A DNA stretch of 64,000 nt, from assembly GCA_040876345.1 (NCBI GenBank), contig JBBDPM010000001.1, positions 270,313-334,312 of the forward strand. The letters are read 5' to 3'. The stretch comes from Candidatus Woykebacteria bacterium (GTDB taxonomy: Bacteria; Patescibacteriota; Microgenomatia; Woykebacterales; RBG-16-39-9b). Each line of letters begins with the position of its first letter. Within the stretch, counting starts at the first letter, position 1. The notes under the pieces were generated by a model. That model was not told the DNA's origin. It saw only the letters and a list, made by a program, of their open reading frames with translations, and did not search any database. Below, one piece after another: positions 1 through 64,000 of this stretch. Made by a program: the position numbers and the translations under genes.

Positions 1-975
1 TATGATCAAAATATGTCACCAATTTTCTTTGAAGAACTTTCTATAGCAGAGCCAGATTATAATCTTGAAATTGGTTCTGGTGGCCATGGCGAGCAAACTG
101 GGAAGATGCTTATCGAACTTGAAAAGGTTTTAATCAAAGAAAAGCCGCACATGGTATTAGTTTATGGGGACACAAATTCAACTGCAGCTGGAGCGTTGGC
201 GGCAGCAAAATTGCATATTCCAGTAGCTCACGTTGAGGCGGGACTACGAAGTTACAATCGAACTATGCCAGAGGAAATCAATAGAGTTTTAGCGGACCAC
301 TTATCTGAGTTGCTTATTTGTCCGACTGAGACAGCCGTAAGAAATCTCAAGAAGGAGGGTATTACAAAAGGGGTTTACAATGCAGGAGATGTGATGTATG
401 ACGCGCTGATCGTGAATAGAAAAGTTGCAGAAAACAAATCAAAAATACTCGAAACTATGAACTTAAGACCTAAGACTTATTTATTTGCTACAATTCATCG
501 GGCTGAGAACACAGATGATAAAGGAAATTTAAAAAATATTATTGAAGCTTTCAGACAAAGTAAAGAAATAATTGTATTTCCGGCACATCCGAGAACTCAA
601 AAAATGCTGAAAGAATATAACCTTAAACTATCTTCGAATTTAAAAATAATTGAACCGGTTGGATATTTGGACAGTTTACAACTTCAAACAAATTCCAAAA
701 AGGTTCTAACTGATTCTGGTGGTGTGCAAAAAGAAGCATATATTTTGAAAGTACCTTGCATAACTTTGAGGGAAGAAACTGAATGGGTTGAAACAGTAGA
801 TGATGGTTGGAATGTGCTTGTGGGCGCCGATAAGAAAAAAATTCTTAGGGCAATCGCAGACCTTAATCCGGAAGATAAACAACATACTTATTTTGGTACT
901 GGTAATTCTGCCTCTAGAATAACCAAGATTTTAGTGGATTATTTCAAAGTTATGAGTTTATCGAACCATGAGTAG
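1..975 (+). CDS. wecB: UDP-N-acetylglucosamine 2-epimerase (non-hydrolysing), 5'-truncated by window edge
   Basis: ORF 13..975; motifs HMVLVYGDTNSTAAGALAAAKLHIPVAHVEAGLRS, PEEINR, DSGGVQKEA typical of WecB/MnaA; N-terminus (~40 aa) missing so gene starts upstream of window. Confidence 0.8.
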   Translation, partial: YDQNMSPIFFEELSIAEPDYNLEIGSGGHGEQTGKMLIELEKVLIKEKPHMVLVYGDTNSTAAGALAAAKLHIPVAHVEAGLRSYNRTMPEEINRVLADHLSELLICPTETAVRNLKKEGITKGVYNAGDVMYDALIVNRKVAENKSKILETMNLRPKTYLFATIHRAENTDDKGNLKNIIEAFRQSKEIIVFPAHPRTQKMLKEYNLKLSSNLKIIEPVGYLDSLQLQTNSKKVLTDSGGVQKEAYILKVPCITLREETEWVETVDDGWNVLVGADKKKILRAIADLNPEDKQHTYFGTGNSASRITKILVDYFKVMSLSNHE

Positions 976-2002
976 AATACTTTTTTTATCAATGTATCCA
1001 CTTCAAGTGTTAGACAGCGCGCCCAAAGTGCGTTCTTTTTTTCTACATCAGGAGCTTAACAAAATTGAAAAGACAGATTTAATATCGGGTACTAGGTGGA
1101 AAAGAACACTAAAATTGGGTAAATATATTTTTAATGGTAACTTTTCTAAACTAAGATTTATTTATGTTGAGAGTTCAACTACTATTGGTTCACCGTTAGA
1201 GCTTTTTTTTCTTTTTGTCTCTAAAGTGTTGAACAAAAAGATCTTTATGTACATTCGTGATGCTTACCCCTTATTTCCTGAAGAATTCCCAGTCGGTAAT
1301 ATTAAAACCCAGTTGTTATATTGGGGTTGGAAAGTTTCAATAAGTGTTTATAAATCTGTAGGCACAAAGTTACTTTTTCCGACAAGAGAGTTGGCAAATT
1401 TGTTTAAACTGTCAAAAAGTAAAATAGGTTTATTACCGCCTGGAGCGAATGTTTTTAAATCTGTATCAATTCCAATGCTGTCCCATAAAATAGGCTATCT
1501 AGGAGAGCTTTCTTCCCAGACCGGATACGAACTAATGATTGAGGCTCTTAAAAAGGTTCGTAAACAGTTTTCAGACGCCCAGTTAATTATAGTTACCAGG
1601 AGAGATGAGGTAAAAAATATTAAGGAAGATTTTTTTGAGTATCGCTTTGCGCAGGCCCAAGATATTGATAAAGTATTATCTGATTGTTCTATATGTTTAA
1701 TAGCACGGCCCATCAAGGGATACAATTTATTAACCCTACCCGTAAAATTATTTGATTACATGGCTTTGGGTAAGGCAGTAGTAACCACAGATTTGCCCGC
1801 GGTTGCTAAAATTGTTGAGGCTGAAGGTATTGGGCTTATCGCGGAGGACAGCGCTGAGAATATTGCTAATAAAATAATTGCACTTCTTAAGGACCAGAAT
1901 AGACTAAAGGAAGCCCAAGAGAATGCTTTTAAGGCGATAAGAGATAAACACTCCTGGGCTCACAGGGCAAAGGACTTATACCAAATTTTGAACAATGCTT
2001 AA
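968..2002 (+). CDS. glycosyltransferase, GT4/group-1 family
   Basis: C-terminal GT-B fold signature (ELSSQTGYELMIEAL...LFDYMALGKAVVTTD...); overlaps neighbours by few nt (operon). Confidence 0.65.
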   Translation: MSRILFLSMYPLQVLDSAPKVRSFFLHQELNKIEKTDLISGTRWKRTLKLGKYIFNGNFSKLRFIYVESSTTIGSPLELFFLFVSKVLNKKIFMYIRDAYPLFPEEFPVGNIKTQLLYWGWKVSISVYKSVGTKLLFPTRELANLFKLSKSKIGLLPPGANVFKSVSIPMLSHKIGYLGELSSQTGYELMIEALKKVRKQFSDAQLIIVTRRDEVKNIKEDFFEYRFAQAQDIDKVLSDCSICLIARPIKGYNLLTLPVKLFDYMALGKAVVTTDLPAVAKIVEAEGIGLIAEDSAENIANKIIALLKDQNRLKEAQENAFKAIRDKHSWAHRAKDLYQILNNA

Positions 2003-3401
2003 ACTTAGAAACTTAACAAGCGTTTTGAAGAATCCGATTAGTTTAATACTAATTTATATAGTTCTCTGTGGAATTGTTAACGCACGGTTTATAAAATTCA
2101 ATGATCAAGCAAAAGATATAGCTCTGGTAGCCTTTCTGCTAATTACATTATTGATCTACATAATCTACAGTTGTAGGCTGAAGTTCTCAGCCTTTCTCCA
2201 TAAAGTTTTTACTTGGCCAAACCGGATAATTTTGGCCTATCTTACTTGGTCTTTAATTACCCTAGGCTTTGCGATTGATAAAAAGATAACGCTTTTTTAT
2301 ATGATTGGTGGTTTTTTGGTTTTTCTGACCAGTTTTGTTCTAACCAAAGATTTGGTTAACAAGGATAATTTTAAGAAAATTCTATATGCGGTTGGAGCTA
2401 CAGGGCTGATCTCTGTACTATATGTTTTAGGTACAATTATTTTAGGAATCACTAGTCCAGACTTTGACCCGGCTTTTGCTAGAGTTAATCTGGTTATTGG
2501 TTCTTATACAATATATAACCTTCCTTTTTTATTTTCATACTTTGAGCATCCCAACACTCTTGGTATAGCGCTATTTTTTTCAATATCCAGTTTTCTTACT
2601 CTAGCTCTTTTGGAAAAAAATAAAATCTTGAGGATGATGCTGTATTTATTTAGCATTTTGTTAGTGCTTGGTCTTGTTTTAACTTTTTCTAGGGCGTCAA
2701 TTTTAGCTACGTCTGTATTTGGTTTACTAATAGGTTATCAAGCCTTGAGAAAGAGTAATTACCTAATACCAGTTTTTTCGACATTTTTAATTTTAGTAAC
2801 TATATTAGCCACGCTTGGCGCCTATCAAATATTTTTAGTTAAGGAAAAATCAATGGTGAACACGAATAAAAGTAAGTCATTGGTTAAAACGGAAAATCGA
2901 TGGGAAATAAAAAAACTATCAGACGAAGTTAACTTTCAAAAACCAGAGTCTGGTAGGAAGGTAGTTAAAAGTGGGCTAACAAGTAGAGGGGTACTCTGGC
3001 GAAGCGCAGTTGAATATATAATGGGAAATCCTTTAGTAGGCGCAGGATTTGGAAATTCAGAAAAAGCAATTGAGAGTAAAATTATCCCTAATAATGAAAA
3101 TTTGGTTGGACTAACGCCGCACAATACTTATTTGAGGGTCGGTGTAGAATCTGGTGTTACTGGATTGATTTTATACCTAACAATTATGTTTTATTTCTTT
3201 AAGTCCTTTTTCATAAGGCTTAGAAGATTAAGTGTAGAGGAATTTGCCACTTTATCAATTGTGGTTAGTTATCTGGTATTACAATTTTTTGAAGCAAATT
3301 TTCTTTTTGGTACTGGATTTAAAAGTTTTTATTTATTAATATTTCTAGCTGCTGGTTTTGCTTTTATTAACTCTAAGACCTATGAAAATATTAATAATTA
3401 G
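1995..3401 (+). CDS. O-antigen ligase/polymerase-like polytopic membrane protein
   Basis: 468 aa, ~10 predicted TM helices plus a periplasmic loop, located inside a glycosyltransferase operon; resembles WaaL/Wzy-type proteins. Confidence 0.55.
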   Translation: MLKLRNLTSVLKNPISLILIYIVLCGIVNARFIKFNDQAKDIALVAFLLITLLIYIIYSCRLKFSAFLHKVFTWPNRIILAYLTWSLITLGFAIDKKITLFYMIGGFLVFLTSFVLTKDLVNKDNFKKILYAVGATGLISVLYVLGTIILGITSPDFDPAFARVNLVIGSYTIYNLPFLFSYFEHPNTLGIALFFSISSFLTLALLEKNKILRMMLYLFSILLVLGLVLTFSRASILATSVFGLLIGYQALRKSNYLIPVFSTFLILVTILATLGAYQIFLVKEKSMVNTNKSKSLVKTENRWEIKKLSDEVNFQKPESGRKVVKSGLTSRGVLWRSAVEYIMGNPLVGAGFGNSEKAIESKIIPNNENLVGLTPHNTYLRVGVESGVTGLILYLTIMFYFFKSFFIRLRRLSVEEFATLSIVVSYLVLQFFEANFLFGTGFKSFYLLIFLAAGFAFINSKTYENINN

Positions 3402-4620
3402 CCAATATTTTTATCCTGAATCTGGAGCCGGTAGTTCACGGGCCTACTTCTTTGCTAAATACCTGACGGAACTTGGTCATAGCATTAAAGTTCTTTGCGC
3501 TACTCCAAATTACCCCAGTGGAGAAGTGTACAAGGGTTACAAAAACAGCTGGAGAAATAAAGAAAATCTAAGTGGTATAAACGTTATAAGAACTCTGGTG
3601 TATCCAGCAAGATATTCGGGTTTTGCAAAGAGATTTTTCAACTATGCATCTTTTACTTTCTCCTCATCAGCTGAACTTCTAAGAGGAGAAGATTTTGACG
3701 TGATCTTAGTTAGTTCTCCGCCGATCTCCGTTTTTTTAGTTGGACTATTGGCCCGCAATGTTAAAAAAACACCCCTGGTTTTAGATGTGAGAGACGTGTG
3801 GCCAGGGGCGGCCGTAGCGACAGGAAACCTGAAAACTAAATGGGTTGTAAAGGCGTTGGAGACTCTTGAGAAATTATCATACAAAAAAGCCAATAAAATT
3901 GTGACGGTGAATGAAGAAACGAAAGGTATATTGCTAGAAAATAATGATTTTCTAGAAAAAGAAAATGTAGAAGTAGTGTTTAATGGGGTTGATTTGGAGC
4001 TGTTTAAACAAATTCCCAAACACTCTATTAAAACAAAAAATACAGTTACGCTCTCAATTGTTTACACAGGTACTATTGGTGAGCAGCACAGTTTCTCAAC
4101 TTTCTTAGAGACTTTATCAATGTTAAATAAAAAGGCTAAAAATGTAAAATTTAGCGTCATCGGGGAAGGCTCAAAGAGAGATTACTTTATCGAGGCTATT
4201 GATGAAAAGAAACTCAGCAATATCTCCTTTCGTAGAGACTTAAAGTACCGGGATATACCTTCACTTCTTAACAACTATGACTTGGGTTTAGCGCTTTTGC
4301 GAAGCAATAAGTATTTAGACTCAGCTTATCCGGTAAAGACATTTGATTATATGGCAGCTGGAAAGCCCGTATTAGTCAGTGGTGGTCTTGCGATGAGGAA
4401 GTTAGTAGAAGAGAACAAAATAGGTTTTTGGGTACCAGCAGAGGACCCGAAAGCACTAGCCTCTAAAGTTATTGAAATTTCCAGACTGCCAAGAAACAAG
4501 CTTTGGGAAATGGGGGAGCGGGGCAGAAAATTAGTAGAGGAGAGGTTTAATCGAGCAGAGCAGGCAAAAAAATTGGAAAAAATATTGGAGGACGTGGTTC
4601 AAAGTGAAAATCGTTCTTGA
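3382..4620 (+). CDS. glycosyltransferase, GT4 family (WbuB-like)
   Basis: MKILIISQYFYPESGAGSSRAYFFAKYL N-terminus typical of GT4 WbuB-like enzymes; start moved to ATG 3382 (ORF track begins upstream at 3358). Confidence 0.75.
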   Translation: MKILIISQYFYPESGAGSSRAYFFAKYLTELGHSIKVLCATPNYPSGEVYKGYKNSWRNKENLSGINVIRTLVYPARYSGFAKRFFNYASFTFSSSAELLRGEDFDVILVSSPPISVFLVGLLARNVKKTPLVLDVRDVWPGAAVATGNLKTKWVVKALETLEKLSYKKANKIVTVNEETKGILLENNDFLEKENVEVVFNGVDLELFKQIPKHSIKTKNTVTLSIVYTGTIGEQHSFSTFLETLSMLNKKAKNVKFSVIGEGSKRDYFIEAIDEKKLSNISFRRDLKYRDIPSLLNNYDLGLALLRSNKYLDSAYPVKTFDYMAAGKPVLVSGGLAMRKLVEENKIGFWVPAEDPKALASKVIEISRLPRNKLWEMGERGRKLVEERFNRAEQAKKLEKILEDVVQSENRS

Positions 4621-5728
4621 CGCTAGGTTTTTTGGAGCTGATGGTGGGGGAATTGGTAGATATACTGATAATCTTCTTTCAAATCTCTCTGAAATAGACA
4701 AGAAAAACGAATATGTAGTAATTTTACGAAAATCAAATTTTCATTTATTTAATCCTGTCGGTGATAATTTTAAAAAAATCTTAATAGATGCCCATTGGTA
4801 TTCCATCAAGGAGCAGATTTTACTCCCACTAATCCTTTATAAAGAAAAACCAGATTTGGTTCATTTCCCCCATTTCAATATTCCCGTTTTATGGAACGGT
4901 AAGTTTGTAGTGACAGTTCATGACCTAATCTTTAGTAGGTTTGGGCAGGCGATTTCTCAAAGTAAGGTTTATCCATTGAAAAAAACGCTTTATGAACTTA
5001 TTTTAAAAAAAGGAGTATCGAGAGCAGAAAAAATTATGGTTCCATCAAGTTCGGTACGCAAAGAGTTGTTAAAAAAGTTCAAAGTACCTGGAGAAAAAGT
5101 TGTGGTAGCTTATGAAGGGGCAGAAGAAGTTTTTACAAAATATGGAGAAAAAGATCTGTCAGAAGGGGAAAAGAAAAAAGTTTTGGCAACCTACGGAATC
5201 AAAGAACCTTTTATTATTACAGTTGGAAACTCCTATCCGTATAAGAATGTTGGAAGAGTTTTGGAAGCACTTGAGAATCTTCCTGGAAACTTAAATCTCG
5301 TCCATGTGACTAAAAGAGATACTTTTAGCATGGACCTTATAGATCAAGCTAAAAATCTTAATTTGAGCAAAAGGCTTATCATAACTGGCCATATATCTGA
5401 TGAAGACCTCGCTTCTTTGTATAATCTATCTGAGGCTTTTGTTTTCCCATCAATTTCAGAGGGTTTTGGTTTGCCGGGGCTTGAGGCGATGGCAGCTGGC
5501 GCCCCAGTCATTTGTTCGGATATTGTGGTCTTTAGAGAAGTTTACGGCGAAGGAGCTTTGTATTTTAACCCAAATAAACCAGTTGAAATTTCCGAAAAAG
5601 TATCTCTCATACTTCATGACTCGAAACTCAAGGTAGAGATGATAAAGAAAGGTTTTCTAGAAGTGGAAAAATATTCTTGGCGGAAAATGGCGCAACAGAC
5701 GTTAGATGTATATAATACTATTTTATGA
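4604..5728 (+). CDS. glycosyltransferase, GT4 family (mannosyltransferase-like)
   Basis: GTG start; GIGRYTDNLL N-term, EGFGLPGLEAMAAGAPVI C-terminal GT1 motif. Confidence 0.7.
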   Translation: MKIVLDARFFGADGGGIGRYTDNLLSNLSEIDKKNEYVVILRKSNFHLFNPVGDNFKKILIDAHWYSIKEQILLPLILYKEKPDLVHFPHFNIPVLWNGKFVVTVHDLIFSRFGQAISQSKVYPLKKTLYELILKKGVSRAEKIMVPSSSVRKELLKKFKVPGEKVVVAYEGAEEVFTKYGEKDLSEGEKKKVLATYGIKEPFIITVGNSYPYKNVGRVLEALENLPGNLNLVHVTKRDTFSMDLIDQAKNLNLSKRLIITGHISDEDLASLYNLSEAFVFPSISEGFGLPGLEAMAAGAPVICSDIVVFREVYGEGALYFNPNKPVEISEKVSLILHDSKLKVEMIKKGFLEVEKYSWRKMAQQTLDVYNTIL

Positions 5729-6840
5729 AGGTTAGTTTGGTGCATGATTACCTACGCGAATATGGTGGGGCGGAAAAAGTTCTAGAAGTACTTAATGAAG
5801 TTTGGAAAGATGCTCCTATTTACACCGCAACCTATGAACAAGATCTAATGGAAAAGTCTGGTCTTGAGGTTCCACCACCCTTAGTTCACACTGCTTTTAC
5901 TCAATTTTTACCTTTTCGTTATCAACTCCGAAAACATTATTTTTTCCTTTACCCGCTCGCATTTCGATCACTGAATTTGGACTCCGATGTGATTTTAAGC
6001 TCATGTTCATACGCGGCAAAATTTATCAACAAAAAAAGGAGTCTTCATATTTGTTATTTACATTCAGTGCCAAAATTTTTGTGGGGTTATGAGACGGAAA
6101 CTCCAAGTCTAGAAACTATCTTTATCGATAATTATTTAAAGCCAATTTACAAAGGAATTTTACCTCAAATGAAAAGAATTTTAAGGAAAATGGACTTTGA
6201 GGCCGCCCAAAAGGTCGATTTTTTCGTGGCAAATTCTCTAATCACTCAAGAAAGAATTAAAAAACACTATGGTCTATCTTCCAAAGTAATTTACCCACCA
6301 GTGGATATAAACGAGTTTGGTGGAGAGGTGGTGGATAAAGGATATTTTTTGGTTATAAGTAGGTTGAGTAAGTTCAAAAAGATTGAGATTGCAGCAGAGG
6401 CGTTTAATAAATTTAATAAGCCATTGAAAATAGTGGGCGATGGTCAAGAGTCTGCGAACCTTAAAAGGCTATCCAACTCAAATATTGAGTTTCTTGGTAG
6501 AGTTTCGCGGGAAAGGATCTCTGAACTTTTGCTAGAATGCACTGCTTTAGTATTTCCAACAGACGAAGATTTTGGGATAGTGCCAGTTGAAGCAATGGCG
6601 GCGGGAAAACCAGTTATTGCCTTTAGAGGTGGTGGAGCGTTGGAAACTGTGGTTGAAGGTAAAACCGGAAAGTTTTTTGATTATCAGACCAGCCAAAGTC
6701 TACTTAAAGTCTTAAAAGAGTTTGATCCGTCGCGTTATAATGCAAGGGATTGCAGAGAACAGGCAAAAAGATTTTCAAAGGAAAGATTTAAAAAGGAAAT
6801 CAAAGTTTTTTTAGAAGGAGCTTGGAAGAATAGAACATGA
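5725..6840 (+). CDS. glycosyltransferase, GT4 family
   Basis: VHDYLREYGGAEKV N-term, EDFGIVPVEAMAAGKPVIA motif; ATGA overlap with upstream gene. Confidence 0.7.
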   Translation: MKVSLVHDYLREYGGAEKVLEVLNEVWKDAPIYTATYEQDLMEKSGLEVPPPLVHTAFTQFLPFRYQLRKHYFFLYPLAFRSLNLDSDVILSSCSYAAKFINKKRSLHICYLHSVPKFLWGYETETPSLETIFIDNYLKPIYKGILPQMKRILRKMDFEAAQKVDFFVANSLITQERIKKHYGLSSKVIYPPVDINEFGGEVVDKGYFLVISRLSKFKKIEIAAEAFNKFNKPLKIVGDGQESANLKRLSNSNIEFLGRVSRERISELLLECTALVFPTDEDFGIVPVEAMAAGKPVIAFRGGGALETVVEGKTGKFFDYQTSQSLLKVLKEFDPSRYNARDCREQAKRFSKERFKKEIKVFLEGAWKNRT

Positions 6841-7916
6841 AAATTTGTGTTTTTTGTGGAGGGGTGGGCACTAGGATGTGGCCTTTGTCCCGGAAAAAAT
6901 TACCTAAGCAGTTTCAGCCCTTAATAGGGAATAAATCTCCTTTTCAGTTTATGATTGGTATGCTTTCTAAAGGATTTAAGTTGGAGGATATTTACGTAGT
7001 TTCTGGAAAAGAGTACGAAGACCTAGTTAAAAACCAAGTCCCGGCTCTTCCTTCAAGCAATATTATTTTAGAGCCTGAGATGCGAGATACCTTGGCGGCT
7101 GTTGGGCTTGCTGCCTCCATTCTTGAAAAAAAATTTCCCGGGGAAACTATGGCAACAATTTGGGGAGCAGATCACGTTGTAAAAAACGAGAAAGAATTTA
7201 TAAAAGCTCTAAAAGCAGCGGAAAATTTGGCTAAAGATAAACCGGTGATTGTGAAAATAGATGTTCGACCATCTTCCCCAAATGTTCATTTGGGTTATAT
7301 AAAGATAGGAAAAAAAATAGGAGAAACTTCCGGTTTTGAAATCCACGAGTTTATAAAGCATATTGAAAAACCTCCCCTTACAAAAGCTGCTGAATTTTTG
7401 AAGAAAGGATACTACCTTTGGAATACTGGTTACTTGGTTTGGAAAATATCGACAATTATGAATTTATACGAGAAACATACACCAGGGGTGTTCCGTATTA
7501 TAAAGAAGATTCAAAAAGAATTCGACAACGGTGGATCAGATATCTCTAATGATTTTAATAAAATACCCAAAATTTCAATTGATTACGGTCTTTTTGAGAA
7601 ACTGAAAAAAGGAGATCAGCTAGTTTTACTTTCAGATCTAGGCTGGTCTGATATTGGAGCTTGGGATGCCTTGAAAGAAGCACTAACAAAAGGCAATCGG
7701 GAAAACCTAATAAATGTATCTCATGAGATAATCGATACAGAAAACTCTTTCATAAAAGTTAAAGACAAGAACAAATTTGTTGCAACGGTCGGTTTGAAAG
7801 ATATGATTGTTATCGATGATGGGGATGTTCTTTTAATTTGCCCGAAAGATAGAACTTCTGAGATTAAAAATATAGTTGAAAAACTAAAGATGGGTAAGAA
7901 AGAAAAGTATCTCTAG
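6837..7916 (+). CDS. manC: mannose-1-phosphate guanylyltransferase (GDP-mannose pyrophosphorylase)
   Basis: CGGVGTRMWPLSRKKLPKQF nucleotidyltransferase motif, size 359 aa. Confidence 0.65.
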   Translation: MKICVFCGGVGTRMWPLSRKKLPKQFQPLIGNKSPFQFMIGMLSKGFKLEDIYVVSGKEYEDLVKNQVPALPSSNIILEPEMRDTLAAVGLAASILEKKFPGETMATIWGADHVVKNEKEFIKALKAAENLAKDKPVIVKIDVRPSSPNVHLGYIKIGKKIGETSGFEIHEFIKHIEKPPLTKAAEFLKKGYYLWNTGYLVWKISTIMNLYEKHTPGVFRIIKKIQKEFDNGGSDISNDFNKIPKISIDYGLFEKLKKGDQLVLLSDLGWSDIGAWDALKEALTKGNRENLINVSHEIIDTENSFIKVKDKNKFVATVGLKDMIVIDDGDVLLICPKDRTSEIKNIVEKLKMGKKEKYL

Positions 7917-7953
7917 TTTCTGCAAGTTTAATTTATGGTATAATTTGGACAAG

Positions 7954-7993
7954 GCAAAGGCAGCAATAAAATTTGGTTCCTTTGTCCTTTTTT
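7954..7993 (+). terminator. hairpin (GCAAAGG...CCTTTGT) followed by T6; intrinsic terminator after manC or leader attenuator
   Basis: 7-bp stem, 18-nt loop, TTTTTT run; preceded by extended -10 TGgTATAAT (7936-7944). Confidence 0.4.
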
Positions 7994-8003
7994 AGTCCTT
8001 GGA

Positions 8004-8642
8004 ATGTTGTATAAATTTTTAAAGAGAACTCTAGACTTGGGTGGAGCAATTTTTGGTTTATTATTTTTTTCTCCTATTTTTTTAGTTACCGCAGTTGCTA
8101 TAAAGCTCGATTCAAGAGGACCAGTTTTGGTAGAGAAATCAGATCGAGTTGGTGAAGAAGGCAAAATATTCAGAATGTATAAATTTCGTTCCATGGTGGC
8201 AGATGCACATGTTAAAATTAAAAAAGATCCTAGGTATAAAGATCTATATAAAAAATTTGAAAAGAACAATTTTAAGTTGGAAAATGACCCAAGAATTACC
8301 CAGGTTGGAGATTTTATAAGAAAAACTAGCATTGATGAGTTGCCTCAGTTTTTTAATGTTTTGGTAGGCAACATGAGTTTGGTAGGACCTAGAGCTTTGT
8401 ATCCAGAGGAGCTTGCGATTCGCAGAGACGAAAACCAGGATCTTTCAGATCAGATAGATGTTGCACTCAGTGTAAAGCCAGGTTTAACAGGGCCTTGGCA
8501 AGTTTCTGGTAGAGCAGAGCTCGATTTTAGGGAGAGAATCAAACTGGATTCAGAGTATGCTGGGAAAAAGTCGATTGTTTACGATTTTTCCGTATTAGTT
8601 AAGACAGTACCGGCTGTTATAAAAGGGAAAGGGGCTCAGTAA
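8004..8642 (+). CDS. bacterial sugar transferase (initiating phosphoglycosyl transferase, WbaP/PglC-like small form)
   Basis: single N-terminal TM, KLDSRGPVLV...RMYKFRSM...ELPQFFNVLVGNMSLVGPRA motifs diagnostic of the 'bacterial sugar transferase' family. Confidence 0.8.
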   Translation: MLYKFLKRTLDLGGAIFGLLFFSPIFLVTAVAIKLDSRGPVLVEKSDRVGEEGKIFRMYKFRSMVADAHVKIKKDPRYKDLYKKFEKNNFKLENDPRITQVGDFIRKTSIDELPQFFNVLVGNMSLVGPRALYPEELAIRRDENQDLSDQIDVALSVKPGLTGPWQVSGRAELDFRERIKLDSEYAGKKSIVYDFSVLVKTVPAVIKGKGAQ

Positions 8643-10534
8643 TGGGTATTTCTGAATTAAACATCGAGGGTGATAAAGTTGCCAAAAAGTCAAAACACAC
8701 TCTTTTGAAAAGATTAGCTATTATTTTTGGTGTTCTTTTTGTTTTAATCTTAGGGGCTGCGTCATATGTGGGACTTTATGTTGTTCCAAACGTAAAAGCC
8801 TTTCAGGTAAGTATCGAAGGTTCCTATGAAAAAGCTAAAAAAATTCAAAAAGCAGCTGAGGCAGAAGACATACCAAAGGTTAAGGAGGAAGCGACCAATC
8901 TAAAAGAGAGTTTGAATGAATTAAAGAATAATTTGGAAAAGTTTAGCTTTGCCCGCTTTGTGCCTATAGCAGGTGGTTACTATAATGATGCAAACCATCT
9001 TTTAGTAGCTGGAGTTGCCGCCGCCGAAGCTGGTGAAATCGCAGCTGATGGTATTTTGCCTTTTTCAGATGTGCTTGGTCTGAAGGGCCACAAAACAAAA
9101 ACTACAGCCAAAGAAAAAACTCAATTTATAGTAAAGAAGGTAGTTCCGTCGTTAGTCCCCTTACTCGGGGAGTTGGAGGGTAAAATAAATGTTATTGATG
9201 AAGAGCTAAACCAAGTAAACCCGGATAGATATCCAGCCTCTTTTAAAATAAAAGAATTTTCAGTTCGGCAAGGTCTAACTGATGCTAAAGGAAATGTCCA
9301 TCACGTAAGAAACTTTTTGCCGGACATAAAGTTAATTGTCAACACTTTGCCATCCATCTTGGGTGAGCCAAAGGAAAAAACTTACCTAGTTCTTTTTCAG
9401 AATGATAAAGAAATTCGAGCCACCGGTGGGTTCATAACCGCTTACGCTGTGGCTAAAGTCAGGGCTGGAGAACTTGTGGACATTGAAAGCGATGATATTT
9501 ACAAACTGGATAGAAAGTTTTCACCGAAAGAAGCACCGCCAGAACCTCTACGAAAATATTTGATATTAAAAATATTTCCTATCAGAGATTCTAATCTTTC
9601 CCCAGATTTCAAAACTTCCGCTGAGAAGTTCGAAAGCTTTTACAAGACAATTCCCGCTGTCTCCAAAGTTGACGGTATACTTGCCCTGGATACAGAATTT
9701 GTTAGAGCCTTTATGGAGATAACTGGCCCAATTAAGGTTGAAAAGCTTGGAGATACATTCTCAGCCAAGAATAATGAGTATGGTATATCGGATGTGGTGT
9801 ACAAACTTGAGCTTTACGCCGAAACGGTATTTAAGGGAAGTTCCGAGCGAAAAAGTTTTATTGGAGATCTGATGGACGCTCTTATCGACAAGGTTTTGAA
9901 TGCCAAGCCTGAGCAATTTGAGCCGTTGTTTAACACATTTTTGGAACAAGCCAATGAAAAGCACATCCTCTTTTATTTCCACGACGAGAGTGCTCAGAAA
10001 ATAGTGGAAAAGTTTAATTTTGCTGGGAGAATTAAAGACTACGACGGAGATTACTTACATGTAAACAATTCTAATTTTGCAGGGCTCAAGGCTAACCTAT
10101 TCATAACCCAGACTATCGAGCAGGATATTATTACGTCTTCGGATGGGACGATAACAAAGAAAGTTAAGGTGACCCTTAACAACCCAAATAATAAGTTGCT
10201 TGGTTGGTTGAATTCTTACTATCGAAATTGGATGAGGGTTTATGTCCCTAAGAATAGCAAACTAATAAATAAAGAAGTTCAGACTGATTTCAAGGAAAGT
10301 GCAGATTTGGATAAGAAGGTTTTTGAAGGTTTTACCGTTACGCCACCACTGGGAAACTCCGTAACGATCTTTACTTACGAGCTTCCTTTTAAAATAAAGC
10401 CGGGTGATGAGTACAAAATGCTCCTTCAAAGACAACCTGGAATGGACGCTACGAAGATGATTATTCGCCTGAATGGTAAAGAGGTAGAAAAATTTAACCT
10501 TTTGAACGATAAAGAGATAAAAATTAAGTTGTAA
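8642..10534 (+). CDS. DUF4012-like membrane-anchored protein of polysaccharide loci
   Basis: 630 aa, N-terminal TM, large extracytoplasmic domain, translationally coupled (TAATG) to the sugar transferase; family assignment from memory, moderate. Confidence 0.4.
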   Translation: MGISELNIEGDKVAKKSKHTLLKRLAIIFGVLFVLILGAASYVGLYVVPNVKAFQVSIEGSYEKAKKIQKAAEAEDIPKVKEEATNLKESLNELKNNLEKFSFARFVPIAGGYYNDANHLLVAGVAAAEAGEIAADGILPFSDVLGLKGHKTKTTAKEKTQFIVKKVVPSLVPLLGELEGKINVIDEELNQVNPDRYPASFKIKEFSVRQGLTDAKGNVHHVRNFLPDIKLIVNTLPSILGEPKEKTYLVLFQNDKEIRATGGFITAYAVAKVRAGELVDIESDDIYKLDRKFSPKEAPPEPLRKYLILKIFPIRDSNLSPDFKTSAEKFESFYKTIPAVSKVDGILALDTEFVRAFMEITGPIKVEKLGDTFSAKNNEYGISDVVYKLELYAETVFKGSSERKSFIGDLMDALIDKVLNAKPEQFEPLFNTFLEQANEKHILFYFHDESAQKIVEKFNFAGRIKDYDGDYLHVNNSNFAGLKANLFITQTIEQDIITSSDGTITKKVKVTLNNPNNKLLGWLNSYYRNWMRVYVPKNSKLINKEVQTDFKESADLDKKVFEGFTVTPPLGNSVTIFTYELPFKIKPGDEYKMLLQRQPGMDATKMIIRLNGKEVEKFNLLNDKEIKIKL

Positions 10535-10587
10535 GTCGCTTCGTGCTTTGAGTCTGTGAGACTAACGATTATTCGTAACCAAATAAG

Positions 10588-11340
10588 ATGCATACTTTCT
10601 CGACCGAGGGGATTATCTTAAAAAGGATTGATTTTGGTGAAGCAGATAGATTAGTTACTGTTTTTACAAAAAACAAAGGTAAAATTACAAGCTTAGCCAA
10701 AGGAATTCGCAGGATTGAGTCAAGGAGATCCGGTAATGTGGATCTTCTGAATAGAGTGAAACTTTTTTTTGCCCAGAGTAAGGGCTTGCCGATTCTAACT
10801 GAAGCTGAAGCTGTCGATACCTATAAAAACCTAAAAAAAGATTTAGGAAGGGTTGGGCAAGCTTATTATTTAATTGAGTTAACAGATCAATTTTTTCATG
10901 ATCAACAGGAAAATTTTAGAGTTTACGATTTGCTATCCGAGTCGTTGAGCTTGTTAGATAGGGGAGAAAGGGTTGAGAGTATAATTCGCGCGTTTGAGCT
11001 TAAGATTCTTTCTCTGGCTGGCTACAAGCCACAGCTTTTTAGTTGTCCCAAGTGTCGTGTAAGGATTTCTCAAACAGAAAATTTTCTCAGTCCCGAGGCA
11101 GGTGGAGTTTTGGATAAATCTTGTGCTAATGGGTCGGCTATTGTGAAGTCAATATCACCGCAGATAATTAAGCTAATGCGTTTTTCGAATGATAGGCCGT
11201 TGGAGGAGTCTTTAAGAGTGAGTGTGCCGGGCAGCTTGATGGGCGATTTTAAGGCTCATATGAGGTTTTATTTGGAGTATATTTTGGAGAAACAGCTTTC
11301 CTCGACTAATTTTGCGGAGAAAATAAATGGGTTGGGGTAG
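10588..11340 (+). CDS. recO: DNA repair protein RecO
   Basis: N-terminal OB-fold motif EGIILKRIDFGEADRLVTVFTKNKGKI, C-terminal CxxC zinc motif (SCPKCRVRIS). Confidence 0.8.
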   Translation: MHTFSTEGIILKRIDFGEADRLVTVFTKNKGKITSLAKGIRRIESRRSGNVDLLNRVKLFFAQSKGLPILTEAEAVDTYKNLKKDLGRVGQAYYLIELTDQFFHDQQENFRVYDLLSESLSLLDRGERVESIIRAFELKILSLAGYKPQLFSCPKCRVRISQTENFLSPEAGGVLDKSCANGSAIVKSISPQIIKLMRFSNDRPLEESLRVSVPGSLMGDFKAHMRFYLEYILEKQLSSTNFAEKINGLG

Positions 11341-11427
11341 CAGCAGGCCGCTTGTGTTTATTGACGAGCCTGCTGCTTTCGACCCCACCTCCTTTCCAGC
11401 GCCCGCTTGCTTAAGACTGGGGCTTGT

Positions 11428-11598
11428 TTAGCCCAGCTGGACGGGTTTTTTACCACCAAGTTCCTCGCGGAGGATCTCTAGTTCCTCCGGGGCTTCGATG
11501 CCGAGCTTAACTCGACGTTTGCCGATCGAGAGTACCTTGATGAAGATGCGCCCGTCGATCCAGAACCCTTCTTGGAGTTTTCGATCCAGCACGATCAT
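11428..11598 (-). CDS. csrA: carbon storage regulator CsrA-like RNA-binding protein (56 aa)
   Basis: Not in ORF track (short). Translation MIVLDRKLQEGFWIDGRIFIKVLSIGKRRVKLGIEAPEELEILREELGGKKPVQLG matches CsrA fold pattern (MLxLxRKxxExxxIxxxIxIxVLxIxGxxVxLGIxAPxExxIxRxEL); GGAGG SD 6 nt upstream; GC clearly higher than flanks. Confidence 0.7.
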   Translation of the reverse strand: MIVLDRKLQEGFWIDGRIFIKVLSIGKRRVKLGIEAPEELEILREELGGKKPVQLG

Positions 11599-11625
11599 GT
11601 TAGGCCTCCCTCTCCTCAGTTATTT

Positions 11626-11685
11626 ACGGCTATCCTGGCCGTATTCAGGGATGTGTATTCTATACTAAACTAGCCTAGATTGCAA
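11626..11685 (-). promoter_or_regulatory. csrA promoter (TTGCAA-17-TAGAAT) and leader hairpin with GGA in loop
   Basis: minus-strand -35 TTGCAA (11680-11685), -10 TAGAAT (11657-11662), leader hairpin ACGGC-CAGGAUA-GCCGU (11626-11642) and GGA-containing SD: resembles CsrA autoregulatory sites. Confidence 0.4.
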
Positions 11686-11715
11686 ATGCACCAAACAAGC
11701 AGTATACTTTTGCAT

Positions 11716-13026
11716 ATGAAAAATGAGGAATTGATGGAAAAAATCGTCTCTCTTGCCAAGAGGCGAGGCTTCGTTTTCCCTGGAAGTGAGGTTTATGGCG
11801 GGCTTGGTGGAATTTATGACCTTGGTCCTCTGGGAGTGGAACTAGCAAATAATATTAAGCGGTTTTGGTGGAAGACTGTTGTGCAGGATAGAGAAGATGT
11901 AGTTGGATTGGACAGCGCAATTTTGATGAATAGTGAGGTTTGGCGTACTTCCGGCCATGTAAAAAGCTTTAGTGATCCTTTGGTTGAGTGTAAAAATTGC
12001 CACAACCGCTTTCGCGAAGACACGTTGCCAGAATCTAAAAACTGCCCAAATTGTGAAAAGAACGCTTGGACTGACACGAGAATGTTTAATTTAATGTTTA
12101 AAACTCACATTGGTCCTGTTCAAGATGTAGGTTCCGAAACCTATCTTCGGCCAGAAACTGCTCAGGGGATTTTTGTAAATTTTGGAAATGTTATCGATAC
12201 CATGCGGGTAAAACTTCCATTTGGGATAGCTCAAATTGGTAAGGGTTTTAGGAACGAAATAACTACCGGTAATTTTCTTTTTAGAGTTCGTGAGTTTGAA
12301 ATGATGGAGCTTGAGTACTTTACTTATCCGGAAAAAGCAGAGAAAGATTTCGAATACTGGCAAGAGCAAAGAATGAAATGGCACGAGAGCCTAGGTGTAA
12401 CGAAAAAGAATTTGAGGTTTAGAGAACACGCCAATACAGAAAGAGCGCATTATGCCGCTCGTTCAGTCGACATCGAATACAACTGGCCATTCATGGGTTG
12501 GGGAGAGCTTGAGGGAATTGCTAATAGGACAGACTTTGACCTGAAAGCCCATTCAGAGGCTTCTGGCAAGGATTTATCTTACTTTGATGAAGAGACCAAG
12601 AAGAAAATAGTCCCATACGTTATCGAGCCGTCAGTTGGTGTAGGACGCTCAATGCTTGCGGTTTTGGTCGACTCGTATTTTGAAGATGGAGATCGAGTAG
12701 TGCTTAAATTAAAACCACACCTTGCTCCAGTGAAAGTGGCTGTTTTTCCACTTCTTGCCAACAAACCAGAACTCGTCAAGTTAGCTAAAAAAGTTTACTC
12801 AGAACTCAAAATTCATAACTTTGGCCTAGTCGTTTGGGATGATAGGGGAAATATCGGTAAGCGCTACTACGCTCAAGATGAAATTGGTACACCCTATTGT
12901 ATAACTGTTGATTTTCAATCGTTGGAAGATACTACTGTGACAATTCGCGATCGAGATACTACTAAACAGAAGAGGGTCAAAATTAAAGACTTGGAAAAAG
13001 AGTTGAAAGAAAAGTTCCCTTTCTAG
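11716..13026 (+). CDS. glyS: glycine--tRNA ligase, dimeric (alpha2, eukaryote/archaeal/Thermus type)
   Basis: EKIVSLAKRRGFVFPGSEVYGGLGGIYDLGPLGVELANNIK... near-colinear with Thermus-type GlyRS; class II motifs FRNEI, RVREFEMMELEYF; start set at ATG 11716 (ORF track 11680). Confidence 0.9.
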   Translation: MKNEELMEKIVSLAKRRGFVFPGSEVYGGLGGIYDLGPLGVELANNIKRFWWKTVVQDREDVVGLDSAILMNSEVWRTSGHVKSFSDPLVECKNCHNRFREDTLPESKNCPNCEKNAWTDTRMFNLMFKTHIGPVQDVGSETYLRPETAQGIFVNFGNVIDTMRVKLPFGIAQIGKGFRNEITTGNFLFRVREFEMMELEYFTYPEKAEKDFEYWQEQRMKWHESLGVTKKNLRFREHANTERAHYAARSVDIEYNWPFMGWGELEGIANRTDFDLKAHSEASGKDLSYFDEETKKKIVPYVIEPSVGVGRSMLAVLVDSYFEDGDRVVLKLKPHLAPVKVAVFPLLANKPELVKLAKKVYSELKIHNFGLVVWDDRGNIGKRYYAQDEIGTPYCITVDFQSLEDTTVTIRDRDTTKQKRVKIKDLEKELKEKFPF

Positions 13027-13781
13027 GGAAGATCGCGGGGTTGTGAGCCATCGTAGCTGACTTCGTCTTCTTCGAGGCGGCGCACTGGTTTTTCCCTGGT
13101 TTTTTCCTCATGAACGTGAGCCACTAGACCTGCGATTCTACTGATTATGAAAAAACCGTTGCCCAGCTCTGGCGCAAAGCCAAGTTCACTCATTACCGCT
13201 GCAGTTATCCCATCGATATTTAAGCAGAGCTTCTTGCCAACTGCTTTTTCCAGCTCTTTTTCGATTTCCAAGGCAATTTCTATATGTGGGCCTTTGAAAT
13301 CTTGTTCCCCAGCTACTTTCAAGATTGCTTGGGTTCTTGGATCTGTTTCGTAAATTTTGTGCCCATAACCTGGTATGCGCTCACTTTTAAAACGTGCTTT
13401 CTCGACTATATCAGAGGATTTTGAGCTTTTTTTCACTGCGTCTTGAAGAATTTTCGCGCAAGACTCAATTGCACCACCGTGGCTTTCTCCAATCGCTGCT
13501 ACACCATTTGCCACGGCAGTTGATAGAGGAACACCACATGAAGCTGTGATTCGCGCAACCGTAGTTGAAGGGGCCTCTACTCCATGGTCGATAGAAGCTA
13601 CCAAAATAGCATTCAACATCAACTCTTCTTTTTCATTTGGAAGTTCTCCCTTGAGAACAAGAAAAATCGCCTGCGTGAAGCTTACTTTTTTGAGCATTTC
13701 GGTCAATTTGTACCCCCGAATGTGAGGTACTCCGTTAAAGTGCCCAGTTATTCCGCTTTTCCACTTCTTTTCTTCAGCCAT
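13023..13781 (-). CDS. citrate-synthase-like small-domain protein (citryl-CoA lyase-like)
   Basis: 252 aa; citrate synthase family signatures ESHGGAIE, IPGYGHKIY...DPR, C-terminal catalytic Asp region; size and content match the stand-alone citryl-CoA lyase/ACL C-terminal domain. Confidence 0.55.
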   Translation of the reverse strand: MAEEKKWKSGITGHFNGVPHIRGYKLTEMLKKVSFTQAIFLVLKGELPNEKEELMLNAILVASIDHGVEAPSTTVARITASCGVPLSTAVANGVAAIGESHGGAIESCAKILQDAVKKSSKSSDIVEKARFKSERIPGYGHKIYETDPRTQAILKVAGEQDFKGPHIEIALEIEKELEKAVGKKLCLNIDGITAAVMSELGFAPELGNGFFIISRIAGLVAHVHEEKTREKPVRRLEEDEVSYDGSQPRDLP

Positions 13782-13789
13782 AGGATTTA

Positions 13790-14686
13790 CTATTTTAACA
13801 TCTTTTTAAGTAATTTTGGTAAGTCGTCGGGTATTTCGGCAATAGCGACTCCGGCGCTTTCAAGCGCTTTTAATTTGTCGACTCTGTGGCCCATACCAGC
13901 TTCAATTATAGCACCTGCGTGTCCAAGAGCTTGGCCGTGGGGGAGCATTTCAGCAAAAAGTCCGGAGATAAAAGCGGCAACCGGTTTGGTAAATTTCTTG
14001 GATTTAATGAATTCGGCTGCTTCTTCTTCGTAAGTTCCCCCATGCTCGCCAAAAAGCACAACCCCCTTGGTTTCTGGATCTTTCTCAAAAAGTTCAAGTA
14101 AATCGACAAAAGTAGATCCAACAATCATATCTCCGCCTATTCCGGTGACTGTCGATTGCCCAAACCCTTCTTTTTTTAAAATATATGAAACTTCACTTGC
14201 CATCCCACCACTTTTGGAAATTACTCCAACATTACCTGGGGTAAAAGAAAAATTAGGATCGTCTCCACCAATACTTCCAAGTTTCACTTTTCCCGGTGAA
14301 ATAATACCAATGGAAGAAGGACCAACGACCCGAACACCTTTTTCCTTTGCGTAGGCAACTGCATATGCAGTATCTGATATTGGCATATGTTCAGTGAGGA
14401 CGTTAACCAAGGAGATTTTGTGAGCGGCTGCTTCCAATACGGCATCTTTGGCACCCATTTTTGGTACAGCGATGAAGGAGGTGTTTATCTTGGGAAATTT
14501 ATTCAAGGCTTCTTCCACAGTGTCAAAAACAGGGACAGTTTCAACTTTCTGACCGCCTTTTCCGGGAGTTACTCCAGCAAGCACGGCTGTGCTATAAGCA
14601 ACCATCTGCTTGATTGCTCGTTGGCCCTCTTTCCCAGTTGCCCCTTGAACTAAGACTTTTGTGTTTTTATCGATCAAAATAGACAT
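13790..14686 (-). CDS. sucD: succinyl-CoA synthetase alpha-subunit-like (CoA-binding, phosphohistidine GHAGA)
   Basis: KVLVQGATGKEG, GHAGAII catalytic His loop; 298 aa. Confidence 0.8.
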   Translation of the reverse strand: MSILIDKNTKVLVQGATGKEGQRAIKQMVAYSTAVLAGVTPGKGGQKVETVPVFDTVEEALNKFPKINTSFIAVPKMGAKDAVLEAAAHKISLVNVLTEHMPISDTAYAVAYAKEKGVRVVGPSSIGIISPGKVKLGSIGGDDPNFSFTPGNVGVISKSGGMASEVSYILKKEGFGQSTVTGIGGDMIVGSTFVDLLELFEKDPETKGVVLFGEHGGTYEEEAAEFIKSKKFTKPVAAFISGLFAEMLPHGQALGHAGAIIEAGMGHRVDKLKALESAGVAIAEIPDDLPKLLKKMLK

Positions 14687-14688
14687 AT

Positions 14689-15132
14689 CTAAACTAAATT
14701 TACAACTTCAGATACTTTATTGATTTTATGATTTGGTTTTTCATCTGATTTTTCCGGCAGCTCTTTTAGTCTAGGGCCAAATAAAAATTGACAAGTCTCC
14801 ATACCTTTTTGGTTACCAATCTTTATCTCACTTCTTACCCTATCTCCCACAACCAAAAATTCTTGTGGTTCAAATCCAAATTTTTCTATTATTGGGTCAA
14901 ACTCCTTCGTTCCTTCAAGCGGCATCACTTCTATGTAGTCAAAATATGTGTTTAAACCAAGATTACTTATTTGTTCTAGTCTTTTTTGCACGTCTTTTGT
15001 GCGACTTACCAAAGCTAATTTCAAACCCTTTTCATGTACTTCTTCTAAGGCTTCAATCGCCCCGTCTACAAGTTTTTCGTTTTCCGGATCATAAATTGTG
15101 TAGCCAAAATCGAAGATAATAGCTTTTATCAT
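14689..15132 (-). CDS. HAD-superfamily hydrolase (short)
   Basis: IIFDFGYTIYD (DxD motif I), ...VSRTK..., ...VGDRVRSE motif IV. Confidence 0.55.
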   Translation of the reverse strand: MIKAIIFDFGYTIYDPENEKLVDGAIEALEEVHEKGLKLALVSRTKDVQKRLEQISNLGLNTYFDYIEVMPLEGTKEFDPIIEKFGFEPQEFLVVGDRVRSEIKIGNQKGMETCQFLFGPRLKELPEKSDEKPNHKINKVSEVVNLV

Positions 15133-16343
15133 CTGCCCTCTTTACGTTTGTGTTCATTAACTAGATCAACCAAAACTTTGGCTGTGCTGGTCATTGGTGT
15201 TTCTGGGCCAAAGATGTGAAAGTTAAATCCTTCTTTCTTACCTACCTCTTTGAGCATCTCAAATGCTTCTTCGAAGCGCGGACCACCGCGGCGGATTACG
15301 ATTGGGTAAGAGGGTTTTGGTTTGATTGACCGCAAAGCATCAACAAAGCCAGCCAAAGTTTCGTAAATATCGGTAAAATTAGCGGTTGCCCCAACAAACC
15401 AAGCACCATTTAAGCCTTTTTTAGAAAGAATTAGTTTAGAAAGTTTTTCAAGTTTTTCTCTTGGAGGGTTTCCAGAATGTTCAGTGTAATTTGCTGGCTT
15501 TCCGCCAAGAGCAATCAAAGCGTCCATATTCACTAATGATCCACCACCACCGGCTGCAATTACTGCTATATCACCATCAAGCTCAATATAAGTAGAACCA
15601 GCACTTCCCCGGTGATCATTAGCGTCAATTTCTTTTGCCGCAAGTTCTGCTTCTGTTGGTTTGCGACCAAGTACATCTCGCGGTGGAAAATCAAGGTCAG
15701 TGTGGCGGAAATCGGCTTCATCATCCAAGATGACTTTAGCATCAGCAGCGTAAAATTCTTCATCTTCAGTTTCAATCAAAGGGTTTATCTCAACAAGCCT
15801 AGCATCATACTTGTTAAAGACCTCCCACATACTGAGCAAGATCTTAGTTAAAGAGAGGAAATGAATTCCTGAAAAACCTGCCTCAGAAAGTATCTCTCGT
15901 GCTTGCCAAGGTTGCAAACCCTCAGTTGGATTAACAGCAATTTTTTGGATAGATTCTTTATCCCTGGCTAATTCTTCGATTTCTACACCACCTTTTTTTG
16001 AAACTAAGGCAACGGGGGATTGGGCCGAAGTGTCAAAAGTAATACTTAAGTAGTATTCAGCCGTTTTATCAATTAGATATGGTTCGATTAGAACTTTTTC
16101 TATTTTTTCAGCACCTGTTTCCTTACCAATTAATTCTCTAACTGCGCTTTTAACCTCATCAAGACTTTTGCAAGGTTTAATTAGGCCGGATTTACCCCGA
16201 CTGCCAGATAAAACTTGAGCCTTTACTATTACTGGAAGGTCAAGGTCTTTAATGTCTTCTACAGAAGAAAAAACTTGGCCGTTAGGTACCGGAATTTGGG
16301 AGTTTTTGAAAAGTTTTTTGCCTTCAAATTCATAGAGCCTCAT
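15129..16343 (-). CDS. sucC: succinyl-CoA synthetase beta-subunit-like (ATP-grasp)
   Basis: MRLYEFEGKKLF N-term, ATP-grasp and CoA-ligase C-terminal domain (GGGGS...), 404 aa. Confidence 0.8.
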   Translation of the reverse strand: MRLYEFEGKKLFKNSQIPVPNGQVFSSVEDIKDLDLPVIVKAQVLSGSRGKSGLIKPCKSLDEVKSAVRELIGKETGAEKIEKVLIEPYLIDKTAEYYLSITFDTSAQSPVALVSKKGGVEIEELARDKESIQKIAVNPTEGLQPWQAREILSEAGFSGIHFLSLTKILLSMWEVFNKYDARLVEINPLIETEDEEFYAADAKVILDDEADFRHTDLDFPPRDVLGRKPTEAELAAKEIDANDHRGSAGSTYIELDGDIAVIAAGGGGSLVNMDALIALGGKPANYTEHSGNPPREKLEKLSKLILSKKGLNGAWFVGATANFTDIYETLAGFVDALRSIKPKPSYPIVIRRGGPRFEEAFEMLKEVGKKEGFNFHIFGPETPMTSTAKVLVDLVNEHKRKEGR

Positions 16344-16348
16344 AAAAG

Positions 16349-17014
16349 TTAATTTTTATCTACAATTTCTAGTTGGGGCTTATATTTAACGATTTTGTTG
16401 GCAGGTATATTACCGCGTATTGCGGCAAGTGGGTAAACAAGAGTATTCTTTCCGACAAAGGTGCCTGGATCTGTCACCACATTGCATCCAAGTTTAACAC
16501 CATCTCCGACAATTGCTCCGAATTTTTCCAATCCAGTTCCAACTTTCTTACCTTCGACTTCAACTTTTATCTCTAGGTCGGCGGCGCCATTTTTGTAATT
16601 AGCAAGAACAGCTCCGGCGGCTAAATTAACATCGCTTCCGACGACTGAGTCGCCTGCGTAGTTAAAATGAGATAGATTTGTGCTGTTGCCGACTATTGAG
16701 TGCTTAACCTCGGACCCATGTAAAACCCTGGAGTTTACGCCAATAATTGCCCCGTCTCTTATGAGAACGCCTTGACCAACTTTTGTTCCGTTTCCGATTA
16801 ATGCTGGGCCGATAATCTTTGCACTTGAGTCAATCTTGACATTTTCATCAGCGTAAACACCTTCGGAGATTTCTTTAAATCCCTCTAATCTTTGGCCATT
16901 TTCTTCGACAAATTTTTCGATTTGAGAAAGTGCATCCCAAGGGTGTTCTAGATTTTCGAAAAGACCTTTGAAATAAAGTTTGTCAGTATCAATAAACTCA
17001 GTCAAATTGACCAT
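16349..17014 (-). CDS. left-handed beta-helix (hexapeptide-repeat) acyltransferase-like protein; possible stand-alone GlmU C-terminal domain
   Basis: multiple [LIV]GxxxxI/V hexapeptide repeats (IGNGTKVGQGVLIRDGAIIGVNSRV...). Confidence 0.55.
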   Translation of the reverse strand: MVNLTEFIDTDKLYFKGLFENLEHPWDALSQIEKFVEENGQRLEGFKEISEGVYADENVKIDSSAKIIGPALIGNGTKVGQGVLIRDGAIIGVNSRVLHGSEVKHSIVGNSTNLSHFNYAGDSVVGSDVNLAAGAVLANYKNGAADLEIKVEVEGKKVGTGLEKFGAIVGDGVKLGCNVVTDPGTFVGKNTLVYPLAAIRGNIPANKIVKYKPQLEIVDKN

Positions 17015-17105
17015 AAGAAGCTAGATTATACCTGAAATTGCCCAAACTTAGCAAGTTTAAGACCTGTAGGATCATTTATCAGGGTTCAAAGTGGTTATTT
17101 AAAGC

Positions 17106-17178
17106 TTGACAAAGCCCATCTAAAGCTATACTATATAAATAGTGGTAAAAAAGGGTAAAAAGTGGAGCTAAGTGTAAC
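17106..17178 (+). promoter_or_regulatory. dcw-cluster promoter (TTGACA ... TATACT/TACTAT) followed by four 10-bp-phased GTGG-type direct repeats (candidate MraZ operator)
   Basis: TTGACA 17106-17111; -10 candidates 17127-17134; repeats aGTGGtaaaa/aAGGGtaaaa/aGTGGagcta/aGTGTaacat at 17141-17178. Confidence 0.45.
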
Positions 17179-17308
17179 ATCACTAGGCTCAAACCTTCCA
17201 CAACCGCGTTAAGCGCGATGCATAGCCTGCCTTTCTGGACAGCAGGTTCCTCTTCAACTCACAAAATTATAGTGGGTTTCCTGCCCTAGGAACCGTAAAT
17301 TCAAAGTA

Positions 17309-17740
17309 ATGTTCCTAGGCGAATACAAACACTCTATTGATTACAAAGGAAGGGTTTCAGTACCTAAAAAATTTAGAGCAGAGCTTGGCAAAGGATCTGT
17401 TTTAACAAAAGGTCTTGACCGCTGTCTCTTTCTATACACAAAACAGGCTTGGGAGTCTCTGAGTCAGAGTATACGGTCCATGCCTGTTACAGCTTCTGAT
17501 GCAAGAGCTTTTAGCCGCTATTTATTTTCTGGGGCGATTGAGATTGAATTTGATCAACTTGGAAGAATTTTTATTCCCGAGTATTTACGCTCCTACTCAT
17601 CTATAAAAAAAGAAGTGGTAATTGTTGGAGTACTAGAAAGAGTTGAAATTTGGGATAAAAAGACTTGGGGTAGGGTTAGCAAAGGCATCGAGAATAAGGG
17701 TGAGGAGATAGCCGAAAAGCTGACAGGAGCCCCTTTATGA
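17309..17740 (+). CDS. mraZ: transcriptional regulator MraZ
   Basis: MFLGEYKHSIDYKGRVSVPKKFR and second SpoVT/AbrB-like half; first gene of dcw cluster. Confidence 0.9.
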   Translation: MFLGEYKHSIDYKGRVSVPKKFRAELGKGSVLTKGLDRCLFLYTKQAWESLSQSIRSMPVTASDARAFSRYLFSGAIEIEFDQLGRIFIPEYLRSYSSIKKEVVIVGVLERVEIWDKKTWGRVSKGIENKGEEIAEKLTGAPL

Positions 17741-18594
17741 GTACTTTTCACAAAAGTGTACTTTACCAAGAAGTTTTGGAAGGATTAAACGTAAGGCCAG
17801 GGGAAGCCTATATCGATGCGACCTTAGGTGGTGGTGGGCATAGCCAAGGAATTTTAGAGCGTGGGGGAAGAGTGCTTGGAATTGATCAAGACCCGCAGGC
17901 CCTAGAGTTTGTCAAAAAGCACATTAAATCTGAGGATCTAATTTTAGAGGAAGGAAATTTTGCTGATATAGACAAAATTGCAGCTGATCGTGGGTTGCTG
18001 GAAATATCAGGGATTGTTTTTGACCTTGGAGTTTCAAGCTACCAATTAAACCAGGTATCTCGAGGATTTAGTTTTAGAAACAGCGCTGCGCTAGACATGC
18101 GGATGAGTCCAAAACTTGCAGTTACAGCAGCGGACTTAGTTAACGGACTCACCGATAAGGAGCTTTATGAACTATTTTATAGGTTTGGTGAGGAACGCAA
18201 TGCACGACGTATTGCTCGTGCTATCGTTCGATCCAGATCGAAGGATCCGATAAAAAAAACCGATCAGTTGGCGGCCTTAATTGAAGCAACAGTTGGTCGG
18301 GGTCAAAAGATTCACCCGGCCACACGGGTATTTTTGGCTTTAAGAGCTGCCGTAAACAGCGAACTTAGAAATTTAAGAGAAGCGTTGCCAAAATCAGAAA
18401 ATCTTTTGAAGACAAACGGAAGACTGATAGTCATTAGTTTTCATTCTCTTGAGGACCGGTTAGTAAAGAATTTTATTAAGGAGAGTAAAAATTTGGTTGA
18501 AGTCAATAAAAAGCCGGTAGTGCCTTCTGAAGAAGAGATTATGGAAAACCCAAGAGCAAGAAGCGCAAAGATGCGGGTTGCCGAAAAAGTTTAA
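17737..18594 (+). CDS. rsmH: 16S rRNA (cytosine1402-N4)-methyltransferase RsmH (MraW)
   Basis: HKSVLYQEVLEGL...DATLGGGGHS...FDLGVSSYQL motifs. Confidence 0.9.
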   Translation: MSTFHKSVLYQEVLEGLNVRPGEAYIDATLGGGGHSQGILERGGRVLGIDQDPQALEFVKKHIKSEDLILEEGNFADIDKIAADRGLLEISGIVFDLGVSSYQLNQVSRGFSFRNSAALDMRMSPKLAVTAADLVNGLTDKELYELFYRFGEERNARRIARAIVRSRSKDPIKKTDQLAALIEATVGRGQKIHPATRVFLALRAAVNSELRNLREALPKSENLLKTNGRLIVISFHSLEDRLVKNFIKESKNLVEVNKKPVVPSEEEIMENPRARSAKMRVAEKV

Positions 18595-18629
18595 AATTCA
18601 AAAATCGTAAGTTAAGGATATTCCTGCCC

Positions 18630-18971
18630 ATGAAGATCCTATCAAAGGAAAAAATTAGTGAACAAAAAAATAAGATCCTTAGGTTTTTACCCTATCCAAA
18701 AGCTATTCTTTTTTTAATAGCGTTTCTATTTTTATTAGTAGGCATAAAACTGTATTTTACCAATCTTCTTGCTACTTCTGGGGTAAGAATTACTGCCACA
18801 TCTCAAAAAATAGAAAAGCTTGAAAAAGAAAAAGCGGATTTGGAAAACAAAATCAGTGATCTTGGTTCTATTTACAAATTACAGAAAGAGGCAAAGAAGA
18901 TAGGTTTGAAGGGAAGTGATAGGGTAGAGGTTTTAACAGTGCCTAACAAGCCATTGGCTCAGAAGCCATGA
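18630..18971 (+). CDS. ftsL: FtsL-like cell-division protein (small bitopic, coiled coil)
   Basis: 113 aa, one TM, EKLEKEKADLENKISDL coiled coil, position between rsmH and ftsI. Confidence 0.5.
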   Translation: MKILSKEKISEQKNKILRFLPYPKAILFLIAFLFLLVGIKLYFTNLLATSGVRITATSQKIEKLEKEKADLENKISDLGSIYKLQKEAKKIGLKGSDRVEVLTVPNKPLAQKP

Positions 18972-20743
18972 AGTCATGGAGGTTAGTTTTAGTTCAAATA
19001 TTTTTCCTTTTTATTGCGGTCAGTATCACTGGCCGTCTTCTTTATTGGCAAGTTGTTAAAAAAGATGTACTTTCGGCAAGAGCAGCTGGCCAGCACGAGG
19101 TAACTACCCATCTGGAGGCGAAAAGAGGTCGTTTATTTGCTACCGATGACTCATTAATAGTTGGTAATGAGCCTGCTTTCCTGCTTTATGCCAACTTAAA
19201 TGAGTTTAATAAGCAATACTCTGAGAAGGAGGACAGAGAAGATCAAGCTGATAAAATTACCGAAGCTCTATTTTCCGAAATTTTAGGATCCCAAAAGGAC
19301 TCGAAAAAACTTTCCAAAGTCGATAAGGAAAAACTTTTTACTGGTACAAAAAAAGAAATAATAAAGAAATTAAACTTGCAGAATTTAGTTTGGGTACCGC
19401 TCGAAAAGAAAGTATCTGCCCAAACTAAGGAAAAACTTGAACAACTTAAAATTTCAAGCTTAGGTTTTGAAGAGCTATCTAAGCGTTTTTACCCCGAGGG
19501 ATCATTGGCCTCTCAGCTTATCGGTTTTGTTGGTAATGATACCTACGGTAATGATGCTGGCTATTTTGGCCTGGAGGGATATTATGATAGGGAGCTGAAA
19601 GGCAGGGCAGGCAGGCTTATTCAAGAACTGGATGCTTCTGGAAACCCTATTCTAACAAACGATGAGGATGGTTCTTTTCCAACAGATGGATTTGATTTGG
19701 TTACAACAATTGACAGGAATGTCCAGTATGTGGTGGAAGAGGAAATTCAAAAAGCAGTTAAAAAGTTTGGCGCTAAGCTCGGAAGTGTGGTAGTTTTAGA
19801 TCCTAAAACCGGTGGGATACTGGCTTTAGCGAACTCCCCAAGCTTTGATCAAGATAAATGGCAGTCTTACGAAGGAGAGGATTTTAAAAATTCAGCGATT
19901 TCTGATATTTACGAACCAGGGTCCACTTTTAAACTTGTAACCATCGCCTCAGCTCTGGACGCTCAAGCTGTTAAACCCAATACGGTCTGTCCTTGTAAAG
20001 GACCGATAAAGGTAAGTGGCTACGAAGTTCAAACTTGGAATAACAAGTATCACCCAAACGCTACTATTTTAGAGATTTTACAACACTCAGATAATGTTGG
20101 GGCGGCTTTCGCTGGCGAAAAATTGGGTACAGATAGATTCTTAGAATACATCAAAAATTTTGGGTTTGGCAGCTCTTTAGGAGTTGATCTTCAGGGTGAG
20201 GAAAAAGGACTTGTAAAGGAAAGGCAAAATTGGTCTAAAGTTGATTTGGTAACTGCTTCTTTCGGCCAAGGTTTATCAGTTACTGCACTTCAAATGACTT
20301 CAGCGCTTTCGGTAATAGCAAATGATGGTAAGTTGATGAAACCTTTTGTTGTTAAGAAAATCAAAGAGAACGACACTGAGATTAATATTGAACCTAAGGT
20401 GATTAGACAAGTAATTAAACCAGAAACAGCGAGTCTTATGAAAGAACTTCTTTTGGCAGCAGTTGAGGGTGGGGAAGCGCGAAATATAATTCCAAAAGGA
20501 TACCGAGTTGCTGGTAAAACTGGTACTGCCCAGGTACCAATTGCTGGTCATTATGACCCTTCGAAGGCAACTGCTTCTTTTGTGGGTTTTGGGCCGGTGG
20601 AAGATCCAAAATTTGTGGCAATTGTTAAATTTGTTGACCCCACACCGATATACGGTGCTGAGACGGCCGAACCTACTTTTTTTGAAATCGCTAAAAGGCT
20701 CTACCCTTACTGGGGAATTCCGGTCCGCACGAGTGGAAATTAG
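18968..20743 (+). CDS. ftsI: penicillin-binding protein / peptidoglycan D,D-transpeptidase FtsI
   Basis: N-terminal TM, dimerisation domain, transpeptidase motifs STFK, SDN (HSDNVG), KTGT(A). Confidence 0.85.
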   Translation: MKSWRLVLVQIFFLFIAVSITGRLLYWQVVKKDVLSARAAGQHEVTTHLEAKRGRLFATDDSLIVGNEPAFLLYANLNEFNKQYSEKEDREDQADKITEALFSEILGSQKDSKKLSKVDKEKLFTGTKKEIIKKLNLQNLVWVPLEKKVSAQTKEKLEQLKISSLGFEELSKRFYPEGSLASQLIGFVGNDTYGNDAGYFGLEGYYDRELKGRAGRLIQELDASGNPILTNDEDGSFPTDGFDLVTTIDRNVQYVVEEEIQKAVKKFGAKLGSVVVLDPKTGGILALANSPSFDQDKWQSYEGEDFKNSAISDIYEPGSTFKLVTIASALDAQAVKPNTVCPCKGPIKVSGYEVQTWNNKYHPNATILEILQHSDNVGAAFAGEKLGTDRFLEYIKNFGFGSSLGVDLQGEEKGLVKERQNWSKVDLVTASFGQGLSVTALQMTSALSVIANDGKLMKPFVVKKIKENDTEINIEPKVIRQVIKPETASLMKELLLAAVEGGEARNIIPKGYRVAGKTGTAQVPIAGHYDPSKATASFVGFGPVEDPKFVAIVKFVDPTPIYGAETAEPTFFEIAKRLYPYWGIPVRTSGN

Positions 20744-20771
20744 ATTTTTTGTGGTAAAATTCTAAGACGTT

Positions 20772-22058
20772 ATGGAGTTTGTAAAGAGGGTTGTACCTCA
20801 AGGAATTAAAAATATTTATCATTATCTTCAGGCTTTTTTGGCCGCCCTCTTTTATGGTTTTCCTTCCCGAAAATTGAAAGTAATAGGAATTACCGGCACT
20901 GATGGAAAAACAACTACTGTAAGCCTAGCCTATCACATTCTAAAATCAGCCGGTGTCAAAGCTTCGATGATTTCCTCTGTTAAAGCGGTGATTGGCCAAG
21001 CTAGCCTTGATACAGGATTTCATGTTACAACTCCATCCCCACTTGAATTACAGAAATATTTAAATATGATGGTTAAAGCCGGCAGTGACGTTGCGCTGCT
21101 GGAAGTAACCTCTCATGGTCTTGATCAAGGCAGAGTCGCTTTTATAGATTTTTTTGAAGGTGTAGTTACCAACGTTACTCGTGAGCATTTGGATTATCAT
21201 AAGACTTATAAGCGGTATTTGGAAGCAAAATCAAAAATTTTAAACGATGTGAAGTTTAGAATATTAAATGCGGACGATCCGTCGTTTGAGGAACTTTCAA
21301 AAAAAGGTTCTGGTCAGATGCTCAGTTTTGGTGTGCGCGGTGATGCTGATTTTACAGCCAAAAATATTAACCAATCTGAGAAATATACTAATTTTGATGT
21401 GAAGATAAAAGGAAGAGAAAAGCAGGAGAAAACCTTGAATATAGCTACACCACTTTACGGTGAATTCAACATATCAAACTGTTTGGCAGCGATTGCTATA
21501 TCCAAGACTTTTGATGTGGAAGACGCCACAATCGTAAGTTCTTTAAAAGAGTTTCCTGGGGTAGAAGGTAGAATGGAAAGGATAGATGAGGGGCAAAAAT
21601 TCCAAGTCATTATAGATTTTGCTCATACACCAAACTCATTTGAGCACACTCTGAAATCCTTGAAGAAGGCGGCCAAAAATAAACTTATTTGTGTGTTTGG
21701 CGCAGCAGGGGAAAGAGATAAGTCTAAAAGAGCTGTGATGGGTAATATCGCCGGGAGAATCTGCAACTACTCTATTTTGACTGCCGAGGATCCAAGGCAT
21801 GAGAATGTAAATGATATTATTGGCGAAATTGCAAAGGGTTTAGAGGAGGCCGGGGGCGTTTTAGGAAGTACATATTGGAAAATTCCAGATAGAGCTAAGG
21901 CTATTCGAGAAGCAATTATATCGTTGGCAAGCGATGGTGACACTGTTGTTCTGCTCGGAAAAGGGCACGAAAAGAGCCTGAATTTAGAAGGTGTCGAGTA
22001 TCCTTGGAGTGATCAAATTTCGGCAAGAAATGCTCTTTTGGAGAAACTTAAAAAATGA
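20772..22058 (+). CDS. murE: Mur ligase, probable UDP-MurNAc-L-Ala-D-Glu:diamino-acid ligase (MurE), short form
   Basis: GITGTDGKTTT P-loop, Mur ligase middle/C domains; 428 aa (short). Confidence 0.65.
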   Translation: MEFVKRVVPQGIKNIYHYLQAFLAALFYGFPSRKLKVIGITGTDGKTTTVSLAYHILKSAGVKASMISSVKAVIGQASLDTGFHVTTPSPLELQKYLNMMVKAGSDVALLEVTSHGLDQGRVAFIDFFEGVVTNVTREHLDYHKTYKRYLEAKSKILNDVKFRILNADDPSFEELSKKGSGQMLSFGVRGDADFTAKNINQSEKYTNFDVKIKGREKQEKTLNIATPLYGEFNISNCLAAIAISKTFDVEDATIVSSLKEFPGVEGRMERIDEGQKFQVIIDFAHTPNSFEHTLKSLKKAAKNKLICVFGAAGERDKSKRAVMGNIAGRICNYSILTAEDPRHENVNDIIGEIAKGLEEAGGVLGSTYWKIPDRAKAIREAIISLASDGDTVVLLGKGHEKSLNLEGVEYPWSDQISARNALLEKLKK

Positions 22059-22798
22059 AAAATGTTACAGCAGTTGTAGTTGGTGGTGGTGAAGGGACAC
22101 GTTTAAACGAAGGGATGCCTTCCCCGCGCCCGAAGGTCCTTTACGAAGTTTTGGGTAAGCCGTTGATATCATATTCTTTAAAGGCTTTGAAAGACGTTGG
22201 AATCAACGATATTATTGTAGTTGTCGGTTACATGGGCGAAGAAATAAAGAAGGTTTTAGGACCATCGTACCGATACACTATTCAAAAAGAACCCTTAGGT
22301 ACGGCCGATGCAGCTCTCTCAGCTCTATCAAGAATTCCAGACGAAACCCTTCACGTCGCTGTGCTGTACGGAGCTGATATCTACACAAATTATCTTTTAA
22401 AGGAGGTTATATCTTTGCACTTGGAGAAGGAGCCAGAGGTCACATTAGTTACTAAAATTATGGAAGAGCCTGGAAAACTAGGAAGGATTGTTCGAGATGA
22501 GTCTGGAGAAATTTCCGCAATTGTTGAGGAAAAGGTCGCTACAGACGAGCAGAAAAAAATTAAAGAGGTCAATGATGGTTGCTTTATCTTTAAGAAAGAC
22601 TGGCTTTTAGAGAATATCAAAGCGATCTCACTATCTGCTGCCAAGGAATATTTCCTGACCGATCTTGTTGAAATTGCAATCAATCAAAAAGTTAAAGTGG
22701 CAACTTACACAATCGAGCGTGATGGAGATTGGATTGGAGTCGATACGACAGAGGATATCAAAAGCGCGGAAGAGTTACTGAAAGGGCAGGAAAGATGA
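22055..22798 (+). CDS. sugar-phosphate nucleotidyltransferase (GlmU N-terminal-domain-like, stand-alone)
   Basis: VVVGGGEGTRLNEGMPSPRPKVLYEVLGKPLISY nucleotidyltransferase signature; 247 aa without LbH domain. Confidence 0.6.
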   Translation: MKNVTAVVVGGGEGTRLNEGMPSPRPKVLYEVLGKPLISYSLKALKDVGINDIIVVVGYMGEEIKKVLGPSYRYTIQKEPLGTADAALSALSRIPDETLHVAVLYGADIYTNYLLKEVISLHLEKEPEVTLVTKIMEEPGKLGRIVRDESGEISAIVEEKVATDEQKKIKEVNDGCFIFKKDWLLENIKAISLSAAKEYFLTDLVEIAINQKVKVATYTIERDGDWIGVDTTEDIKSAEELLKGQER

Positions 22799-24105
22799 AT
22801 ATTCACTTTATGGGTATTGGTGGTGCTGGTACTTCGGCGGCCGCTGCCCTTGCAAAAGAGCGGGGGTTTGAAGTAAGTGGGTGTGATATAGACAAAGATT
22901 CCGTCTATTTAAAAGAGCAGGAAAAATTGGGTATCAACATCGAACTTGGTCATAGCGGCACTCATCTTACTAATTCAGATCTTCTGATCGTCTCTAATGC
23001 AGTAGGAAAAATCGACAAGGCAAATCAAGAACTGGTCGAGGCAGAGAAAAGCGGAATTAAATTATTCTCAACCGAAAAGTTCGTGGCGAGCTATTTAATT
23101 AGTGGTAAGTTTCTGATTGCTATATCCGGCACCCACGGTAAATCTACGACAACAGCGATGGTTGGAGAAATATTAGAAGAGGCTGGTTTTGACCCTACCG
23201 TTTACTTAGGTGCAATAGATGTAAATTGGGGAAGAAACTATCGAGCAGGTAGCAGCAAATATTTTGTCCTGGAGGCTGATGAATACGAGGATAAATTTTT
23301 ACATTATCATCCCGAGGTTGGGGCGATAACGAATATAGATTATGATCATCCAGATTATTTCAAAGATAAAGACCAGTTGGTAGAAAGTTTCGCCCGCTTT
23401 GTTAAGGGATTTAAGGAGGAATCTATGCTTGTACTCGGCACAGATACATCCCAAAGCGAAAATATTAAGGAGCTTGTTTCAAAAACCAAAGATTTAACAG
23501 GTATTATTGAGGGTTCTTGGGATTTTCCTGTAAATCTTAAAATTCCCGGTGAACACAACATTTTAAACGCAAAAGTGGCAGTTTTGTGCGCAAGATCAAT
23601 TGGTATAAATGAAGAAAGTATAAACTCTGCTTTAAGTAAATTTGCTGGTACTGGAAGGCGTTTTGAATTCAAAGGCGAGGTCAACAATATAAAAGTTTTT
23701 GACGATTACGCGCACCACCCTACTGAGGTTATTGCAACACTGTCATCAGCCCGCGAAAAATTTCCTGCACAGCGAATTTGGTGTGTTTTTCAACCCCACA
23801 CTTTTTCTAGAACGCAGGCTTTATTTAACGATTTTGTAAACGCGTTTGAAGAAGCAAAGGTTGATAATCTAGTTTTCGTAGATATATATGCGGCTAGAGA
23901 AAAAAATCCTGGTGGTGTAAGTTCGCTAGATATTGCAAAGAGTATTAAAGGTAAAAAGGTTGTTTATATTGGCGATTTAGAAAAAGCAGCGGTTTATGTT
24001 GCTGAAAACGCAGCAGCTGGAGATACTATTATTAACATGGGAGCAGGGGATATTTACAAAATATCAAAAATGATTCTGGACAAATTGGAGGAGCAAGTTG
24101 GGTGA
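22795..24105 (+). CDS. murC: UDP-N-acetylmuramate--L-alanine ligase
   Basis: MNIHFMGIGGAGTSAAAALA, GTHGKSTTTAM P-loop; start at ATG 22795 overlapping upstream stop (ATGA). Confidence 0.85.
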   Translation: MNIHFMGIGGAGTSAAAALAKERGFEVSGCDIDKDSVYLKEQEKLGINIELGHSGTHLTNSDLLIVSNAVGKIDKANQELVEAEKSGIKLFSTEKFVASYLISGKFLIAISGTHGKSTTTAMVGEILEEAGFDPTVYLGAIDVNWGRNYRAGSSKYFVLEADEYEDKFLHYHPEVGAITNIDYDHPDYFKDKDQLVESFARFVKGFKEESMLVLGTDTSQSENIKELVSKTKDLTGIIEGSWDFPVNLKIPGEHNILNAKVAVLCARSIGINEESINSALSKFAGTGRRFEFKGEVNNIKVFDDYAHHPTEVIATLSSAREKFPAQRIWCVFQPHTFSRTQALFNDFVNAFEEAKVDNLVFVDIYAAREKNPGGVSSLDIAKSIKGKKVVYIGDLEKAAVYVAENAAAGDTIINMGAGDIYKISKMILDKLEEQVG

Positions 24106-24994
24106 AGAATTAATTAAGAGATTGGGAGAAGAGCGTGTTAGAAAAAACGAACCTATGAGTTTGCATACCCAGATGAAGGTTGGGGGGCCAGCCGATTTTT
24201 ATTATGAAGCTCAAAGTGCTAAAGAGCTTGAGGATGCGGTTCGGTTTGCTATCGAATCGAGATTACCCTACACCGTAATAGGTAATGGGGCCAATGTTTT
24301 GGTGTCGGATAAAGGAATTCGTGGTTTGGTCATAGCAAGTAGGGCCAATCAAGTTAAGTTTTTACCGCATGGGTTTGTTGAAGCAGAATCTGGTGTGGAT
24401 AATAACGTTTTGATAATGGAGGCGGCAAAGAACGGTCTGACTGGAGTTGAGCGACTTATGAAAGTGCCGGGAACTGTGGGTGGAGCAGTGTTTATGAACG
24501 CTGGTGATACAGGAAAAGGAGAATTCTTTGGCGATTTAGTCGAGTCAGTGCGAGTTATCGGCGAGGAAGGGAAGGTTAAAACGTTAGCTCACGACGAAGC
24601 AAACTTTTCATATCGATCTTCTCGTTTTCAAACCTCAGGAGAAGTTATTTTAAGCGCAAAAATATTGTTAAAACAAGCAGCCCAGGCCGAAATTGAGGCT
24701 AAAGTAAAAGATATTTTGATCCGCAAAGTTAATCATCCTGCCGGGGCGACAGTTGGTTCCACTTTTAAAAATCCCGAAAACTATCATTCGGGAGAACTTA
24801 TCGAAAAATCAGATTTAAAAGGAACCAAAATTGGTGGTGCCAAAATAAGTGAAAAACACGGTAATTTTATTATTAATGAAGGAAATGCAACTGCCTCGGA
24901 TGTTAAGGATTTAATTGATCTGATGAAAAAAACTGTCAAAGATAAATTTGGAGTAAACCTTGAAGAAGAGGTCCGCTATATCGGTAAGTGGTAA
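24098..24994 (+). CDS. murB: UDP-N-acetylenolpyruvoylglucosamine reductase
   Basis: FAD-binding PCMH domain, KVGGPADFYYEA..., C-terminal GSTFKNP motif. Confidence 0.85.
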   Translation: MGEELIKRLGEERVRKNEPMSLHTQMKVGGPADFYYEAQSAKELEDAVRFAIESRLPYTVIGNGANVLVSDKGIRGLVIASRANQVKFLPHGFVEAESGVDNNVLIMEAAKNGLTGVERLMKVPGTVGGAVFMNAGDTGKGEFFGDLVESVRVIGEEGKVKTLAHDEANFSYRSSRFQTSGEVILSAKILLKQAAQAEIEAKVKDILIRKVNHPAGATVGSTFKNPENYHSGELIEKSDLKGTKIGGAKISEKHGNFIINEGNATASDVKDLIDLMKKTVKDKFGVNLEEEVRYIGKW

Positions 24995-25084
24995 ATAACT
25001 CATAGTACCGACCCCAGGGGTTGATATTATAGGTTAAATGTAGTATTTGACATTGGAACACTAGTTATCTGATAATTAAATCAG

Positions 25085-25723
25085 ATGGATGAGACTGGCC
25101 AACCGGTCCAAAACACAGCAAACCCCAACCCAAAACCCGTTTCCTGGCCGAGAGTTTTGTTAACTGTATTAATAATAGTACTGGTGGTGAGTATATTAGC
25201 CGGTGGCTATTGGTATTTTGTACTCAACAAGCCGTCAGAGACGGTCGATACCAGCCCAATCAAAGTCTCCACTCAATCTTCAAAAAAAGCAACAGAATCT
25301 TCAAAAAAAGCCACTTCTTCTGCCAAAAAAGACGAAACTGCTAACTGGAAGGTTTACGAAGAAAAACAACTTGGATTTTTAATTAAATATCCTGGGACTT
25401 GGTCGATAAAAGCTGGGACGAGCGGTAGCGTTAGAGTCGTAAAACTAAACAAAGATCGGGAATCAATTGAAATTTATGAGGATGGAGGCATAGAAGGCGG
25501 AACTGACACGACAGTAGAACTCGCTGTTGGTTCCCACAAGCTAGAGTTCTGGGTATTCGACTCAGAGACAAACAGTCAAATTACATATGTTAATAGTAGT
25601 CCGAGATTAGAATCCAGGACATCTTCGTTGCTATTATTTTACATAATTCTTGACAGAAAAACACACGATCAGAGTTTAGCAGAGGTTAAAAAGATCCTTT
25701 CAACCTTCAAACTCCTGGACTAA
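25085..25723 (+). CDS. paralog-family member 1: Pro/Gln-rich N-tail, signal-anchor TM, S/T/K-rich linker, globular domain ending ILSTFKLLD
   Basis: shares N-terminal block (VSWPR/K-TM-WYFVLNKxS-TVDTxPIKVST-KKATESSKKATSS) and C-terminal STFKFLD motif with ORFs at 35400, 42280, 43866 and decayed copy 31283-32050. Confidence 0.5.
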   Translation: MDETGQPVQNTANPNPKPVSWPRVLLTVLIIVLVVSILAGGYWYFVLNKPSETVDTSPIKVSTQSSKKATESSKKATSSAKKDETANWKVYEEKQLGFLIKYPGTWSIKAGTSGSVRVVKLNKDRESIEIYEDGGIEGGTDTTVELAVGSHKLEFWVFDSETNSQITYVNSSPRLESRTSSLLLFYIILDRKTHDQSLAEVKKILSTFKLLD

Positions 25724-25908
25724 TTCGATTTTCGATGCTAGATACTCGATGTTCGATGATCCTAAATCCTAGATCCTGAATCAAGTTCAGGATGGCAAAC
25801 GGTTGTCAATTTGCAATCCGTACCATCCTACCTTAAAATTCACTCATGGCCAAAGAGTTACGCAATATATAGTTTGTTATTGACATGTTTTGTGGTTTTT
25901 GATACAAA

Positions 25909-26178
25909 TAAGTCATAATTGAATTAAAAGAGCCAAAAGTTTATACTCCAGAGCAAGTGGCAAGGATGCTGCAGCTTTCTAAAAATACTGTTTACGATCT
26001 TATTAATCGAGGCGAAATTTTGGCAAAAAAGGTTGGGAAAGTTTACCGTATTCCCGAAAGCTCAATTTCTTTTGTTTTTACTGGTTTAGACTCCGACCTC
26101 CTTCAAGTTGAGCAAGAGGATTTGAAAAATATCGAAACTGTCAAAAAGGAAATCTCCGGCGCCCGCAGGAAATTATAG
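25909..26178 (+). CDS. excisionase/AlpA-family HTH DNA-binding protein (putative antitoxin)
   Basis: ...KVYTPEQVARMLQLSKNTVYDLINRGEILAKKVGKVYRI HTH; conserved helix-1 extends upstream of the first ATG (25957) in an open frame back to 25903, so start is probably a non-ATG codon (ATA/ATT ~25906-25911); start coordinate uncertain. Confidence 0.55.
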
Positions 26179-26186
26179 CCCCCTCC

Positions 26187-26609
26187 ATGAAAGTTTTTGT
26201 GGATTCAGACGTGGTTATCTCATCTTTACTTTCTCAATCTGGGGCAGCTTATATTTTGACCAACGCCAAAAACCTTCAACTTTTTATTTCAAATATTGCC
26301 TATCAAGAATTAAAAATTGTTACTGAAAGGTTGGGAATAGAAAAGCAAAAACTTGATGATCTTTTAAGAGAACGGTTTAAGACAGTTGAATTAGAAGAAA
26401 ATTTATCTGTAATAAAAGGAAAATATGGAAATCTTGTATTAGATCAAAATGATGCTCATATTTTGGCTGGTGCAAAAGCAGAAAGTGCAAGGTTTTTGGT
26501 TTCATATAGCACCAAACATTTTAAGGCCGAGGAAATTAAGAGAGTCTTTAATATTATTAGTTTAAAACCGGCTTTTATGCTTCAATATTTGAGGAGTTTG
26601 CAAAAATAG
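26187..26609 (+). CDS. PIN-domain protein (VapC-like toxin)
   Basis: MKVFVDSDVVISSL N-terminal acidic motif of PIN domains, 140 aa, 9 nt downstream of HTH gene. Confidence 0.6.
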   Translation: MKVFVDSDVVISSLLSQSGAAYILTNAKNLQLFISNIAYQELKIVTERLGIEKQKLDDLLRERFKTVELEENLSVIKGKYGNLVLDQNDAHILAGAKAESARFLVSYSTKHFKAEEIKRVFNIISLKPAFMLQYLRSLQK

Positions 26610-26624
26610 CTTACAATTTAACAC

Positions 26625-27941
26625 ATGGCCAAATATGTTATTGAAGGTGGGGTTCCGCTTCACGGGAGAGTGAAAATCCCTGGCGCTAAAAATGCTGGGT
26701 TTAAAATGATGATTGCTTCCCTTCTTTCGGATGACCTTTCCACCCTAACTAATATCCCCTACATACGTGACGTTATCTCTATAAGTAAAATAATTGAATC
26801 TCTAGGAGCAAAGGTAGAGCGATCTGAAGACACGGTTCAGGTTAGCGGGGGAATTAAAAATTGGGAGGTTCCAGAAGAGCTGGGTTTAAAATCTCGGGCC
26901 TCTTTTATGTACTTGCCCATACTGCTCGCTCGTTTTAAAAAGGGAAAAGTGCCCCTCCCTGTTGGAGATCAAATAGGTGAGCGACCAATCAGTTGGTTTT
27001 TGGAGGGCTTACAAAAAATGGGGGCTGAGGTTGTACTTGAAGAAAAGTTAATCGAAGTATCGGCGCCTAGTGGTCTTTCAGGGGTTAATTTCACCTTTCC
27101 AAAAAACTCGCACACCGGAACAGAAGGATTAATTATGGCAGCGTGTCTCGCTAAAGGTAACACAAGGATAGAAAATGCAGCTACCGAGCCAGAAGTTGAT
27201 GATCTAATCGCATTTTTGAATAAAATGGGTGCGAAAATTAAAAGAGTCGAGAATAAAATAATCGAAATTAATGGCATAGAATCCCTAAAAGGAGCAACCC
27301 ACTCGGTTATGCCGGATAGAAACGAGGCTGTTACATTTGGTTGCATGGCTCTTGGTACAAGAGGCGAGGTGGAAATCGAAGGGGTGAGAGTAGCCGATAT
27401 TGGATCATTTCTGAAAGAGACTAGTGAAGCAAGAGGCGTGTTCGAAAATACAGAGGGGTTACTGACGATTTCATATCAAGAAGATCTAAAACCCACTTTT
27501 ATTAAAACCACTCCTCACCCTGGATTCATGACCGATTGGCAAAGCATTTGGTGCGCTCTTATGACCCAAGCTCTGGGAGAGTCCATAATTCATGAGACAA
27601 TTTTTGAAAACAGATTTAGTTATGCGCCGTATTTACAGAAAATGGGAGCTAAAATAGAGCTTTTTGAGCCCAAAGTGGAGAACCCCGACGAATTTTATAA
27701 TTTTGAATGGAACGAAGAGTCAAAGAGATACCCTCACGCTGTAAAAGTCTTAGGTCCTACAAAACTTGCGCCAACAAAACTTGAGGTAGCCGATATACGA
27801 GCCGGTGCAACGCTTGTTTTTGCTGCTTTAATGGCCGAGGGAAAAAGCGAAATTGAAGGTGTGGAGCATATCGAAAGAGGTTATGAAGATCTTGATGGTA
27901 GGCTAGAAAATCTAGGTGCTAAAATAACAAAGGTGGATTAA
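26625..27941 (+). CDS. murA: UDP-N-acetylglucosamine 1-carboxyvinyltransferase
   Basis: EPSP-synthase fold, KIPGAKNAGFKMMIASLL, catalytic-Cys loop region. Confidence 0.9.
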   Translation: MAKYVIEGGVPLHGRVKIPGAKNAGFKMMIASLLSDDLSTLTNIPYIRDVISISKIIESLGAKVERSEDTVQVSGGIKNWEVPEELGLKSRASFMYLPILLARFKKGKVPLPVGDQIGERPISWFLEGLQKMGAEVVLEEKLIEVSAPSGLSGVNFTFPKNSHTGTEGLIMAACLAKGNTRIENAATEPEVDDLIAFLNKMGAKIKRVENKIIEINGIESLKGATHSVMPDRNEAVTFGCMALGTRGEVEIEGVRVADIGSFLKETSEARGVFENTEGLLTISYQEDLKPTFIKTTPHPGFMTDWQSIWCALMTQALGESIIHETIFENRFSYAPYLQKMGAKIELFEPKVENPDEFYNFEWNEESKRYPHAVKVLGPTKLAPTKLEVADIRAGATLVFAALMAEGKSEIEGVEHIERGYEDLDGRLENLGAKITKVD

Positions 27942-27943
27942 AT

Positions 27944-29062
27944 ATGGCAATCGAAAGGCTTGCTTGGTGTAAAATTTCAAAAAAGGCAATTGAGCACAAC
28001 ATTGGGCAGATACAAAAATTTGTCGGAAAAGATGTTGGCATAATGGCAGTGGTGAAAGGTAATGCTTATGGACATGGTGCGATAGAGGTCTCGAAGATTG
28101 CATTGGAGTCTGGAGTAAAATGCCTAGGAGTGTCGTCTTTTTACGAAGCTAAGAGACTTCGCGAATCAGGTATTAAGGATCAAATTGTAATTCTAGGTTT
28201 TACTCCAACGGAGAATTATTACGATATGGTTGAAAACGATATTACTGTAACTATTCGTAGTTTAGATGTCGCCCACTCCTTAGTGACGGCAGCAAGAAGG
28301 TTAAATAAAATTGCAAGGGTTTGGATAAAGGTTAACACTGGTCTAAACCGGCTAGGGCTTAAACCTGGAGAAGTATTGTTCTTTGCAAAGAAGCTTCAAG
28401 ATTTGCCAAACCTTGAAGTTGAAGGTATTTTTACGCATTTTGCGGGAGATGATGAAGATACAGAAGCTACCTTCACAAAGCAACAACTTCACGTGTTCAA
28501 TAAAGTTTTAGACGAACTAAAAAAGGAAAAAATTGAAATATCAATCAAATCGGCCGCAAACACAGCGGCTATTTTTTCTGTGCCAGAAAGTCATTTTGAT
28601 ATGGTTCGAGCCGGGATTGGGCTTTGGGGATTTGACACCTCAGGGTTAGGTAAAGTGAGACTTGAAAAAGCACTTACTTTCAAGACAGAAATCGTCCAAA
28701 TTACCGAAATCCAGGTGGGAGAAACAGTTGGTTACAGCCGGACTTTCAAAGCAACTAGGCCAACAACAGTAGCCACAATTGCGGTTGGCTATGCAGATGG
28801 TTTTCGCAGAGCCCCAAAAAATTGGGGTGAGGTGCTAATTGCTGGGCAAAAAGCACCTTTAGTGGGTCGTGTCTCCATGGATCAGGCTGCAGTTGACATA
28901 ACGGACCTAGAAGGTGATATTCGGCGTGGTGTAGAGGTAATTTTAGTTGGAAAAAGCAGGGATTTAGAGCTTTCAGCTGATGATGTGGCCGAGAAGCTTG
29001 GAACAAGTCCATACGAAGTTTTAACCAGTATTTCTGCAAGAGTGAGTCGATTTTATGTCTAA
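27944..29062 (+). CDS. alr: alanine racemase
   Basis: VVKGNAYGHG PLP-lysine motif; C-terminal beta domain. Confidence 0.85.
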   Translation: MAIERLAWCKISKKAIEHNIGQIQKFVGKDVGIMAVVKGNAYGHGAIEVSKIALESGVKCLGVSSFYEAKRLRESGIKDQIVILGFTPTENYYDMVENDITVTIRSLDVAHSLVTAARRLNKIARVWIKVNTGLNRLGLKPGEVLFFAKKLQDLPNLEVEGIFTHFAGDDEDTEATFTKQQLHVFNKVLDELKKEKIEISIKSAANTAAIFSVPESHFDMVRAGIGLWGFDTSGLGKVRLEKALTFKTEIVQITEIQVGETVGYSRTFKATRPTTVATIAVGYADGFRRAPKNWGEVLIAGQKAPLVGRVSMDQAAVDITDLEGDIRRGVEVILVGKSRDLELSADDVAEKLGTSPYEVLTSISARVSRFYV

Positions 29063-30080
29063 AAAATTAAAGTTGGCAATAATTTTTGGAGGAAAGAGTG
29101 GGGAGCATGAAATATCGATAGTTTCAGCTCGGTCCATCATCAAAGAAGTCGATAAGGTAAAGTACGAGGTTAAGGAAATTTTAATAACTAAAAAAGGCGG
29201 TTGGCTGGTGAGTGGTAAAGCCTGCTCTATCTCGGAAGCACTAGACGGAGTAGATGTAGCCTTTCCAGTTTTGCACGGGCCTTACGGAGAAGATGGAACT
29301 ATCCAAGGGTTGTTCGAAATTGTTGGCGTTCCTTATGTTGGCTCTGGTGTTTTAGCTTCGGCTGTAGCCATGGATAAAGCCCTTGCGAAGGATTTATTCA
29401 AAGCAAATAGCCTTCCAGTGGTAGATAGTTTTGTTGTTAAAAAGCTTCACTGGGGAAAAGAAGAAAATTCCATAGTCAATAAAATAGAGGAAAAAATTGG
29501 ATTTCCTAGCTTTGTAAAGCCTGCAAATTTAGGATCAAGCGTGGGAGTCTCAAAAGTTAAAAAGAAAGACGATCTAAACAAAGCTATTGAGGAAGCGTTT
29601 GAATATGATAACAAAGTTTTGGTTGAAAAAGCAGTCCAAAACGCCCGGGAGATTGAGGTGGCCGTGCTGGGCAATGAAAGCCCTATACCATCCGTCTGTG
29701 GGGAAATAGTCCCTTCACAAGAATTTTATTCGTATGAGGCAAAATACGTTGATGAAAGTTCGGAATTAATAATTCCGGCCAAGATCACTGAAAAATTGTC
29801 CAAAGAAATTAGAAGTTTAGCAATTATGGCTTATAAAGCGGTTGATGGGTCTGGGATGGCCAGGGTTGATTTCCTGTTTGATGATAAATCTGAGAATATA
29901 TATTTGAATGAAATTAACACAATTCCTGGATTTACCTCAATTAGCATGTACCCAAAGCTTTGGGAGAAGTCTGGGCTACCCTACCCGAAATTAATTAACA
30001 GGCTGATCCAACTTGGTATAGATAGATTCAATAGTAAAAATTCCCTGAGGGTTGACTACCCGTCTAAAATTAATCCTTAG
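29055..30080 (+). CDS. ddl: D-alanine--D-alanine ligase
   Basis: LAIIFGGKSGEHEIS, ATP-grasp, FVKPANLGSSVG, EINTIPGFT. Confidence 0.9.
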   Translation: MSKKLKLAIIFGGKSGEHEISIVSARSIIKEVDKVKYEVKEILITKKGGWLVSGKACSISEALDGVDVAFPVLHGPYGEDGTIQGLFEIVGVPYVGSGVLASAVAMDKALAKDLFKANSLPVVDSFVVKKLHWGKEENSIVNKIEEKIGFPSFVKPANLGSSVGVSKVKKKDDLNKAIEEAFEYDNKVLVEKAVQNAREIEVAVLGNESPIPSVCGEIVPSQEFYSYEAKYVDESSELIIPAKITEKLSKEIRSLAIMAYKAVDGSGMARVDFLFDDKSENIYLNEINTIPGFTSISMYPKLWEKSGLPYPKLINRLIQLGIDRFNSKNSLRVDYPSKINP

Positions 30081-31280
30081 ATGAAAATAAAAAAATTTAT
30101 TGCCCCGCCATTTCATTTTTCAAGAAGAGTTATAGCAAAACTTTGGATTATTGCTCATCCAAAAGCTACTATTATTGGTGTTACTGGAAGCTACGGCAAA
30201 ACAAATACCACTATGGCAATAGCCTATGTATTGGGGGCCAAGTTCAAAACTATAGTTACCGATGTCAATCTTGATACGCTCCACAATATTCCAATTACTA
30301 TTCTGCATCTTGGGGATCACGAGAAATTAGTTTTGGAGTATGGGGTTGATCATCCAGGGGAGATGAGTACCCATCTTTTTACAACTAAGCCAAAAGTCGC
30401 AATTGTCACTGGTATTTCTCCAGTGCATGCGGACAAAGAACATTTTGGAAGCTTGGAGAAGATTATTGCGGAGAAAGCAAAGCTTGTTTCAGCACTGCCG
30501 AGGAAAGGTTTCGCAATTCTCAACTGGGATGATCAAAATGTACGTCGTATGTCTCAAGCAACCAAGGCACAGGTTATTTTTTACGGAACAGATCCGACAA
30601 ACTGCAGCCTTTGGGCAGATAGGGTAAAGGTAAGCTTCAAAGGAACAGAGTTTTATTTGCATGTTCAAGGAGAGCAAATAAAAATTAAAACTCAATTAGT
30701 CGGCCGCCACTATATCTACAATTTAATGGCAGCAGCAGCCGTTGCACTTACCCAAAAAATGACTCTCAAGGAAATAGCATCCGCCATTGAAAATCTGAAA
30801 CCACTTCCAGGCCGGCTTAGTGTTGAGCCCGGGCCAAAAAATACAGTTATATTGAATGATTCACGCAGGGCCAATCCTGCTTCTACAATTGCTGGGCTGC
30901 AAACCCTGGATGACCTTATTGCAAAGAGAAAAATTGCGGTAATTGGGGAGATGGGGGAGTTGGGTCAGTACGATGAGGAGGGTCACAGAGAGGTTGGTAA
31001 GTTTACTAAAAATATAAAGATTGATTATTTGGTGGGAATTGGTCCCTCCACCAAATATATAATTGATGAGGCAAAGAAATCGATGAGGAAGGGAAGGGCG
31101 ATCCATACAAAAGATGTTTTTGAAGCTGCTGGAGTACTAGGAACAATTCTTCAAAAAGGGGATCTTTGGTATCTTAAGGGATCATTGCTCAAGCATGTGG
31201 AGCGGATTATTTTACTGCTTGAGGGAAAAGACGTAGATTCTGATGAGACAGCCTTCCACCGCTATGAAGTCTACCGTTGA
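30081..31280 (+). CDS. murF: UDP-MurNAc-tripeptide--D-alanyl-D-alanine ligase (MurF), lacking the usual N-terminal domain
   Basis: IGVTGSYGKTNT P-loop, Mur ligase C domain; follows ddl; 399 aa. Confidence 0.7.
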   Translation: MKIKKFIAPPFHFSRRVIAKLWIIAHPKATIIGVTGSYGKTNTTMAIAYVLGAKFKTIVTDVNLDTLHNIPITILHLGDHEKLVLEYGVDHPGEMSTHLFTTKPKVAIVTGISPVHADKEHFGSLEKIIAEKAKLVSALPRKGFAILNWDDQNVRRMSQATKAQVIFYGTDPTNCSLWADRVKVSFKGTEFYLHVQGEQIKIKTQLVGRHYIYNLMAAAAVALTQKMTLKEIASAIENLKPLPGRLSVEPGPKNTVILNDSRRANPASTIAGLQTLDDLIAKRKIAVIGEMGELGQYDEEGHREVGKFTKNIKIDYLVGIGPSTKYIIDEAKKSMRKGRAIHTKDVFEAAGVLGTILQKGDLWYLKGSLLKHVERIILLLEGKDVDSDETAFHRYEVYR

Positions 31281-31282
31281 TA

Positions 31283-32050
31283 CTAGTCGAGGAATTTGAG
31301 GGTTGATACTATGGAATCTAGAGCTGGTTCAAACTGACCCCTAACAAAATATGCTGTGAAAATGAAAACAGTAGTTTTGTTTGCTTCAATATAGATAGAT
31401 ACTGTCCTAAGTTCTTTTAAATAACCTTGATAACTTATATTTTTATAAACAGTAAAATTCCCCAGTTTCTTTGATTCCAAGTCTTCATACGACGAAGGAG
31501 GACAGCAATCTGATCTATTTGATAAGGCAAAATTTTTAAGATTATTATCACCTTTCTTTAAAACCTTGTTGATAGCAATTTTATACTATCCTTCCCTTCA
31601 ATTAATTCTCTTCCAGCAGCATTTTCTGGGTCGTAATTAGTAATATTTGCTGTAGCTTGTCTGTCATAAGCTGTTTTCCCAGACCAACTTTTTGCAGATT
31701 CAATAAACCATTTATTTGGGTACCTCAACTCAAACCCTAGAACTATATCTTTATAAGTCTTCCACCCAGTAGTCTCGTCTTTTTTGGCAGAAGGTGTGGA
31801 AGAGGGTGTAGCTTTTTTCGCGGTCGGGGTAGAGACTTTGATTGGGGTTTGGTCGACAGGTTATGTTGACTTACCTAACACAAAATACCAAAGCCCACCT
31901 CCGATTAATCCGGTAATTATAACTACAACAATTACTATAATAATTATTTTTGACCAAGAAAGTCCTTTCGAAGTCGATACAACTTGGGGAGTTGGTGTCG
32001 AAGGTTAAATCTGTGGTTGTGTTTGAACAGGATCTTCAGGCACTAATTTA
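31283..32050 (-). pseudogene. decayed copy of the STFKFLD paralog family (in-frame TAA near N-term, stop after TM, -1 frameshift mid-gene)
   Basis: minus-strand translation gives ...PEDPVQTQPQI*PSTPTPQVVSTSKGLSWSKIIIIVIVVVIITGLIGGGLWYFVLGKST*PVDQTPIKVSTPTAKKAT...WKTYKDIVLGFELRYPNKW...(frameshift)...FEPALDSIVSTLKFLD*; track ORFs 31283-31480(-) and antisense 31784-32008(+) are fragments/shadows of it. Confidence 0.55.
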
Positions 32051-32124
32051 TCAAATGTAAACTTAGTATTGTCGAGCTCGAGCGTTTGCTTGCAAGGCTG
32101 AAGAGTGATAAAATAAGCTTCAAT

Positions 32125-33159
32125 ATGGCTGATATTTTGGGGGTTTTGCTTTTCTCTTTTGGAGTTACTTTTCTGGCTGCAATTCCCTTTATAAACTTAC
32201 TTTACAGGCTAAAATTCCAACGTCAGAGAGAGCAACAAAAGGATATTTTTGGGGTAATCACTTCAATTGTCAACCGCTTGCACGGTTGGAAAGTTGGCAC
32301 ACCAAATGCAGGTGGAGTTTTGATAATTATCGTGAGTATCGTTCTTTCTGCAGTTTTTTATAAATTAGTGCCAGGTTATGATATTCGGACCAAGCTTCAT
32401 GGAGTGAATTGGGCGGCAGTGAGTCTTTATCTTACTTTAATTTTATTTGGAGCCCTTGGTCTTTATGATGATCTTCGGAAATTTTACGGGTTTGGTTTGG
32501 AAGGGGTTTGGGGTCTTAGGCTTAGGTACAAATTTATTTTGCAGTGGGCTTTTGCGTTATTCATAGGCTGGATTTTATACTCGAAGCTTGGGTTTTCCAG
32601 CATTCACGTACCAGTTGTTGACTCGGACTTGAATTTAGGTGCTTGGTATATTCTGTTTTCTGCTTTTGTAATTGTGGCTACAAGTAATGCTGTTAATATC
32701 ACTGATGGTCTGGATGGACTCGCCACTGGCCTTACAATTATCACCCTTTCTGCTTTTTGGGTTTTGGCCAGCTTTTCTGGACAGCTAGATACTGTTTTGT
32801 TTATTGCGGTGATGATGGGCTCCCTCCTGGCTTTTCTCTACTTTAACATCTTTCCTGCCAGAGTCTGGCTGGGGGATACAGGCGCACTGGCCCTTGGAGC
32901 AATGATTGCCGTAATTGCCCTTGTGTTAAATGCGTCTTTAGTACTTCCTTTTATTGGCCTTGTATTTCTTGTCGAGACCCTTTCTTCTTTACTTCAGTGG
33001 TTGTCAAAGGCCATAAGAGGCGGGAAGAAAATATTTTTGTCTGCACCAGTTCACCATCATTTTGAAGCAAAGGGGTGGGATGAGACCAAAGTCACAATGC
33101 GGTTTTGGCTTGCTGGGGCAGTAAGCGCATTTATCGGCCTTTTCCTTGCCTTTGTGTAA
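32125..33159 (+). CDS. mraY: phospho-N-acetylmuramoyl-pentapeptide transferase
   Basis: polytopic, NAVNITDGLDGLA and VHHHFE motifs; start set to ATG 32125. Confidence 0.9.
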   Translation: MADILGVLLFSFGVTFLAAIPFINLLYRLKFQRQREQQKDIFGVITSIVNRLHGWKVGTPNAGGVLIIIVSIVLSAVFYKLVPGYDIRTKLHGVNWAAVSLYLTLILFGALGLYDDLRKFYGFGLEGVWGLRLRYKFILQWAFALFIGWILYSKLGFSSIHVPVVDSDLNLGAWYILFSAFVIVATSNAVNITDGLDGLATGLTIITLSAFWVLASFSGQLDTVLFIAVMMGSLLAFLYFNIFPARVWLGDTGALALGAMIAVIALVLNASLVLPFIGLVFLVETLSSLLQWLSKAIRGGKKIFLSAPVHHHFEAKGWDETKVTMRFWLAGAVSAFIGLFLAFV

Positions 33160-33162
33160 TTC

Positions 33163-33894
33163 ATGATAAAGCTAGATAGGGGCTTTTACACTTTTAAAAC
33201 CTTTTCTTTATACCCTAAACTTTTAGGTATCGTCACAACAAAACTTGCCGGGAACTTCAAGAGTCTTAAAAACAACGATACTAGGCCACTTTTTATTTTG
33301 GAACAGTTAGGAATCGATCACCGTAAAGTCGTCCAAGCCCAGCAGATTCACAGTGGTAATGTAGCTTGGGCTCATGATTATAATGCGGCTAGCACTATGC
33401 AAGGGTATGATGGTCTAATAACTAGTGAAAGAAACCTTTTTTTAACAGTTCTTGTAGCAGATTGTGTTCCGATTTTATTCTTTGACCCGGTCCAGAATTT
33501 TATTGCAGTTGCTCACAGCGGCTGGCGTGGTGCTTTGCAAAAGATAAGCCTTGCGGTTGCCGAGGAATTTACAAAATTTGGCTCTAATAAAGAAAATATT
33601 TTGGTTGCGGCCGGACCCTCTATAGGCAACTGCCATTACGATATTGACTCCTCTCGCGCGCAACTCTTTGATCTCTCTTTTGGTAAAGATAAAGTCACAA
33701 GAGAAGAGAAGGGAAAGATTTATTTAGATTTGGTAGCGGCTGCAACTAACCCCTTATTGGAATTTGGAATTCCGGAGAAAAATATTGAAGTATCTGGAGT
33801 TTGTACTGCGGAAAGCAGTGAATTTTATTCTTATCGAAGGGAAAAAGAAAGTGGGGGAAGATTTGCCGCTATAATTGGAATGAAGAATGAATAG
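33163..33894 (+). CDS. pgeF: peptidoglycan editing factor PgeF / YfiH (DUF152) family protein
   Basis: ADCVPILFFDP...AVAHSGWRG...CTAE motifs of YfiH/PgeF family; sits between mraY and murD. Confidence 0.7.
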   Translation: MIKLDRGFYTFKTFSLYPKLLGIVTTKLAGNFKSLKNNDTRPLFILEQLGIDHRKVVQAQQIHSGNVAWAHDYNAASTMQGYDGLITSERNLFLTVLVADCVPILFFDPVQNFIAVAHSGWRGALQKISLAVAEEFTKFGSNKENILVAAGPSIGNCHYDIDSSRAQLFDLSFGKDKVTREEKGKIYLDLVAAATNPLLEFGIPEKNIEVSGVCTAESSEFYSYRREKESGGRFAAIIGMKNE

Positions 33895-35269
33895 TTTAGG
33901 AGCTAATTTTGAAGGTAAAAAAGTTGCAATTTTGGGCCTTGGAGTTGAAGGTCTCTCCTCCTTGAAATTTTTTGCAAAAACCAAGGCTGAAATTTCTGTT
34001 CGTGATCAAAAAGAACAAAAAGATTTTGACCCCGCTTTATTAGCCCAGGTAAAAAACTACACCCAAGATTATGTTTTTGGTGCAAATTACCTTTCAAATA
34101 TTTCTGGATTTGATGTAATCGTACGCTCCCCTGCTCTTCGACCAGATTTACCTGAAATCTTAAAAGCTACAACTTCCGGCGCTCGGTTAACCAGCAACCT
34201 GAAACTTTTTTTTGATTTTTGCAAAGGTAAAATAATTGGAGTTACTGGCACAAAAGGTAAGGGAACCACTTCTACTCTAATCTTTGAGATGTTAAAAAAG
34301 GCTGGAAAAAAGGTTTTTATCGGTGGAAATATCGGCACAGCCCCACTCGATTTTCTAGAGGATGTTACGGAAGATTCTTGGGTAGTCTTAGAAATATCAA
34401 GCTTTCAACTCATTGACATGCAGACAAGCCCTTATATTGCGGTGGTCCTCATGATCGCAAGTGAGCACCTAGATTGGCATAAAAGTACTGAAGAGTATAT
34501 CAAAGCTAAGACTAGTATTGTATCGCATCAAACCGAGCAAGATTTTGTGGTTATAAACGTGGACCATCCAATTTCTGAAGGCTTTGCAAAGCTATCCAAA
34601 GCTAATAAAGCGTTTGTCAGTTTATTTAAAGAGCAAAACCCAGGGGTTTACTTGAAGAATGAAGTGGTGACACGATCCTTCGAAGGAAAAGTCGAAGAAA
34701 TATTACCAATAAAGGAGGTTTTTTTGCGAGGGAGACATAATTTAGAAAATATTACCACCGCCGCGGCTGTCTCGTCACTTGCGGGAGTTTCAGTCCAAGA
34801 TATTGCGTCAGTTGCTCGGGAGTTTAAAGGTCTCCCACATCGCCTTGAATTTGTTCGGGAAGTAAGTGGCGTAAAATATTACGATGATTCTTTCTCCACT
34901 ACACCAGAGACTGCAATTGCTGCTATTCGAAGCTTTAGCGAGCCTTTAGTAATTATTTTAGGAGGTAGTGAGAAAGGATCTGATTATACGGATTTGGGCT
35001 CGGTTGTAAGAAGCGCAAAAAACATTAAAGGGGTTATTTTAATTGGGGAGACAGCCGACAAAATCGAGAGTGAAATTACCAGTATTAGTGGGTTTGGCGG
35101 AAAAATAATCAAAGGGCCCAGGACTACGCAAGAAATAATTACCACCGCAAAATCTTTAACCCAGCCAGGCGATATAGTCCTTCTTTCCCCCGCTTGTGCT
35201 AGTTTTGGGCTCTTCGTAAATTATAAGGACCGCGGAGATCAGTTTAAAGAAGTCGTGAATAGAATTTAA
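33887..35269 (+). CDS. murD: UDP-N-acetylmuramoylalanine--D-glutamate ligase
   Basis: VAILGLGVEG Rossmann N-term, GVTGTKGKGTT P-loop. Confidence 0.85.
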   Translation: MNSLGANFEGKKVAILGLGVEGLSSLKFFAKTKAEISVRDQKEQKDFDPALLAQVKNYTQDYVFGANYLSNISGFDVIVRSPALRPDLPEILKATTSGARLTSNLKLFFDFCKGKIIGVTGTKGKGTTSTLIFEMLKKAGKKVFIGGNIGTAPLDFLEDVTEDSWVVLEISSFQLIDMQTSPYIAVVLMIASEHLDWHKSTEEYIKAKTSIVSHQTEQDFVVINVDHPISEGFAKLSKANKAFVSLFKEQNPGVYLKNEVVTRSFEGKVEEILPIKEVFLRGRHNLENITTAAAVSSLAGVSVQDIASVAREFKGLPHRLEFVREVSGVKYYDDSFSTTPETAIAAIRSFSEPLVIILGGSEKGSDYTDLGSVVRSAKNIKGVILIGETADKIESEITSISGFGGKIIKGPRTTQEIITTAKSLTQPGDIVLLSPACASFGLFVNYKDRGDQFKEVVNRI

Positions 35270-35338
35270 TAGTTTAGCTTCCAACCTGCCTACCGGCAAG
35301 GCAGGGGCCTGGCCTTGGAACGTATATTTTAAATCTAT

Positions 35339-35362
35339 GTACAGTATACCAGTATACTGTAC
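35339..35362 (+). promoter_or_regulatory. perfect 10-bp inverted repeat GTACAGTATA-ccag-TATACTGTAC immediately upstream of the promoter of paralog 2
   Basis: exact palindrome seen in sequence; adjacent TTGACT (35366-35371) -35-like element. Confidence 0.3.
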
Positions 35363-35399
35363 TTTTTGACTTCGATATTACTTTTGTGGAACAATTAAA

Positions 35400-36125
35400 T
35401 TGATGGATAATCCTGTTCAGGCTAGCCAACCACAGTCAAATCAAACACCCTTAAGCCCAACTCAAGCGTCAGTAGCAAAACCAGTTTCTTGGCCAAAAAT
35501 TATTTTAACTGTTTTAGTTATTGCGATTGCTGTTGGATTATTAGGCGGTGGGCTCTGGTATTTTGTTCTAAATAAATCATCAGATACAGTTGACACAACC
35601 CCAATCAAAGTCTCTACCCCATCTGCAAAGAAAGCAACAGAATCTTCAAAAAAAGCCACCTCTTCTACCACAAAAGACGAAATATCTAATTGGGAAACTG
35701 ATGTTGAAAATTTCATGGGATTAAAGTTCAGCTTAAAGTACCCTGCTAAATTCACTATTTACAGGAGTCATAATGCAGATGCCGTTTATACGACCGACGA
35801 AGGTTCCGAGAAGTTTTATGTCGTGACAAACAGAAGTTCGCTCATAACGAATTATGAGAACGGTGATGTTAGCTTATCTGTTTATGTTGAAGATAATCCT
35901 GTCTTGGCTCAAGGGATTAAATATGTGGATGCGGAATTCGCTGGAGTGGAAGCCAAAATGGGTGAGGGAGAGAGTCAAGGCGGTGGAAAAGTAGAGTATT
36001 ACACTAACAACCAACCATCAGCCAAGGGTAAATATGTAACTTTCTCATGCCTTTTTTACCCCTCCACTGATTTAGACCTTAAGAAAATATGTGACTTGAT
36101 GGCCTCAAACTTCAAATTCCTCTGA
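35400..36125 (+). CDS. paralog-family member 2 (ends ...MASNFKFL)
   Basis: N-terminal 90 aa and underlying DNA (tcttcaaaaaaagccac(c/t)tcttct...) nearly identical to member 1; C-terminal FKFL motif. Confidence 0.5.
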   Translation: MMDNPVQASQPQSNQTPLSPTQASVAKPVSWPKIILTVLVIAIAVGLLGGGLWYFVLNKSSDTVDTTPIKVSTPSAKKATESSKKATSSTTKDEISNWETDVENFMGLKFSLKYPAKFTIYRSHNADAVYTTDEGSEKFYVVTNRSSLITNYENGDVSLSVYVEDNPVLAQGIKYVDAEFAGVEAKMGEGESQGGGKVEYYTNNQPSAKGKYVTFSCLFYPSTDLDLKKICDLMASNFKFL

Positions 36126-36297
36126 GTTTCGATCTTCGATAATCGATATTGGATCTTAGATATCATAAATCCTAAATCATACATCCCGCATCCAAAATCC
36201 AAATTGGATTAAGCTTATAACATATAGTATAATATTACTCATCCTTTAACCTGCCCACCCTTCGACTTCGCTCAGGGTCGGCACTTAATGTGCCAAG

Positions 36298-37395
36298 ATG
36301 GTAATTAGTAAATCTACAGAACATCGACCTGATTTTATTTTGCTCTTCACTAGTATTGTTCTTCTCCTTTTTGGACTTTTAATGGTTTATAACGCTTCTC
36401 CTGTCACGGCCCTTAGGGATTTTGGAGATCCATTTTATTTAGCAAGGCTACAACTTATTTGGACACTAGTTGCCGTGGTAGCTGGTATTGTTGCCTACAA
36501 AATTAATTATAAGATTTTCGAGCAGTTTGCGCCGATTTTTATGATTGGGGCAATACTCCTCTTGCTTGCAGTGTTTATTCCCGGCTTTGGAGTAAAAATC
36601 TATGGGGCCCAGCGTTGGATTAGCGTTGGTGGGATTTTTTCGATTCAGCCAGCCGAAATTGCTAAACTTGCCTATGTAGCCTATTTGGCTGCATTATTTT
36701 CAAAAAAACTGAAACTTACCCCCTTCCTAGTGGTTACAGCCTTAGTAGCCGCGATTGTACTGCTTCAGAGAGATTTGGGTACGACTGTGGTTATCTCCAC
36801 TGTCGGGCTGATAATGTATTTTTTGGCAGAAGCCCCACTAGCCCATTTTTTCACGATAATACCAGTTGGTATTTTAGCTGCCGCCGTCTTTGTTCTTGGA
36901 TCTGATTACAGAAGAAGTCGCCTTCTAAGTTTTCTTGATCCGACGCAAGACCCCCAGGGGACTTCCTACCACATAAATCAGATACTTATCGCCTTGGGTT
37001 CTGGAGGGATCTTTGGAGTGGGTCTAGGACAGTCGAGGCAAAAATATGGTTTTATTCCAGAGGTTACTACAGATTCAATTTTTGCGATAGTTGGAAACGA
37101 GTTTGGATTCATCGGATCTTTGATTCTAATAATTTTATTTGCGATTATAATAATTAGGGGTTTTCAAATCGCTAAGGGCACCAACGACAGGTTTGGAAAA
37201 TTATTGGCTTTGGGTATCACTTCATGGATTGGTGTCCAAACTTTTATTAATCTTGCCGGAATGGTGGCGCTTTTACCTCTTACTGGAATTCCACTACCAT
37301 TCATTTCTTACGGCGGTAGCTCACTAGTATCGGTTATAATGTCTGTTGGAATTCTTTTGAATATTTCCAAATACACCAGTAAGAATACACGATAG
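36298..37395 (+). CDS. ftsW: SEDS-family peptidoglycan glycosyltransferase FtsW
   Basis: 10 TM, GxSRQKYGFIPE, PLPFISYGGSS motifs; between murD and murG. Confidence 0.85.
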   Translation: MVISKSTEHRPDFILLFTSIVLLLFGLLMVYNASPVTALRDFGDPFYLARLQLIWTLVAVVAGIVAYKINYKIFEQFAPIFMIGAILLLLAVFIPGFGVKIYGAQRWISVGGIFSIQPAEIAKLAYVAYLAALFSKKLKLTPFLVVTALVAAIVLLQRDLGTTVVISTVGLIMYFLAEAPLAHFFTIIPVGILAAAVFVLGSDYRRSRLLSFLDPTQDPQGTSYHINQILIALGSGGIFGVGLGQSRQKYGFIPEVTTDSIFAIVGNEFGFIGSLILIILFAIIIIRGFQIAKGTNDRFGKLLALGITSWIGVQTFINLAGMVALLPLTGIPLPFISYGGSSLVSVIMSVGILLNISKYTSKNTR

Positions 37396-37411
37396 TATAT
37401 AATATCTAGTT

Positions 37412-38521
37412 ATGAAAATTGCACTTAGTGGTGGGCACCTAACTCCGGCGCTTGCCGTAATTGACGAGTTTAAAAAAATGGCTAATGTTGAGATTATTTT
37501 TATTGGTAGAGCGCGCTCAACCGAGGGGGACGTGACGCCAAGTGCAGAATCGGTTGTGATTCCAAATTTAGGAATAAAGTTTTACGCAATTTCCGCAGGT
37601 AGGCTGCAGCGCCATTTAAGTTTGTATACTATTCCAAGTATAGCAAAAGTGCCTCTGGGAGTTATTCAATCCCTTGCGATTTTGGGCAAGGAAAAGCCAG
37701 ATATCATTATTTCCTTTGGAAGCTATGTTGCCCTACCGGTGGTTTTTTCAGGTTGGATCTTAGGAATTCCAACAATTACTCACGAGCAAACACTTAAAGG
37801 AGGGCTCGCGAATAAATTTATAACAAGATTTGCTAAAAAAATTGCGCTTTCTTGGGAAGAATCAAGAAAATACTTTCCAGGGGAAAAAACGGTAGTGGTT
37901 GGTAATCCGATAAGAAAGGAAATTTTAAATCTCAAGAGAGTTAGAACAAGCCGTCCGGTAATTTTTATTACTGGAGGCAATCAGGGGGCTCACATTATAA
38001 ACGAAACAGTTGGCGATGTTTTGCCTGATTTGTTGAAAAAATATGAAGTAGTTCATCAAACTGGTGGAAGTGAAGCTTTTAAGGATTACGAAAAGCTCAA
38101 GGCAGCTTCATCAATTTTGCCCAAAAGATTTCAAAACCGATATATTATTGAAAAATGGTTTAGTTCCGAGGAGATTTCTAAAATTCTCGCCAAGACCAGT
38201 GTTCTAGTTGGAAGATCAGGAGCAAATACAGTAAGTGAGACAGCTGCTCTTGGGGTACCGGCTATTTTCATTCCTTTGCCCCATTCTGCGGGTGGTGAGC
38301 AGACTATAAACGCGCAGATTTTGGAGAATCTTCAAGCGGCTGTAATTCTTCCGCAAGAGAGATTAACACCAAAAAGACTTTTAAATTCAGTAGACCATGT
38401 TGTTAAGAATTATAATCTGTTTAAAGGTAAAGCGCGGGAGGCAAGGAAAATAATAGACCCGAAAGCCGCTAAAAAACTAGTTGAAGAAACCCTGGCAGTC
38501 GCCAAATTATATGTTAAATAG
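37412..38521 (+). CDS. murG: UDP-GlcNAc:lipid I N-acetylglucosaminyltransferase
   Basis: KIALSGGHLTPALAV N-term, GGNQGAH, GRSGANTVSE motifs. Confidence 0.85.
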   Translation: MKIALSGGHLTPALAVIDEFKKMANVEIIFIGRARSTEGDVTPSAESVVIPNLGIKFYAISAGRLQRHLSLYTIPSIAKVPLGVIQSLAILGKEKPDIIISFGSYVALPVVFSGWILGIPTITHEQTLKGGLANKFITRFAKKIALSWEESRKYFPGEKTVVVGNPIRKEILNLKRVRTSRPVIFITGGNQGAHIINETVGDVLPDLLKKYEVVHQTGGSEAFKDYEKLKAASSILPKRFQNRYIIEKWFSSEEISKILAKTSVLVGRSGANTVSETAALGVPAIFIPLPHSAGGEQTINAQILENLQAAVILPQERLTPKRLLNSVDHVVKNYNLFKGKAREARKIIDPKAAKKLVEETLAVAKLYVK

Positions 38522-39008
38522 AAGAAAGAAATTCTTAAAAAGGGGCGCGCCTCGGTTCGTCCAAATTGAGAAACCCCATACCAAAGCACGTAATAAACTA
38601 ATTTTTGTCGAGGTCTTACTCGTCTTAGTTGTTCTGGTTGGGATTGCCTACGGAGTAGTGAGAGTAACTAAGGTATCGTTACCCAATATTATTCACAACG
38701 CCTTTAGTGATGTTATCCCCAAATCTCCAATTGCAAATAGAAAAGAGGTTGTTGAGAGCAAGGCTACCCAGATTATTAAATCTTTGCCAGCCGGGCTCTT
38801 TTCTCTAAAAAAAGAATTATCAAGAACGGATGATAAATTAGTTATCAGTTCAAAGGAAGGAGTGACGGCAGTTTTTTCACTTAAAAAGGATGCTGCTTCC
38901 CAGCTTACTACTTTACAAAATCTTTTAACTAAAGCTAAAATAAATAAGAGGAAGATCGAAAAGATAGATTTTCGTTTTGATAAGTTGGTGGTCGTATACA
39001 AAAAATGA
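38511..39008 (+). CDS. FtsQ/DivIB-like small bitopic protein
   Basis: basic N-tail, one TM, short periplasmic domain; positional (murG-X-ftsA) evidence only; start set to ATG 38511. Confidence 0.4.
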   Translation: MLNRRKKFLKRGAPRFVQIEKPHTKARNKLIFVEVLLVLVVLVGIAYGVVRVTKVSLPNIIHNAFSDVIPKSPIANRKEVVESKATQIIKSLPAGLFSLKKELSRTDDKLVISSKEGVTAVFSLKKDAASQLTTLQNLLTKAKINKRKIEKIDFRFDKLVVVYKK

Positions 39009-39114
39009 CGCCCTGACCGACATAGAGTTTGGTGTGGGTGCAGCGTTTTCACATCCGATGTGTGATAAACTCAATAAGGAACTTAAAAATTAACATCCAT
39101 TGATTTAGAGACTG

Positions 39115-40431
39115 TTGGATGGAATACAATTGGGGAAAGTTGTGGCCAAAGAAAGAATAATTGTTGGAATAGACTCAGGGTCTTCAAAAATTGCAACTGT
39201 AGTCGCTAGTTTAGCTTCTGAGGGGGCACTTACGGTAATTGGTGTTTCAACTGTTGCCTCAAAGGGTATTAGAAAGGGGCAGGTGGTGGATATTGATGAG
39301 GCAGTAAGTGCGATGTCTGAGAGCCTTGAACAGGCAGAGCGGATGGCTGGTGTATCTATTGGTAGTGCCTTTGTTTCGGTTGGTGGCTCCCACATAAGTT
39401 CAGTCAATTCTCGAGGTGTGGTAGCCGTTGCCGGTGGAGAAAATGAAATTGCCGAAGAAGATGTCCAGAGAGTTACTGAAGCGGCCAGGGCAATTTCAAT
39501 TCCATCCAGCAGGGAAATAATTCATGTTATTCCCAGAGAGTTCGTGGTTGATTCTCAGGAAGGGATAAAAGATCCGGTCGGAATGACGGGTGTTCGGCTA
39601 GAAGTGGAGACTCATATCATATCTGGCGCAACAACCTCAATGAGAAACTTAGTGAAATGTATTCAGCAAGTGGGTATTGATGTGGAAGGACTGGTTTTTT
39701 CAGGGGTGGCATCTGCCGAAAGCACTCTTACCGACACCGAAAAGGAGTTGGGAGTTGCTCTAGTGGATATCGGCGGGGGCACAACTGATGTCGCCTTTTT
39801 TGTAGACGGATCAATTTCTCATTCAGTAGTAATTCCGATTGGTGGTAAAAATATAACAAATGATCTGGCAATTGGACTGCGCAGCTCTTTAGAAACAGCC
39901 GAGAAGATTAAAGTTGCTCTTAGTGACCAGTCTAAAAAAGTCTATCCCAAAGAGGAAAGTGAGGATAGCGAGAGCAAGCATGAAAGAAAAGATGATACTT
40001 TGGACCTTTCTAAAATTGGTATAACGGAAGATATTGGAACAGTGTCTAAGAAAACCTTGCTAGATGGGATCATTAAGCCCCGTCTCGTAGAAATTTTTAC
40101 CCTTATCGGTATGGAGATTAAGCGTTCTGGTTTCGCTGGACTACTGCCTGCTGGAATTGTAATAACTGGTGGCTCCGCTAAGACTTACGGTATTGAGGCT
40201 GTCGGTAAAGAAGTTCTAAGGATGCCGACCAGAGTGGCTGAGCCTTCGGGTGTGGGTGGCATAATTGATGAAATTTCATCCCCAGAATATTCAACCGCTG
40301 TTGGCCTACTTTCTTACGGCGAGAAAGTGACAGAGACGTCCTTTGGTCTCAGTCTAACAATAGGTAAGGGGTTTGCAGCTGCCAATTTGATAAAAAATTT
40401 GCTTCGTTGGCTACGCTCCTTTCTACCCTAG
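39115..40431 (+). CDS. ftsA: cell division protein FtsA
   Basis: actin-like ATPase motifs VGIDSGSSK, DIGGGTTD, C-terminal amphipathic tail. Confidence 0.9.
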   Translation: MDGIQLGKVVAKERIIVGIDSGSSKIATVVASLASEGALTVIGVSTVASKGIRKGQVVDIDEAVSAMSESLEQAERMAGVSIGSAFVSVGGSHISSVNSRGVVAVAGGENEIAEEDVQRVTEAARAISIPSSREIIHVIPREFVVDSQEGIKDPVGMTGVRLEVETHIISGATTSMRNLVKCIQQVGIDVEGLVFSGVASAESTLTDTEKELGVALVDIGGGTTDVAFFVDGSISHSVVIPIGGKNITNDLAIGLRSSLETAEKIKVALSDQSKKVYPKEESEDSESKHERKDDTLDLSKIGITEDIGTVSKKTLLDGIIKPRLVEIFTLIGMEIKRSGFAGLLPAGIVITGGSAKTYGIEAVGKEVLRMPTRVAEPSGVGGIIDEISSPEYSTAVGLLSYGEKVTETSFGLSLTIGKGFAAANLIKNLLRWLRSFLP

Positions 40432-40479
40432 ACTTAGCTTGACAAACGTAACAAATTAGTTATACTCTTTCTGCTACAT

Positions 40480-41562
40480 ATGCTGATCAAACCAGAAGTA
40501 AATCGGTTTGCCAAGATTAAAGTTATTGGAATTGGTGGTGCGGGGTGCAACGCCCTGAATTCAATGATTAGCCTCCAACAAATCCAGGGGGTTGATTTTA
40601 TTGGTGTTAATACCGATGCCCAGGCACTTCTTACTTGCCAAGCCCCAACAAAGGTTCAAATAGGAGAGCAACTTACCCGCGGTTTAGGTTCTGGAGGCGA
40701 TCCGGAGATGGGTAGAAAAGCTGCTGAAGAATCAGTGGAAAAACTCTTAGAGATAGTTGCAGATTCTGATATGGTTTTTGTTACAGCTGGTATGGGTGGT
40801 GGTACTGGCACGGGAGCATCCCCGGCTATAGCTGAAGCTGCCAGGAAAAGTGGCGCTCTCACAGTGGCGGTAGTGACAAAGCCCTTCGCTTTTGAAGGAG
40901 CTCACCGAAGGATTGTGTCAGAAGAAGGTGTCGACAACCTGAAAGACAAAGTTGACACCATGATTGTTATCCCCAACCAGAGGCTTCTTGACGTGGTAGA
41001 TAAGAAAATGAGCCTGCTAGAAGCTTTTAAAGTAGCTGATTCGGTGCTCGGTCAAGGAGTTCAAGGAATATCCGACATAATAGTAATGCCAGGGCTAATA
41101 AATGTAGATTTTGCTGATGTGCGCACTATCATGACTAATGCCGGCAGTGCTCTTATGGGTATTGGTTTTGGCTCAAGTGAAGGAAAAGCAGCGTCAGCCG
41201 CCAGAAGTGCGATCGCCTCTCCACTTCTTGAAGTTTCAATTGAAGGCGCCAAAGGAATACTCTTTAATGTTACTGGTGGGCCAGACCTTTCAATGTTTGA
41301 GGTTGATGAGGCTGCAAAAATTATCTCTTCAGCTGCAAATTCAGATGCCAATATTATTTTTGGCGCCGCTATTGATGACGCTATGGTAGATCAAGTGAAA
41401 ATTACTGTTATTGCAACAGGATTTTCCGAAGATAAACTTCGTTCAATTGAAGCAAGGGAAGCAGCTGAAGCCCTCCCGAGCATGTCTGAGGGTTCCGAAG
41501 AAGGCGAAGAAAAGAAAGAAGAAGACGAATTTGATATTCCGACATTTATGCGCCAACGCTAG
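40480..41562 (+). CDS. ftsZ: cell division GTPase FtsZ
   Basis: GIGGAGCNA, GGGTGTG tubulin signature, C-terminal DIPTFMR tail. Confidence 0.95.
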   Translation: MLIKPEVNRFAKIKVIGIGGAGCNALNSMISLQQIQGVDFIGVNTDAQALLTCQAPTKVQIGEQLTRGLGSGGDPEMGRKAAEESVEKLLEIVADSDMVFVTAGMGGGTGTGASPAIAEAARKSGALTVAVVTKPFAFEGAHRRIVSEEGVDNLKDKVDTMIVIPNQRLLDVVDKKMSLLEAFKVADSVLGQGVQGISDIIVMPGLINVDFADVRTIMTNAGSALMGIGFGSSEGKAASAARSAIASPLLEVSIEGAKGILFNVTGGPDLSMFEVDEAAKIISSAANSDANIIFGAAIDDAMVDQVKITVIATGFSEDKLRSIEAREAAEALPSMSEGSEEGEEKKEEDEFDIPTFMRQR

Positions 41563-41571
41563 GTTTCAGGT

Positions 41572-42112
41572 TCACCACCTCGCAGATACTCTCTTTTTTA
41601 ATTTTTCGTAAAAGTTTTCTCTTAGTCCAATCATTATCACAACCGCAGAGTTTAGCTTAGGATAAATCACGTAAGCTACTCTATATTGCTTACCTTGATA
41701 AGAAAAGTGGGTAGGAGCGATAAACAGAAAGGCCACCTTTTAAAGGCTCTCCAACCGACGGGTCTTCAGAAATAGTCTTTAGTGATTGTAAGACTTTGTC
41801 TTTAAATTGCTTATCTAATTTGCGAAAATCCTTTTGAGCGGCTTTTTCTAGATTGATTGAGTACATTTACACTTCTTGGAGAAGTTTTTCGATGGGAACG
41901 GTGTCTGCAAGGGGGTCTTTTTTGGTAAGTAGAGAACGAACTCTAGACTTTAATTCGTCACTAAAATCTCTGTCAGAAAGAATATCCAACCCTTCGGCTT
42001 CCTGAGGCGAAAGTTTCTTAAACCTCTCCCAAGGCACAAGAACATACGAAGGCTTACCCTACTTATCAAGGACGATTTTTGATTTTGTAGCTAGAGTTGT
42101 TTTATAAGTCAT
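41572..42112 (-). pseudogene. decayed type II toxin-antitoxin pair: antitoxin with in-frame TAG (41867-42112) plus RelE/ParE-family toxin with +1 frameshift (41572-41866)
   Basis: minus-strand translations MTYKTTLATKSKIVLDK*GKPSYVLVPWERFKKLSPQEAEGL... and MYSINLEKAAQKDFRKLDKQFKDKVLQSLKTISEDPSVGEPLKGGLSVYRSY..(shift)..GKQYRVAYVIYPKLNSAVVIMIGLRENFY (RelE/ParE core). Confidence 0.5.
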
Positions 42113-42203
42113 ACTAAAATTATAATATCATAGTATAAAATTTTAAGAAAGAACAACATTGTGTGACGCGAACAATGTATCCTGACCATATTGAAATTAA
42201 GGC

Positions 42204-42219
42204 TTGACTGGGGGGGGGG
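42204..42219 (+). repeat. TTGACT followed by G10 homopolymeric tract in promoter region of paralog 3
   Basis: gggggggggg at 42210-42219 directly abutting a -35-like hexamer. Confidence 0.6.
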
Positions 42220-42279
42220 CAGGACGAATTAAAATTAAAACAGTTGATTATTTACTAGAACTTTTTATATACTAAAACT

Positions 42280-42999
42280 ATGCCAGAGAACACTAACCAA
42301 CCAACACCAACTCAACCAGCATCACAAGGAATTAATTGGAAAAATATCCTTATTGGAGTAATTATTGGTGCAGTTCTAGTTGGTGGTGGAGGCTTTCTAG
42401 TTTACAACGCCTATCAACCCAGGAAAGAAGAGCTAATCCAAACTACCACAACTCCAACAAAAACAGCGATGCCATCTGCTTCAAAAGATAAGTCTGGTAA
42501 GTGTGATACCTATTCAAATAAGGTTGTGGGAGTAGAATTTAAATGCCCAGAGGGCTGGTTTTTTGAAGAAACTACGATACATGAAGTTAAAACAGTAGGT
42601 CTTTCAGACAAACCTTTTGACTACGAAGGTAAAGATAATATTATGATTACTATAAATACTGGAGATAATAGCAATGACGCTAAATTCAGATTCAGGGACG
42701 TGGAAGAATTAAAAATTGGTGCAACGGAGACACGCAAACCAGATTCGGATAACCCGTACACAGCAAAGACAACTAGATTGGCGGACGTCGAACTTGGTGG
42801 GGTTAAAGGTTTGCAATTTGAAGAAATTGATATTCCAGTGAGTAAGAAGGAGGATATTACACCATACAATTTATACATCTACTTTAAGCGAAACGACGAA
42901 TACGGAGACATCAGTTTAACAGTTAGAGGTGAAACTACTTATAAATCTGCAAAGGAAATACTGAAAGAAATTCTTTCAACCTTCAAATTCCTCGACTAA
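42280..42999 (+). CDS. paralog-family member 3 (ends ...ILSTFKFLD)
   Basis: Pro/Thr-rich N-tail, TM (ILIGVIIGAVLVGGGGFLVYNAY), C-terminal domain ending KEILKEILSTFKFLD. Confidence 0.5.
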   Translation: MPENTNQPTPTQPASQGINWKNILIGVIIGAVLVGGGGFLVYNAYQPRKEELIQTTTTPTKTAMPSASKDKSGKCDTYSNKVVGVEFKCPEGWFFEETTIHEVKTVGLSDKPFDYEGKDNIMITINTGDNSNDAKFRFRDVEELKIGATETRKPDSDNPYTAKTTRLADVELGGVKGLQFEEIDIPVSKKEDITPYNLYIYFKRNDEYGDISLTVRGETTYKSAKEILKEILSTFKFLD

Positions 43000-43387
43000 G
43001 CCTTTTAGTTTTGGTGCCAGTCCTGTAACTACGTTTTAGTGGGTTGACTACGTTAATGTTAAGTACTATATTAGAAATAATTAAAGTGATTTCTTAGTAT
43101 TAATTGATATAGCAAGAATAAGACGAATTAGATATTCCAGCGTTTATTCGGCAAAGATAGCCCCTATAATCTTCCTACAAGTTACTTATCTTCCAAATAA
43201 CATTAATTTAGCCTAAAAACCACGTCGCTTATCGCTTATTGCCCAACATTTTAGTAAATTTGCTTGAAAGACGTATAATAATCCATGACAACAGCGAAAC
43301 CTGTTGGTAAAAGATAGAGATCGAAATTGCGGTAGTCTTGAGGAGGCTTGCTGTCAAGCTTCCGAGCACCTGCGAGGGAGGTGACTT

Positions 43388-43642
43388 GTGTCACGCAGGA
43401 TAATCGTCATAACCGTCTCCAGGGAGTGGTGGGTGATTATTGGATTCATTCTGCTACTCATTGCCTTTCAGATAGGATGCAGCTTCCTAATCGGAAAGGT
43501 GTTTCAAGAGTTGCAGGAACCGCCGCTGGCCATACCAGTTGTGCTGGTGGTAGTAAGCCCCGCACTCACCCTCCTCTTCTACCGGCTTGCTGAAAGGAGG
43601 GCCGATATACAGATCAACCGTTGTACAGAACCCGATTTCTGA
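43388..43642 (+). CDS. hypothetical 84-aa two-TM membrane protein in a GC-rich island
   Basis: GTG start preceded by GGAGG-6nt; two clean hydrophobic helices (WWVIIGFILLLIAFQIGCSFLIG, AIPVVLVVVSPALTLLFY); TATAAT at ~43273 and hairpin leader; GC clearly above flanks. Confidence 0.35.
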   Translation: MSRRIIVITVSREWWVIIGFILLLIAFQIGCSFLIGKVFQELQEPPLAIPVVLVVVSPALTLLFYRLAERRADIQINRCTEPDF

Positions 43643-43670
43643 TCAGCGGCCCAACTAGTAGCGGTGCTAA

Positions 43671-43709
43671 GAGCGTCTTCTTGGTTGAGGACGCTCTTCT
43701 CGCTTTTGG
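43671..43709 (+). terminator. intrinsic terminator (GAGCGTC-loop-GACGCTC + T-rich tail)
   Basis: 7-bp GC-rich stem, 12-nt loop, followed by TTCTCGCTTTTGG. Confidence 0.5.
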
Positions 43710-43865
43710 ATACAGAGTTAGCCTCTAGTTAGGTCGTTGGGTTGACACTTGAGTATTTTCCAGCTATATTTTAAACAATGTCTAAAACTGCTCAAGACCC
43801 GCTTTTTTTAATTTCTTCAAGTAGTTCTGCAAGGTATGTTATCCTAAATTTCACAAGAGAGGAGG

Positions 43866-44198
43866 TTGAAAATTATGGCTGATGCACCAGTTCAGGTGCC
43901 GCAAACACCCCAAGCCCCACAAACACCACCGGTCTCACAAGTTGTTCAGGGAGGTGGTAAGGGTATATCGTGGGGAAAAGTGATACTAACCGTAGTAATT
44001 ATTGTAGTTGTAACGGCTGCTATAGCCGGGGCTTTATGGTATTTTGTATTAAACAAAACTTCGGATAGTGAAGAGTCTTTAGGTAACGTCAGAATAACCA
44101 CCCCCAAGACTACCGCTTCAACAGACTCCGCTACGAAGTCGGCGACAAAATCCGCTGAAGCTACTAAATCTGCTACAAAGTCTGCAAACAGCGAATAG
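43866..44198 (+). CDS. paralog-family member 4, truncated (110 aa: N-tail + TM + S/T/K-rich repeats KSATKSAEATKSATKSA, no globular domain)
   Basis: shares ISWGKVILTVVIIVVV...WYFVLNKTSDSEE block; strong promoter TTGACA-17-TATATT (43742-43770) and GAGGAGG SD. Confidence 0.45.
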   Translation: MKIMADAPVQVPQTPQAPQTPPVSQVVQGGGKGISWGKVILTVVIIVVVTAAIAGALWYFVLNKTSDSEESLGNVRITTPKTTASTDSATKSATKSAEATKSATKSANSE

Positions 44199-44203
44199 TT
44201 TTA

Positions 44204-44313
44204 GGGCCCACAGTTAATTTACATGTTGACAAAGGGGTGGACTTATTTGATAGAATGATGGTGGGCCCCTAAACCAAGTATAACTTGGACCCCTCTAAAG
44301 GAGGCCTTTTTTC
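44204..44313 (+). promoter_or_regulatory. pyrG promoter (TTGACA 44226-31, TAGAAT 44251-56) bracketed by 8-bp inverted repeat GGGCCCAC/GTGGGCCC; predicted transcript starts GGGCCCC
   Basis: seen directly; leader contains CCCCUCU-AAA-GGAGG hairpin + U6 upstream of ATG. Confidence 0.4.
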
Positions 44314-45942
44314 ATGGCAAAAAAAGAAACTAAGTACATATTCGTTAGTGGTGGAGTTATTTCTGGGATTGGTAAAGGTATCACCACTGCTTCCCTGGCT
44401 GCGATTCTACAATCTAAGGGCTTCAAGGTTTCCCCAGTAAAAATTGATATGTATTTAAATGTTGATGCGGGAACTATTCGCCCTCAGGAGCATGGTGAGG
44501 TTTTTGTGACCGATGACGGAGTCGAGACTGACCAGGATTTAGGTCATTACGAAAGATTTTTGAATACACCCTTGAGATCAGCCAATTACATTACAACTGG
44601 TCAAGTCTATCAGGAGGTAATTAATAAAGAACGCTCTTTTGATTATGATGGTGAGGATGTTGAAGCAATACCCCATGTTACCGATGAGATAATTAGGAGA
44701 ATAAAAGAGGCTGGTACTTCTAGAGAAGCAGAGATTGTTTTAATTGAGCTAGGCGGAACTGTAGGTGAGTACCAAAACGCCCTTTTCTTTGAAGCCTCCC
44801 GTATTATGCAGCTTAAAAATTCTGGTACGGTAGCTCATGTGCACGTGGCCTACTTACCAATTCCTAAAAGCCTAGGAGAGATGAAATCTAAACCCGCCCA
44901 GCAATCAGTAAGGAGTTTAAATGAGATGGGAGTGCAGCCAGATATTTTGGTGGGAAGAAGCGAGTTACCAATTGATGAGCGTCGGAAAGAGCGTCTTGCG
45001 CTTTTTTGTAATGTGCAAGCAGAGGATGTGATATCAAATCCGGATGTAGGGACAATTTACGAAGTGCCCCTTATTCTTGAAAACCAACATATTGGTGAGA
45101 GAGTCCTTTCTAAACTAAATCTGGAATCTAAAGAAAAGGACCTTTCCGAATGGAAAGAACTATTAGCTAGGATTGATAACTTAAAAGATGAGGTGAATAT
45201 AGCGATTGTTGGTAAGTACTTTGCAACCGGCAATTTTCAGCTTGAGGATGTTTATGTATCAGTAATTGAGGCAATTAAGCACTCTGCATGGGCAAACTCT
45301 GTTAAACCAATTCTTCATTGGATCGATTCTGAGGATTTCGAGAAGGGTAAGTCTGCTGAGGAAGTTTTGGGCAACATGGATGGAGTAGTTGTACCAGGTG
45401 GTTTTGGAGGCAGAGGCATAGAAGGGGTAATAAAGGCGATCACTTACGCAAGAGAAGCAAAAAAACCCTATCTTGGTCTTTGCTACGGTATGCAACTTGC
45501 CACTATCGAATTTGCCCGCAGGGTTGCTAATATTAGTGAGGCTCATACAACCGAAGTTGATAAAGACTCGACCGATCCTGTGATTAATGTAATGCCAGAG
45601 CAAGAAAAATTGATGATCGGTAAAGAGTATGGTGGTACGATGAGACTTGGATCGTTTCCTTGTAAACTTAAAGACGGTACATTAGCAAGGAAGATTTATG
45701 GTGAAGAGGTGATTCATGAACGCCACCGCCATCGCTACGAATTCAATAATAGTTATAGAGAAAAATTGGAAGAAGCTGGCTTGGTAATTTCTGGAACTAG
45801 TTTGAACGGAAAATTAGTGGAAATGATTGAGCTATCTAACCACCCTTTCTTTGTTGGTACCCAATTTCACCCCGAATTTAAATCACGACCTTTACAGCCT
45901 CACCCAATCTATCTTTCTTTTATAGAAGCCTGTAAGAAATAA
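44314..45942 (+). CDS. pyrG: CTP synthase
   Basis: KYIFVSGGVISGIGKGITTAS, GYGMQLA glutaminase Cys motif. Confidence 0.95.
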   Translation: MAKKETKYIFVSGGVISGIGKGITTASLAAILQSKGFKVSPVKIDMYLNVDAGTIRPQEHGEVFVTDDGVETDQDLGHYERFLNTPLRSANYITTGQVYQEVINKERSFDYDGEDVEAIPHVTDEIIRRIKEAGTSREAEIVLIELGGTVGEYQNALFFEASRIMQLKNSGTVAHVHVAYLPIPKSLGEMKSKPAQQSVRSLNEMGVQPDILVGRSELPIDERRKERLALFCNVQAEDVISNPDVGTIYEVPLILENQHIGERVLSKLNLESKEKDLSEWKELLARIDNLKDEVNIAIVGKYFATGNFQLEDVYVSVIEAIKHSAWANSVKPILHWIDSEDFEKGKSAEEVLGNMDGVVVPGGFGGRGIEGVIKAITYAREAKKPYLGLCYGMQLATIEFARRVANISEAHTTEVDKDSTDPVINVMPEQEKLMIGKEYGGTMRLGSFPCKLKDGTLARKIYGEEVIHERHRHRYEFNNSYREKLEEAGLVISGTSLNGKLVEMIELSNHPFFVGTQFHPEFKSRPLQPHPIYLSFIEACKK

Positions 45943-45953
45943 ATCTGGGGATT

Positions 45954-46265
45954 TCAGAAAATTGAGCTTTCGGGGAAGTCCGGAAAAGAAACTTTTTGGG
46001 TATCAAAATCTTTTTTATCGAATTTTTCCATGAGCTCAAACACACATCTCACACCGGCCAAATTAATATTCCTTTTTGTGGTGAGGTAGCGGATAAATTG
46101 AAGTTTCTCGATATCTTTCTGGGAGTAGCGTCTTCGGTTGGTTTTTGTCCTTGATGGGATAACTAATCTTTGACTTTCATAGATCATCAGTGTTCTTGGG
46201 TGAACGCTTAAGATTTCGGCAGCGACCGAAAGAGTAAATAAGGGCTTAGAATTCTTTTCCTCCAT
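45954..46265 (-). CDS. MerR-family transcriptional regulator (HspR-like)
   Basis: FTLSVAAEILSVHPRTLMIYESQRLVIPSRTKTNRRRYSQKDIEKLQFI = MerR HTH + dimerisation helix. Confidence 0.75.
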   Translation of the reverse strand: MEEKNSKPLFTLSVAAEILSVHPRTLMIYESQRLVIPSRTKTNRRRYSQKDIEKLQFIRYLTTKRNINLAGVRCVFELMEKFDKKDFDTQKVSFPDFPESSIF

Positions 46266-46501
46266 GGACGTTTATACTATAACAAAATGTTATACTATTT
46301 CAAGTGTAAATAGTGTCTCCACCCCGATTATATTAGAAAATTTCCGGCCCTCTTTTGTAATCTAGGCTACTTGACAAGGTGTATAAAAGGTGTTACATCC
46401 ATGTTGTAAGGTTTTTGAAAAAGTAACCTAGTTTCTGCCCACTTTTAATTTCTACTGCCCAAAAGAAAAAAAGATCGAATTGGATTTTTGCCTGAAAGGA
46501 G

Positions 46502-46816
46502 GTGAAAAAGCTCAAAGAGATACTTTCTGTAAAGAAGGCATCAACTGGACAGCGCGTTATGACAATGACAACAGAGGAAGCAGGTCGTCGTGGTGGTCTA
46601 GCTGTTAAAAAGAAGTACGGCCCAACATTTTATTCAGAAATTGGTAGAAAAGGGGGACAGTCCACTAAGCGCAACTATGGACCAGACTTTTACTCAAAAA
46701 TCGGGGAAAAAGGTGGTGAGGTGGTTAAAGATAAGCATGGCGTAGTTTTTTACTCGGAGATTGGTAGACTTGGCGGAAAGTCCCGTGCTAAAAAGCAGAT
46801 GAAATTTGAGTTTTAG
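46502..46816 (+). CDS. KGG-repeat general stress protein (GsiB/YciG-like)
   Basis: four tandem repeats of ~20 aa (GRRGGLAVKKKYGPTFYSEIGRKGGQSTKRNYGPDFYSKIGEKGGEVVKDKHGVVFYSEIGRLGG) matching the KGG/stress-induced acidophilic repeat. Confidence 0.7.
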   Translation: MKKLKEILSVKKASTGQRVMTMTTEEAGRRGGLAVKKKYGPTFYSEIGRKGGQSTKRNYGPDFYSKIGEKGGEVVKDKHGVVFYSEIGRLGGKSRAKKQMKFEF

Positions 46817-46823
46817 TTTTTTT

Positions 46824-46921
46824 AGCTTTAAAAAAAGCTAAATCCCCAGTAAAACTGGGGGAAATTATCTTGGTTTTTCAAACAAAAATACAAATCGCTT
46901 GTTAAGCAGGCGATTTTTTGG
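46824..46921 (+). terminator. three consecutive hairpins after the KGG gene (AGCTTT/AAAGCT; CCCCAG/CTGGGG; AATCGC/GCGATT + T6), the last 20 nt before ileS ATG
   Basis: seen directly. Confidence 0.4.
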
Positions 46922-46937
46922 TTTAATTTACCCTGTT

Positions 46938-49805
46938 ATGTTTAAAGAAGTTTCGTCAAAAGTCGATTTTGCTGACCTGGAAAGAAAAGTCCTTTCTCAT
47001 TGGGACAAGATCTCTCTTAACAAGAAATATCTAGAGAGAAACCAATCGTCGGCGAAGAAATTCTCTTTTCTTGATGGCCCTATAACCGCTAATAACCCGA
47101 TGGGCGTGCACCACGCGTGGGGTAGGTCTTACAAAGATCTGTGGCAGCGTTTTTTCAATATGAAAGGGTTTCGCCAAAGGTTTCAGAATGGCTTTGATGA
47201 GCAGGGACTTTGGATTGAAGTAGAAGTGGAAAAAGAACTTGGTTTAAAAAGTAAGAAGGATATTGAGAATTTAGTACCTGGAAATGTTTTCGAATCGATT
47301 GCTAAGTTTGTAGATCTTTGCAAAGAACGAGTCAAGAAATTTTCGGCCGTTCAAACCGAACAATCTAAACGTTTGGGATACTTCATGGATTGGGAAAATT
47401 CCTATCACACTTCTTCTGATCAAAATAATTACGCCATTTGGCACTATCTAAAAACTGTTCATGAAAAAGGCTGGCTTTATAAGGGCCGCGACTCTGTACC
47501 TTGGTGCCCGCGTTGCGGTACGGCTATTTCTCAACACGAAATTTTAACTGAAGAGTATAAAGAAATAACTCACAAGGCACTTTTTGTAAAGTATCCGGTA
47601 GTTGCTGAGGATTATAGTCTTTTGGTGTGGACAACAACTCCTTGGACCCTTCCTGGTAATGTAGCTGTAGCAATTGATCCAAAAAAAGACTATGCAATTA
47701 CCAAAGACAATCTAGTTGTCATGTCATCCCGAATCCATGCTCTTGGACTAGAGAAAGTAAAAATAATTAAGGGTAAAGATTTAATTGGTAAAAAATATAT
47801 TGGACCCTTTGACCAACTTGAAAGGGTAAAAGAAAGTTTGGAAAGCTTTGGACACATCGTAATAGACGGTAGAGAACTTGTGAATGAGGATGAAGGTACT
47901 GGGCTTGTTCACATTGCTCCAGGTGCCGGAGAAGAAGATTTTAAATTACACAAAGACCAAAACTTACCGCTTATCGAACTTATAGACGAAGAAGCATCTT
48001 ATATTGATAGCTTAGGGGAGTTTTCTGGAAAAAATGCCAAGAAACTCCCTGAATTAATTATTGATTATCTTGATAGAAAAGACGGTGGGAAGTTTCTTTT
48101 TAAGGTGGAGAATTATAAACATCGCTATCCTACCTGCTGGCGGTGCAAGACTGAGCTCGTTTGGAGAGTAGTGGATGAGTGGTACATAGCAATGGACTCA
48201 CCCTCGCGCCAGGATATGGGAAGCAAGCCAAAAACCTATCGGGAGATGATGAAAGAAGTGATTAAAGATATAAATTGGCTTCCGAAGTGGGGATACGATA
48301 GAGAGCTAGATTGGCTGAACAATATGCACGATTGGCTAATTTCCAAGAAGCGCTATTGGGGTTTGGCTTTGCCAATTTGGGAATGTACAAATTGTGGTAG
48401 TTTCGACGTTTTCGGTTCAAAGGAAGATCTGAAAAAAAGAGCGGTTGAGGGTTGGGATAAATTTGAGGGAATATCTCCCCATAGGCCAATAATAGATTTG
48501 GTTAAGATTAAATGTTCCAAGTGTGGCGAGACAGTTTCACGGATTCGAGATGTTGGAAATGTGTGGCTCGATGCTGGAATTGTTTCCTACTCCACGCTGA
48601 AATATTTTGAAGATAAAAATTATTGGCAAGAGTGGTTTCCAGCCGATTTCATCACCGAAAGTTTCCCAGGGCAGTTCAAAAACTGGTTTTATTCGCTGAT
48701 TGCAATGTCTACTGCACTTGAGGCCAAAGCGCCATTCAAAACTCTTTTAGGGCATGGCCAAGTGCGCGACGAGAAAGGTGACGAGATGCACAAGAGCAAG
48801 GGAAATGCGATTTGGTTTGATGAAGCAGCTGAAAAAATGGGCGTGGATGTAATGCGCTGGATTTACTTGACCACAAACCCCGAACACAATGTTAACTTCG
48901 GCTACCATGTGGCAGATGAAGTCCGTCGCCGTTTTTTTCTGATTTTCTGGAACGTTTACGTGTTTTTTGTTACCTATGCCAATATCGATAAATGGGAGCC
49001 TTCGGCAACCGAAAAAGCGGAACTTTCCGATCCGCTAGATCGGTGGATTATTTCTGAGCTGAATCGGTTGATCGATTCTGTTAATAGAAAATTAGAAAAT
49101 TATGATGCGGCTACCTCCTCTCGGGAGATAGAAAAGTTTGTTATCGATCTTTCTACTTGGTATGTAAGGCGAATTCGCGATCGAGTTGGGCCAACAGCTA
49201 AAAATGGGCTGTCGAAGGTAACTACTTACCAGATGCTCTACACTACTCTTACAGCTTTAAGTAAACTTTTGGCGCCTTTTACGCCTTTCATCGCGTACGA
49301 GATTTATAAAAATCTTACTGATGAAGAGTCTGTGCATCTTGCAGACTACCCTGGAGCGGATAAAAGCGCTATTGATAAGGATTTGATTTTAAACATGGAT
49401 CAGGTTCGCAAATTGGCCGAGGTTGGTCACTCTTTGCGTAAAGAAAAAGGGATAAAGTTAAGGCAGCCTTTAGCGGTATTCTTTTATGGGAAAGATATCG
49501 AGAAACTTCCAAAAGAACTCGAAGATGTTTTGGATGCCGAGCTCAATGTTAAAAAAATAGTTTATGACAAAGGTAAAAAACCTTCTTTCGATTTCTATAT
49601 CACGGAAAGTCTCGCTGCTGAGGGTGAGGCAAGAGAGCTTGTTCGGAAAATCCAGGAAGTTCGCAAAGAGTTAGGGTGTAAGATGGATGAGTTCGTGAGT
49701 GTTGAGCTTCCAGATTGGCCAAAAGAATTTGAAGATTATCTAAAAAAAGAAACTCTCGCCAAAAACCTCACTAAAGGCGAAAAAATCCTCGTATCAAAGT
49801 CATAG
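46938..49805 (+). CDS. ileS: isoleucine--tRNA ligase (eukaryote-like type)
   Basis: class I HIGH-like region GPITANNPMGVHHAWGRS...GFDEQGLWIE (cf. IleS GWDCHGLPIE), KMSKS = MHKSKGN; start set at ATG 46938 (track used TTG 46899). Confidence 0.75.
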   Translation: MFKEVSSKVDFADLERKVLSHWDKISLNKKYLERNQSSAKKFSFLDGPITANNPMGVHHAWGRSYKDLWQRFFNMKGFRQRFQNGFDEQGLWIEVEVEKELGLKSKKDIENLVPGNVFESIAKFVDLCKERVKKFSAVQTEQSKRLGYFMDWENSYHTSSDQNNYAIWHYLKTVHEKGWLYKGRDSVPWCPRCGTAISQHEILTEEYKEITHKALFVKYPVVAEDYSLLVWTTTPWTLPGNVAVAIDPKKDYAITKDNLVVMSSRIHALGLEKVKIIKGKDLIGKKYIGPFDQLERVKESLESFGHIVIDGRELVNEDEGTGLVHIAPGAGEEDFKLHKDQNLPLIELIDEEASYIDSLGEFSGKNAKKLPELIIDYLDRKDGGKFLFKVENYKHRYPTCWRCKTELVWRVVDEWYIAMDSPSRQDMGSKPKTYREMMKEVIKDINWLPKWGYDRELDWLNNMHDWLISKKRYWGLALPIWECTNCGSFDVFGSKEDLKKRAVEGWDKFEGISPHRPIIDLVKIKCSKCGETVSRIRDVGNVWLDAGIVSYSTLKYFEDKNYWQEWFPADFITESFPGQFKNWFYSLIAMSTALEAKAPFKTLLGHGQVRDEKGDEMHKSKGNAIWFDEAAEKMGVDVMRWIYLTTNPEHNVNFGYHVADEVRRRFFLIFWNVYVFFVTYANIDKWEPSATEKAELSDPLDRWIISELNRLIDSVNRKLENYDAATSSREIEKFVIDLSTWYVRRIRDRVGPTAKNGLSKVTTYQMLYTTLTALSKLLAPFTPFIAYEIYKNLTDEESVHLADYPGADKSAIDKDLILNMDQVRKLAEVGHSLRKEKGIKLRQPLAVFFYGKDIEKLPKELEDVLDAELNVKKIVYDKGKKPSFDFYITESLAAEGEARELVRKIQEVRKELGCKMDEFVSVELPDWPKEFEDYLKKETLAKNLTKGEKILVSKS

Positions 49806-49933
49806 TTGAACTTATCACCACATTGTTATAACATTTCCACAACACTCAATCTTTTGTTATCGGTGGGAAAGGAGGATGGAAAACCAAGCCGATAATCCAG
49901 TAGGGTAACATCGCACGGAAGTGAAAGGAACTT

Positions 49934-50218
49934 ATGGTAACCGCAACACCTACGCAAGCAAGGTATGGAGGGCTCTCTGCTCCAGCAGTCACGTCTCGGC
50001 CCGGGGTGCCAACGCGTCCCGTTCTGCCTGAGCGTTTCAATGACGCCCGGGAAGCGGCGACCTGTCTGAGGGTGCAAGCGATCGCGAGGGGCATGACCAT
50101 CGATGAGGCCAACCGCATCGACAGGCACTGCAACTGCGGGTCGCGCGAGTACGCCATACCGGAGTACTGCGAGTACCTGGGGATCAAGGAGGCCCTGGTC
50201 TACCAGCGCATCGGGTGA
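49934..50218 (+). CDS. hypothetical 94-aa Cys-containing protein in GC-rich island
   Basis: AAAGGA-5nt-ATG RBS; promoter TTGAAC...TGtTATAAC at 49806-49836; terminator-like hairpin CACACC-GAT-GGTGTG at ~50257-50271; GC ~65% vs ~38% flanks; overlapping antisense ORFs are artefacts of high GC. Confidence 0.3.
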   Translation: MVTATPTQARYGGLSAPAVTSRPGVPTRPVLPERFNDAREAATCLRVQAIARGMTIDEANRIDRHCNCGSREYAIPEYCEYLGIKEALVYQRIG

Positions 50219-50332
50219 TAACGCAAGTAACCGGGTCGCGCTGACGCCACCAGTACCACGAACCCACCCCAAAGGATCACACCGATGGTGTGGGCTTCAC
50301 ACTTTCTTGGCTCACCTGTTAAAATACTCTTC

Positions 50333-51415
50333 ATGCGCTTTTTTCAAGGAATCGATTGGATACTATTCTTCCCAATGCTTTTCTTAACCTCGCTTGGGAT
50401 TTTAATGATTTACAGCACTTCAATTGAAGCAAATGGTGTTGATTATACATTTGTTTCCCGCCAGACCATATACCTCTTGCTTGGCCTTCTTATCTTTTTT
50501 ATCGTTTCAAGGATAGACTACAAACTTATTTCTAGTTTTTCTTATTTAATGTACGCTCTGGTCATAGCCCTTTTGTTGACCACTTTTTTCTACGGCGAAA
50601 TTACTCGGGGCTCAAGAAGATGGATAGATTTAGGTATTATTACTATCCAAGCTTCTGAGGTGGCTAAACCGGTAATTATCCTTACCCTCTCCTCCTTTTT
50701 TTCAAGATTTTCTCCAAAAGATTTAAAAAATGTTATAGTTTCTTTTTTGATCGTGGCGGTACCGGCAGCTTTAGTATTTATCCAACCTGATTTGGGAAAT
50801 GCGGTAATAATCATGTCACTTTGGGCCGTTTTGGTTTTTGGTGCGGGTGTCAAGATCCTCCATGCGGCTTCACTAGTATTTATAGCCTTAGTTCTTTTGC
50901 CCTTGTCTTGGTTTTTCTTGGAAGATTATCAAAAAGAGAGGCTACTGACTTTCCTTAGCCCGGAAAGGGATCCTCATGGGTCTGGTTACAACCTTGTTCA
51001 ATCAATAATCGCAGTTGGTAGTGGTGGTTTAAAGGGAAGAGGTTTCGGGAGGGGGACACAGAGCCATTTAAATTTCCTACCTGAGCAAAAGACTGATTTC
51101 ATCTTTGCCACCACAGCTGAGGAACTGGGATTTTTTGGAGTTAGTATTATATTAGGTGCCTTTGGTTTTATAATTTATCGAACTTTGGTTGCAGTTAACA
51201 AGGCAGCCGATATTCAGGGTTCTATAATTTCTCTGGGGGTTGCTGCTATGATTGCCATACACCTTTTTATAAATATTGGTATGAATATAGGAATTTTTCC
51301 GGTTACTGGTATCACGCTTCCACTTATTTCTTTTGGCGGCAGCTCTCTAATATCAGTAATGTTTAGTTTGGGGCTTGTGAACTCAGTTTCTTCTTTTTCA
51401 AAAAAATCTCACTAG
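50333..51415 (+). CDS. rodA: SEDS-family peptidoglycan glycosyltransferase RodA (second SEDS paralog)
   Basis: 10 TM, RGxGxGTQSHLNFLPE, PLISFGGSS motifs; start likely ATG 50333 (track 50285 reads through GC island edge). Confidence 0.8.
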   Translation: MRFFQGIDWILFFPMLFLTSLGILMIYSTSIEANGVDYTFVSRQTIYLLLGLLIFFIVSRIDYKLISSFSYLMYALVIALLLTTFFYGEITRGSRRWIDLGIITIQASEVAKPVIILTLSSFFSRFSPKDLKNVIVSFLIVAVPAALVFIQPDLGNAVIIMSLWAVLVFGAGVKILHAASLVFIALVLLPLSWFFLEDYQKERLLTFLSPERDPHGSGYNLVQSIIAVGSGGLKGRGFGRGTQSHLNFLPEQKTDFIFATTAEELGFFGVSIILGAFGFIIYRTLVAVNKAADIQGSIISLGVAAMIAIHLFINIGMNIGIFPVTGITLPLISFGGSSLISVMFSLGLVNSVSSFSKKSH

Positions 51416-51476
51416 TTTTCTGATATAATACGAACCAGTTGACACAAGATTGAGAAGCCTATATTATTAGGGGGTT

Positions 51477-51788
51477 ATGAAATATGCTGTTTTCGCTTCC
51501 GGAAGCAAACAATACATAGCTTCAGAAGGTGATACTATCACCGTCGAAAAAATAAATACCGAAAAAGGTAAACCTGTAGAGTTTGACAGGGTGCTATTGT
51601 CAGTTGACGGGGATAAAGTAGAAATTGGAAAGCCTCACCTAAAGGCTAAGGTAAAGGCTACAGTGGACGATCACATTAAAGATAAGAAGATAAGAGTATT
51701 CAAGTATAAAGCGAAAACAGGTTATCATAAGACGCAAGGGCACAGGCAAGAATTAACTTCGGTGAAGATTGAAAAAATTGAAGTATAA
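51477..51788 (+). CDS. rplU: 50S ribosomal protein L21
   Basis: MKYAVFASGSKQYIASEGD... Confidence 0.9.
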   Translation: MKYAVFASGSKQYIASEGDTITVEKINTEKGKPVEFDRVLLSVDGDKVEIGKPHLKAKVKATVDDHIKDKKIRVFKYKAKTGYHKTQGHRQELTSVKIEKIEV

Positions 51789-51843
51789 AGCATCGAAATT
51801 TGAAATAGTTTAGGGTTTCGGATTCCCTAACTAAAGGAGTAAT

Positions 51844-52101
51844 ATGGCTCATAAAAAATCAGGTGGAGCAAAAGCAAAGCAAGGTAGTAAAACAGCTGGA
51901 AAAAGGCTTGGAGTAAAAATTTACTCAGGTCAAAAAATTAAAGCCGGACAGATTGTAGTTCGCCAAAAAGGCACAAAGTTTCACGCGGGTGAAGGAGCCG
52001 GCCTAGGACGTGATCATACAGTGTTTTCCACAAAAGATGGGGTAGTCTCAGTTAAAGTATTGAAAGATAAAAAATATATTGAAGTGTTGAGCAAGGTGTA
52101 A
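51844..52101 (+). CDS. rpmA: 50S ribosomal protein L27
   Basis: MAHKKSGGAKAKQGSKTAGKRLGVKIYSGQ. Confidence 0.95.
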   Translation: MAHKKSGGAKAKQGSKTAGKRLGVKIYSGQKIKAGQIVVRQKGTKFHAGEGAGLGRDHTVFSTKDGVVSVKVLKDKKYIEVLSKV

Positions 52102-52103
52102 TT

Positions 52104-52898
52104 ATGCAAGTTGGGACAGAAGCACTTGAGATAGATATTGAAGCTCTACAACCAAATCCACTGCAGCCTCGAGGCCAGATTTTACCAGATAGTTTAGTTG
52201 AACTAGCCGAATCAGTCCGCGAACACGGAATTCTAGAGCCAATTATTGTGGCCAAAACCCCTGCCGGCTACCAAATTATTGCTGGGGAACGCCGTTGGCG
52301 TGCAGCAAAGCTTGCCGGAGTCTCAAAAATCCCGGCTGTTATTAAAGAGACTGATACTCAAGGGATGTTGGAAATGGCAATTGTTGAAAATGTGCAAAGG
52401 GTGGATTTAAATCCCCTCGAGCGTGCGCAGGCCTATAAAAGATTAATTGAGGAGTTTAGCATTGGGTCAGCTGAAATAGGTCAGAGAGTGGGAAAGAGTG
52501 GGCCTTATATTTCAAATACACTGAGACTTTTGGAGTTGCCAGATGCTCTTAAAGACGGTCTTCTTTCCAACGCAATTGCTGAGGGTCACGCAAAGGCAAT
52601 TCTTGGTTTAGAAGATGTTAACCTCATGATTCAAGCCTATAAGCAAGTATTAGCCGATAATTTGGGTGTTCGTTCCACTGAAGAGATGGTAAGAAGAATG
52701 AAAGCTGGTGCCCAAATCAAGCCTCGTACGGGAAGAACATACGAGTATACTCCAGATATTGCCCGGATGGAAGAAGAAATATCTGGTTCAACTGGTGTAA
52801 AGACTAAACTTTTAAAATCCTCAAAGGGTGGAAGGCTTCTTTTGATTTTCAAGACTGATGAAGAGTTAGAGGCTCTTCACAAGAAGCTTACTTCTTAG
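52104..52898 (+). CDS. parB: ParB/Spo0J-like partition protein
   Basis: ParB N-terminal GERRWRAAKLAG motif, HTH, no adjacent parA. Confidence 0.8.
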   Translation: MQVGTEALEIDIEALQPNPLQPRGQILPDSLVELAESVREHGILEPIIVAKTPAGYQIIAGERRWRAAKLAGVSKIPAVIKETDTQGMLEMAIVENVQRVDLNPLERAQAYKRLIEEFSIGSAEIGQRVGKSGPYISNTLRLLELPDALKDGLLSNAIAEGHAKAILGLEDVNLMIQAYKQVLADNLGVRSTEEMVRRMKAGAQIKPRTGRTYEYTPDIARMEEEISGSTGVKTKLLKSSKGGRLLLIFKTDEELEALHKKLTS

Positions 52899-53469
52899 TA
52901 GCATCGATAGCTCTGACGAATGAAATTTTTGCAGCTGGCCAGTAGCGAAACCAAGCTTTTCCAATTATATTTTTCCTTGGGAGTAAACCCCATTCTCTAG
53001 AGTCAAAGCTTTGATTGCGGTTATCCCCCAAAACAAAAAAGTTACCCTCATCGATCTTTAATTCCTTACCATTTTCTAGGAGACTACCTGGATTATTATT
53101 TTGGGTTGATGGATAACTCTCATCTAAAGAAATTCCACCTGGATTCTCAGAGTTTTTTATAACAATTTTACCTTCCTTGATTTGGACTGTTTCTCCAGGA
53201 AGACCAATTATTCTTTTTATGTAGTCGAAATTTTCATCAACTGGAGCCTTAAAAACAATTATTTCACCTCTTTTTGGGTCTCGAAACCGGTAAGTTATTT
53301 TGTCGGTAAGTATGTATTGCCCGTCATGCAGGTTTGGTTCCATGCTGGCTCCTCGAACCTGGTGGGGTTGTAATAGAAATAGATAAACTACTACAAAAAT
53401 TGCAGCCGCAACTACAATAGTTTCGATAATGTCAACAAAATATCCCCATATGGGGTGCTTTTCTTCCAT
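52888..53469 (-). CDS. lepB: signal peptidase I
   Basis: N-terminal TM, GASMEPNLHDGQYIL (Ser box), KRIIGLPGE (Lys box), GDNRNQSFDSR. Confidence 0.85.
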   Translation of the reverse strand: MEEKHPIWGYFVDIIETIVVAAAIFVVVYLFLLQPHQVRGASMEPNLHDGQYILTDKITYRFRDPKRGEIIVFKAPVDENFDYIKRIIGLPGETVQIKEGKIVIKNSENPGGISLDESYPSTQNNNPGSLLENGKELKIDEGNFFVLGDNRNQSFDSREWGLLPRKNIIGKAWFRYWPAAKISFVRAIDATKK

Positions 53470-53540
53470 ATTTAAACTGTAAAAAGTATAACTTTTTTAG
53501 CTTTGATTTTCAACAGGAAGATTTGGTAAAATGCACTAAC

Positions 53541-53615
53541 GGGCACTTAGCTCAGTGGTAGAGCACTGCGTTCACATCGCAGGGGTCGTAGGTTCAAATC
53601 CTACAGTGCCCACCA
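53541..53615 (+). tRNA. tRNA-Val (anticodon CAC), CCA encoded
   Basis: cloverleaf read by hand: acceptor GGGCACU/AGUGCCC, D GCUC-AGUGGUA-GAGC, anticodon stem CUGCG/CGCAG loop UUCACAU, T GUAGG-UUCAAAU-CCUAC; promoter TTGATT-18-TAAAAT upstream. Confidence 0.85.
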
Positions 53616-53726
53616 TCTATTTTCTTGCTACAAATTCAGGATTATTGGCATCAGCAAAAAATTTAGTTGTAAAAAGAATCCACGATCCTACTTGCCAAAA
53701 TGGTTTCTTCTTGATATACAAGCAGA

Positions 53727-54851
53727 ATGGGTAGGAAATTAGATCAGGTAGATTATAATTCTCTAGATGATGCGAAGATTGCTTTTATTGAAGCAAGCAG
53801 AAGAACTTTGGGTTTTGCAAAAAATTATGGTTTTGTGCCAGATAAGAGGCTTGGTTCAAGTGCAAATATTTTTACCCTGAACCTAAAACCATTTATAAAA
53901 TTTAATCCCAGTCTCTATACTACTTTAATAACTGAAGGGCTTGGGACTGCGGATGATGCCAGGCCAGATGACTTGACTTCCGCTGAGGAAGAGAAGTTTT
54001 GGTACAACATAGCCTTCAAAACTTTGGGCGCTTTAACTAATGATGTTGCCTCAGCTGGAGTCCAACCTATTTTGATTTCTCTTTATCTACCTTCCAGCTC
54101 CCCCGAGATTGTTTTTAATAAGAGCTTCCGCAAAGGGTTTTTATCTGGGATTGTTGATGGTTGTCGAAAGATCGGGTGCGTCTATATATCGGGCGAGACT
54201 CCCCAATTAAAAAGTAAAATCTTTAAAGGTAAGCTGGATATTGCCGGTGCTGTGTTCGGTGTTGTACCCTCTGGTAGAAAACCGACTGCGGGTAGCGTCA
54301 AGGCTGGGGACAAAATAGTTTTTGTCGAAAGTTCTGGACCTCACGAGAACGGCTTTACCCCTATTAGAGAACTGGCTGGAAGGATTAAAAAGGGTTTTAG
54401 AACAAAGCTTCCTGGCGGTCGGGACTTTTGGGAGGGGGCCAATGAACCTTCGGTTCTTTACTCACCACTGGTGCAATCAATTTTGTCGGTGGGAATAACG
54501 CCGACAAACATCGAGCCAATTACAGGGCACGGTTGGTTAAAACTTATGAGATCAAATAAACCAATCAGGTATGTTATCGAAAAAATACTTCCAATCCCAA
54601 ATATCTTCAAATTTATTGAAAAAGAAAACGGCTCAACGACAGAAGAAATGATAAAAATTTTCAACTATGGTGTTGGACTTGTAGTCTTTATAAAAGATGA
54701 TAAAGACGCAGTTAAAGTAGTTGAGGTTGCTAAGGGTCACAAACTTAAGTCTATAGTGGCAGGTTATACTGAGAGATCAACAAAAAGGGAAGTTTACGTA
54801 AAACCTCTAGGTATCCTCTTGACAGGTAAAGAATTTGTATTAAGAAAATAG
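53727..54851 (+). CDS. purM: phosphoribosylformylglycinamidine cyclo-ligase-like (PurM/AIR-synthase family)
   Basis: colinear blocks vs PurM: EGLGTAD~DGVGTK, NDVASAGVQPILISLY~NDLVVQGAEPLFFLDY, ISGETPQL~VGGETAEM, SSGPHENGF~SSGPHSNGY, FNYGVGLVV~FNCGVGMII. Confidence 0.6.
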   Translation: MGRKLDQVDYNSLDDAKIAFIEASRRTLGFAKNYGFVPDKRLGSSANIFTLNLKPFIKFNPSLYTTLITEGLGTADDARPDDLTSAEEEKFWYNIAFKTLGALTNDVASAGVQPILISLYLPSSSPEIVFNKSFRKGFLSGIVDGCRKIGCVYISGETPQLKSKIFKGKLDIAGAVFGVVPSGRKPTAGSVKAGDKIVFVESSGPHENGFTPIRELAGRIKKGFRTKLPGGRDFWEGANEPSVLYSPLVQSILSVGITPTNIEPITGHGWLKLMRSNKPIRYVIEKILPIPNIFKFIEKENGSTTEEMIKIFNYGVGLVVFIKDDKDAVKVVEVAKGHKLKSIVAGYTERSTKREVYVKPLGILLTGKEFVLRK

Positions 54852-54855
54852 ATTT

Positions 54856-55254
54856 ATGAACTGGAAATTTTTTGTTTATGAAATGGAAAAGCTATACAAG
54901 AAAACAGACTATGACCCAGATATAGTTGTTGGTATTGCCAAAGGTGGAATTGTTCCAGCAAGACTTTTAGCATCCTATCTTGGAGTCGGTGAGATGTACT
55001 GTCTAACCATAAGGAAATTTGGTCAGGAAAGAAAGTTAGTCTCAAAAATCACTGGCGATTTAGAGAATAAAAAAGTTTTACTGGTTGAAGATATGTTGGA
55101 AACTGGAGGCAGCCTCATAGCTGCTAGGAAATATTTGGAGTCGAAGGGAACAGTGGTTAAAACTGTTTGTTTGTATACTACACCTACTTCTAAAGTTGAA
55201 CCAGATTTTTATCTAAAAAAAATCAACAAAGTAGAAAAGTTTCCGTGGGAGTAA
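54856..55254 (+). CDS. type I phosphoribosyltransferase-domain protein (purine PRTase-like)
   Basis: VLLVEDMLETGGSL PRPP-binding motif; 132 aa. Confidence 0.55.
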   Translation: MNWKFFVYEMEKLYKKTDYDPDIVVGIAKGGIVPARLLASYLGVGEMYCLTIRKFGQERKLVSKITGDLENKKVLLVEDMLETGGSLIAARKYLESKGTVVKTVCLYTTPTSKVEPDFYLKKINKVEKFPWE

Positions 55255-55315
55255 ACTGGTGAGCGCCGTAAAACCCTTCTTGCCAAAAAGGTCTTCGCCT
55301 GTTATATAATCTAGT

Positions 55316-56752
55316 ATGGCAGGAAGATTTAAGGGACTAGCACTGACCTTTGACGATATTCTTCTTGAGCCTCAGGATAGCTCTGTTTTACCCTCACAAG
55401 TCCGTTTAGAAACTCAGATCACGAAAAAAATAAAAATAAATATACCGATTATTAGCGCTGCATCCGATACTGTTACTGAGTCTTCGATGGCAATTGCGAT
55501 GGCGAGAGCCGGTGGTCTTGGTGTAATTCACCGAAATCTATCCATTGAAGATCAAGCAAAGGAAGTGCGGCTTGTAAAAAGAAGTGAAAGCAGCTTGATA
55601 CAGGAGCCTATTACACTTCGGCCCCAAGCGAGTTTACAAGAAGCACTTGAGGTAATGAGTACCTATAAAATCTCGGGTGTTCCGGTAGTAAATGATAATA
55701 AATTAAAAGGAATTATTAGCGGTAGAGATCTAAGACTGGAAGCCGATTTAACTAAAAAAGTATCAGAGGTAATGACAAAAGAGGGGTTAATAACTGCCAA
55801 GCAGGGAACGACTCTTGAGGAAGCTGAGAAAATATTTAAGAAGCACAAAATTGAAAAACTTCCAATAGTGGATAAGGAAGGGAAACTAAATGGTTTGATA
55901 ACTTGGAGAGATCTCAACAAAATTAGAGAATTTCCGCTTGCCTGTAAGGATAAGTACGGAAGGCTGCTGGTTGCAGCCGCAATCGGAGTTGGGGAAGATA
56001 TGGAGAGTAGAGTCGGCGCGCTTGTTAATGAGGGAGTTGATATTTTAGTCATCGATACCGCCCATGGACATCACAAAAACGTCGTAAGTTCTATTCCTTT
56101 TTTGAAAAAAACTTTTCCCAAGGTTCAAATCATTGCTGGCAATATAGCCACAAGGGAAGCGGCGGAAAGCTTAATTAAAAAGGGAGCGGATGCTGTTAAA
56201 ATTGGCGTGGGTTCTGGTTCAATTTGTTCAACTCGTGATGTGGCTGGTGTTGGGGTACCGCAGTTTACGGCTGTTTTGGAATGTGCCAAAGTTGCTAATA
56301 GATACAAAGTGCCAGTAGTTGCCGATGGCGGTTTAGTTTATCCGGGGGATATGGTAAAAGCACTAGCGGCTGGTGCTTCTTGTGTAATGCTTGGTAATAT
56401 GTTGGCCGGCACGGACGAGTCTCCTGGGGAGGTTATAATCAATAGTGACGGCCGTCGTTTTAAGAGCTATCGCGGTATGGGGTCGTTTGAGGCAATTAAA
56501 GTGCGAGGACACGATAGATATTTCCAAAAAGAGGTGGAGGAAGGAGTTAGTGCTAGAGTCTCCTATAAAGGATCGGTCATAAATGTTGTCAGAAAGCTCT
56601 CCTCTTCTCTCAAAACAGCAATGGGATATTTCGGTGCTAAAGAGATAGGTAACCTTTGGGTAGTAAAGTACTGGCAAATTACTGGGGCCGGTATCCGAGA
56701 ATCTCACCCCCACTCGGTTATCTTAGATTCTAATACTGCCACCTTTAATTAA
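55316..56752 (+). CDS. guaB: IMP dehydrogenase
   Basis: LTFDDILL, two CBS domains, catalytic loop IGVGSGSICSTR; promoter TTGCCA...TATATAAT ends ~7 nt before ATG (near-leaderless). Confidence 0.9.
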   Translation: MAGRFKGLALTFDDILLEPQDSSVLPSQVRLETQITKKIKINIPIISAASDTVTESSMAIAMARAGGLGVIHRNLSIEDQAKEVRLVKRSESSLIQEPITLRPQASLQEALEVMSTYKISGVPVVNDNKLKGIISGRDLRLEADLTKKVSEVMTKEGLITAKQGTTLEEAEKIFKKHKIEKLPIVDKEGKLNGLITWRDLNKIREFPLACKDKYGRLLVAAAIGVGEDMESRVGALVNEGVDILVIDTAHGHHKNVVSSIPFLKKTFPKVQIIAGNIATREAAESLIKKGADAVKIGVGSGSICSTRDVAGVGVPQFTAVLECAKVANRYKVPVVADGGLVYPGDMVKALAAGASCVMLGNMLAGTDESPGEVIINSDGRRFKSYRGMGSFEAIKVRGHDRYFQKEVEEGVSARVSYKGSVINVVRKLSSSLKTAMGYFGAKEIGNLWVVKYWQITGAGIRESHPHSVILDSNTATFN

Positions 56753-58030
<1,278 letters not shown>

Positions 58031-58043
58031 ATTAGAGTCCCTA

Positions 58044-59654
58044 ATGAAAAATTCAAAAAGTGCCTTAATTAGTGTTTATAAAAAAACTAGTCAATTAATA
58101 ACTCTTGCACACAAACTCAAAGAATTGGGTTTTAGGATTTACGCAAGTGGAGGTACGGAAAAGTTCCTCTTAGGTAAAGATGTTGAGGTTGTTAACGTTG
58201 AAAAATTGACTGGATTTCCACCAATTCTCGACCACAGGGTAGTTACGCTTCACCCAAAAATCCACGCCGGCATTCTTTCCAAAAATACTAAAGAACATGA
58301 AGACGAATTGAAGATATTGAAAGTTTCTAAATTCGATTTAGTAATCGTTGATCTTTACCCTGTTTGGGAAGGGATAAAGTCTGGTAATCTAGAAAAAGTT
58401 TTAGATATGGTCGATATTGGTGGCCCAACAATGCTTCGTGCGGCCGCTAAGAATTTTAATAACGAAAGAATAGTAGTATGTGATATGAGCGATACAGCGT
58501 TAGTTGTTAGTCAATTAGAGAGTAACGGTCAGGTGGACTTTGAAGTAAGAAAGAAGCTTGCCGCAAAAGTTTTTAGTTTGATGGAAAAATACGATGGGGC
58601 AATAGCATCCTTTCTATCAAGCGATCCCGATAGGTTATCTGTCGACAAGTCAGACCGGACAATTGCTTTGAGTTTTAATCAGGGTAAAAAACTAAGATAC
58701 GGGGAAAATCCCCATCAGAAAGCTTGGGTTTACGCTGGTGAGTCGAATAAAGACCCACTGGCGATTCAAAAATTTAAACAGCTTCAAGGGAAAGAGTTGT
58801 CGTTTAACAACTACTTAGATATAGACGCTGCTATCAGTTGTTTATCCGAAGTTGGAGGCGCAAAACCCTCTTGTGTAATAATCAAACACACAAATCCAGC
58901 TGGATTTTCCCTCAAAAACTCTATCGAAAAAGCTTATGAATATGCTTGGTATGGAGGGGACCCACTTGCCGCTTTCGGAGGGGTTGTCGGAGTTAATCGT
59001 AATGTTACAAAAAATCTGGCCAAGGAAATGTTGCTTGGGAAAAACAAGGCGAAGAAGTTTTTTGAAGTTTTGATAGCGCCGAGCATTGATAAAGAAGCTT
59101 TGCAAGTTTTTTCTGAACGAAAAGACCTTAGAATTCTGGTTAATCCGTTTTTGAAAAATCCAAAACCTGCGAAAAATCCTGATTTTAAAAAAATTCGGGG
59201 TGGGATTTTGTATCAAGATGCAGATGTGAGGTACATCGGGGAAAAAGATCTGAAAGTGGTAACAAAGAAAAAACCAACAAAAAGAGAGATCAAGAATCTT
59301 CTTTTTGCTTGGAGGGTTGTCAAAATTTGTAAATCAAACGCTATTTGCCTTGTTAAAGATGATGTTTTGATTGCTTCTGGAGTAGGACAACAAGATCGTA
59401 AAGAGTCCTGCAAAATTGCAGTTGCAAAGGCGACTGACCCTAATCGGGGTAAGTCAAAAATGACTATAATTGACTCGGTCGCTGCCTCCGATGCCTTCTT
59501 TCCTTTCCCTGACGGGCCAGAAATTTTAATTAAGGCAGGTGTAAAGGCTATTATCCAACCAGGTGGTTCGATCCGCGATCAAGAAACGATAGATATTTGT
59601 AAACGCAACAACGTTGCTATGGTTTTTACCTCAACCCGTTCCTTTAGCCACTAA
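58044..59654 (+). CDS. purH: bifunctional AICAR transformylase / IMP cyclohydrolase
   Basis: MGS-like N-domain ALISVYKKT..., C-terminal AICARFT domain. Confidence 0.9.
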   Translation: MKNSKSALISVYKKTSQLITLAHKLKELGFRIYASGGTEKFLLGKDVEVVNVEKLTGFPPILDHRVVTLHPKIHAGILSKNTKEHEDELKILKVSKFDLVIVDLYPVWEGIKSGNLEKVLDMVDIGGPTMLRAAAKNFNNERIVVCDMSDTALVVSQLESNGQVDFEVRKKLAAKVFSLMEKYDGAIASFLSSDPDRLSVDKSDRTIALSFNQGKKLRYGENPHQKAWVYAGESNKDPLAIQKFKQLQGKELSFNNYLDIDAAISCLSEVGGAKPSCVIIKHTNPAGFSLKNSIEKAYEYAWYGGDPLAAFGGVVGVNRNVTKNLAKEMLLGKNKAKKFFEVLIAPSIDKEALQVFSERKDLRILVNPFLKNPKPAKNPDFKKIRGGILYQDADVRYIGEKDLKVVTKKKPTKREIKNLLFAWRVVKICKSNAICLVKDDVLIASGVGQQDRKESCKIAVAKATDPNRGKSKMTIIDSVAASDAFFPFPDGPEILIKAGVKAIIQPGGSIRDQETIDICKRNNVAMVFTSTRSFSH

Positions 59655-59752
59655 ATCTCCACCCTATAGTTCTTGACTTACGAACTTAATATTAATATAA
59701 TCGCTTTTAATCAGGACTCCTTCATGTAAACCGTAGATTTGAGGAGGAAGAG

Positions 59753-60124
59753 GTGGAAAGTACAAGAAATAGGGTCTACAAAGTGATCCGGCGAGAGGGT
59801 GATAGACTTTACTCCTCCTTTGCCCGGGCTTATTTATGGCGGTGCGAGTACAAAGTTGACGGTCGGACTATACCCAGAGGAGAATCGGTACTATTTGCTT
59901 TTCAGGACCTCGAGTCTGCCGAAAGCTACAGAGAATCGTTGGAGAAAAAGGCAGACATCGAAGTTTGGGAGGCGAAAGCAAGAGGGTGTTCATCAATCGG
60001 TAAGGTTGGCATCTATCCTTATGACTGGGTTGATTTTTGGGCCAAAGAGAAGGTTCCGAAGCAACCACCTCCTAAGGGTACGATTGCATGCGACTCCCTC
60101 CAGTTAGTTCAACGGGTGGCTTAA
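59753..60124 (+). CDS. hypothetical 123-aa protein, GC-elevated, inserted in pur cluster
   Basis: consensus promoter TTGACT-17-TATAAT (59672-59700), GAGGAGG-6-GTG start; no recognisable family; GC ~48%. Confidence 0.35.
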   Translation: MESTRNRVYKVIRREGDRLYSSFARAYLWRCEYKVDGRTIPRGESVLFAFQDLESAESYRESLEKKADIEVWEAKARGCSSIGKVGIYPYDWVDFWAKEKVPKQPPPKGTIACDSLQLVQRVA

Positions 60125-60231
60125 TTTAGCGGTGGAAAGGAGAGAGCCATCCACCAGAATTTCCCCTTCACAATAAAAATTTTTTGTGCTATTTTATTTA
60201 TATGCTGCCGTGGGGCAGCTTGTATTTTTAA

Positions 60232-60915
60232 ATGACTAAAAACATTGCCATTCTTATCTCCGACAAAGGAACAGGAACAAATCTTCAAGCAATAATTGAT
60301 TTGTGCGAAAAAGACGAGATAAAAGGTCAAATCTGTGTGGTAGTTAGTAACACTTCAAATGCTTTGGGATTAGAAAGAGCCAAAAAGCACAAAATTCCAG
60401 CAGAAGTTTTTGGTTGGTCGCATTACAAAGAAGCTGGAAAAGGGCGTAACGAATATACTAAGGACTTAGCGGGGCTTTTGAAGGATAAATACAATCCTGA
60501 TTTAGTAGTTTTGGCTGGGTGGATCTTAATTTTGACGAAAGAGTTTTTTGAGATTTTCCCAAATGTTTTGAATATCCACCCGGGTTTAATACCGGACAAG
60601 GCTGGTTCTAAAGTTTATTTTCCAGACGGTAGAGAAGCCCCAACCAATGAAGAAATTCATACCGATGATGCAATTTCAGCATTTTTAGAGGGTGGTTACC
60701 AATATGCAGGATCCACAATTCACTTTGTTACTCCAAGTGTAGATTGGGGGCCAGTAGTTTTTCGGGATTTTGAAAAAATTGAGAAAGATGACACAGTTGA
60801 TACTTTATACACTAGATTAAAGAAAAAAGAGCACGCGATACTTATAAAAACAGTCTCACTTTTCTGCCAAGGAAAACTTTCTCTTGAAGATTCTAGTGTT
60901 AAAGTTCTAAAATAG
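60232..60915 (+). CDS. purN: phosphoribosylglycinamide formyltransferase
   Basis: IAILISDKGTGTNLQAII, NIHPGLIP motifs. Confidence 0.85.
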   Translation: MTKNIAILISDKGTGTNLQAIIDLCEKDEIKGQICVVVSNTSNALGLERAKKHKIPAEVFGWSHYKEAGKGRNEYTKDLAGLLKDKYNPDLVVLAGWILILTKEFFEIFPNVLNIHPGLIPDKAGSKVYFPDGREAPTNEEIHTDDAISAFLEGGYQYAGSTIHFVTPSVDWGPVVFRDFEKIEKDDTVDTLYTRLKKKEHAILIKTVSLFCQGKLSLEDSSVKVLK

Positions 60916-60918
60916 ATT

Positions 60919-62229
60919 ATGAAAGTACTAGTGATAGGCGGTGGTGCTCGTGAACACGCTCTTGTTTCCAAATATATTGAAAGCTCTAAAGTAAGAAAAG
61001 TTTATTCTATTCCTGGTAATGGTCTAATGGATTATAAACCTGCGAAACCTGTCAAAATTTATCCCAGTATTAGTCCAACTGACAAAAGTTCTATTTGGGA
61101 AGTTATAAAACGTGAAAAAATCTACCTTGTTGATGTTGCACAAGACGATCCTTTGGCAGAAGGTATGGTGGATTTCCTTGAAGAGAAGGGTGTAGCAACG
61201 TTTGGTCCAACGAAACTTGCATCTCAAATTGAATGGAGTAAGGAGTGGTCCCGAAATTTCATGAGGGAGTACTCACTTCCTATTCCTCACTTTGCCTCTT
61301 TCACAAAAGCGCAAAAGGCAAAAGACTACCTAAAAAAGCTCCCCCAAGGAGTTTTTTTCGTTAAAGCATCCGGTCTTGCAGCCGGTAAAGGAGCTATTAG
61401 GGCTAATGATAAGTCGGAAGTAATAGAGGCAATTGATCAAATGAAAAGTTTTGGGAAATCAGGGGAGACTTTTTTGATTGAAGAGGCTTTAGTGGGCGAA
61501 GAAGTGTCAGTGTACGCTATTTCAGACGGGAAAAACTTCAAAATTTTGAAAGCGGCGCAAGATAATAAGACAGTCAATAACTTTGACGAAGGGCCGAATA
61601 CCGGTGGGATCGGCGCAAACGCCCCGGCTTTATTAGCCTCGAATAACAAGATTCAGAAAAAGGTAGAGGAAATCATTGTAAAAACAATAAAAGGTATGGA
61701 AAAAGAAGGAAGGCTGTATAAAGGGATATTATATCTTGGTTTGATCATTGATAAGAAAAAAAATCTAAAAATAATTGAGTTTAACGCGCGTTGGGGAGAC
61801 CCTGAAGCCCAGGTTGTTTTACCAGGGATTAAAAACGATTACTTGGAAGTTGCTACTTCGGTAATTGACGGTGAGTTGGATAAGTTAAAAATTTTGGAAG
61901 ATAAAAAAACAAGAGTATGCATAGTTGGTGCAAGTCGCGGGTATCCAGGGGACTATTCCAAAGTAAAAAATAAACAGATTTTTGGTATCGACGAAGCGCT
62001 AAAAACTCCTGGAGTTAGTATTTACGGTGCCGGACTTAGACGTGTAGGTACAAGGTTTTTTGCCAACGGTGGTCGATTATTTAACGTGGTCGGTGAAGGG
62101 AAAGATGTGGTTGAAGCAAGAGCCCGCGCTTATCAAGCTATTTCTCTAATTAACATCCAAGGCAACAATCTGCATTACCGAACGGATATTGGTTGGCGAG
62201 ATGTTGAAAGGATCTCTGCCTATGCTTGA
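60919..62229 (+). CDS. purD: phosphoribosylamine--glycine ligase
   Basis: MKVLVIGGGAREHAL, ATP-grasp. Confidence 0.9.
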   Translation: MKVLVIGGGAREHALVSKYIESSKVRKVYSIPGNGLMDYKPAKPVKIYPSISPTDKSSIWEVIKREKIYLVDVAQDDPLAEGMVDFLEEKGVATFGPTKLASQIEWSKEWSRNFMREYSLPIPHFASFTKAQKAKDYLKKLPQGVFFVKASGLAAGKGAIRANDKSEVIEAIDQMKSFGKSGETFLIEEALVGEEVSVYAISDGKNFKILKAAQDNKTVNNFDEGPNTGGIGANAPALLASNNKIQKKVEEIIVKTIKGMEKEGRLYKGILYLGLIIDKKKNLKIIEFNARWGDPEAQVVLPGIKNDYLEVATSVIDGELDKLKILEDKKTRVCIVGASRGYPGDYSKVKNKQIFGIDEALKTPGVSIYGAGLRRVGTRFFANGGRLFNVVGEGKDVVEARARAYQAISLINIQGNNLHYRTDIGWRDVERISAYA

Positions 62230-63649
62230 AGATTCAAAGCCAAAAGAAGAATGTGGCGTCTTTGGGATATATGCCCCTGGAGAGGATGTAGCAAGGCTTG
62301 CTTTTTATGGTCTTTTTACACTCCAGCACCGTGGTCAGGAGAGCGCGGGTATAGGGGTGCTTGATGGGAAAAGATATTTTTTACATAAAAAAATGGGGTT
62401 GGTAAATCAAGTTTTTGATGAGGAGAGGATAGCAAAGATGCAAGGAAATATCGCAGTGGGGCACAATCGGTATTCTACTACCGGTACCAGTAATATCAAA
62501 AACGCTGGTCCTTTTGTGTCTCGTAGAAAAATGGAAACTTTTGTAGTTGCCCATAACGGAAACGTTGTTAATGCCGCAAGTCTAAAGAAAGTTCTGGAAA
62601 AAAAGGGCAAGAAATTTAAATCCACGTGCGATAGTGAGATACTTGCCGAATTAATTGCTGATTCAAAATATAAAGACCCAGTTAAAAAGATTTTCTCCAT
62701 GATGTATCGGGTTAGCGGTGCCTACAGTTTGGTTATCGGCACTAAAAACGAGCTTATTGGTGTGCGCGACCCCCTTGGTTTTCGTCCATTGTCTTTAGGT
62801 AAGTTGAACGGCTGGTACGTTCTAGCCTCCGAATCTTGTGCATTTTCCGCAATTGGCGCTTCTTTTATAAGAGAGATTGAACCGGGTGAGATGGTGGTTA
62901 TTAATTCTAAAGGCCTAAGCTCCTTTAGGTTTAGTGCTAAAAAAAGAGCTAGTTTTTGTATTTTCGAATATGTTTATCTAGCTCGTCCGGACTCGATATT
63001 AAATAATCAGTCCGTTTATTTGTCACGTGAAAATCTTGGTAAGCTTCTAGCCAAGGAGCATCCAGCCGAAGCTGATATTGTGATAGCAGTTCCGGACTCT
63101 GGAGTTGCCGCAGCTATTGGCTATTCTCAAGAATCTGGCCTTCCTTATCGCGAAGGCCTAATTAAAAATAGGTACATAGCCAGAACTTTTATTCTACCTG
63201 ATCAGAGAATGCGGGATTTAGGTGTAAAAATGAAACTTTCACCCTTGTCAGAAGTTGTTTCGGGTAAAAGAGTTGTTTTGGTTGATGATTCAATTGTAAG
63301 AGGCACAACTTCACTCAAAATAATAAGACTTCTTAAAGAAGCTGGTGCAAAAAAAGTGCATGTCAGAATCTCTTCACCTCCAATTAAAAACCCCTGCTAT
63401 TACGGTGTGGATATGCCAAATAGAGAGGATTTTATTGCTAACGAGCGTGGGGTTGAGGAAATTAGAAGGTTTATTGAGGCAGATTCTTTAGGATATTTGT
63501 CCGTCGAAAATATGATTAAAGCAACTGGAGAGTCCGAAAATTCAGTTTGTGCAGCTTGTTTTACGGGCAGATACCCGCTAAAAGGAGAGTTTTTGAACGA
63601 AATTAATAAGGAAACACTAGAGAAGAAGCTGGAAGGCGCAATATTATAG
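62222..63649 (+). CDS. purF: amidophosphoribosyltransferase
   Basis: CGVFGIY Ntn-Cys, PRTase motif VVLVDDSIVRGTT, C-terminal Cys cluster; start set to ATG 62222 overlapping purD end. Confidence 0.9.
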   Translation: MLEDSKPKEECGVFGIYAPGEDVARLAFYGLFTLQHRGQESAGIGVLDGKRYFLHKKMGLVNQVFDEERIAKMQGNIAVGHNRYSTTGTSNIKNAGPFVSRRKMETFVVAHNGNVVNAASLKKVLEKKGKKFKSTCDSEILAELIADSKYKDPVKKIFSMMYRVSGAYSLVIGTKNELIGVRDPLGFRPLSLGKLNGWYVLASESCAFSAIGASFIREIEPGEMVVINSKGLSSFRFSAKKRASFCIFEYVYLARPDSILNNQSVYLSRENLGKLLAKEHPAEADIVIAVPDSGVAAAIGYSQESGLPYREGLIKNRYIARTFILPDQRMRDLGVKMKLSPLSEVVSGKRVVLVDDSIVRGTTSLKIIRLLKEAGAKKVHVRISSPPIKNPCYYGVDMPNREDFIANERGVEEIRRFIEADSLGYLSVENMIKATGESENSVCAACFTGRYPLKGEFLNEINKETLEKKLEGAIL

Positions 63650-63720
63650 ATTGATAAACGCTTTACTTTAGTTTAAATTAAAGCTGAAAATTTAAAACTG
63701 CCTAAAGGGCGGTTTTTTGG

Positions 63721-64000
63721 ATGAAAATATCTAAAGTATATGTTAGCGATAAAGAAGGATTTAGCAGTAAACTAAAGAGGAGTATTGATAATCTTGGTAT
63801 TAAGGGTATTGAAAGTGTTAGGGAATTTAGTGTTTTTTGGCTTGCTCAAGCTTCGATAAAAGATCTGAACGTTTTATCTGCAAAACTTCTTCACAGTAGT
63901 TTCACTCAGGAAGTTTTCATAAATACTATACCCAAAAGTTTAACTAAAGGAGCGTTGAAGGTAGAGGTTGTATCAGATTTGGGTGTTATCGATCCACGAG
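63721..64000 (+). CDS. PurS-like / FGAM-synthase N-terminal-like protein, 3'-truncated by window edge
   Basis: MKISKVYVSDKEGFSSKLKRSIDNLGIKGIESVREFSVFW resembles PurS fold pattern; weak. Confidence 0.3.
   Translation, partial: MKISKVYVSDKEGFSSKLKRSIDNLGIKGIESVREFSVFWLAQASIKDLNVLSAKLLHSSFTQEVFINTIPKSLTKGALKVEVVSDLGVIDPR

Follow-up and report, generated by a model that had tools for sequence, protein, structure and literature searches.

The junction between murF and mraY in the cell-wall gene cluster of a Candidatus Woykebacteria genome carries, on the minus strand, what is very probably a non-functional pseudogene of a single-pass, membrane-anchored surface-protein gene. Within the 64,000-nucleotide stretch that was analysed (hereafter the window), a complete member of a local paralog family can be read from 32043 to 31283 using two frames of the reverse complement, in the order N-terminal tail, one transmembrane (TM) helix, Ser/Thr/Pro/Lys linker, and an ectodomain running from WKTY to STLKFLD and a stop. 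Assignment of the whole feature (31283-32043, minus strand) rests on these reading frames, on tblastn matches to the paralogs, on a HMMER match to the intact protein P0006 (E 2.6e-39) and on the alignment with homologues. All elements of the family signature are present and in order: the N-tail, a TM helix with a WYFVL end, an S/T/P/K linker with a KKDET end, the W-K-x-Y...Y-P-x-x-W strand and the C-terminal S-T-F/L-K-F-L-D. A preliminary description of this DNA had reported four family peptide blocks on the minus strand, and all four were found there; GLWYFVLGKST, PIKVSTPTAKKAT and WKTYKDIVLGFELRYPNKW share one frame, while FEPALDSIVSTLKFLD lies in a frame displaced by one base.

Translation of the relic yields four pieces. 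The start position (32041-32043) is occupied by GTG where a DNA alignment places ATG in all four paralogs, and this GTG may represent a weakened start codon. The first piece, V/M-PEDPVQTQPQI, is ended by a TAA at codon 13 in the N-terminal tail (32005-32007). The second consists of PSTPTPQVVSTSKGLSWSK, the 24-residue hydrophobic helix IIIIVIVVVIITGLIGGGLWYFVL and GKST, and is closed by another TAA at codon 61 (31861-31863), directly after the TM helix. The helix itself (codons 33-56, 31876-31947) aligns with the paralog anchors and is equivalent to helix 17-41 in the AF2 model of P0006. The third piece reads PVDQTPIKVSTPTAKKATPSSTPSAKKDETTG, followed by WKTYKDIVLGFELRYPNKWFIES...GRELIEG. The Ser/Thr/Pro/Lys-rich linker spans 31765-31875 and has exact tracts in common with other copies (24 nt with the copy at 35400, 19 nt with the copy at 25085), and the first part of the ectodomain (WKTYKD...GRELIEG, 31594-31764) is placed in the start-codon frame by frame reading and homologue alignment. 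The frame then changes, and the fourth piece runs from YKIAINKVLKKGDNNLKNFALSNRSDCCPP to FEPALDSIVSTLKFLD and a TAG. This second part of the ectodomain (YKIAINK...RSDCCPP...STLKFLD, 31286-31585) was identified from the frames, by HMMER and by alignment, and the relic's own stop TAG was read at 31285-31283. The two premature TAA codons, one in the N-tail and one after the TM segment, had both been recognised in the preliminary description.

The relic converges on murF, with 2 nt between the stop codons, and diverges from mraY, with 81 nt between the start positions. The mraY-proximal part of this divergent intergenic region (32044-32124, from the relic start to the mraY ATG) is conserved with the nearest representative genome, L003 (blastn 79% over 39 nt). 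For the murF flank the best NCBIfam match is TIGR01143 (E 6e-70, under the curated cut-off), and the mraY flank matches TIGR00445 at 201.9 bits, over the cut-off. No Rfam match was found in the relic region, and a promoter and terminator scan of the same region gave nothing worth interpreting above shuffle expectation. GC makes up 31% of the distal half and 38-41% of the intact paralogs; as weak evidence, this may fit relaxed selection in an AT-biased genome. Both ORF fragments mentioned in the preliminary description, 31283-31480 (minus) and 31784-32008 (plus), occur in the ORF list. The latter is a 74-aa antisense ORF lying over the relic's anchor region. Both public assemblies annotate a gene of 70-74 aa here, most plausibly an artefact that shadows the opposite strand, and this annotation should give way to a pseudogene feature on that strand.

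The lesions were defined by comparison with intact family members. The TAA at codon 61 aligns with GAG or GAT (Glu/Asp) in the three paralogs that have the same linker. At the frame break the window reads GAA GGG AAG GAT AGT ATA AAA, which contains GAAGG GAAGG ATAG TAT, while intact homologues have G-E-Y-K-I or G-K-Y-K-V at this site; removal of 5 nt from the relic gives an ungapped alignment with these homologues. Because intact homologues of the ectodomain were found, the break could be placed. We scanned all 1-, 2-, 4- and 5-nt deletions and all 1- and 2-nt insertions across 31535-31644, a stretch of the ectodomain; each variant was scored with an HMM that included the homologues only and not the relic. 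The top scores (186-189 bits) belonged to 5-nt removals within 31586-31603, and one of these, removal at 31592-31586, leaves no stop and gives ELIEGKYKIAINK. The lesion is thus a net gain of 5 nt located at 31586-31599. It may have arisen either by tandem duplication of GAAGG (31599-31590) together with a Glu-to-TAG change at 31588-31586, or by a 5-nt insertion that itself makes the TAG; under either origin the net change is +5 nt. The preliminary description had proposed a -1 frameshift in the middle of the domain, which captures the effect on the frame correctly, although the event is this 5-nt insertion rather than a single-base change. A single-base shift between 31561 and 31585 (reading ...GKDSIKIAINK...) was also considered and is ruled out by the intact homologues, the HMM scan favouring the 5-nt removal. 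In total, the relic holds three or four disabling changes in 761 nt.

Such damage could in principle reside in the sequence record rather than in the organism: the sequence is MAG-derived, and two relatives with the same ectodomain type (L089 and L090), both on low-coverage metagenome contigs, show single lesions that are possibly errors. That the gene is intact in the cell and that its stops and frameshift are consensus errors is nonetheless extremely improbable. Over 13.2 kb around the relic, the sequence recurs with 100% identity in the NCBI MAG GCA_040903525.1 (contig JBBDVF010000004.1) and in the independent Logan assembly of SRR27977661, the two having been produced by different pipelines, possibly from the same or related samples. 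An identical MurF is found on six contigs, three of which also contain the 74-aa antisense ORF in exactly the same form, extending across both TAA codons. Consensus errors would moreover have to explain how three or four separate lesions, of two kinds, came to fall within 450 nt with every flanking essential gene left intact, and a 5-nt insertion is not a homopolymer-type error. Compared with its intact homologues the relic has a frameshift and two or three premature stops, and two assemblies give the same sequence; the decay put forward in the preliminary description is very probably real.

It is scarcely credible that the locus still functions, be it through stop read-through combined with a programmed frameshift or through separately translated fragments (TTG-initiated ORFs of 56 and 65 aa). 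Small ORFs are indeed present at 31558-31728 and 31283-31480, but these fragments, lacking an anchor or any signal, would have no route to the cell surface, and neither covers more than part of a single domain. Expression of the full-length product would require three separate recoding events. Among the 55 long ORFs of the window, TAA is the stop in 18, TAG in 23 and TGA in 14; since all three codons end ordinary long ORFs, no stop codon is reassigned and recoding does not explain the interruptions. Nor was a slippery heptamer of the form X XXY YYZ found at 31586-31599, where the shift site was read by eye.

As a pseudogene, the relic can be accounted for by a simple sequence of events. The ancestral product would have comprised a short N-terminal tail, one TM helix, a Ser/Thr/Pro/Lys linker of ~35 residues and an extracytoplasmic PsbP/Mog1-fold domain of ~160 residues belonging to a subtype marked by RSDCCPP. 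The window lineage would then have acquired two TAA nonsense codons within the first 61 codons and the 5-nt insertion in the middle of the domain. Translation from the relic's start position would now end after 12 residues, with no downstream ORF keeping the anchor. The relic today would be only an 844-nt spacer breaking the murF-mraY junction of the cell-wall cluster. The ancestral product was presumably located at the surface and the relic is presumably not expressed. The decay looks recent, because the family motifs, the domain length and the original stop are intact and only three or four disabling changes are present. The relic may also have been a dead-on-arrival copy.

The preliminary description had regarded the relic as a fifth copy of its family. 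A tblastn search of the window with the stitched relic protein supports this, finding four other copies far beyond chance. Intact paralogs follow murB (25085-25723, plus strand, 212 aa, E 1e-25) and murD (35400-36125, plus strand, 240 aa, E 8e-27), and a more divergent intact copy follows ftsZ (42280-42999, plus strand, 239 aa, E 5e-9). The fourth, also after ftsZ (43866-44198, plus strand, E 2e-4), is truncated, with an N-tail, a TM helix and a low-complexity linker and no ectodomain. This truncated copy has a repetitive ATKSATKSA linker with only 115 nt left before pyrG; it is either a deletion product without its ectodomain or a small membrane protein in its own right. All five family copies lie at 25-44 kb, within the peptidoglycan/division cluster, and none was found in the other 44 kb of the window. 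This clustering hints, circumstantially, at an envelope-related role. The NF042931 profile (SAG1386/EF1546 surface-associated protein) gives paralog 25085 a score of 24.3 bits against a cut-off of 80 bits, matching the anchor and linker only.

Two further features of the cluster were noted. The cell-wall cluster houses a toxin-antitoxin-like pair with HTH_17 and PIN domains (25966-26609, plus strand), flanked by the post-murB paralog and murA, and a related contig, L083, has a ParE-like pair after ftsZ. The gene for the peptidoglycan editing factor, pgeF (33163-33894, plus strand; TIGR00726, over cut-off), is located between mraY and murD; at the pgeF position in L003 only a 42-residue match is kept.

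The repaired relic ectodomain was searched exhaustively with HMMER against 1.84 billion representatives, which recovered intact homologues that span the relic's break point. The closest of these is P0006 (48% identity, E 2.6e-39), followed by P0007, P0008 and P0009 (E 1e-24 to 1e-26) and by the most divergent, P0010 (E 1.6e-10). The motif R-S/V-D/E-C-C-P-P is found in P0006-P0009 and is missing from P0010. A word-indexed protein search with the stitched relic gave five matches, all to the N-terminal module, and missed the window's own paralogs, so that absence cannot be argued from it; a metagenome scan gave only three weak loci. Two loci of the RSDCCPP type themselves look damaged. In L089 (6001-6760) a stop follows ...TSFIG, beyond which the same frame stays readable to STFKFID, and in L090 (1-774) the anchor and ectodomain are in different frames. 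Both are single metagenome contigs, and the damage reflects either recurrent decay or low-coverage-contig errors.

The fold of the lost protein was modelled on P0006, as the closest intact homologue. The AF2 model has a mean pLDDT of 81.5, with most of the domain above 85, and consists of a TM helix (17-41), a disordered linker (45-68) and a compact alpha/beta domain (79-232). A Foldseek search of the PDB with this model gave 18 matches at E<=1e-3, of which 15 are Apa, PsbP/CyanoP, BT_1490 or 3lyd and three are Tsi3 or PsbP-containing PSII complexes; the PsbP matches are of cyanobacterial and plant origin, and MTC28, DcrB and DUF1795 chaperones are also listed among the PDB matches. A profile search of PDB sequences gave no match. 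The Pfam profile PF18933 (PsbP_2) matches 10 of 13 relatives (best E 1e-8) and covers P0006 from position 20 to 183 of its 184 positions at 18.8 bits. Window paralogs score 16-19 bits (16.4 and 18.8), below the 27-bit gathering score, and the stitched relic has no match to this profile. The predicted structure of the P0006 ectodomain is a PsbP/Mog1-type alpha/beta sandwich, and we infer the same fold for the relic's lost protein. By analogy, the ancestral product would have been a surface-exposed binding module that a flexible linker holds off the membrane.

Several known proteins resemble the family in part. CyanoP (PDB 2xb3, 2lnj) and PF18933 share the alpha/beta sandwich ectodomain (Foldseek E 1.4e-5, TM about 0.59 target-normalised), and PsbP-like proteins also share the extracytoplasmic location. 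The family differs from CyanoP and PsbP_2 in having a non-photosynthetic host and in carrying a TM helix and a long low-complexity linker in place of a lipobox or signal peptide. The best structural match to the P0006 model is mycobacterial Apa of M. tuberculosis (PDB 5zx9, Foldseek E 4e-6). Apa and MTC28 (4pws, 4ol4), both mycobacterial antigens, are cell-envelope proteins in which the fold is preceded by a Pro/Ala-rich low-complexity segment. In contrast to the family, with which they share 10-18% sequence identity, they are secreted by means of a cleaved signal peptide and are not membrane-anchored; their fibronectin binding and glycosylation cannot be carried over to the family. DcrB, the DUF1795 chaperones (EagT6/SciW) and Tsi3 belong, like the family, to the Mog1/PsbP superfamily (Foldseek E 7e-4 to 1e-2), but these are weaker, partial matches from T6SS chaperone and immunity contexts, and there are no T6SS genes near the relic.

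The murF-mraY slot was compared among relatives collected by a MraY scan with one genome per GTDB species, which puts the window with Patescibacteria akin to Candidatus Woykebacteria. In L003, whose MraY and MurF are 81% and 76% identical to those of the window, the same slot and strand hold an intact family gene, encoding 232 aa from a TTG or 220 aa from an ATG at MPEE, and a second family copy follows murD. In seven more distant genomes (L004-L010, MraY 64-76% identical) murF and mraY are separated by 41-268 nt of non-coding sequence, and a search of these gaps detected no family-gene remnants. Given the intact slot gene in L003 and its absence from L004-L010, the simplest history is that an ancestor shared by the window genome and L003 gained a gene in this slot, which later lost its function in the window lineage. 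Together with the truncated copy at 43866-44198, this supports the birth-and-death turnover at the locus that the preliminary description had proposed.

The search for an intact orthologue at the same position, also suggested in the preliminary description, was answered in part. The L003 gene is intact and is the positional counterpart of the relic; its orthology is not demonstrable. Its similarity to the relic is confined to the anchor, linker and first strand (119 residues, 42% identity), and the two ectodomain cores are no more alike than shuffled sequence (z about -1). In other frames and at the DNA level, the sequence they share was limited to the anchor/linker, the junction KKDET-W, the terminal STFKFLD and intergenic DNA next to mraY. 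As its ectodomain cannot be aligned with that of the relic, L003 does not prove that the relic's gene was once intact at this slot. More widely among the relatives, family copies are found in some of the same cluster gaps on either strand; after murD, the window and L003 carry a plus-strand copy and L004-L007 a minus-strand one.

Within the family, anchors and ectodomains show different relationships. P0008, which sits after murB in L089, has a core that matches that of the relic with z = 53. L089 is about as distant from the window genome as L003 is (MurB 77%, MurA 70% identical). In every other family pair tested, including the two post-murD copies, the ectodomain cores are no more alike than shuffled sequence. 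Upstream of murF, L004 has an ectodomain of the type found at window position 35400. That the post-murB and murF-mraY slots had traded ectodomains reciprocally was considered, and rejected when the 25085 copy was compared with the L003 slot gene (core z = 0.1). For the N-terminal module, identities are 45-59% among the window slot, post-murB and post-murD copies and 52-64% among the L003 and L089 copies, compared with 38-47% between these two groups. The grouping by lineage is not clean, as the two post-ftsZ copies of the window have only 24-43% N-terminal identity with any other window copy. The relic's anchor has its nearest match, at 65%, in P0001, which comes from another metagenome. Separately, the two family copies of L004 (1098-1763 and 7914-8186, minus strand) join unrelated ectodomains to the near-identical N-tail VPNPLAKNPNFHTHKVFAAIGIIL, and the tail also occurs in L005 and L007. 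The pattern suggests that the 5' module is homogenised within a lineage.

Judged from these alignments, anchors do not track ectodomains, and ectodomain types are not tied to slots. The pattern is compatible with gene conversion of the 5' module combined with replacement or movement of ectodomains; repeated duplication and loss would explain it just as well. Evidence that modules are actively exchanged in the family is thin. A broader proposal, that the cluster houses a modular, recombining surface-protein system in which anchors and linkers undergo gene conversion within a genome, unrelated PsbP-fold ectodomain types are swapped between slots and dead copies serve as donors, is in our estimation very unlikely; if true, it would provide an episymbiotic CPR bacterium with a means of surface variation.

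The narrower idea that the relic is kept as a silent donor, an ectodomain reservoir recombined into expressed paralogs via the shared linker and C-terminal sequences, has features in its favour: the anchors are more alike within the two lineages than between them, ectodomain types do not follow the slot, and the variable cores are bordered by tracts of 16-29 nt that copies share exactly. We rate it as highly improbable all the same, as these homology arms are short, the other copies are complete genes rather than promoterless cassettes, there is a single relic with its own start region present, and no mosaic tract from the relic core was found in any window paralog (core z about 0). Neisseria pilS, Borrelia vls and Mycoplasma MgPar are silent-cassette loci for antigenic variation. 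The family resembles them in its variable cores with conserved ends and in having a non-expressed copy beside expressed ones, and differs in that the other copies are full, independent genes, that mosaicism was not detected and that an array of promoterless cassettes is missing.

The preferred reading, a pseudogene, makes the relic itself ordinary, since pseudogenes are common in CPR MAGs: in Parcubacteria MAGs, one survey with Pseudofinder is reported to count about 5-10% of genes as pseudogenes (PMC11188291). Like other pseudogenes of CPR/Patescibacteria MAGs it has been disabled by nonsense and frameshift changes, and it differs from them in nothing fundamental; what is unusual is its position, antisense inside the murF-mraY junction of a division/cell-wall cluster. 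It offers a dated view of a streamlined Patescibacteria genome losing a gene. More generally, the comparisons point to a membrane-tethered PsbP-fold family that turns over unusually fast and repeatedly fills gaps of the peptidoglycan/division cluster in Woykebacteria-like organisms. If the family mediates cell-surface or host contact, which would be an inference, the family's gains, losses and swapping of modules would bear on how episymbionts adapt.

In three of the relatives that have no family gene between murF and mraY, the 230-270 nt gap contains a conserved non-coding element (L004 4733-5000, L006 4742-5000 and L007 1430-1658). The element of these three genomes has no Rfam match and is absent from the window. 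It begins with a hairpin directly after the murF stop, GTTACTTTTTAGAAAAGTAAC, which in L006 reads GCCACCTTTTCAAAAAGGTGGC and so shows compensatory changes; beyond the hairpin lies a longer stretch with a CCGC...GCGG closing pair.

Follow-up and report, generated by a model that had tools for sequence, protein, structure and literature searches.

A G9/G10 homopolymer upstream of a putative surface-protein gene in Candidatus Woykebacteria: phase-variation switch or slippage hotspot?

Does a run of ten G residues beside a -35-like hexamer switch the gene of a putative surface protein on and off in a Woykebacteria bacterium, or is the run a slippage hotspot with little consequence for expression? 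The initial annotation of the stretch of 64,000 nucleotides analysed here (the window) had proposed the former, with the tract lying inside the promoter that drives the gene, designated paralog 3, and altering its -35/-10 spacing. The CPR (Patescibacteria) lineage is thought to live attached to other cells, and no description of simple-repeat (SSR) phase variation in CPR bacteria themselves was found in the literature searched. A demonstrated switch would be new for this lineage, though of a well-known kind. The sequence confirmed that the hexamer is followed by ten G residues without a gap:

42204-42209, + strand: TTGACT, a -35-like hexamer read from the sequence, adjoining the G tract and belonging to a candidate upstream promoter (P_A)
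42210-42219, + strand: G10 homopolymeric tract, at -61 to -70 relative to the ATG of the paralog 3 gene; G9 in three other assemblies

The G10 tract was the sole G/C run longer than six in the 64-kb window, and the runner-up was one G6 at 24182. At least one G10 or C10 occurred in 7 of 100 dinucleotide-preserving shuffles, so that composition alone gives a p of ~0.07. The real run-length distribution drops much faster than this shuffle model: in 180 kb of pooled Woykebacteria-type DNA, G/C runs of 4, 5, 6, 7, 8, 9 and 10 nt were counted 550, 116, 9, 1, 0, 1 and 1 times, respectively. Because the pooled counts fall off faster than the model, the G10 tract is an outlier, of the kind that arises once a run is long enough to slip. 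Its length also exceeds the ∼7-8 units or more of slippable homopolymer or short repeat on which a spacer switch depends. TTGAC[AT] had a frequency of ∼0.55 per kb per strand, and the exact adjacency of TTGACT and the tract is unlikely to have arisen by chance (roughly 0.001-0.005), though it was spotted post hoc.

The only other long G/C run in ∼123 kb of related DNA was a C9 in another Woykebacteria MAG (L014:19098-19106; JBBDPN010000001.1). It reads as G9 on the coding strand, encodes GGG inside a small 71-aa MORN-repeat-like ORF and is a possible intragenic slippage site. The flanks of the G10 tract, searched with a variable gap, had no match in JGI metagenome contigs, and Rfam and tRNA scans gave no match near the tract. 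A small ORF across the tract was considered and rejected, as none of at least 40 aa was present and the sequence contained only a 13-codon TTG-initiated reading frame. The tract as a recombination junction was rejected as well: local alignments of the intergenic region to all family upstream regions reached at most 24, within the range of the shuffled controls (median 24, 95th percentile 29). The 11-mer just right of the tract (GACGAATTAAA) recurs at the 3' end of the ORF upstream of the family genes L032 and L043; judged from its C-terminal residues only, this ORF looks like a HicA-type toxin.

Five assemblies that encode the identical 239-aa protein were compared at the G tract:

SRR27977661_16742 (Logan), 237,269 nt: G9
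GCA_040903525.1 (JBBDVF010000004.1), 375,585 nt: G9
SRR27977662_344066 (Logan), 30,346 nt: G9; the contig stops 2 nt 5' of the tract
SRR27977658_83340 (Logan), 237,270 nt: G10
GCA_040881185.1 (JBBEDR010000004.1), 469,346 nt: G10, the tract length of the window

This comparison, which the initial annotation had put forward as a check, showed a variable tract, with G9 in three assemblies and G10 in two. The SRR27977661 contig, the one G9 contig tiled across the full window, matched all 64,000 bases with 0 mismatches and with 0 gaps except for one G of the tract. GCA_040903525.1 did not differ from the window over positions 1-16840 and 31867-52038 besides the tract, and no further difference was found in SRR27977662 over 42211-47999 or in SRR27977658 and GCA_040881185.1 over 960 nt. 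The two long single-run contigs, of 237,269 and 237,270 nt, are exactly one base apart. None of the other homopolymers in the window, including A8 and T8, was a discordant site. At the level of assemblies, the tract therefore has the length variation (G9 versus G10) within or between clonal populations that is expected of a spacer switch. A chimeric assembly join at the poly-G was considered and rejected, because four assemblies connect the same two flanks within contigs of 237-469 kb; in the remaining one, the contig breaks at the tract.

The gene downstream of the tract belongs to a family with three members in the window:

42280-42999, + strand: paralog 3 gene, encoding a 239-aa protein, with its start set by the conserved M-P-E N-terminus
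25085-25723, + strand: paralog 1, with TTGACA / 18 nt / GATAAT / 8 nt / ATG and no tract
35403-36125, + strand: paralog 2, with TTGACT / 18 nt / AACAAT / 7 nt / ATG and no tract

The name paralog 3 is justified, since the genes at 25085-25723 and 35403-36125 are weak paralogs by blastp (E 2e-6 and 2e-4) and by alignment. The paralog 3 protein has a short cytoplasmic tail, then one transmembrane helix (approximately residues 20-44), a Thr/Ser/Pro-rich linker and a hypervariable outer domain. All three paralogs have in common the N-terminal tail, the single helix, the Thr/Ser/Pro linker, a ∼150-aa hypervariable domain and the C-terminal ILSTFKFLD. In relatives KKKR directly precedes the helix, which by the positive-inside rule indicates a predicted N-in, C-out topology. 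PsbP_2 (PF18933) scored below the Pfam gathering threshold of 27 bits in paralog 3 (18.8), paralog 1 (16.4) and the homolog P0003 (23.5), and the AlphaFold model of paralog 3 (pLDDT 48.8) was too poor for fold comparison. The designation as a putative surface-protein family thus appears reasonable as far as the predicted membrane anchor and the hypervariable outer domain are concerned.

Family loci were collected from the window, GTDB genomes, JGI metagenomes and exact-protein look-ups with a tighter alignment (A2), the first alignment (A1) being too divergent, and this yielded 24 distinct loci. No G/C run of at least 7 nt was present upstream of the other 23 distinct loci. A/T runs of at least 10 nt upstream of the family loci were also checked and no homopolymer tract was found. 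The G tract is not a family feature. Three family copies (L012, L015 and L017) were found on OZ246414.1, a complete 915-kb chromosome titled 'uncultured Gammaproteobacteria'; given the CPR-type family, this taxonomic label looks wrong. One of these copies, L017, is a pseudogene with ATT instead of ATG and a frameshift. In other genomes as well, family genes lie near toxin-antitoxin or mobile-element genes: a gene encoding Resolvase/Recombinase domains precedes the one at L005, and L007 includes a PhdYeFM antitoxin gene.

Comparison of the family upstream regions pointed to a promoter between the tract and the gene (P_B), preceded by a block of A-tracts:

42227-42240, + strand: AATTAAAATTAAAA, A-tract block at -53 to -40, read from the sequence
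42244-42249, + strand: TTGATT, -35 of the family-typical promoter P_B, from the promoter scan and family comparison
42268-42273, + strand: TATACT, -10 of P_B, ending 6 nt before the ATG, with its first T at -12

The start codon at 42280 is fixed by the MPE/MPD N-terminus in all relatives, and there is no alternative start because an in-frame stop lies 21 nt upstream. P_B can thus be written as TTGATT / 18 nt / TATACT / 6 nt / ATG (42280). Promoters with 17-18 nt between -35 and -10, and with 6-9 nt (mode 7) from the end of the -10 to the ATG, were found at 22 of the 24 distinct family loci. Across the window, the -10 ended 5-18 nt before a start codon in 12 of the 20 best promoter-like matches, and TANNNT was approximately two-fold enriched at -20 to -11 of the genes. 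Among the 62 window genes, 18 (∼29%) had TANNNT at -16 to -11, 16 had a Shine-Dalgarno-like motif and one had both; about half had neither a Shine-Dalgarno-like motif nor the leaderless signal. Example starts of the leaderless-type class are 5725, 37412, 55316, 42112(-) and 46265(-).

In the portion of PMC3160421 available to us, the signature given for leaderless genes is a TANNNT -10 that precedes the start codon by ∼12 nt, and Woykebacteria are not among the genomes named in that portion. The paralog 3 gene resembles the genes described there, as its TATACT starts at -12 and GGAG, GAGG and AGGA are absent upstream, leaving it with no Shine-Dalgarno motif; the likeness concerns the promoter of the gene and not the tract. 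Given the leaderless register of TATACT and the family geometry, the paralog 3 gene is most likely transcribed from P_B as a leaderless mRNA, with a predicted start at or next to the A of the ATG. Such a start would place the G tract at -61 to -70 and leave ∼24-25 nt between the tract and the -35 of P_B. UP elements are positioned at -40 to -60. The AATTAAAATTAAAA block is probably an UP-element-like region of P_B rather than the site of the -10 candidates that the initial annotation had seen in it. The initial annotation had placed the tract within the driving promoter, but the family-conserved P_B sits 40 nt downstream (22 of 24 loci). Comparison across the family and the window genes therefore suggests that the tract lies not between the -35 and -10 of the driving promoter but upstream of both, a position which the initial annotation had itself named as speaking against its proposal.

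The proposed AT-rich -10 candidates next to the tract do exist, as AATTAA at a spacer of 17 nt and TAAAAT at a spacer of 20 nt. AATTAA is a poor -10, with no T at position 6, and the second hexamer is the one left for P_A:

42230-42235, + strand: TAAAAT, the only good -10-like hexamer for P_A, matching TATAAT at 5/6 positions

TTGACT and TAAAAT each match the consensus at 5/6 positions, and the spacer between them equals the tract length plus 10, i.e. 20 nt at G10, 19 nt at G9 and 17 nt at G7. Neither observed length gives a spacer of 16-18 nt, and the 19-20 nt between TTGACT and TAAAAT are beyond this optimum, which argues against the spacing switch that had been proposed. P_A was not called in the promoter scan with 16-18 nt spacers, and a TG extended -10 motif is absent from it. 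Since some candidate promoters of the lineage have 19-nt spacers, a change between G9 and G10 could toggle a weak upstream promoter. A leadered transcript from it, which would have no Shine-Dalgarno motif, might still be translatable, as about half of the window genes have neither signal.

The intergenic region that holds the tract is 167 bp long, and from it diverge the paralog 3 gene and a decayed toxin-antitoxin module of the ParE type:

41572-41866, - strand: ParE-like toxin gene, decayed, in two overlapping frames (41690-41866 and 41572-41736)
41867-42112, - strand: divergent antitoxin-like ORF with an in-frame TAG at 42059-42061
42156-42178, no strand assigned: operator-like inverted repeat ACATTGT-N9-ACAATGT on the toxin-antitoxin side of the intergenic region

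A separate TATAAT (42119-42124) precedes the ATG of the antitoxin-like ORF by 6 nt, and the inverted repeat looks like an operator for autoregulation of the toxin-antitoxin module. The wider region is the division and cell wall (dcw) cluster, from mraZ to ftsZ, in which the family genes are inserted after murB (25085), murD (35403) and ftsZ (42280), each with its own leaderless-type promoter. A second toxin-antitoxin pair (HTH_17 and PIN; 25966-26609) is located in the dcw cluster right after paralog 1. Adjoining the -35 of paralog 2, positions 35339-35367 contain a perfect 11-bp inverted repeat, GTACAGTATAC-ca-GTATACTGTAC, followed by T5; it could be the terminator of the murD operon or an operator.

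Homopolymer switches in promoter spacers include the poly-G of Neisseria meningitidis porA, the poly-C of opc and fetA and the poly-A of Mycoplasma hyorhinis vlp. The present locus is like them in having a 9-10 nt G/C homopolymer beside a -35-like hexamer, upstream of the gene of a surface or membrane protein from a variable family, and a one-unit length difference between otherwise identical genomes. In porA, opc, fetA and vlp, however, the tract lies within the -35/-10 in use and its lengths bracket 16-18 nt, whereas the family-conserved promoter of the present locus lies 40 nt further on, and P_A would have a spacer of 19-20 nt at the two observed lengths. The vlp tract is moreover present in every family member, and here it is present at one of 24 distinct loci. 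The TAAA repeats of Neisseria nadA and the poly-A of Neisseria nspA (the latter in PMC6389960, by its title) are simple-sequence tracts of polymorphic length outside the -35/-10 spacer, in front of the core promoter of adhesin or surface-protein genes. With the poly-G/C contingency loci of Campylobacter jejuni and Helicobacter, as described in the accessible part of PMC8355987, the locus shares a G/C tract of at least 8 nt that is rare in an AT-rich genome and varies in length clonally. According to the same part of PMC8355987, those loci are mostly intragenic frameshift switches, many per genome, in host-adapted pathogens, whereas here a single intergenic tract was found in 64 kb of an environmental CPR bacterium.

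In one explanation of these observations, the tract has one true length and no regulatory role, and the G9 and G10 calls and the contig break reflect polymerase or sequencer slippage and low coverage. Long G runs are known to be error-prone, as the initial annotation had cautioned, and the SRR27977662 contig indeed breaks at the tract; a sole discordant site in 64 kb together with a contig break is the pattern of a site-specific technical problem. The run accession numbers are also neighbouring, so that the reads probably come from one project and platform. However, a consensus assembly represents the majority of reads and stutter at a run of 9-10 nt is normally a minority, which should not flip the consensus in two of five assemblies, and no other window homopolymer is discordant. 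Because two run-level assemblies disagree (SRR27977658 with G10 and SRR27977661 with G9), as do the two submitter MAGs, it is more likely that the modal length really differs, or that G9 and G10 are mixed almost evenly, than that the discrepancy is pure technical stutter. The discrepancy could be partly technical, and we consider a wholly technical origin rather unlikely. If the lengths are real, slippage may switch transcription from a promoter that uses TTGACT (42204) as -35 and TAAAAT (42230) as -10, with the G tract as most of the spacer. Such a promoter would be on at G7-G8, weak at G9 and off at G10 or longer, and it could act by itself or be superimposed on the leaderless promoter, e.g. 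through an extra leadered transcript or occlusion of the downstream promoter. In agreement with this, both hexamers match the consensus at 5/6 positions, a -35-like hexamer exactly abutting the tract is improbable by chance, the assemblies differ in tract length and a few candidate promoters of the lineage have 19-nt spacers; phase variation is also expected in a gene family of this kind, which combines a hypervariable outer domain with an N-terminal module that is conserved. On the other hand, the observed spacers are 19-20 nt, no G7-G8 allele was present in the five assemblies, there is no TG extended -10 to offset the long spacer, and the other 23 distinct family loci have no tract. The promoter in leaderless register 40 nt downstream would, moreover, drive the gene regardless of the tract. 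As the tract lies upstream of the promoter used by the gene family, a classical spacer-length on/off switch is unlikely.

The length of a tract outside the spacer could also act in a graded manner, by setting how the leaderless core promoter is phased along the helix with respect to an upstream-bound factor, either the alpha subunit of RNA polymerase or a regulator, e.g. at the operator-like repeat of the toxin-antitoxin module. The position at -61 to -70 falls in the zone of upstream contacts and class I activators, and the tract is variable in length. [quoted passage not shown] Like the sabA tract, the G tract is a length-polymorphic simple-sequence tract outside the -35/-10 spacer and upstream of the core promoter of a gene for an adhesin or putative surface protein. 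Unlike the sabA tract, it is 24 nt away from the -35 and does not separate the core from UP-like or regulator sites, as the A-tract block is on the promoter side, between tract and -35, so that the phasing of block and core would be independent of tract length. Upstream of the tract we recognised neither anything like an UP element nor a plausible activator site for the gene; the lone inverted repeat there belongs to the divergent toxin-antitoxin promoter. We regard this phasing effect as very improbable. Doubtful as well is a contingency switch in which slippage tunes P_A (TTGACT / Gn+10 / TAAAAT) and P_A competes with or adds to the leaderless promoter; within one clone, some cells would make more of a single variable surface protein than others, or would encode it on leadered instead of leaderless transcripts. 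The explanation we favour, which we hold with about even confidence, is that of a genuine slippage hotspot that lies outside the core promoter and affects expression little, or modulates it modestly at most. Slipped-strand mispairing would alter the length of the G tract, so that G9 and G10 would both occur in natural samples of one clonal population, and P_B would drive the paralog 3 gene as a leaderless mRNA, like the rest of the family. As the tract would be located upstream even of the A-tract (UP-like) block, a length change would leave both the -35/-10 spacing and the UP-to-core spacing intact. A change between G9 and G10 would then cause little or no on/off change of the paralog 3 gene and at most modest modulation, and the tract would be a mutational hotspot near a promoter rather than an evolved spacer switch. 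Against this favoured reading, P_A would be a 10/12 promoter if the tract were G7-G8, and may be a second, tract-dependent promoter.

If the length difference is biological, a single homopolymer can be the fastest-evolving site of an otherwise clonal CPR population, with one change against none elsewhere in 64 kb, and the tract would be a candidate for stochastic surface variation. Since the tract appears to lie outside the working promoter, however, it should by default be regarded as a mutational hotspot that has little effect on regulation. As a by-product, the analysis revealed a consistent promoter architecture of the leaderless type in the gene family and in ∼29% of the window genes.

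Two further parts of the window may be mentioned. The ∼875 bases 3' of paralog 3 (43000-43874) contain small ORFs only and had no Rfam match; one of the ORFs, of 84 aa (43388-43642), is annotated in one MAG only. On the - strand, positions 13023-16343 encode Citrate_synt, CoA-ligase, ATP-grasp_2 and Citrate_bind domains, an ATP-citrate-lyase-like gene set; to our knowledge, such central-carbon genes are unusual in reduced CPR genomes.

Follow-up and report, generated by a model that had tools for sequence, protein, structure and literature searches.

A GC-rich insert between ftsZ and pyrG in a Candidatus Woykebacteria genome that probably carries a laterally acquired gene for a small two-helix membrane protein

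Morons, as described in lambdoid phages, are single extra prophage genes that carry their own promoter and terminator and have a composition unlike that of their neighbours. Class II holins and pinholins (e.g., S21 of phage 21) are proteins of 65-95 aa with two transmembrane (TM) helices, an N-in/C-in topology, and a charged C-terminus. The classic type I toxins, including Hok, TisB, and Fst, are under ~60 aa and have a single TM helix. At the level of DNA composition, GC-rich islands of AT-rich genomes are often RNA genes.

Here, we describe a GC-rich island located between ftsZ and pyrG in the genome of a Candidatus Woykebacteria (CPR) bacterium, analysed within a 64-kb window (i.e., the whole stretch of DNA under study), and we compare this island with the systems named above. 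The island shows the statistics of a coding sequence for a membrane protein, a composition foreign to the genome, and absence from relatives. With moderate confidence, we read its 84-codon open reading frame (ORF84) as a gene that was acquired laterally, is complete in itself, and encodes a small membrane protein with two TM helices. The features to which we refer are as follows, in coordinates of the window:

41690-42037: ParE-like toxin pair in the ftsZ-pyrG interval
43274-43279, plus strand: TATAAT, a possible -10 element, read from the sequence (local GC 0.30-0.36)
43289-43306, plus strand: leader hairpin CAACAG-CGAAAC-CTGTTG, 6 bp, -4.7 kcal/mol
43325-43715, no strand: GC-rich insert, taken as foreign DNA from the 50-nt GC profile and its absence in relatives
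43342-43364, plus strand: stable 9-bp hairpin of the 5' UTR, GGAGGCUUG-CUGU-CAAGCUUCC, -13.2 kcal/mol
43376-43381, plus strand: Shine-Dalgarno sequence GGGAGG, 6 nt before the GTG at 43388
43388-43642, plus strand: coding sequence of the 84-aa two-TM protein (ORF84), from the list of open reading frames; GenBank hypothetical protein WD231_01900
43669-43708, plus strand: intrinsic terminator with a 12-bp stem, a 6-nt loop, and the tail CTCGCTTTTG, from the terminator scan
44314-45942: pyrG, downstream of the island; its product PyrG has its nearest matches in Candidatus Woykebacteria and other Patescibacteria

Composition and genomic setting of the island

The sharp contrast in composition between this segment and its flanks, which had been reported in a first-pass annotation of this DNA, was borne out at two scales. 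In 300-nt windows, GC at 43301-43750 is 0.51-0.53, as compared to a mean of 0.399 (sd 0.041) for the 64-kb window; in a 50-nt profile, the GC-rich stretch runs from ~43325 to ~43715 with GC of 0.50-0.62, as compared to 0.40 for the genome. Codon use in ORF84 also differs from that of the host, with a CAI of 0.53 versus 0.72 ± 0.017 for host genes, and GC at codon positions 1, 2, and 3 of this ORF is.55,.38, and.60, with the highest GC3 found in the ORF84 frame, as expected for a hydrophobic-protein gene from a genome of ~52% GC. No repeat of the island was found elsewhere in the window.

Synteny in relatives that do not carry the island identifies it as an insertion. In Woykebacteria RBG_13_40_15 (L001), 152 nt separate ftsZ from pyrG, with no gene between the two; in relatives whose PyrG is 81-82% identical (L082 and L085/L086), the interval holds other accessory genes, including those for a PIN protein (L082), PsbP_2-like membrane proteins, and DUF2283, and no GC-rich block. 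Homology to L085 and L082 ends at the end of the 239-aa gene and resumes at ~43718, and the point of resumption is a conserved CCTCTAGT...TTGACA promoter module before the next paralogous gene. The right junction of the insertion is located near 43705-43718; on the left, the relatives differ so much in their intergenic DNA that the junction could not be placed to the base. Judged by gene order, accessory genes in Woykebacteria have a variable hot spot between ftsZ and pyrG, and ORF84 serves to mark it as such. For the GC-rich patch itself, a foreign origin is the most likely; we propose that ~390 nt of foreign, higher-GC DNA would have been inserted into this variable interval, and that the insert would carry one complete gene of 84 codons that opens with GTG, has a structured 5' UTR and a strong Shine-Dalgarno sequence before it, and is closed by an intrinsic terminator.

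The window holds two further GC-rich islands, one with csrA (~11340-11680) and one that consists of a block with a GC of 0.63 (49806-50284). The csrA gene matches Pfam CsrA (7e-16) and the NCBIfam CsrA models, and has a CAI of 0.48 and GC of.65/.29/.65 at the three codon positions; no recognisable gene, homologue, or RNA structure was found in the island at 49806-50284. Since the csrA island is a real gene, GC-richness in this CPR genome marks foreign genes here, and not RNAs alone, and a GC-rich island followed by a terminator is an unreliable sign of an RNA gene in this genome. A single mobile element behind all three islands was considered and rejected, as they share no sequence and no terminal inverted or direct repeats. 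Of these three islands in 64 kb, at least two separate genes that are direct or near neighbours in relatives.

ORF84, its expression signals, and its lack of relatives

The 84-aa ORF noted in the first-pass annotation is present at 43388-43642. Its product is the same, residue for residue, as WD231_01900, a hypothetical protein of a Candidatus Woykebacteria bacterium (contig JBBDVF010000004.1, GCA_040903525.1), and the identical ORF84 was read on 3 contigs; because a hypothetical-protein record for it exists already, its novelty is low. The length of the ORF is, by itself, weak evidence for a gene because 13% of island shuffles give an ORF of at least 84 aa. Base composition by codon position is more informative: T occupies 39 of the 84 second codon positions, versus 14 of the first and 13 of the third positions, and the corresponding chi2 of 27.6 was reached by none of the 400 ORFs of at least 75 codons that were drawn from dinucleotide shuffles as a null (mean 6.5, max 18.8). 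By the same measure, E. coli rnpB scores ~5, csrA scores 32, and the 110-aa neighbour gene scores 47. An ORF of at least 84 aa that also includes two 19-residue windows with a Kyte-Doolittle value of at least 1.6 was found in 1 of 3000 shuffles. An overlapping ORF of 81 aa (43348-43593) was rejected as a gene; it has GC of.61/.59/.39, with GC3 lowest in that frame, no hydrophobic segments, and a composition that is implausible for a protein.

Prediction agrees with the earlier description of two TM helices, with two windows at or above Kyte-Doolittle 1.6 and helices at approximately residues 14-36 and 47-65. AF2, run without an alignment, yields two long helices (residues 12-41 and 48-78; mean pLDDT 69). 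The charges obey the positive-inside rule, with R3, R4, and R12 in the N-terminal segment and R66, R70, and R71 just past TM2, while the inter-helix loop carries E41 and E44 in the translation. The predicted topology is N-in/C-in, with both termini cytoplasmic. In this model, the product would be a small integral membrane protein that inserts as a hairpin of two helices whose short, acidic loop faces outwards, and the arginine-rich N- and C-terminal segments would remain cytoplasmic.

Translation signals are well developed. The GGAGG that had been described 6 nt before a GTG start is present as such (43376-43381; GTG at 43388), and it is a rare element in this genome: in a set of 45 host genes, the 20 nt upstream contain GGAGG in 2 cases, and any 4-mer core is present in 9. 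A 5-bp hairpin (43381-43394; -7.0 kcal/mol) has the start codon in its loop and stem. The 9-bp hairpin at 43342-43364, which lies inside the island, is found in both the MFE and the centroid structures. This hairpin is stronger than the CAACAG/CTGTTG hairpin and was missing from the first-pass annotation.

Transcription signals are uneven. Two upstream elements of the earlier description are real, and the DNA around both is AT-rich, of the host type, and not part of the GC-rich stretch: the perfect TATAAT is present one base away from the 43273-43278 given there, and the leader hairpin at 43289-43306 is weak at -4.7 kcal/mol. At a spacing of 17 nt, the -35 position for the TATAAT at 43274 reads TTAGTA, an unconvincing match (3/6), and this TATAAT was not among the results of the promoter scan; it carries no weight alone because 30 copies of TATAAT occur on the same strand of the window. 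The promoter of ORF84 is weak and seems to be part of the host DNA, and transcription would start at one of two sites, the TATAAT at 43274, itself weak, or TTGACT-17-TATATT at 43044-43072. At the other end of the unit, the hairpin described as a textbook terminator does have a good 12-pair stem (43669-43698; -19.7 kcal/mol), which begins 26 nt past the stop codon, and the T run that follows is short and set back; on the minus strand, no T run follows the hairpin. Taken as a whole, the earlier picture of a self-contained two-TM gene with a terminator is supported by codon periodicity, TM statistics, and a rare strong Shine-Dalgarno sequence, and is weakened with regard to the promoter, the first hairpin, and homology.

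Homology searches returned ORF84 alone. The peptide, for which a homology comparison had been proposed, matched only itself, both in a word-indexed search of 5.8 billion clusters and when phmmer was run exhaustively against 1.84 billion sequences that represent ~15 billion proteins. Nothing above the curated cut-offs was found among Pfam, NCBIfam, PHROGs, and PADLOC profiles; the best sub-threshold profiles were DUF350 (E 0.098; 13.2 bits versus a cut-off of 26) and DidA (E 0.089), and PHROGs and PADLOC gave no match at all. No relative of ORF84 was detected in JGI metagenomes and IMG/VR (by peptide-pattern scans and two exact-DNA scans of viral contigs) or in phage and plasmid records (by tblastn and blastn), and Foldseek found no match to the AF2 model among viral structures. 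Conservation in relatives, the lack of which had been put forward as an argument against a protein, was thus not found in any search, and there is therefore no evolutionary evidence of selection on the protein. To the extent of these databases, ORF84 is a complete orphan. On its own, ORF84 would be one more orphan small membrane protein, already annotated, and would change little.

The main rival to a functional gene is that the island is an inert, recently integrated donor fragment, which would have kept its coding statistics, would be unexpressed or functionless in this host, and will decay. A foreign gene may indeed keep the statistics of a coding sequence yet lack function in a new host, and orphan status, codon use that is not adapted to the host (CAI 0.53), the weak promoter, and the location in a variable hot spot all fit such a fragment, as do the two other GC-rich insertions, of which the one at 49806-50284 has no recognisable gene. 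However, the unit is complete and tidy, unlike a random fragment: translation starts at the first possible position after a strong Shine-Dalgarno sequence, the 84-codon frame is intact, and the terminator follows 26 nt on. In addition, the foreign csrA is also a complete gene, and ORF84 is identical on 3 contigs. We consider an inert fragment possible but rather unlikely, and favour a laterally acquired gene that is complete in itself.

RNA readings of the island

A structured RNA, including RNase P RNA, had been offered in the first-pass annotation as the alternative to a coding sequence, and it does not hold up against the lack of an Rfam match, conserved blocks at chance level, and the codon periodicity. 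At gathering thresholds, Rfam identified only a tRNA-Val in the whole window. With regard to the families singled out earlier (RNase_P, tmRNA, and 6S), no RNase P model matched at E<=10 on either 901 nt (43000-43900) or 401 nt (43280-43680); scans at this threshold gave just a 16-bit chance match to a snoRNA family, and ARAGORN found no tmRNA. As a control, E. coli rnpB scored 318.6 bits in the same Rfam tool, with a gathering score of 100 bits for the family. In 10 of 35 circularised CPR genomes, RNase P RNAs fall below Rfam thresholds and often lack several helices (Lui et al. 2021, PMC8172020); since CPR RNase P RNAs can be strongly diverged, the negative Rfam result was not taken at face value.

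We thus compared the island by hand with E. coli M1 RNA (rnpB) and the RF00010 consensus. The 10-mer ACAGAACCCG, whose identity to an RNase P motif had prompted the RNA alternative, does occur, once in the window, at 43625-43634 within the last codons of ORF84. As an objective score, we took the best series of matches, in the right order, to the five RF00010 blocks of highest conservation, relative to dinucleotide shuffles. The island scored 27.5 versus 19.7 ± 2.8 for shuffles (p=0.012), with 63.5 for E. coli; for the four blocks without the 10-mer, it scored 18.5 versus 16.1 ± 2.7 (p=0.20), such that the excess is due wholly to ACAGAACCCG. Candidate CR-II, CR-III, and CR-IV motifs that were seen by eye were rejected, as they are at chance level once the 10-mer is removed. 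The CR-I motif GAGGAAAGUCC, i.e., the 5' strand of P4, is absent from the island. A P4-like pairing can be drawn by eye between GGA[U]AAUCG (43399-43407) and CGAUUUCU (43633-43640); it has 3 bp and 5 bp on either side of a bulged U, is offset by 2 nt from ACAGAA, and has a rough chance expectation of ~0.1. A search with nhmmer using the RF00010 consensus or rnpB did not pick the island, and a three-motif scan of JGI metagenomes at the spacing of the island yielded one chance match, in a Bacteroidetes-type protein-coding region.

A highly diverged RNase P RNA, in which ACAGAACCCG would form the J2/4-P4 3' strand, is extremely improbable on this evidence. The island shares with RNase P RNA class A (RF00010) one exact 10-nt match, a comparable length (~400 nt), and relative GC-richness, and both the drawable P4-like pairing and the existence of CPR RNase P RNAs below Rfam thresholds (PMC8172020) would fit; by contrast, the island fails the covariance model, lacks CR-I, has its other conserved blocks at chance level, is not recovered by nhmmer, and has only one chance match to its name in the metagenome scan. 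It is, moreover, an accessory insertion missing in relatives and shows a codon periodicity that is absent in rnpB.

A structured non-coding RNA of an undescribed class, with a spurious ORF, would suit a GC-rich island in an AT-rich genome that has a terminator and no protein homologue, and folding gives this idea some substance. The whole unit, terminator included, folds with a z of -3.4 relative to shuffles, and the segment 43285-43665, without the terminator, with a z of -2.6; because this segment folds somewhat better than shuffles, the leader might conceivably act as an RNA. However, the minus strand folds about equally well (z of -3.4 and -2.1 for the same two segments), and the body of ORF84 has a z of -0.96, which is within the range of host gene pieces (0.02 ± 0.82). 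An undescribed RNA would also leave the periodicity and the two TM segments unexplained, no Rfam family matched at E<=10, the island is absent from relatives, and no related DNA was found in JGI metagenomes (three-motif pattern), phages, plasmids, or IMG/VR. We thus regard such an RNA as very unlikely, and retain the reading of the island as a protein-coding gene. A sponge RNA that titrates CsrA was also considered and found no support, as the 11 GGA motifs compare with 8.2 ± 2.1 in shuffled sequences (p=0.13), and 11% of 400-nt windows have an equal number.

Possible role of ORF84 and comparison with described systems

If ORF84 is a functional gene, it would be translated and its product would act in the membrane, where it could modulate a membrane complex or, in the manner of a holin or toxin, form small pores or depolarise the membrane; its role can possibly be taken as far as "acts in the membrane" and no further. 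The genes around it in the hot spot, such as the ParE-like pair and, in a relative, the gene for the PIN protein, are accessory ones. A more specific proposal is that ORF84 is a membrane-damaging toxin or holin-like protein; it might be a pinholin, act in abortive infection, or belong to the type I toxins, with a leader that blocks translation. We consider this proposal unlikely. It receives support from a product that is small and hydrophobic, from the structured 5' leader and the start codon within a small hairpin, and from the setting, with the ParE-like toxin pair at 41690-42037 nearby and a PIN protein in relative L082. Against it, there is no match to a toxin or holin family in PADLOC, PHROGs, or Pfam, no endolysin or other phage gene is adjacent, and the leader alone folds unremarkably (z -1.9). 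The promoter scan also gave no antisense promoter inside the unit, and no antisense RNA is evident; on the minus strand, no promoter-like sites were found within 43260-43710, and only weak ones (9/12) at 43755-43795. A toxin or holin role is possible but has no support beyond size and topology, and the context by which type I toxins and holins are each defined is missing.

The individual systems bear this out. ORF84 resembles class II holins in its 84 aa, its two TM helices, its N-in/C-in orientation, and its charged C-terminal tail, all of which are predictions only; it differs from them in having no sequence or fold match, no dual-start motif, and no adjacent endolysin or spanin, and in its non-phage setting among ftsZ, the ParE-like pair, membrane-anchored paralogues, and pyrG. 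It resembles type I toxins in that it is small and hydrophobic, its 5' leader is structured, its start codon is partly occluded, and a toxin-antitoxin pair lies in the same region; however, at 84 aa and with two helices it is larger than the classic type I toxins, and it matches none of their families. The toxin or regulatory-peptide role suggested in the first-pass annotation would not fit this classic group.

A broader proposal places ORF84 among several GC-rich micro-cassettes of ~350-480 nt, each with a single gene, of which the window would hold three and at least two sit between core genes. They would come from an unsampled higher-GC pool (e.g., a host or a mobile element of these episymbionts) by an undescribed insertion route, with no repeats, integrase, or shared ends, and ORF84 would be the first member of a new family of accessory proteins that are small and membrane-active. 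This proposal is speculative and, in our assessment, improbable; the three inserts hint that these reduced genomes may acquire very short foreign segments that carry single genes.

As a single laterally acquired gene, ORF84 may best be set beside morons and the csrA island of the same window. It differs from morons in that it is not in a prophage, with no phage genes in the interval and no phage homologue, and in that its promoter is weak and apparently in host DNA. It is like morons in being one small gene with its own terminator and possible promoter, in having GC (0.52 versus 0.40) and codon use unlike those of its flanks, and in sitting between conserved genes while missing in relatives. 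The csrA island (11434-11598, minus strand) differs in that CsrA is a well-known family (Pfam 7e-16), while ORF84 belongs to none, and the two islands share no sequence or end motifs. Both are small GC-rich inserts with one short gene of foreign codon use (CAI 0.48 for csrA and 0.53 for ORF84), and csrA is preceded by the Shine-Dalgarno sequence AGGGAGG, as is ORF84.

The ftsZ-pyrG interval and a repeated family of membrane-anchored genes

The interval between ftsZ and pyrG is a variable hot spot; it measures only 152 nt in Woykebacteria RBG_13_40_15, and its extent in the window and in two relatives, L082 and L085, is as follows.

Extent of the ftsZ-pyrG interval
Window, 41563-44313: 2.75 kb
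L082, 318-5000: 4.7 kb
L085, 3203-5000: 1.8 kb

Within the window, a ParE-like toxin pair lies in the interval on the minus strand (41690-42037), together with two membrane-anchored paralogues and the GC-rich island that carries ORF84, the probable gene for an 84-aa protein with two predicted transmembrane helices. The L082 interval contains a PIN protein, PsbP_2-like proteins and DUF2283, among others. The N-terminally membrane-anchored family is itself present in repeated copies across the window.

Paralogous genes of the membrane-anchored family
25085-25723
31284-31968, minus strand
35400-36125
42280-42999
43866-44198

In front of the copy that comes after the ORF84 island lies a promoter and 5'-UTR module (43718-43800), which consists, in order, of CCTCTAGT, TTGACA-17-TATATTTTAA and AATGTCTAAAACTGCTCA, and which is conserved in both relatives (L085, 4290-4375; L082, 2465-2540).

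DNA upstream of the ORF84 island

Two further features were located in the AT-rich DNA upstream of ORF84.

Features upstream of ORF84
43044-43072: promoter-like site, TTGACT-17-TATATT, 10/12 match
43285-43317: 10-codon ORF, read from the sequence as ATG ACA ACA GCG AAA CCT GTT GGT AAA AGA TAG

Parts of the AT-rich segment 43044-43290 can be aligned, if only loosely, to the intergenic DNA at the corresponding place in L085 and L082, and this segment could represent either an ancestral small transcript or the true promoter driving ORF84. The 10-codon ORF overlaps a weak hairpin (43289-43306) and starts 6 nt past the TATAAT at 43274-43279; since a transcript from this possible -10 element would start there, the ORF represents a possible leaderless mini-ORF, even if its occurrence is probably due to chance.

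An insertion between ileS and ftsW

The most GC-rich of the three islands in the window (up to 0.64 GC) occupies the whole gap between ileS (46899-49805) and ftsW (50285-51415). As no more than 5-9 nt separate ileS from ftsW in L082 and L085, this island represents a 480-nt insertion.

Third GC-rich island
49806-50284: island
49934-50218, plus strand: best-looking ORF, 94 aa, GC3 0.74

A homologue search with the 94-aa ORF returned no homologues, and the query itself was also absent from the results. Comparison of the island with Rfam (E<=10) yielded no match except a chance CRISPR-repeat hit, and its folding was not better than that of shuffled sequences (z +0.74).

Translation signals and the csrA island

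Among the 45 ATG-start genes of the whole window, for which 20 nt upstream were inspected, a Shine-Dalgarno 4-mer core was found in only 9 and GGAGG in 2; Shine-Dalgarno use in this genome is low. GGGAGG is carried by two genes located in GC-rich islands, ORF84 and csrA.

First GC-rich island
11340-11680: island, 0.51-0.54 GC
11434-11598, minus strand: csrA, encoding a complete CsrA-like protein

The csrA gene has a strong Shine-Dalgarno site (AGGGAGG) and foreign codon use (CAI 0.48; GC of.65/.29/.65 at positions 1/2/3), and its product matches the profiles of Pfam CsrA (7e-16) and the PHROG "CsrA-like regulator" (3e-10); in this CPR genome, csrA appears to be a post-transcriptional regulator gained by lateral transfer.

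Follow-up and report, generated by a model that had tools for sequence, protein, structure and literature searches.

STAB-SD stabilises the cry3Aa mRNA through binding of the 30S subunit, according to the passage of PMC12970973 that cites Agaisse & Lereclus 1996. The STAB-SD of Firmicutes, represented by cry3Aa and by the strong-SD protection of the hbs and gsiB mRNAs from RNase J1, is among the closest known systems to the cassette described here, which is located between ileS and rodA in the window, a stretch of 64,000 nucleotides from a Candidatus Woykebacteria genome. What defines STAB-SD, a distant Shine-Dalgarno (SD)-like sequence of the 5' UTR that serves no start codon, is seen in this cassette. 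In its 5' UTR a perfect SD-like GAAAGGAGG, the STAB-SD sequence type, precedes the ATG by about 58 nt, serves no start codon itself and is close to the predicted 5' end of the transcript. In contrast to STAB-SD, the motif forms part of a conserved hairpin loop, and its host belongs to the Patescibacteria.

CsrA targets classically combine a GGA in a hairpin loop with a second GGA in the SD. Like the CsrA/RsmA leaders of B. subtilis hag and E. coli glgC, the cassette leader has at least two GGA motifs: a hairpin loop holds one, the SD overlaps the other, and 50-60 nt separate them. The same layout is present in the homologous cassettes. As in CsrA/RsmA-regulated systems, csrA is encoded in the same genome and its leader carries a canonical GGA hairpin. 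Unlike in CsrA/RsmA leaders, the full SD complement is conserved and not an ARGGAUG-type consensus, and the loops are large. The unit also resembles integron and MITE-like cassettes, being comprised of a single small ORF with a 3' hairpin, with loci that vary between genomes and a junction shared by genomes that are not sisters, and having no mobility gene. Unlike integron cassettes, it has its own promoter, lacks attC core sites (RYYYAAC/GTTRRRY) and has no integrase nearby.

The cassette is a self-contained, lineage-restricted small-gene unit inserted between ileS and rodA, which overlap or adjoin in almost all related Microgenomates (Patescibacteria). It is organised as a sigma-70-type promoter, a leader of about 95 nt, the SD and ATG, the 94-aa ORF, a 3' hairpin and an outward promoter, and expression would most likely be set post-transcriptionally via the loop of the 5'-proximal leader hairpin. 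This explanation as a whole, control by the leader loop included, is on balance probable. The initial annotation, made by reading the sequence, had proposed a layout of promoter, leader with a GGA-rich hairpin, SD with ORF, and 3' hairpin, which is borne out by the sequence and the folds. In the poorly understood Patescibacteria, the locus defines a new small-protein family and, with it, a matching RNA hairpin that would act as a cis-regulatory element.

The cassette at the ileS-rodA junction

The rodA gene lies downstream of ileS in 76 of 80 related loci, and the two genes overlap or are at most about 40 nt apart in the 13 junctions that were read. In the window they are separated by 527 nt, the rodA start at 50333 being backed by a homologue alignment that begins at residue 1. 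Of 80 genomes examined from related species, about 70 have ileS and rodA as direct neighbours, so the cassette is an insertion at this junction. The features of the locus are collected in Table 1; the four homologous cassettes are designated L084, L085, L086 and L087.

Table 1. Features of the cassette, its flanking genes and csrA in the window
Feature	Position	Strand	Description or basis
csrA	11428-11598	-	Pfam PF02599 CsrA, E = 7.5e-16; GC 0.54
ileS, upstream flank	46899..49805	+	Pfam tRNA-synt_1/Anticodon_1; 51-65% identity to Microgenomates ileS
Cassette promoter	49806..49832	+	-35 TTGAAC 49806-49811, 15-nt spacer, TG-extended -10 TGtTATAAC 49824-49832
5' UTR hairpin	49856..49896	+	9-bp stem GUUAUCGGU/GCCGAUAAU (49856-49864/49888-49896), 23-nt loop; MFE and centroid folds
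SD-like GGA-rich 10-mer GGAAAGGAGG	49866-49875	+	in hairpin loop, 58 nt before ATG
Mini-hairpin CAC-GGAA-GUG	49914-49923	+	sequence
True Shine-Dalgarno AAAGGA	49924-49929	+	4-nt spacer to ATG
Protein-coding gene, 94 aa	49934..50218	+	four homologues, dN/dS, GC3 frame pattern, AF2 core
GC-rich island	49940..50300		60-70% GC; spans CDS and 3' UTR, leader excluded
3' hairpin, terminator-like	50260..50298	+	GUGGGCUUC conserved 3' arm, then ACACUUUCUU; -16.9 kcal/mol, z -2.5
Outward rodA promoter	50296..50325	+	TTCACA-18-TAAAAT, upstream TG; 10/12 match
rodA/ftsW-family gene, downstream flank	50333..51415	+	Pfam FTSW_RODA_SPOVE

The cassette promoter begins immediately 3' of the ileS stop codon. 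Both the TTGAAC and the extended -10 TGtTATAAC, which the initial annotation had placed at the start of the segment, are present. With a 9/12 match plus TG it is the weakest promoter among the five cassettes, and it was not called by a consensus scan because its spacer is 15 nt long and the scan needs 16-18 nt. All four homologues have a 10/12 promoter of the form TTGAC[GT]-17-TATNNT, located 21-34 nt upstream of the leader hairpin. Transcription of the window cassette would start about 7 nt after the -10 element and about 17 nt before the hairpin, near 49839.

The terminator-like CACACC-GAU-GGUGUG noted initially exists as a hairpin, although it is only the tip of the larger one given in Table 1. 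The tail ACACUUUCUU is poor in U, and this weak U-tract is why the hairpin was not called by a terminator scan. A 3' hairpin of -15 to -29 kcal/mol is present in all homologues, with a canonical U-run in L084, and the hairpin stretch of the window cassette is about 85% identical to that of L087, which is above the identity of the coding sequences. The structure may serve as a (weak) terminator, in which case the transcript would end there.

Past this hairpin, the outward promoter with its TG-extended -10 would restore the transcription of rodA. The -10 ends only 7 nt ahead of the rodA ATG, and the rodA mRNA is therefore probably leaderless or near-leaderless. The TGTTAAAAT before rodA is conserved in L086 and L087. 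The inserted gene splits a nearly universal coupled pair and would supply rodA, an essential cell-wall gene, with a near-leaderless promoter as a replacement; such a split is useful for understanding operon evolution in reduced genomes.

The 94-residue protein and its family

The ORF extends from the ATG at 49934 to the TGA ending at 50218. Upstream, the reading frame is interrupted by a TGA at 49922-49924, which makes 49934 the first possible start. The SD ends 4 nt before the ATG and not 5 nt, as first annotated, and AAGGA(GG) is found 4-8 nt ahead of the ATG in all homologues. The four Cys residues counted in the earlier reading are C44, C66, C68 and C79. A disordered N-terminus rich in Pro, Thr and Ala (about residues 1-31) is followed in the protein by a conserved core (about residues 32-94), which is modelled by AF2 as a four-helix bundle with pLDDT 80-88. 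In alignment A1 of the family 21 columns are invariant, C66, C68 and C79 among them, and 20 of the 21 fall within the core. The core motif is ID-x-HC-x-C-x2-R-x-YA-x3-YC, and the invariant core residues comprise F35, D37, R46, R52, D63, C66, C68, R71, Y73, Y78 and C79.

The ratio dN/dS is 0.2-0.5, and more than one codon is used at 10 of the 20 invariant core residues. A GC3 pattern is seen in the sense frame alone; the frames of the overlapping antisense ORFs are without it, and these are most likely artefacts, as had been supposed. The cassette is almost certainly a real coding one and not an artefact, an RNA or a pseudogene, and, as judged from the substitution pattern and the alignment, the ORF is a selectively maintained protein of a new, very rare family. 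The NCBI annotation cuts the gene to 41 aa, and standard pipelines assign it to no family.

A BLAST-type search had been suggested initially for the ORF. Among 1.84 billion representative proteins, searched exhaustively with HMMER, only four small homologous proteins were found (43-59% identity, E = 1e-17 to 6e-11), which were confirmed by profile search. The other significant matches were P0001, a 41-aa piece of the ORF itself, and P0006, a 985-aa TPR protein matched in 8 stretches, which was rejected as a spurious repeat match. All four homologues are located on 45-47% GC contigs, 1-7 kb long, with Patescibacteria-type neighbour genes, and each forms a GC-rich island. Two of the four, one from a JGI sample and one from another SRA run, are at the ileS-rodA junction as well. 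When the 80 related ileS loci were translated in six frames and searched with the HMM, no further members were found. A word-indexed search with the single ORF gave no match, its own sequence included, and the family emerged from the exhaustive search alone; tblastn gave no match against phages and only noise (E = 0.2-0.3) against plasmids. No match was obtained with the family peptide patterns in JGI metagenomes and IMG/VR, with an exact 21-mer of the conserved terminator/promoter in JGI metagenomes, or with the accessions in a literature search.

Nothing significant was found in Pfam, PHROGs, NCBIfam and PADLOC for any of the five family members; the PDB sequence profile search and the fold search with the AF2 model also gave no match. 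Since family and fold matches are absent, the function of the protein is a guess. The core of about 60 helical residues is reminiscent of XRE/Cro-type and excisionase-like HTH regulators; in its C-terminal HTH-like pattern IPEYCEYLGIKEALVYQRI the positions classical for an HTH are taken by hydrophobic and small residues, and the Foldseek neighbours below threshold in PDB and BFVD repeatedly include HTH proteins. No profile or fold similarity to an HTH family reached significance. The protein might be a small regulatory nucleic-acid- or metal-binding protein.

Composition, origin and possible mobility of the island

The GC content is 0.60-0.70 (60-nt windows) from about 49940 to 50300, against a mean of 0.399 for the window. 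The highest 200-bp value of the whole window, 0.655, is reached at this island, and the next islands have 0.58, 0.555 and 0.535. The promoter and leader (the first ~130 nt, 49806-49935) have only 38-48% GC. The region had been described as having about 65% GC over about 450 bp, and while its GC-richness stands, its GC-rich span is shorter, about 360 bp. The profile is common to all five cassettes, with 0.44-0.52 in the leader, 0.61-0.67 in the body and 0.57-0.73 in the 3' UTR. The core GC3 of the ORF is 0.86, compared with 0.34 +/- 0.04 for 59 genes of the window; it is 0.70-0.89 in all known copies and 0.36-0.48 in the genes flanking the homologues. The dS between the cassette copies is 0.7-1.6, yet the GC-rich body is kept in each. 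The persistent GC-richness of the cassette in AT-rich genomes is a real compositional pattern. A GC-rich coding body present in five AT-rich genomes, for which no high-GC source is known, challenges the equation of an atypical-GC island with recent HGT, and may point to selection on nucleotide composition or on rare codons.

Such an island could arise in several other ways. It could be filled by a structured non-coding RNA, or by the CsrA-titrating RNA considered in the initial annotation, with the ORF being spurious; in AT-rich genomes such islands often turn out to be structured RNAs, and several GGA motifs are present in this one. The GGAs, however, cluster in the leader only, the folding z-scores of the whole island are +0.28 and -0.02 on the two strands, and the selection at the protein level argues against an RNA gene. 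The proposed Rfam check gave no match in the island at the gathering threshold or at E <= 10, so that it is not a known RNA. The best E-values between 49700 and 50400 were 4.6-5.2, far below the gathering score, and the only match at gathering score in the window was a tRNA-Val at 53541. A CsrA-titrating RNA is unlikely as the main function because the ORF is under purifying selection and the whole RNA folds like shuffled sequence, and an RNA gene in place of the ORF is extremely improbable.

A non-functional relic of recently acquired foreign high-GC DNA (HGT or a mobile-element remnant), in which ORF and hairpins would be incidental, would agree with the extremely atypical composition and codon usage of the ORF, with the patchy distribution of the cassette and with the lack of family assignments. 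It is nevertheless very unlikely, given that four other genomes have kept the protein core and, around it, the promoter, leader hairpin, SD and 3' hairpin, and that dN/dS is below 1. The leader is not GC-rich, and hence the cassette does not have the composition of one donor; nor were terminal inverted repeats, target-site duplications or attC sites found in it. HGT had been raised at the outset, but a simple, recent transfer from a donor of high GC is unsupported, because about 15 billion proteins included no homologue in a high-GC genome or context. An assembly chimera had also been suspected, and a mis-join would agree with the abrupt change of composition inside a MAG contig. Such a chimera was excluded for practical purposes, its probability being negligible: over 12.3 kb the sequence of JBBDVF010000004.1, an NCBI MAG contig, is the same as in an independent Logan assembly of SRR27977661, the ORF is carried by three Logan contigs, both flanks continue in the gene order of relatives, orthologous cassettes occupy the same junction in two unrelated samples, and the 3' UTR is similar to that of L087 to the extent given above.

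The cassette is patchily distributed and apparently mobile. The gene tree and the host tree disagree: the window protein is closest to copies at other loci, and its host groups with the cassette-free L004, L005 and L073 and not with the cassette-bearing L086. L086 carries tandemly duplicated units. The conflict of the trees, these tandem units and the GC-rich body kept everywhere are the grounds for regarding the cassette as a compositionally autonomous, mobile small-gene unit of a kind unrecognised so far in Patescibacteria, which is an unlikely reading. If it were true, the GC-richness would be maintained by selection or by a biased process acting on DNA or mRNA and not inherited from a donor, and the cassette would move or duplicate without a mobility gene, the leader and 3' hairpins possibly doubling as recombination sites. 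Among attC motifs, GTTRRRY was present in none of the five 3' regions and RYYYAAC was found once, in L086; the search for terminal inverted repeats and target-site duplications detected only 9-16 nt repeats, 75-100% complementary and unrelated to the borders. The divergent GC-rich 141-aa ORF of L084 and the 44/51-aa and 125-aa ORFs of L086 had no family, PDB or homologue match. The 125-aa ORF shows a weak similarity to the present family by hhalign (E = 3e-4, probability 38%).

The leader hairpin and its possible ligand

RNA folding confirmed the earlier suggestion of clustered GGA motifs within a leader hairpin: the loop (49865-49887), closed by the 9-bp stem, carries four of them. The leader of the window cassette contains 6 GGA in 96 nt (shuffle p = 0.009), a number reached by 0.5% of the 96-nt segments of the window; the enrichment is not significant in two homologues. 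The stem abutting the 10-mer in the window cassette has P = 0.008 against shuffles, and stems of different sequence abut the 10-mer in L086, L085 and L084 (each P < 0.01). In these tests, made by script, G-U pairs were allowed, and the loops differ in length (11-31 nt) among the cassettes. The stem is 9-11 bp long in four of the five and weak (4+2 bp) in L087. Whole-leader folds are no more stable than those of shuffled sequence. Since the hairpin is conserved with a covarying stem in four homologous cassettes, it is probably a functional RNA element; the covariation is read from five related sequences, too few for a rigorous separation from shared descent.

The 10-mer is invariant in four of the five cassettes, the fifth having GGUAAGGAGG. 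In the preferred, though tentative, reading the loop would pair with the anti-SD of 16S rRNA and keep a 30S subunit close to the transcript's 5' end, where it may act as a STAB-SD-like stabiliser or as a standby site for an mRNA that is GC-rich and has rare codons. The complementarity was judged against the near-universal CCUCC core of the anti-SD.

Translation from the 10-mer itself was considered as well. An ATG or GTG abuts the 10-mer at zero spacing in the window cassette, L086 and L085, the short frames being different, and no start codon is conserved behind the 10-mer or at a workable distance in the five cassettes compared. An upstream leader peptide was a candidate, with an ATG-9 codons-TAA frame in the window cassette (49875-49907) and a GTG frame ending in GGG-TAA in L086; it was dropped on account of the zero spacing to the SD-like motif and of L087, L084 and L085 having no equivalent.

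The loop may instead be a target of CsrA. A dimer of the protein encoded at 11428-11598, a gene that had been picked out initially as a GC-rich csrA and is one, would bridge the GGA of the loop and that of the SD, block the 30S subunit and repress the 94-aa protein. The csrA gene and the target would be in one genome, and of the six GGAs of the window leader one cluster is placed in the loop of the conserved hairpin and another in the SD. The csrA leader bears the textbook hairpin UACGGC-CAGGAUA-GCCGUA, which suggests that this genome makes use of CsrA-type sites. The loop of the window cassette contains AGGAUG, the core of the CsrA SELEX consensus (RUACARGGAUGU). In ultra-small groundwater prokaryotes csrA is reported to be highly expressed (PMC9938205). 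Against this, the GGAUG is not kept in the homologues, which have GGAGGUG, GGAGGUA, GGAGGGU and GGAGGAC, so that only GGA is conserved; the loops are larger than typical CsrA hairpin loops; one CsrA dimer could not span the two GGAs within the 10-mer, which are too close together; and the GGA enrichment fails to reach significance in two of the homologous leaders. Conservation covers the entire 10-mer complementary to the anti-SD, beyond the A(N)GGA core of a CsrA site, and for this reason binding of the 30S subunit would explain the loop at least as well as CsrA, whose control of the cassette is somewhat unlikely.

The SD-like loop is a testable candidate for ribosome-mediated mRNA stabilisation or CsrA control in a phylum unstudied for either, and CCAAACCACC is a mutated counterpart of the loop 10-mer, as a design only. 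The sole other exact copy of GGAAAGGAGG in the window follows csrA at a distance of 31 nt on its downstream side, a point in favour of CsrA. Ten copies of the 10-mer are present in 877 kb of related loci; five of them are cassette leaders, and only the leader copies among the ten are followed by a GC-rich (0.60-0.65) downstream region.

The cassette and its leader RNA

The GC-rich island between ileS and rodA is a genuine and self-contained cassette for a small gene, its leader a conserved SD-like/GGA hairpin. It is neither an artefact nor a known RNA. An assembly chimera, considered in the initial annotation, is contradicted by an independent Logan assembly of SRR27977661, which is identical across the 12.3 kb compared; the exact ORF is encoded on three Logan contigs, and the window sequence lies within NCBI MAG contig JBBDVF010000004.1 (GCA_040903525.1). 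The best Rfam value within 49700-50400 was E = 4.6, the window's only match being a tRNA-Val elsewhere. On neither strand (z +0.28 and -0.02) does the island fold more stably than its dinucleotide-shuffled versions. The anatomy described initially (promoter, GGA-rich hairpin leader, SD with ORF, 3' hairpin) was right in outline, and the positions of its parts are listed in the table.

Both promoter boxes are present. The promoter, TTGAAC-15-TATAAC with TG, escapes a 16-18-nt consensus scan because its spacer is 15 nt. Homologous cassettes at four metagenome loci (L084-L087) have sigma-70-like promoters, TTGAC[GT]-17-TATNNT (10/12), 21-34 nt upstream of the hairpin. RNA folding places the GGA cluster in the loop of a 9-bp hairpin, as anticipated. 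All five leaders contain GG[A/U]AAGGAGG, and four of them share the exact 10-mer GGAAAGGAGG. A 9-11-bp stem directly abuts the 10-mer in the window, L086, L085 and L084, with a loop of 11-23 nt (P < 0.01 each vs shuffled flanks); the L087 stem is interrupted and has 4+2 bp only. The stems differ in sequence (GUUAUCGGU/GCCGAUAAU, UUGUUGGAC/GUCCAACAA, GUUGAGUGG/CUACUCAAC, UCUGCUUUCUC/GAGAAGGCGGG), a mark of structural conservation. Of 10 copies of the 10-mer across 877 kb of related loci, five are the cassette leaders, and only these are followed by GC-rich sequence. The window leader holds 6 GGA in 96 nt (shuffle p = 0.009), a number reached by 0.5% of the window's 96-nt windows, and the homologues hold 4-6. 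The five leaders have no conserved start codon behind the 10-mer; a 10-codon frame found there in the window is not common to the homologues and was rejected.

The terminator-like hairpin CACACC-GAU-GGUGUG is present as the tip of a larger stem-loop; its U-tail is poor, and no terminator was called. A stable 3' hairpin is found in all five cassettes (-15 to -29 kcal/mol), with the 3' arm G(U/C)GGGCUUC common to four and a canonical U-run in L084. Ahead of rodA, the window, L086 and L087 have TGTTAAAAT, which ends 7-10 nt before the ATG, and the rodA mRNA may be leaderless or near-leaderless. The window and L087 are about 85% identical through the 3' UTR, hairpin and rodA promoter, and less so in the CDS (core amino-acid identity 48%). 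To judge from these elements, the cassette amounts to a full transcription unit whose leader RNA is conserved.

Features of the cassette, of other parts of the window and of the homologue loci
Feature	Position (strand)	Remarks
Cassette -35 box	49806-49811	TTGAAC, right behind ileS stop
Cassette extended -10 box	49824-49832	TGtTATAAC
Leader stem	49856-49864/49888-49896	9 bp
Leader 10-mer	49866-49875	in hairpin loop
In-frame TGA	49922-49924	first start after it: ATG 49934
SD	49924-49929	AAAGGA
94-aa ORF	49934-50218	also the Logan gene call
NCBI gene call	50093-50218	41 aa only, start at M54
3' stem-loop	50260-50298	-16.9 kcal/mol, z -2.5
rodA promoter region	50296-50333	TG-extended -10, TTCACA-18-TAAAAT, 10/12; ends 7 nt before ATG
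csrA	11428-11598 (-)	Pfam E = 7.5e-16
csrA leader	11599-11665 (-)	UACGGC-CAGGAUA-GCCGUA fold, GGA within 7-nt loop; then purine-rich SD GAGGAGAGGGAGG
Other exact 10-mer copy	11388-11397 (-)	flanked by csrA 3' hairpin and the following terminator
Strong bidirectional terminator	about 11341-11378	-38 kcal/mol, z -2.8
GC island	11285-11665	GC up to 0.58
GC island	43362-43748	GC up to 0.555
GC island	40779-41000	GC up to 0.535
84-aa membrane-like ORF	43388-43642 (+)	GC 0.51, GC3 0.60; strong SD GGGAGGUGA
MerR-family regulator gene	45954-46265 (-)	just upstream of ileS
KGG/LEA_5-type stress-protein-like gene	46502-46816 (+)	104 aa, just upstream of ileS; GAAAGGAGG directly at annotated GTG start
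L084 (SRR31809889)		P0003 cassette between 2-hydroxyacid dehydrogenase gene and secA
L084, second GC-rich ORF	2213-2638 (-)	141 aa, GC about 0.58, divergent from P0003 cassette; own terminator hairpin
L085 (SRR30360286)		between TSP3-repeat protein and ComM/YifB-like gene
L086 (JGI 3300065473)		ileS - two small ORFs - P0004 - rodA - rplU
L086, ileS-rodA island	860-2130	~1.2 kb, two tandem units
L087 (SRR25318650)		ileS - P0005 - rodA

The 94-aa protein and its family

The ORF with its four Cys and the SD AAAGGA are as initially annotated, except that the ATG follows the SD at 4 nt, not 5; in each of the homologues an SD lies 4-8 nt ahead of the ATG. The ORF had no matches in Pfam, PHROGs, or phage and plasmid tblastn, nor in a word-indexed search of 5.8 billion clusters. 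Searched exhaustively with HMMER, 1.84 billion representatives yielded P0001, which is the truncated 41-aa NCBI call of the same gene, four true homologues (P0002-P0005; 93-135 aa, E = 1e-17 to 6e-11, 43-59% identical) and one TPR repeat protein, rejected as spurious. A profile search recovered the same four homologues and none further.

In the alignment of the five proteins a variable, Pro/Thr/Ala/Arg-rich N-terminus precedes a core conserved from about residue 32, upstream of M54, which marks the 41-aa call as truncated. Invariant are F35, D37, A41, A42, R46, R52, A59, I62, D63, C66, C68, R71, Y73, A74, Y78, C79, L82, I84, V89 and I93; H65 is found in four of the five, and C44 is not conserved. 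Pairwise over 63 codons, core dN/dS is about 0.2-0.5 at dS 0.67-1.65, more than one codon is used at 10 of the 20 invariant residues, and GC3 reaches 0.85-0.95 over the C-terminal two thirds in the sense frame only. The frame of the 94-aa ORF is thus the selected one, and the ORF is a genuine gene whose family is very rare. Since the selection signals point to the sense frame, the long antisense ORFs, of 148 and 113 aa, are, as had been supposed, best read as by-products of GC-richness.

AlphaFold2, run on the five-sequence alignment, predicts disorder at the N-terminus (pLDDT <50 for residues 1-23) followed by four helices, at 38-51, 56-64, 71-82 and 86-91 (pLDDT about 73-88). Foldseek found no significant fold neighbours in PDB (best E = 2.4) or BFVD (best E = 0.7). 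The weak matches repeatedly include helix-turn-helix proteins (XRE, Cro and winged-helix types), and the C-terminal segment IPEYCEYLGIKEALVYQRI agrees with the classical helix-turn-helix hydrophobic pattern; the resemblance is a lead, not a result.

Possible action of the leader

The near-invariant loop sequence is the full Shine-Dalgarno complement, GAAAGGAGG(U). In Firmicutes, a 5'-proximal hairpin with a ribosome-binding SD-like site is a classical protection from 5'-end-dependent mRNA decay. The loop is of the STAB-SD sequence type. According to PMC12970973, which cites Agaisse and Lereclus (1996), the STAB-SD element stabilises cry3Aa mRNA, reportedly via 30S subunit binding. By analogy, the leader hairpin and its SD-like loop would guard the cassette mRNA against 5'-end-dependent decay, and such protection would fit an mRNA that is GC-rich and full of codons rare for the host. 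We tentatively propose this ribosome-binding protection as a serious possibility, somewhat short of an even chance.

The initial annotation had suggested a CsrA target or a CsrA-titrating RNA. The coding evidence for the ORF makes an RNA that titrates CsrA and encodes nothing unlikely. Action of CsrA on the leader is suggested by the csrA gene in the window, by the GGA sites in the hairpin loop and SD, by the GGA hairpin of the csrA leader, which has the look of a classic site of CsrA autoregulation, and by a second exact 10-mer, the only further one in the window, which follows the csrA stop by 31 nt; by our own estimate, about 0.1-0.3 copies of a 10-mer would be expected by chance in 128 kb. 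However, the conserved stretch far exceeds what CsrA needs, the GGAUG of the window leader is not conserved, and the loops are of unusual size. Control by CsrA is a plausible reading, yet not a proven one, neither the sole reading nor arguably the best, and we consider it rather unlikely. SD-like sequences are common CsrA sites, so that the 30S and CsrA models are not exclusive. The csrA gene itself is of atypical composition (GC 0.54; GC3 0.65 vs a gene mean of 0.34).

Genomic setting, spread and composition

With the ileS protein as query, the GTDB species set yielded 80 Microgenomates/Patescibacteria loci; the best match, at 65% identity, is from Candidatus Woykebacteria. Of these loci, 76 have rodA downstream of ileS, about 70 of them directly so, and the order extends into rplU in nearly all. 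In cassette-free relatives (13 junctions read) ileS and rodA overlap or are separated by no more than about 40 nt; the gap in the window is 527 nt. No relative of the ORF was found in the 80 loci by tblastn or by a profile HMM on six-frame translations. The cassette is thus an insertion into the conserved gene pair, and with the rodA promoter that it supplies it would uncouple rodA from ileS.

The four homologue contigs have 45-47% GC and neighbour genes of Patescibacteria type, to which the family, new and very rare, is so far confined. A neighbour-joining tree of rodA and L21 (422 columns) groups the window with cassette-free L004, L005 and L073 (76% bootstrap) and leaves cassette-bearing L086 outside. 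The closest available relative by the ileS C-terminus is L087 (70% identity); the window protein is closer to P0002 and P0003, from other loci (core identity 62-63%), than to P0005 of L087. The tandem units of L086 share promoter TTGACGCTTG and terminator GUGGGCUUC. Unit 2 is P0004; unit 1 is a diverged copy, now a pair of ORFs of 44/51 aa and 125 aa in translational coupling (ATGA). The 125-aa ORF is weakly similar to the cassette protein family (hhalign E = 3e-4), and a search of 5.8 billion clusters gave no further homologue of it. The tree discordance, the protein affinities and the tandem units suggest duplication and movement of the cassette between loci and genomes. No mobility gene, terminal inverted repeats, target-site duplication or attC core sites were found for it. 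The second GC-rich ORF of L084 had no Pfam, NCBIfam or PDB match.

Mean window GC is 39.9% (sd 4.8%, 200-bp windows), and the island's peak of 0.655 is the top value; three other islands exceed 0.52. The GC-rich island initially described at ~65% over ~450 bp is present, with a GC-rich span of ~360 bp: 60-nt windows are at 0.60-0.70 from about 49940 to 50300, and promoter and leader have 38-48%. Core GC3 is 0.86 vs 0.34 +/- 0.04 for 59 window genes (maximum 0.48). All four homologue loci have such an island (gene GC 0.60-0.65; core GC3 0.70-0.89 vs 0.36-0.48 in flanking genes), and the five cassettes share one profile (leader 0.44-0.52, variable N-terminal part 0.61-0.67, 3' UTR 0.57-0.73). 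Across the 877 kb, only the five cassettes stand at least 0.2 above local mean GC; the remaining 17 segments passing a +0.15 threshold exceed it by merely 0.15-0.17. Among the copies dS is 0.7-1.6, G<->C swaps make up 26% of synonymous third-position differences, and GC3 is kept at 0.7-0.9 beside an AT-normal leader. No relatives in high-GC genomes were found among about 15 billion proteins. Two candidate explanations are repeated re-seeding of the copies from a high-GC reservoir outside the sampled genomes, and upkeep of the composition, or of the rare-codon content, as such.

Orphan small genes are common in such genomes; this cassette is unusual and experimentally tractable for its conserved leader RNA, its splitting of ileS-rodA with promoter replacement, and its persistent compositional autonomy. 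The 84-aa ORF of the second GC-rich island belongs to no Pfam or NCBIfam family, and the GGAGG upstream of it is sequestered in a 9-bp hairpin. Small genes of deviant composition may thus recur in this genome.
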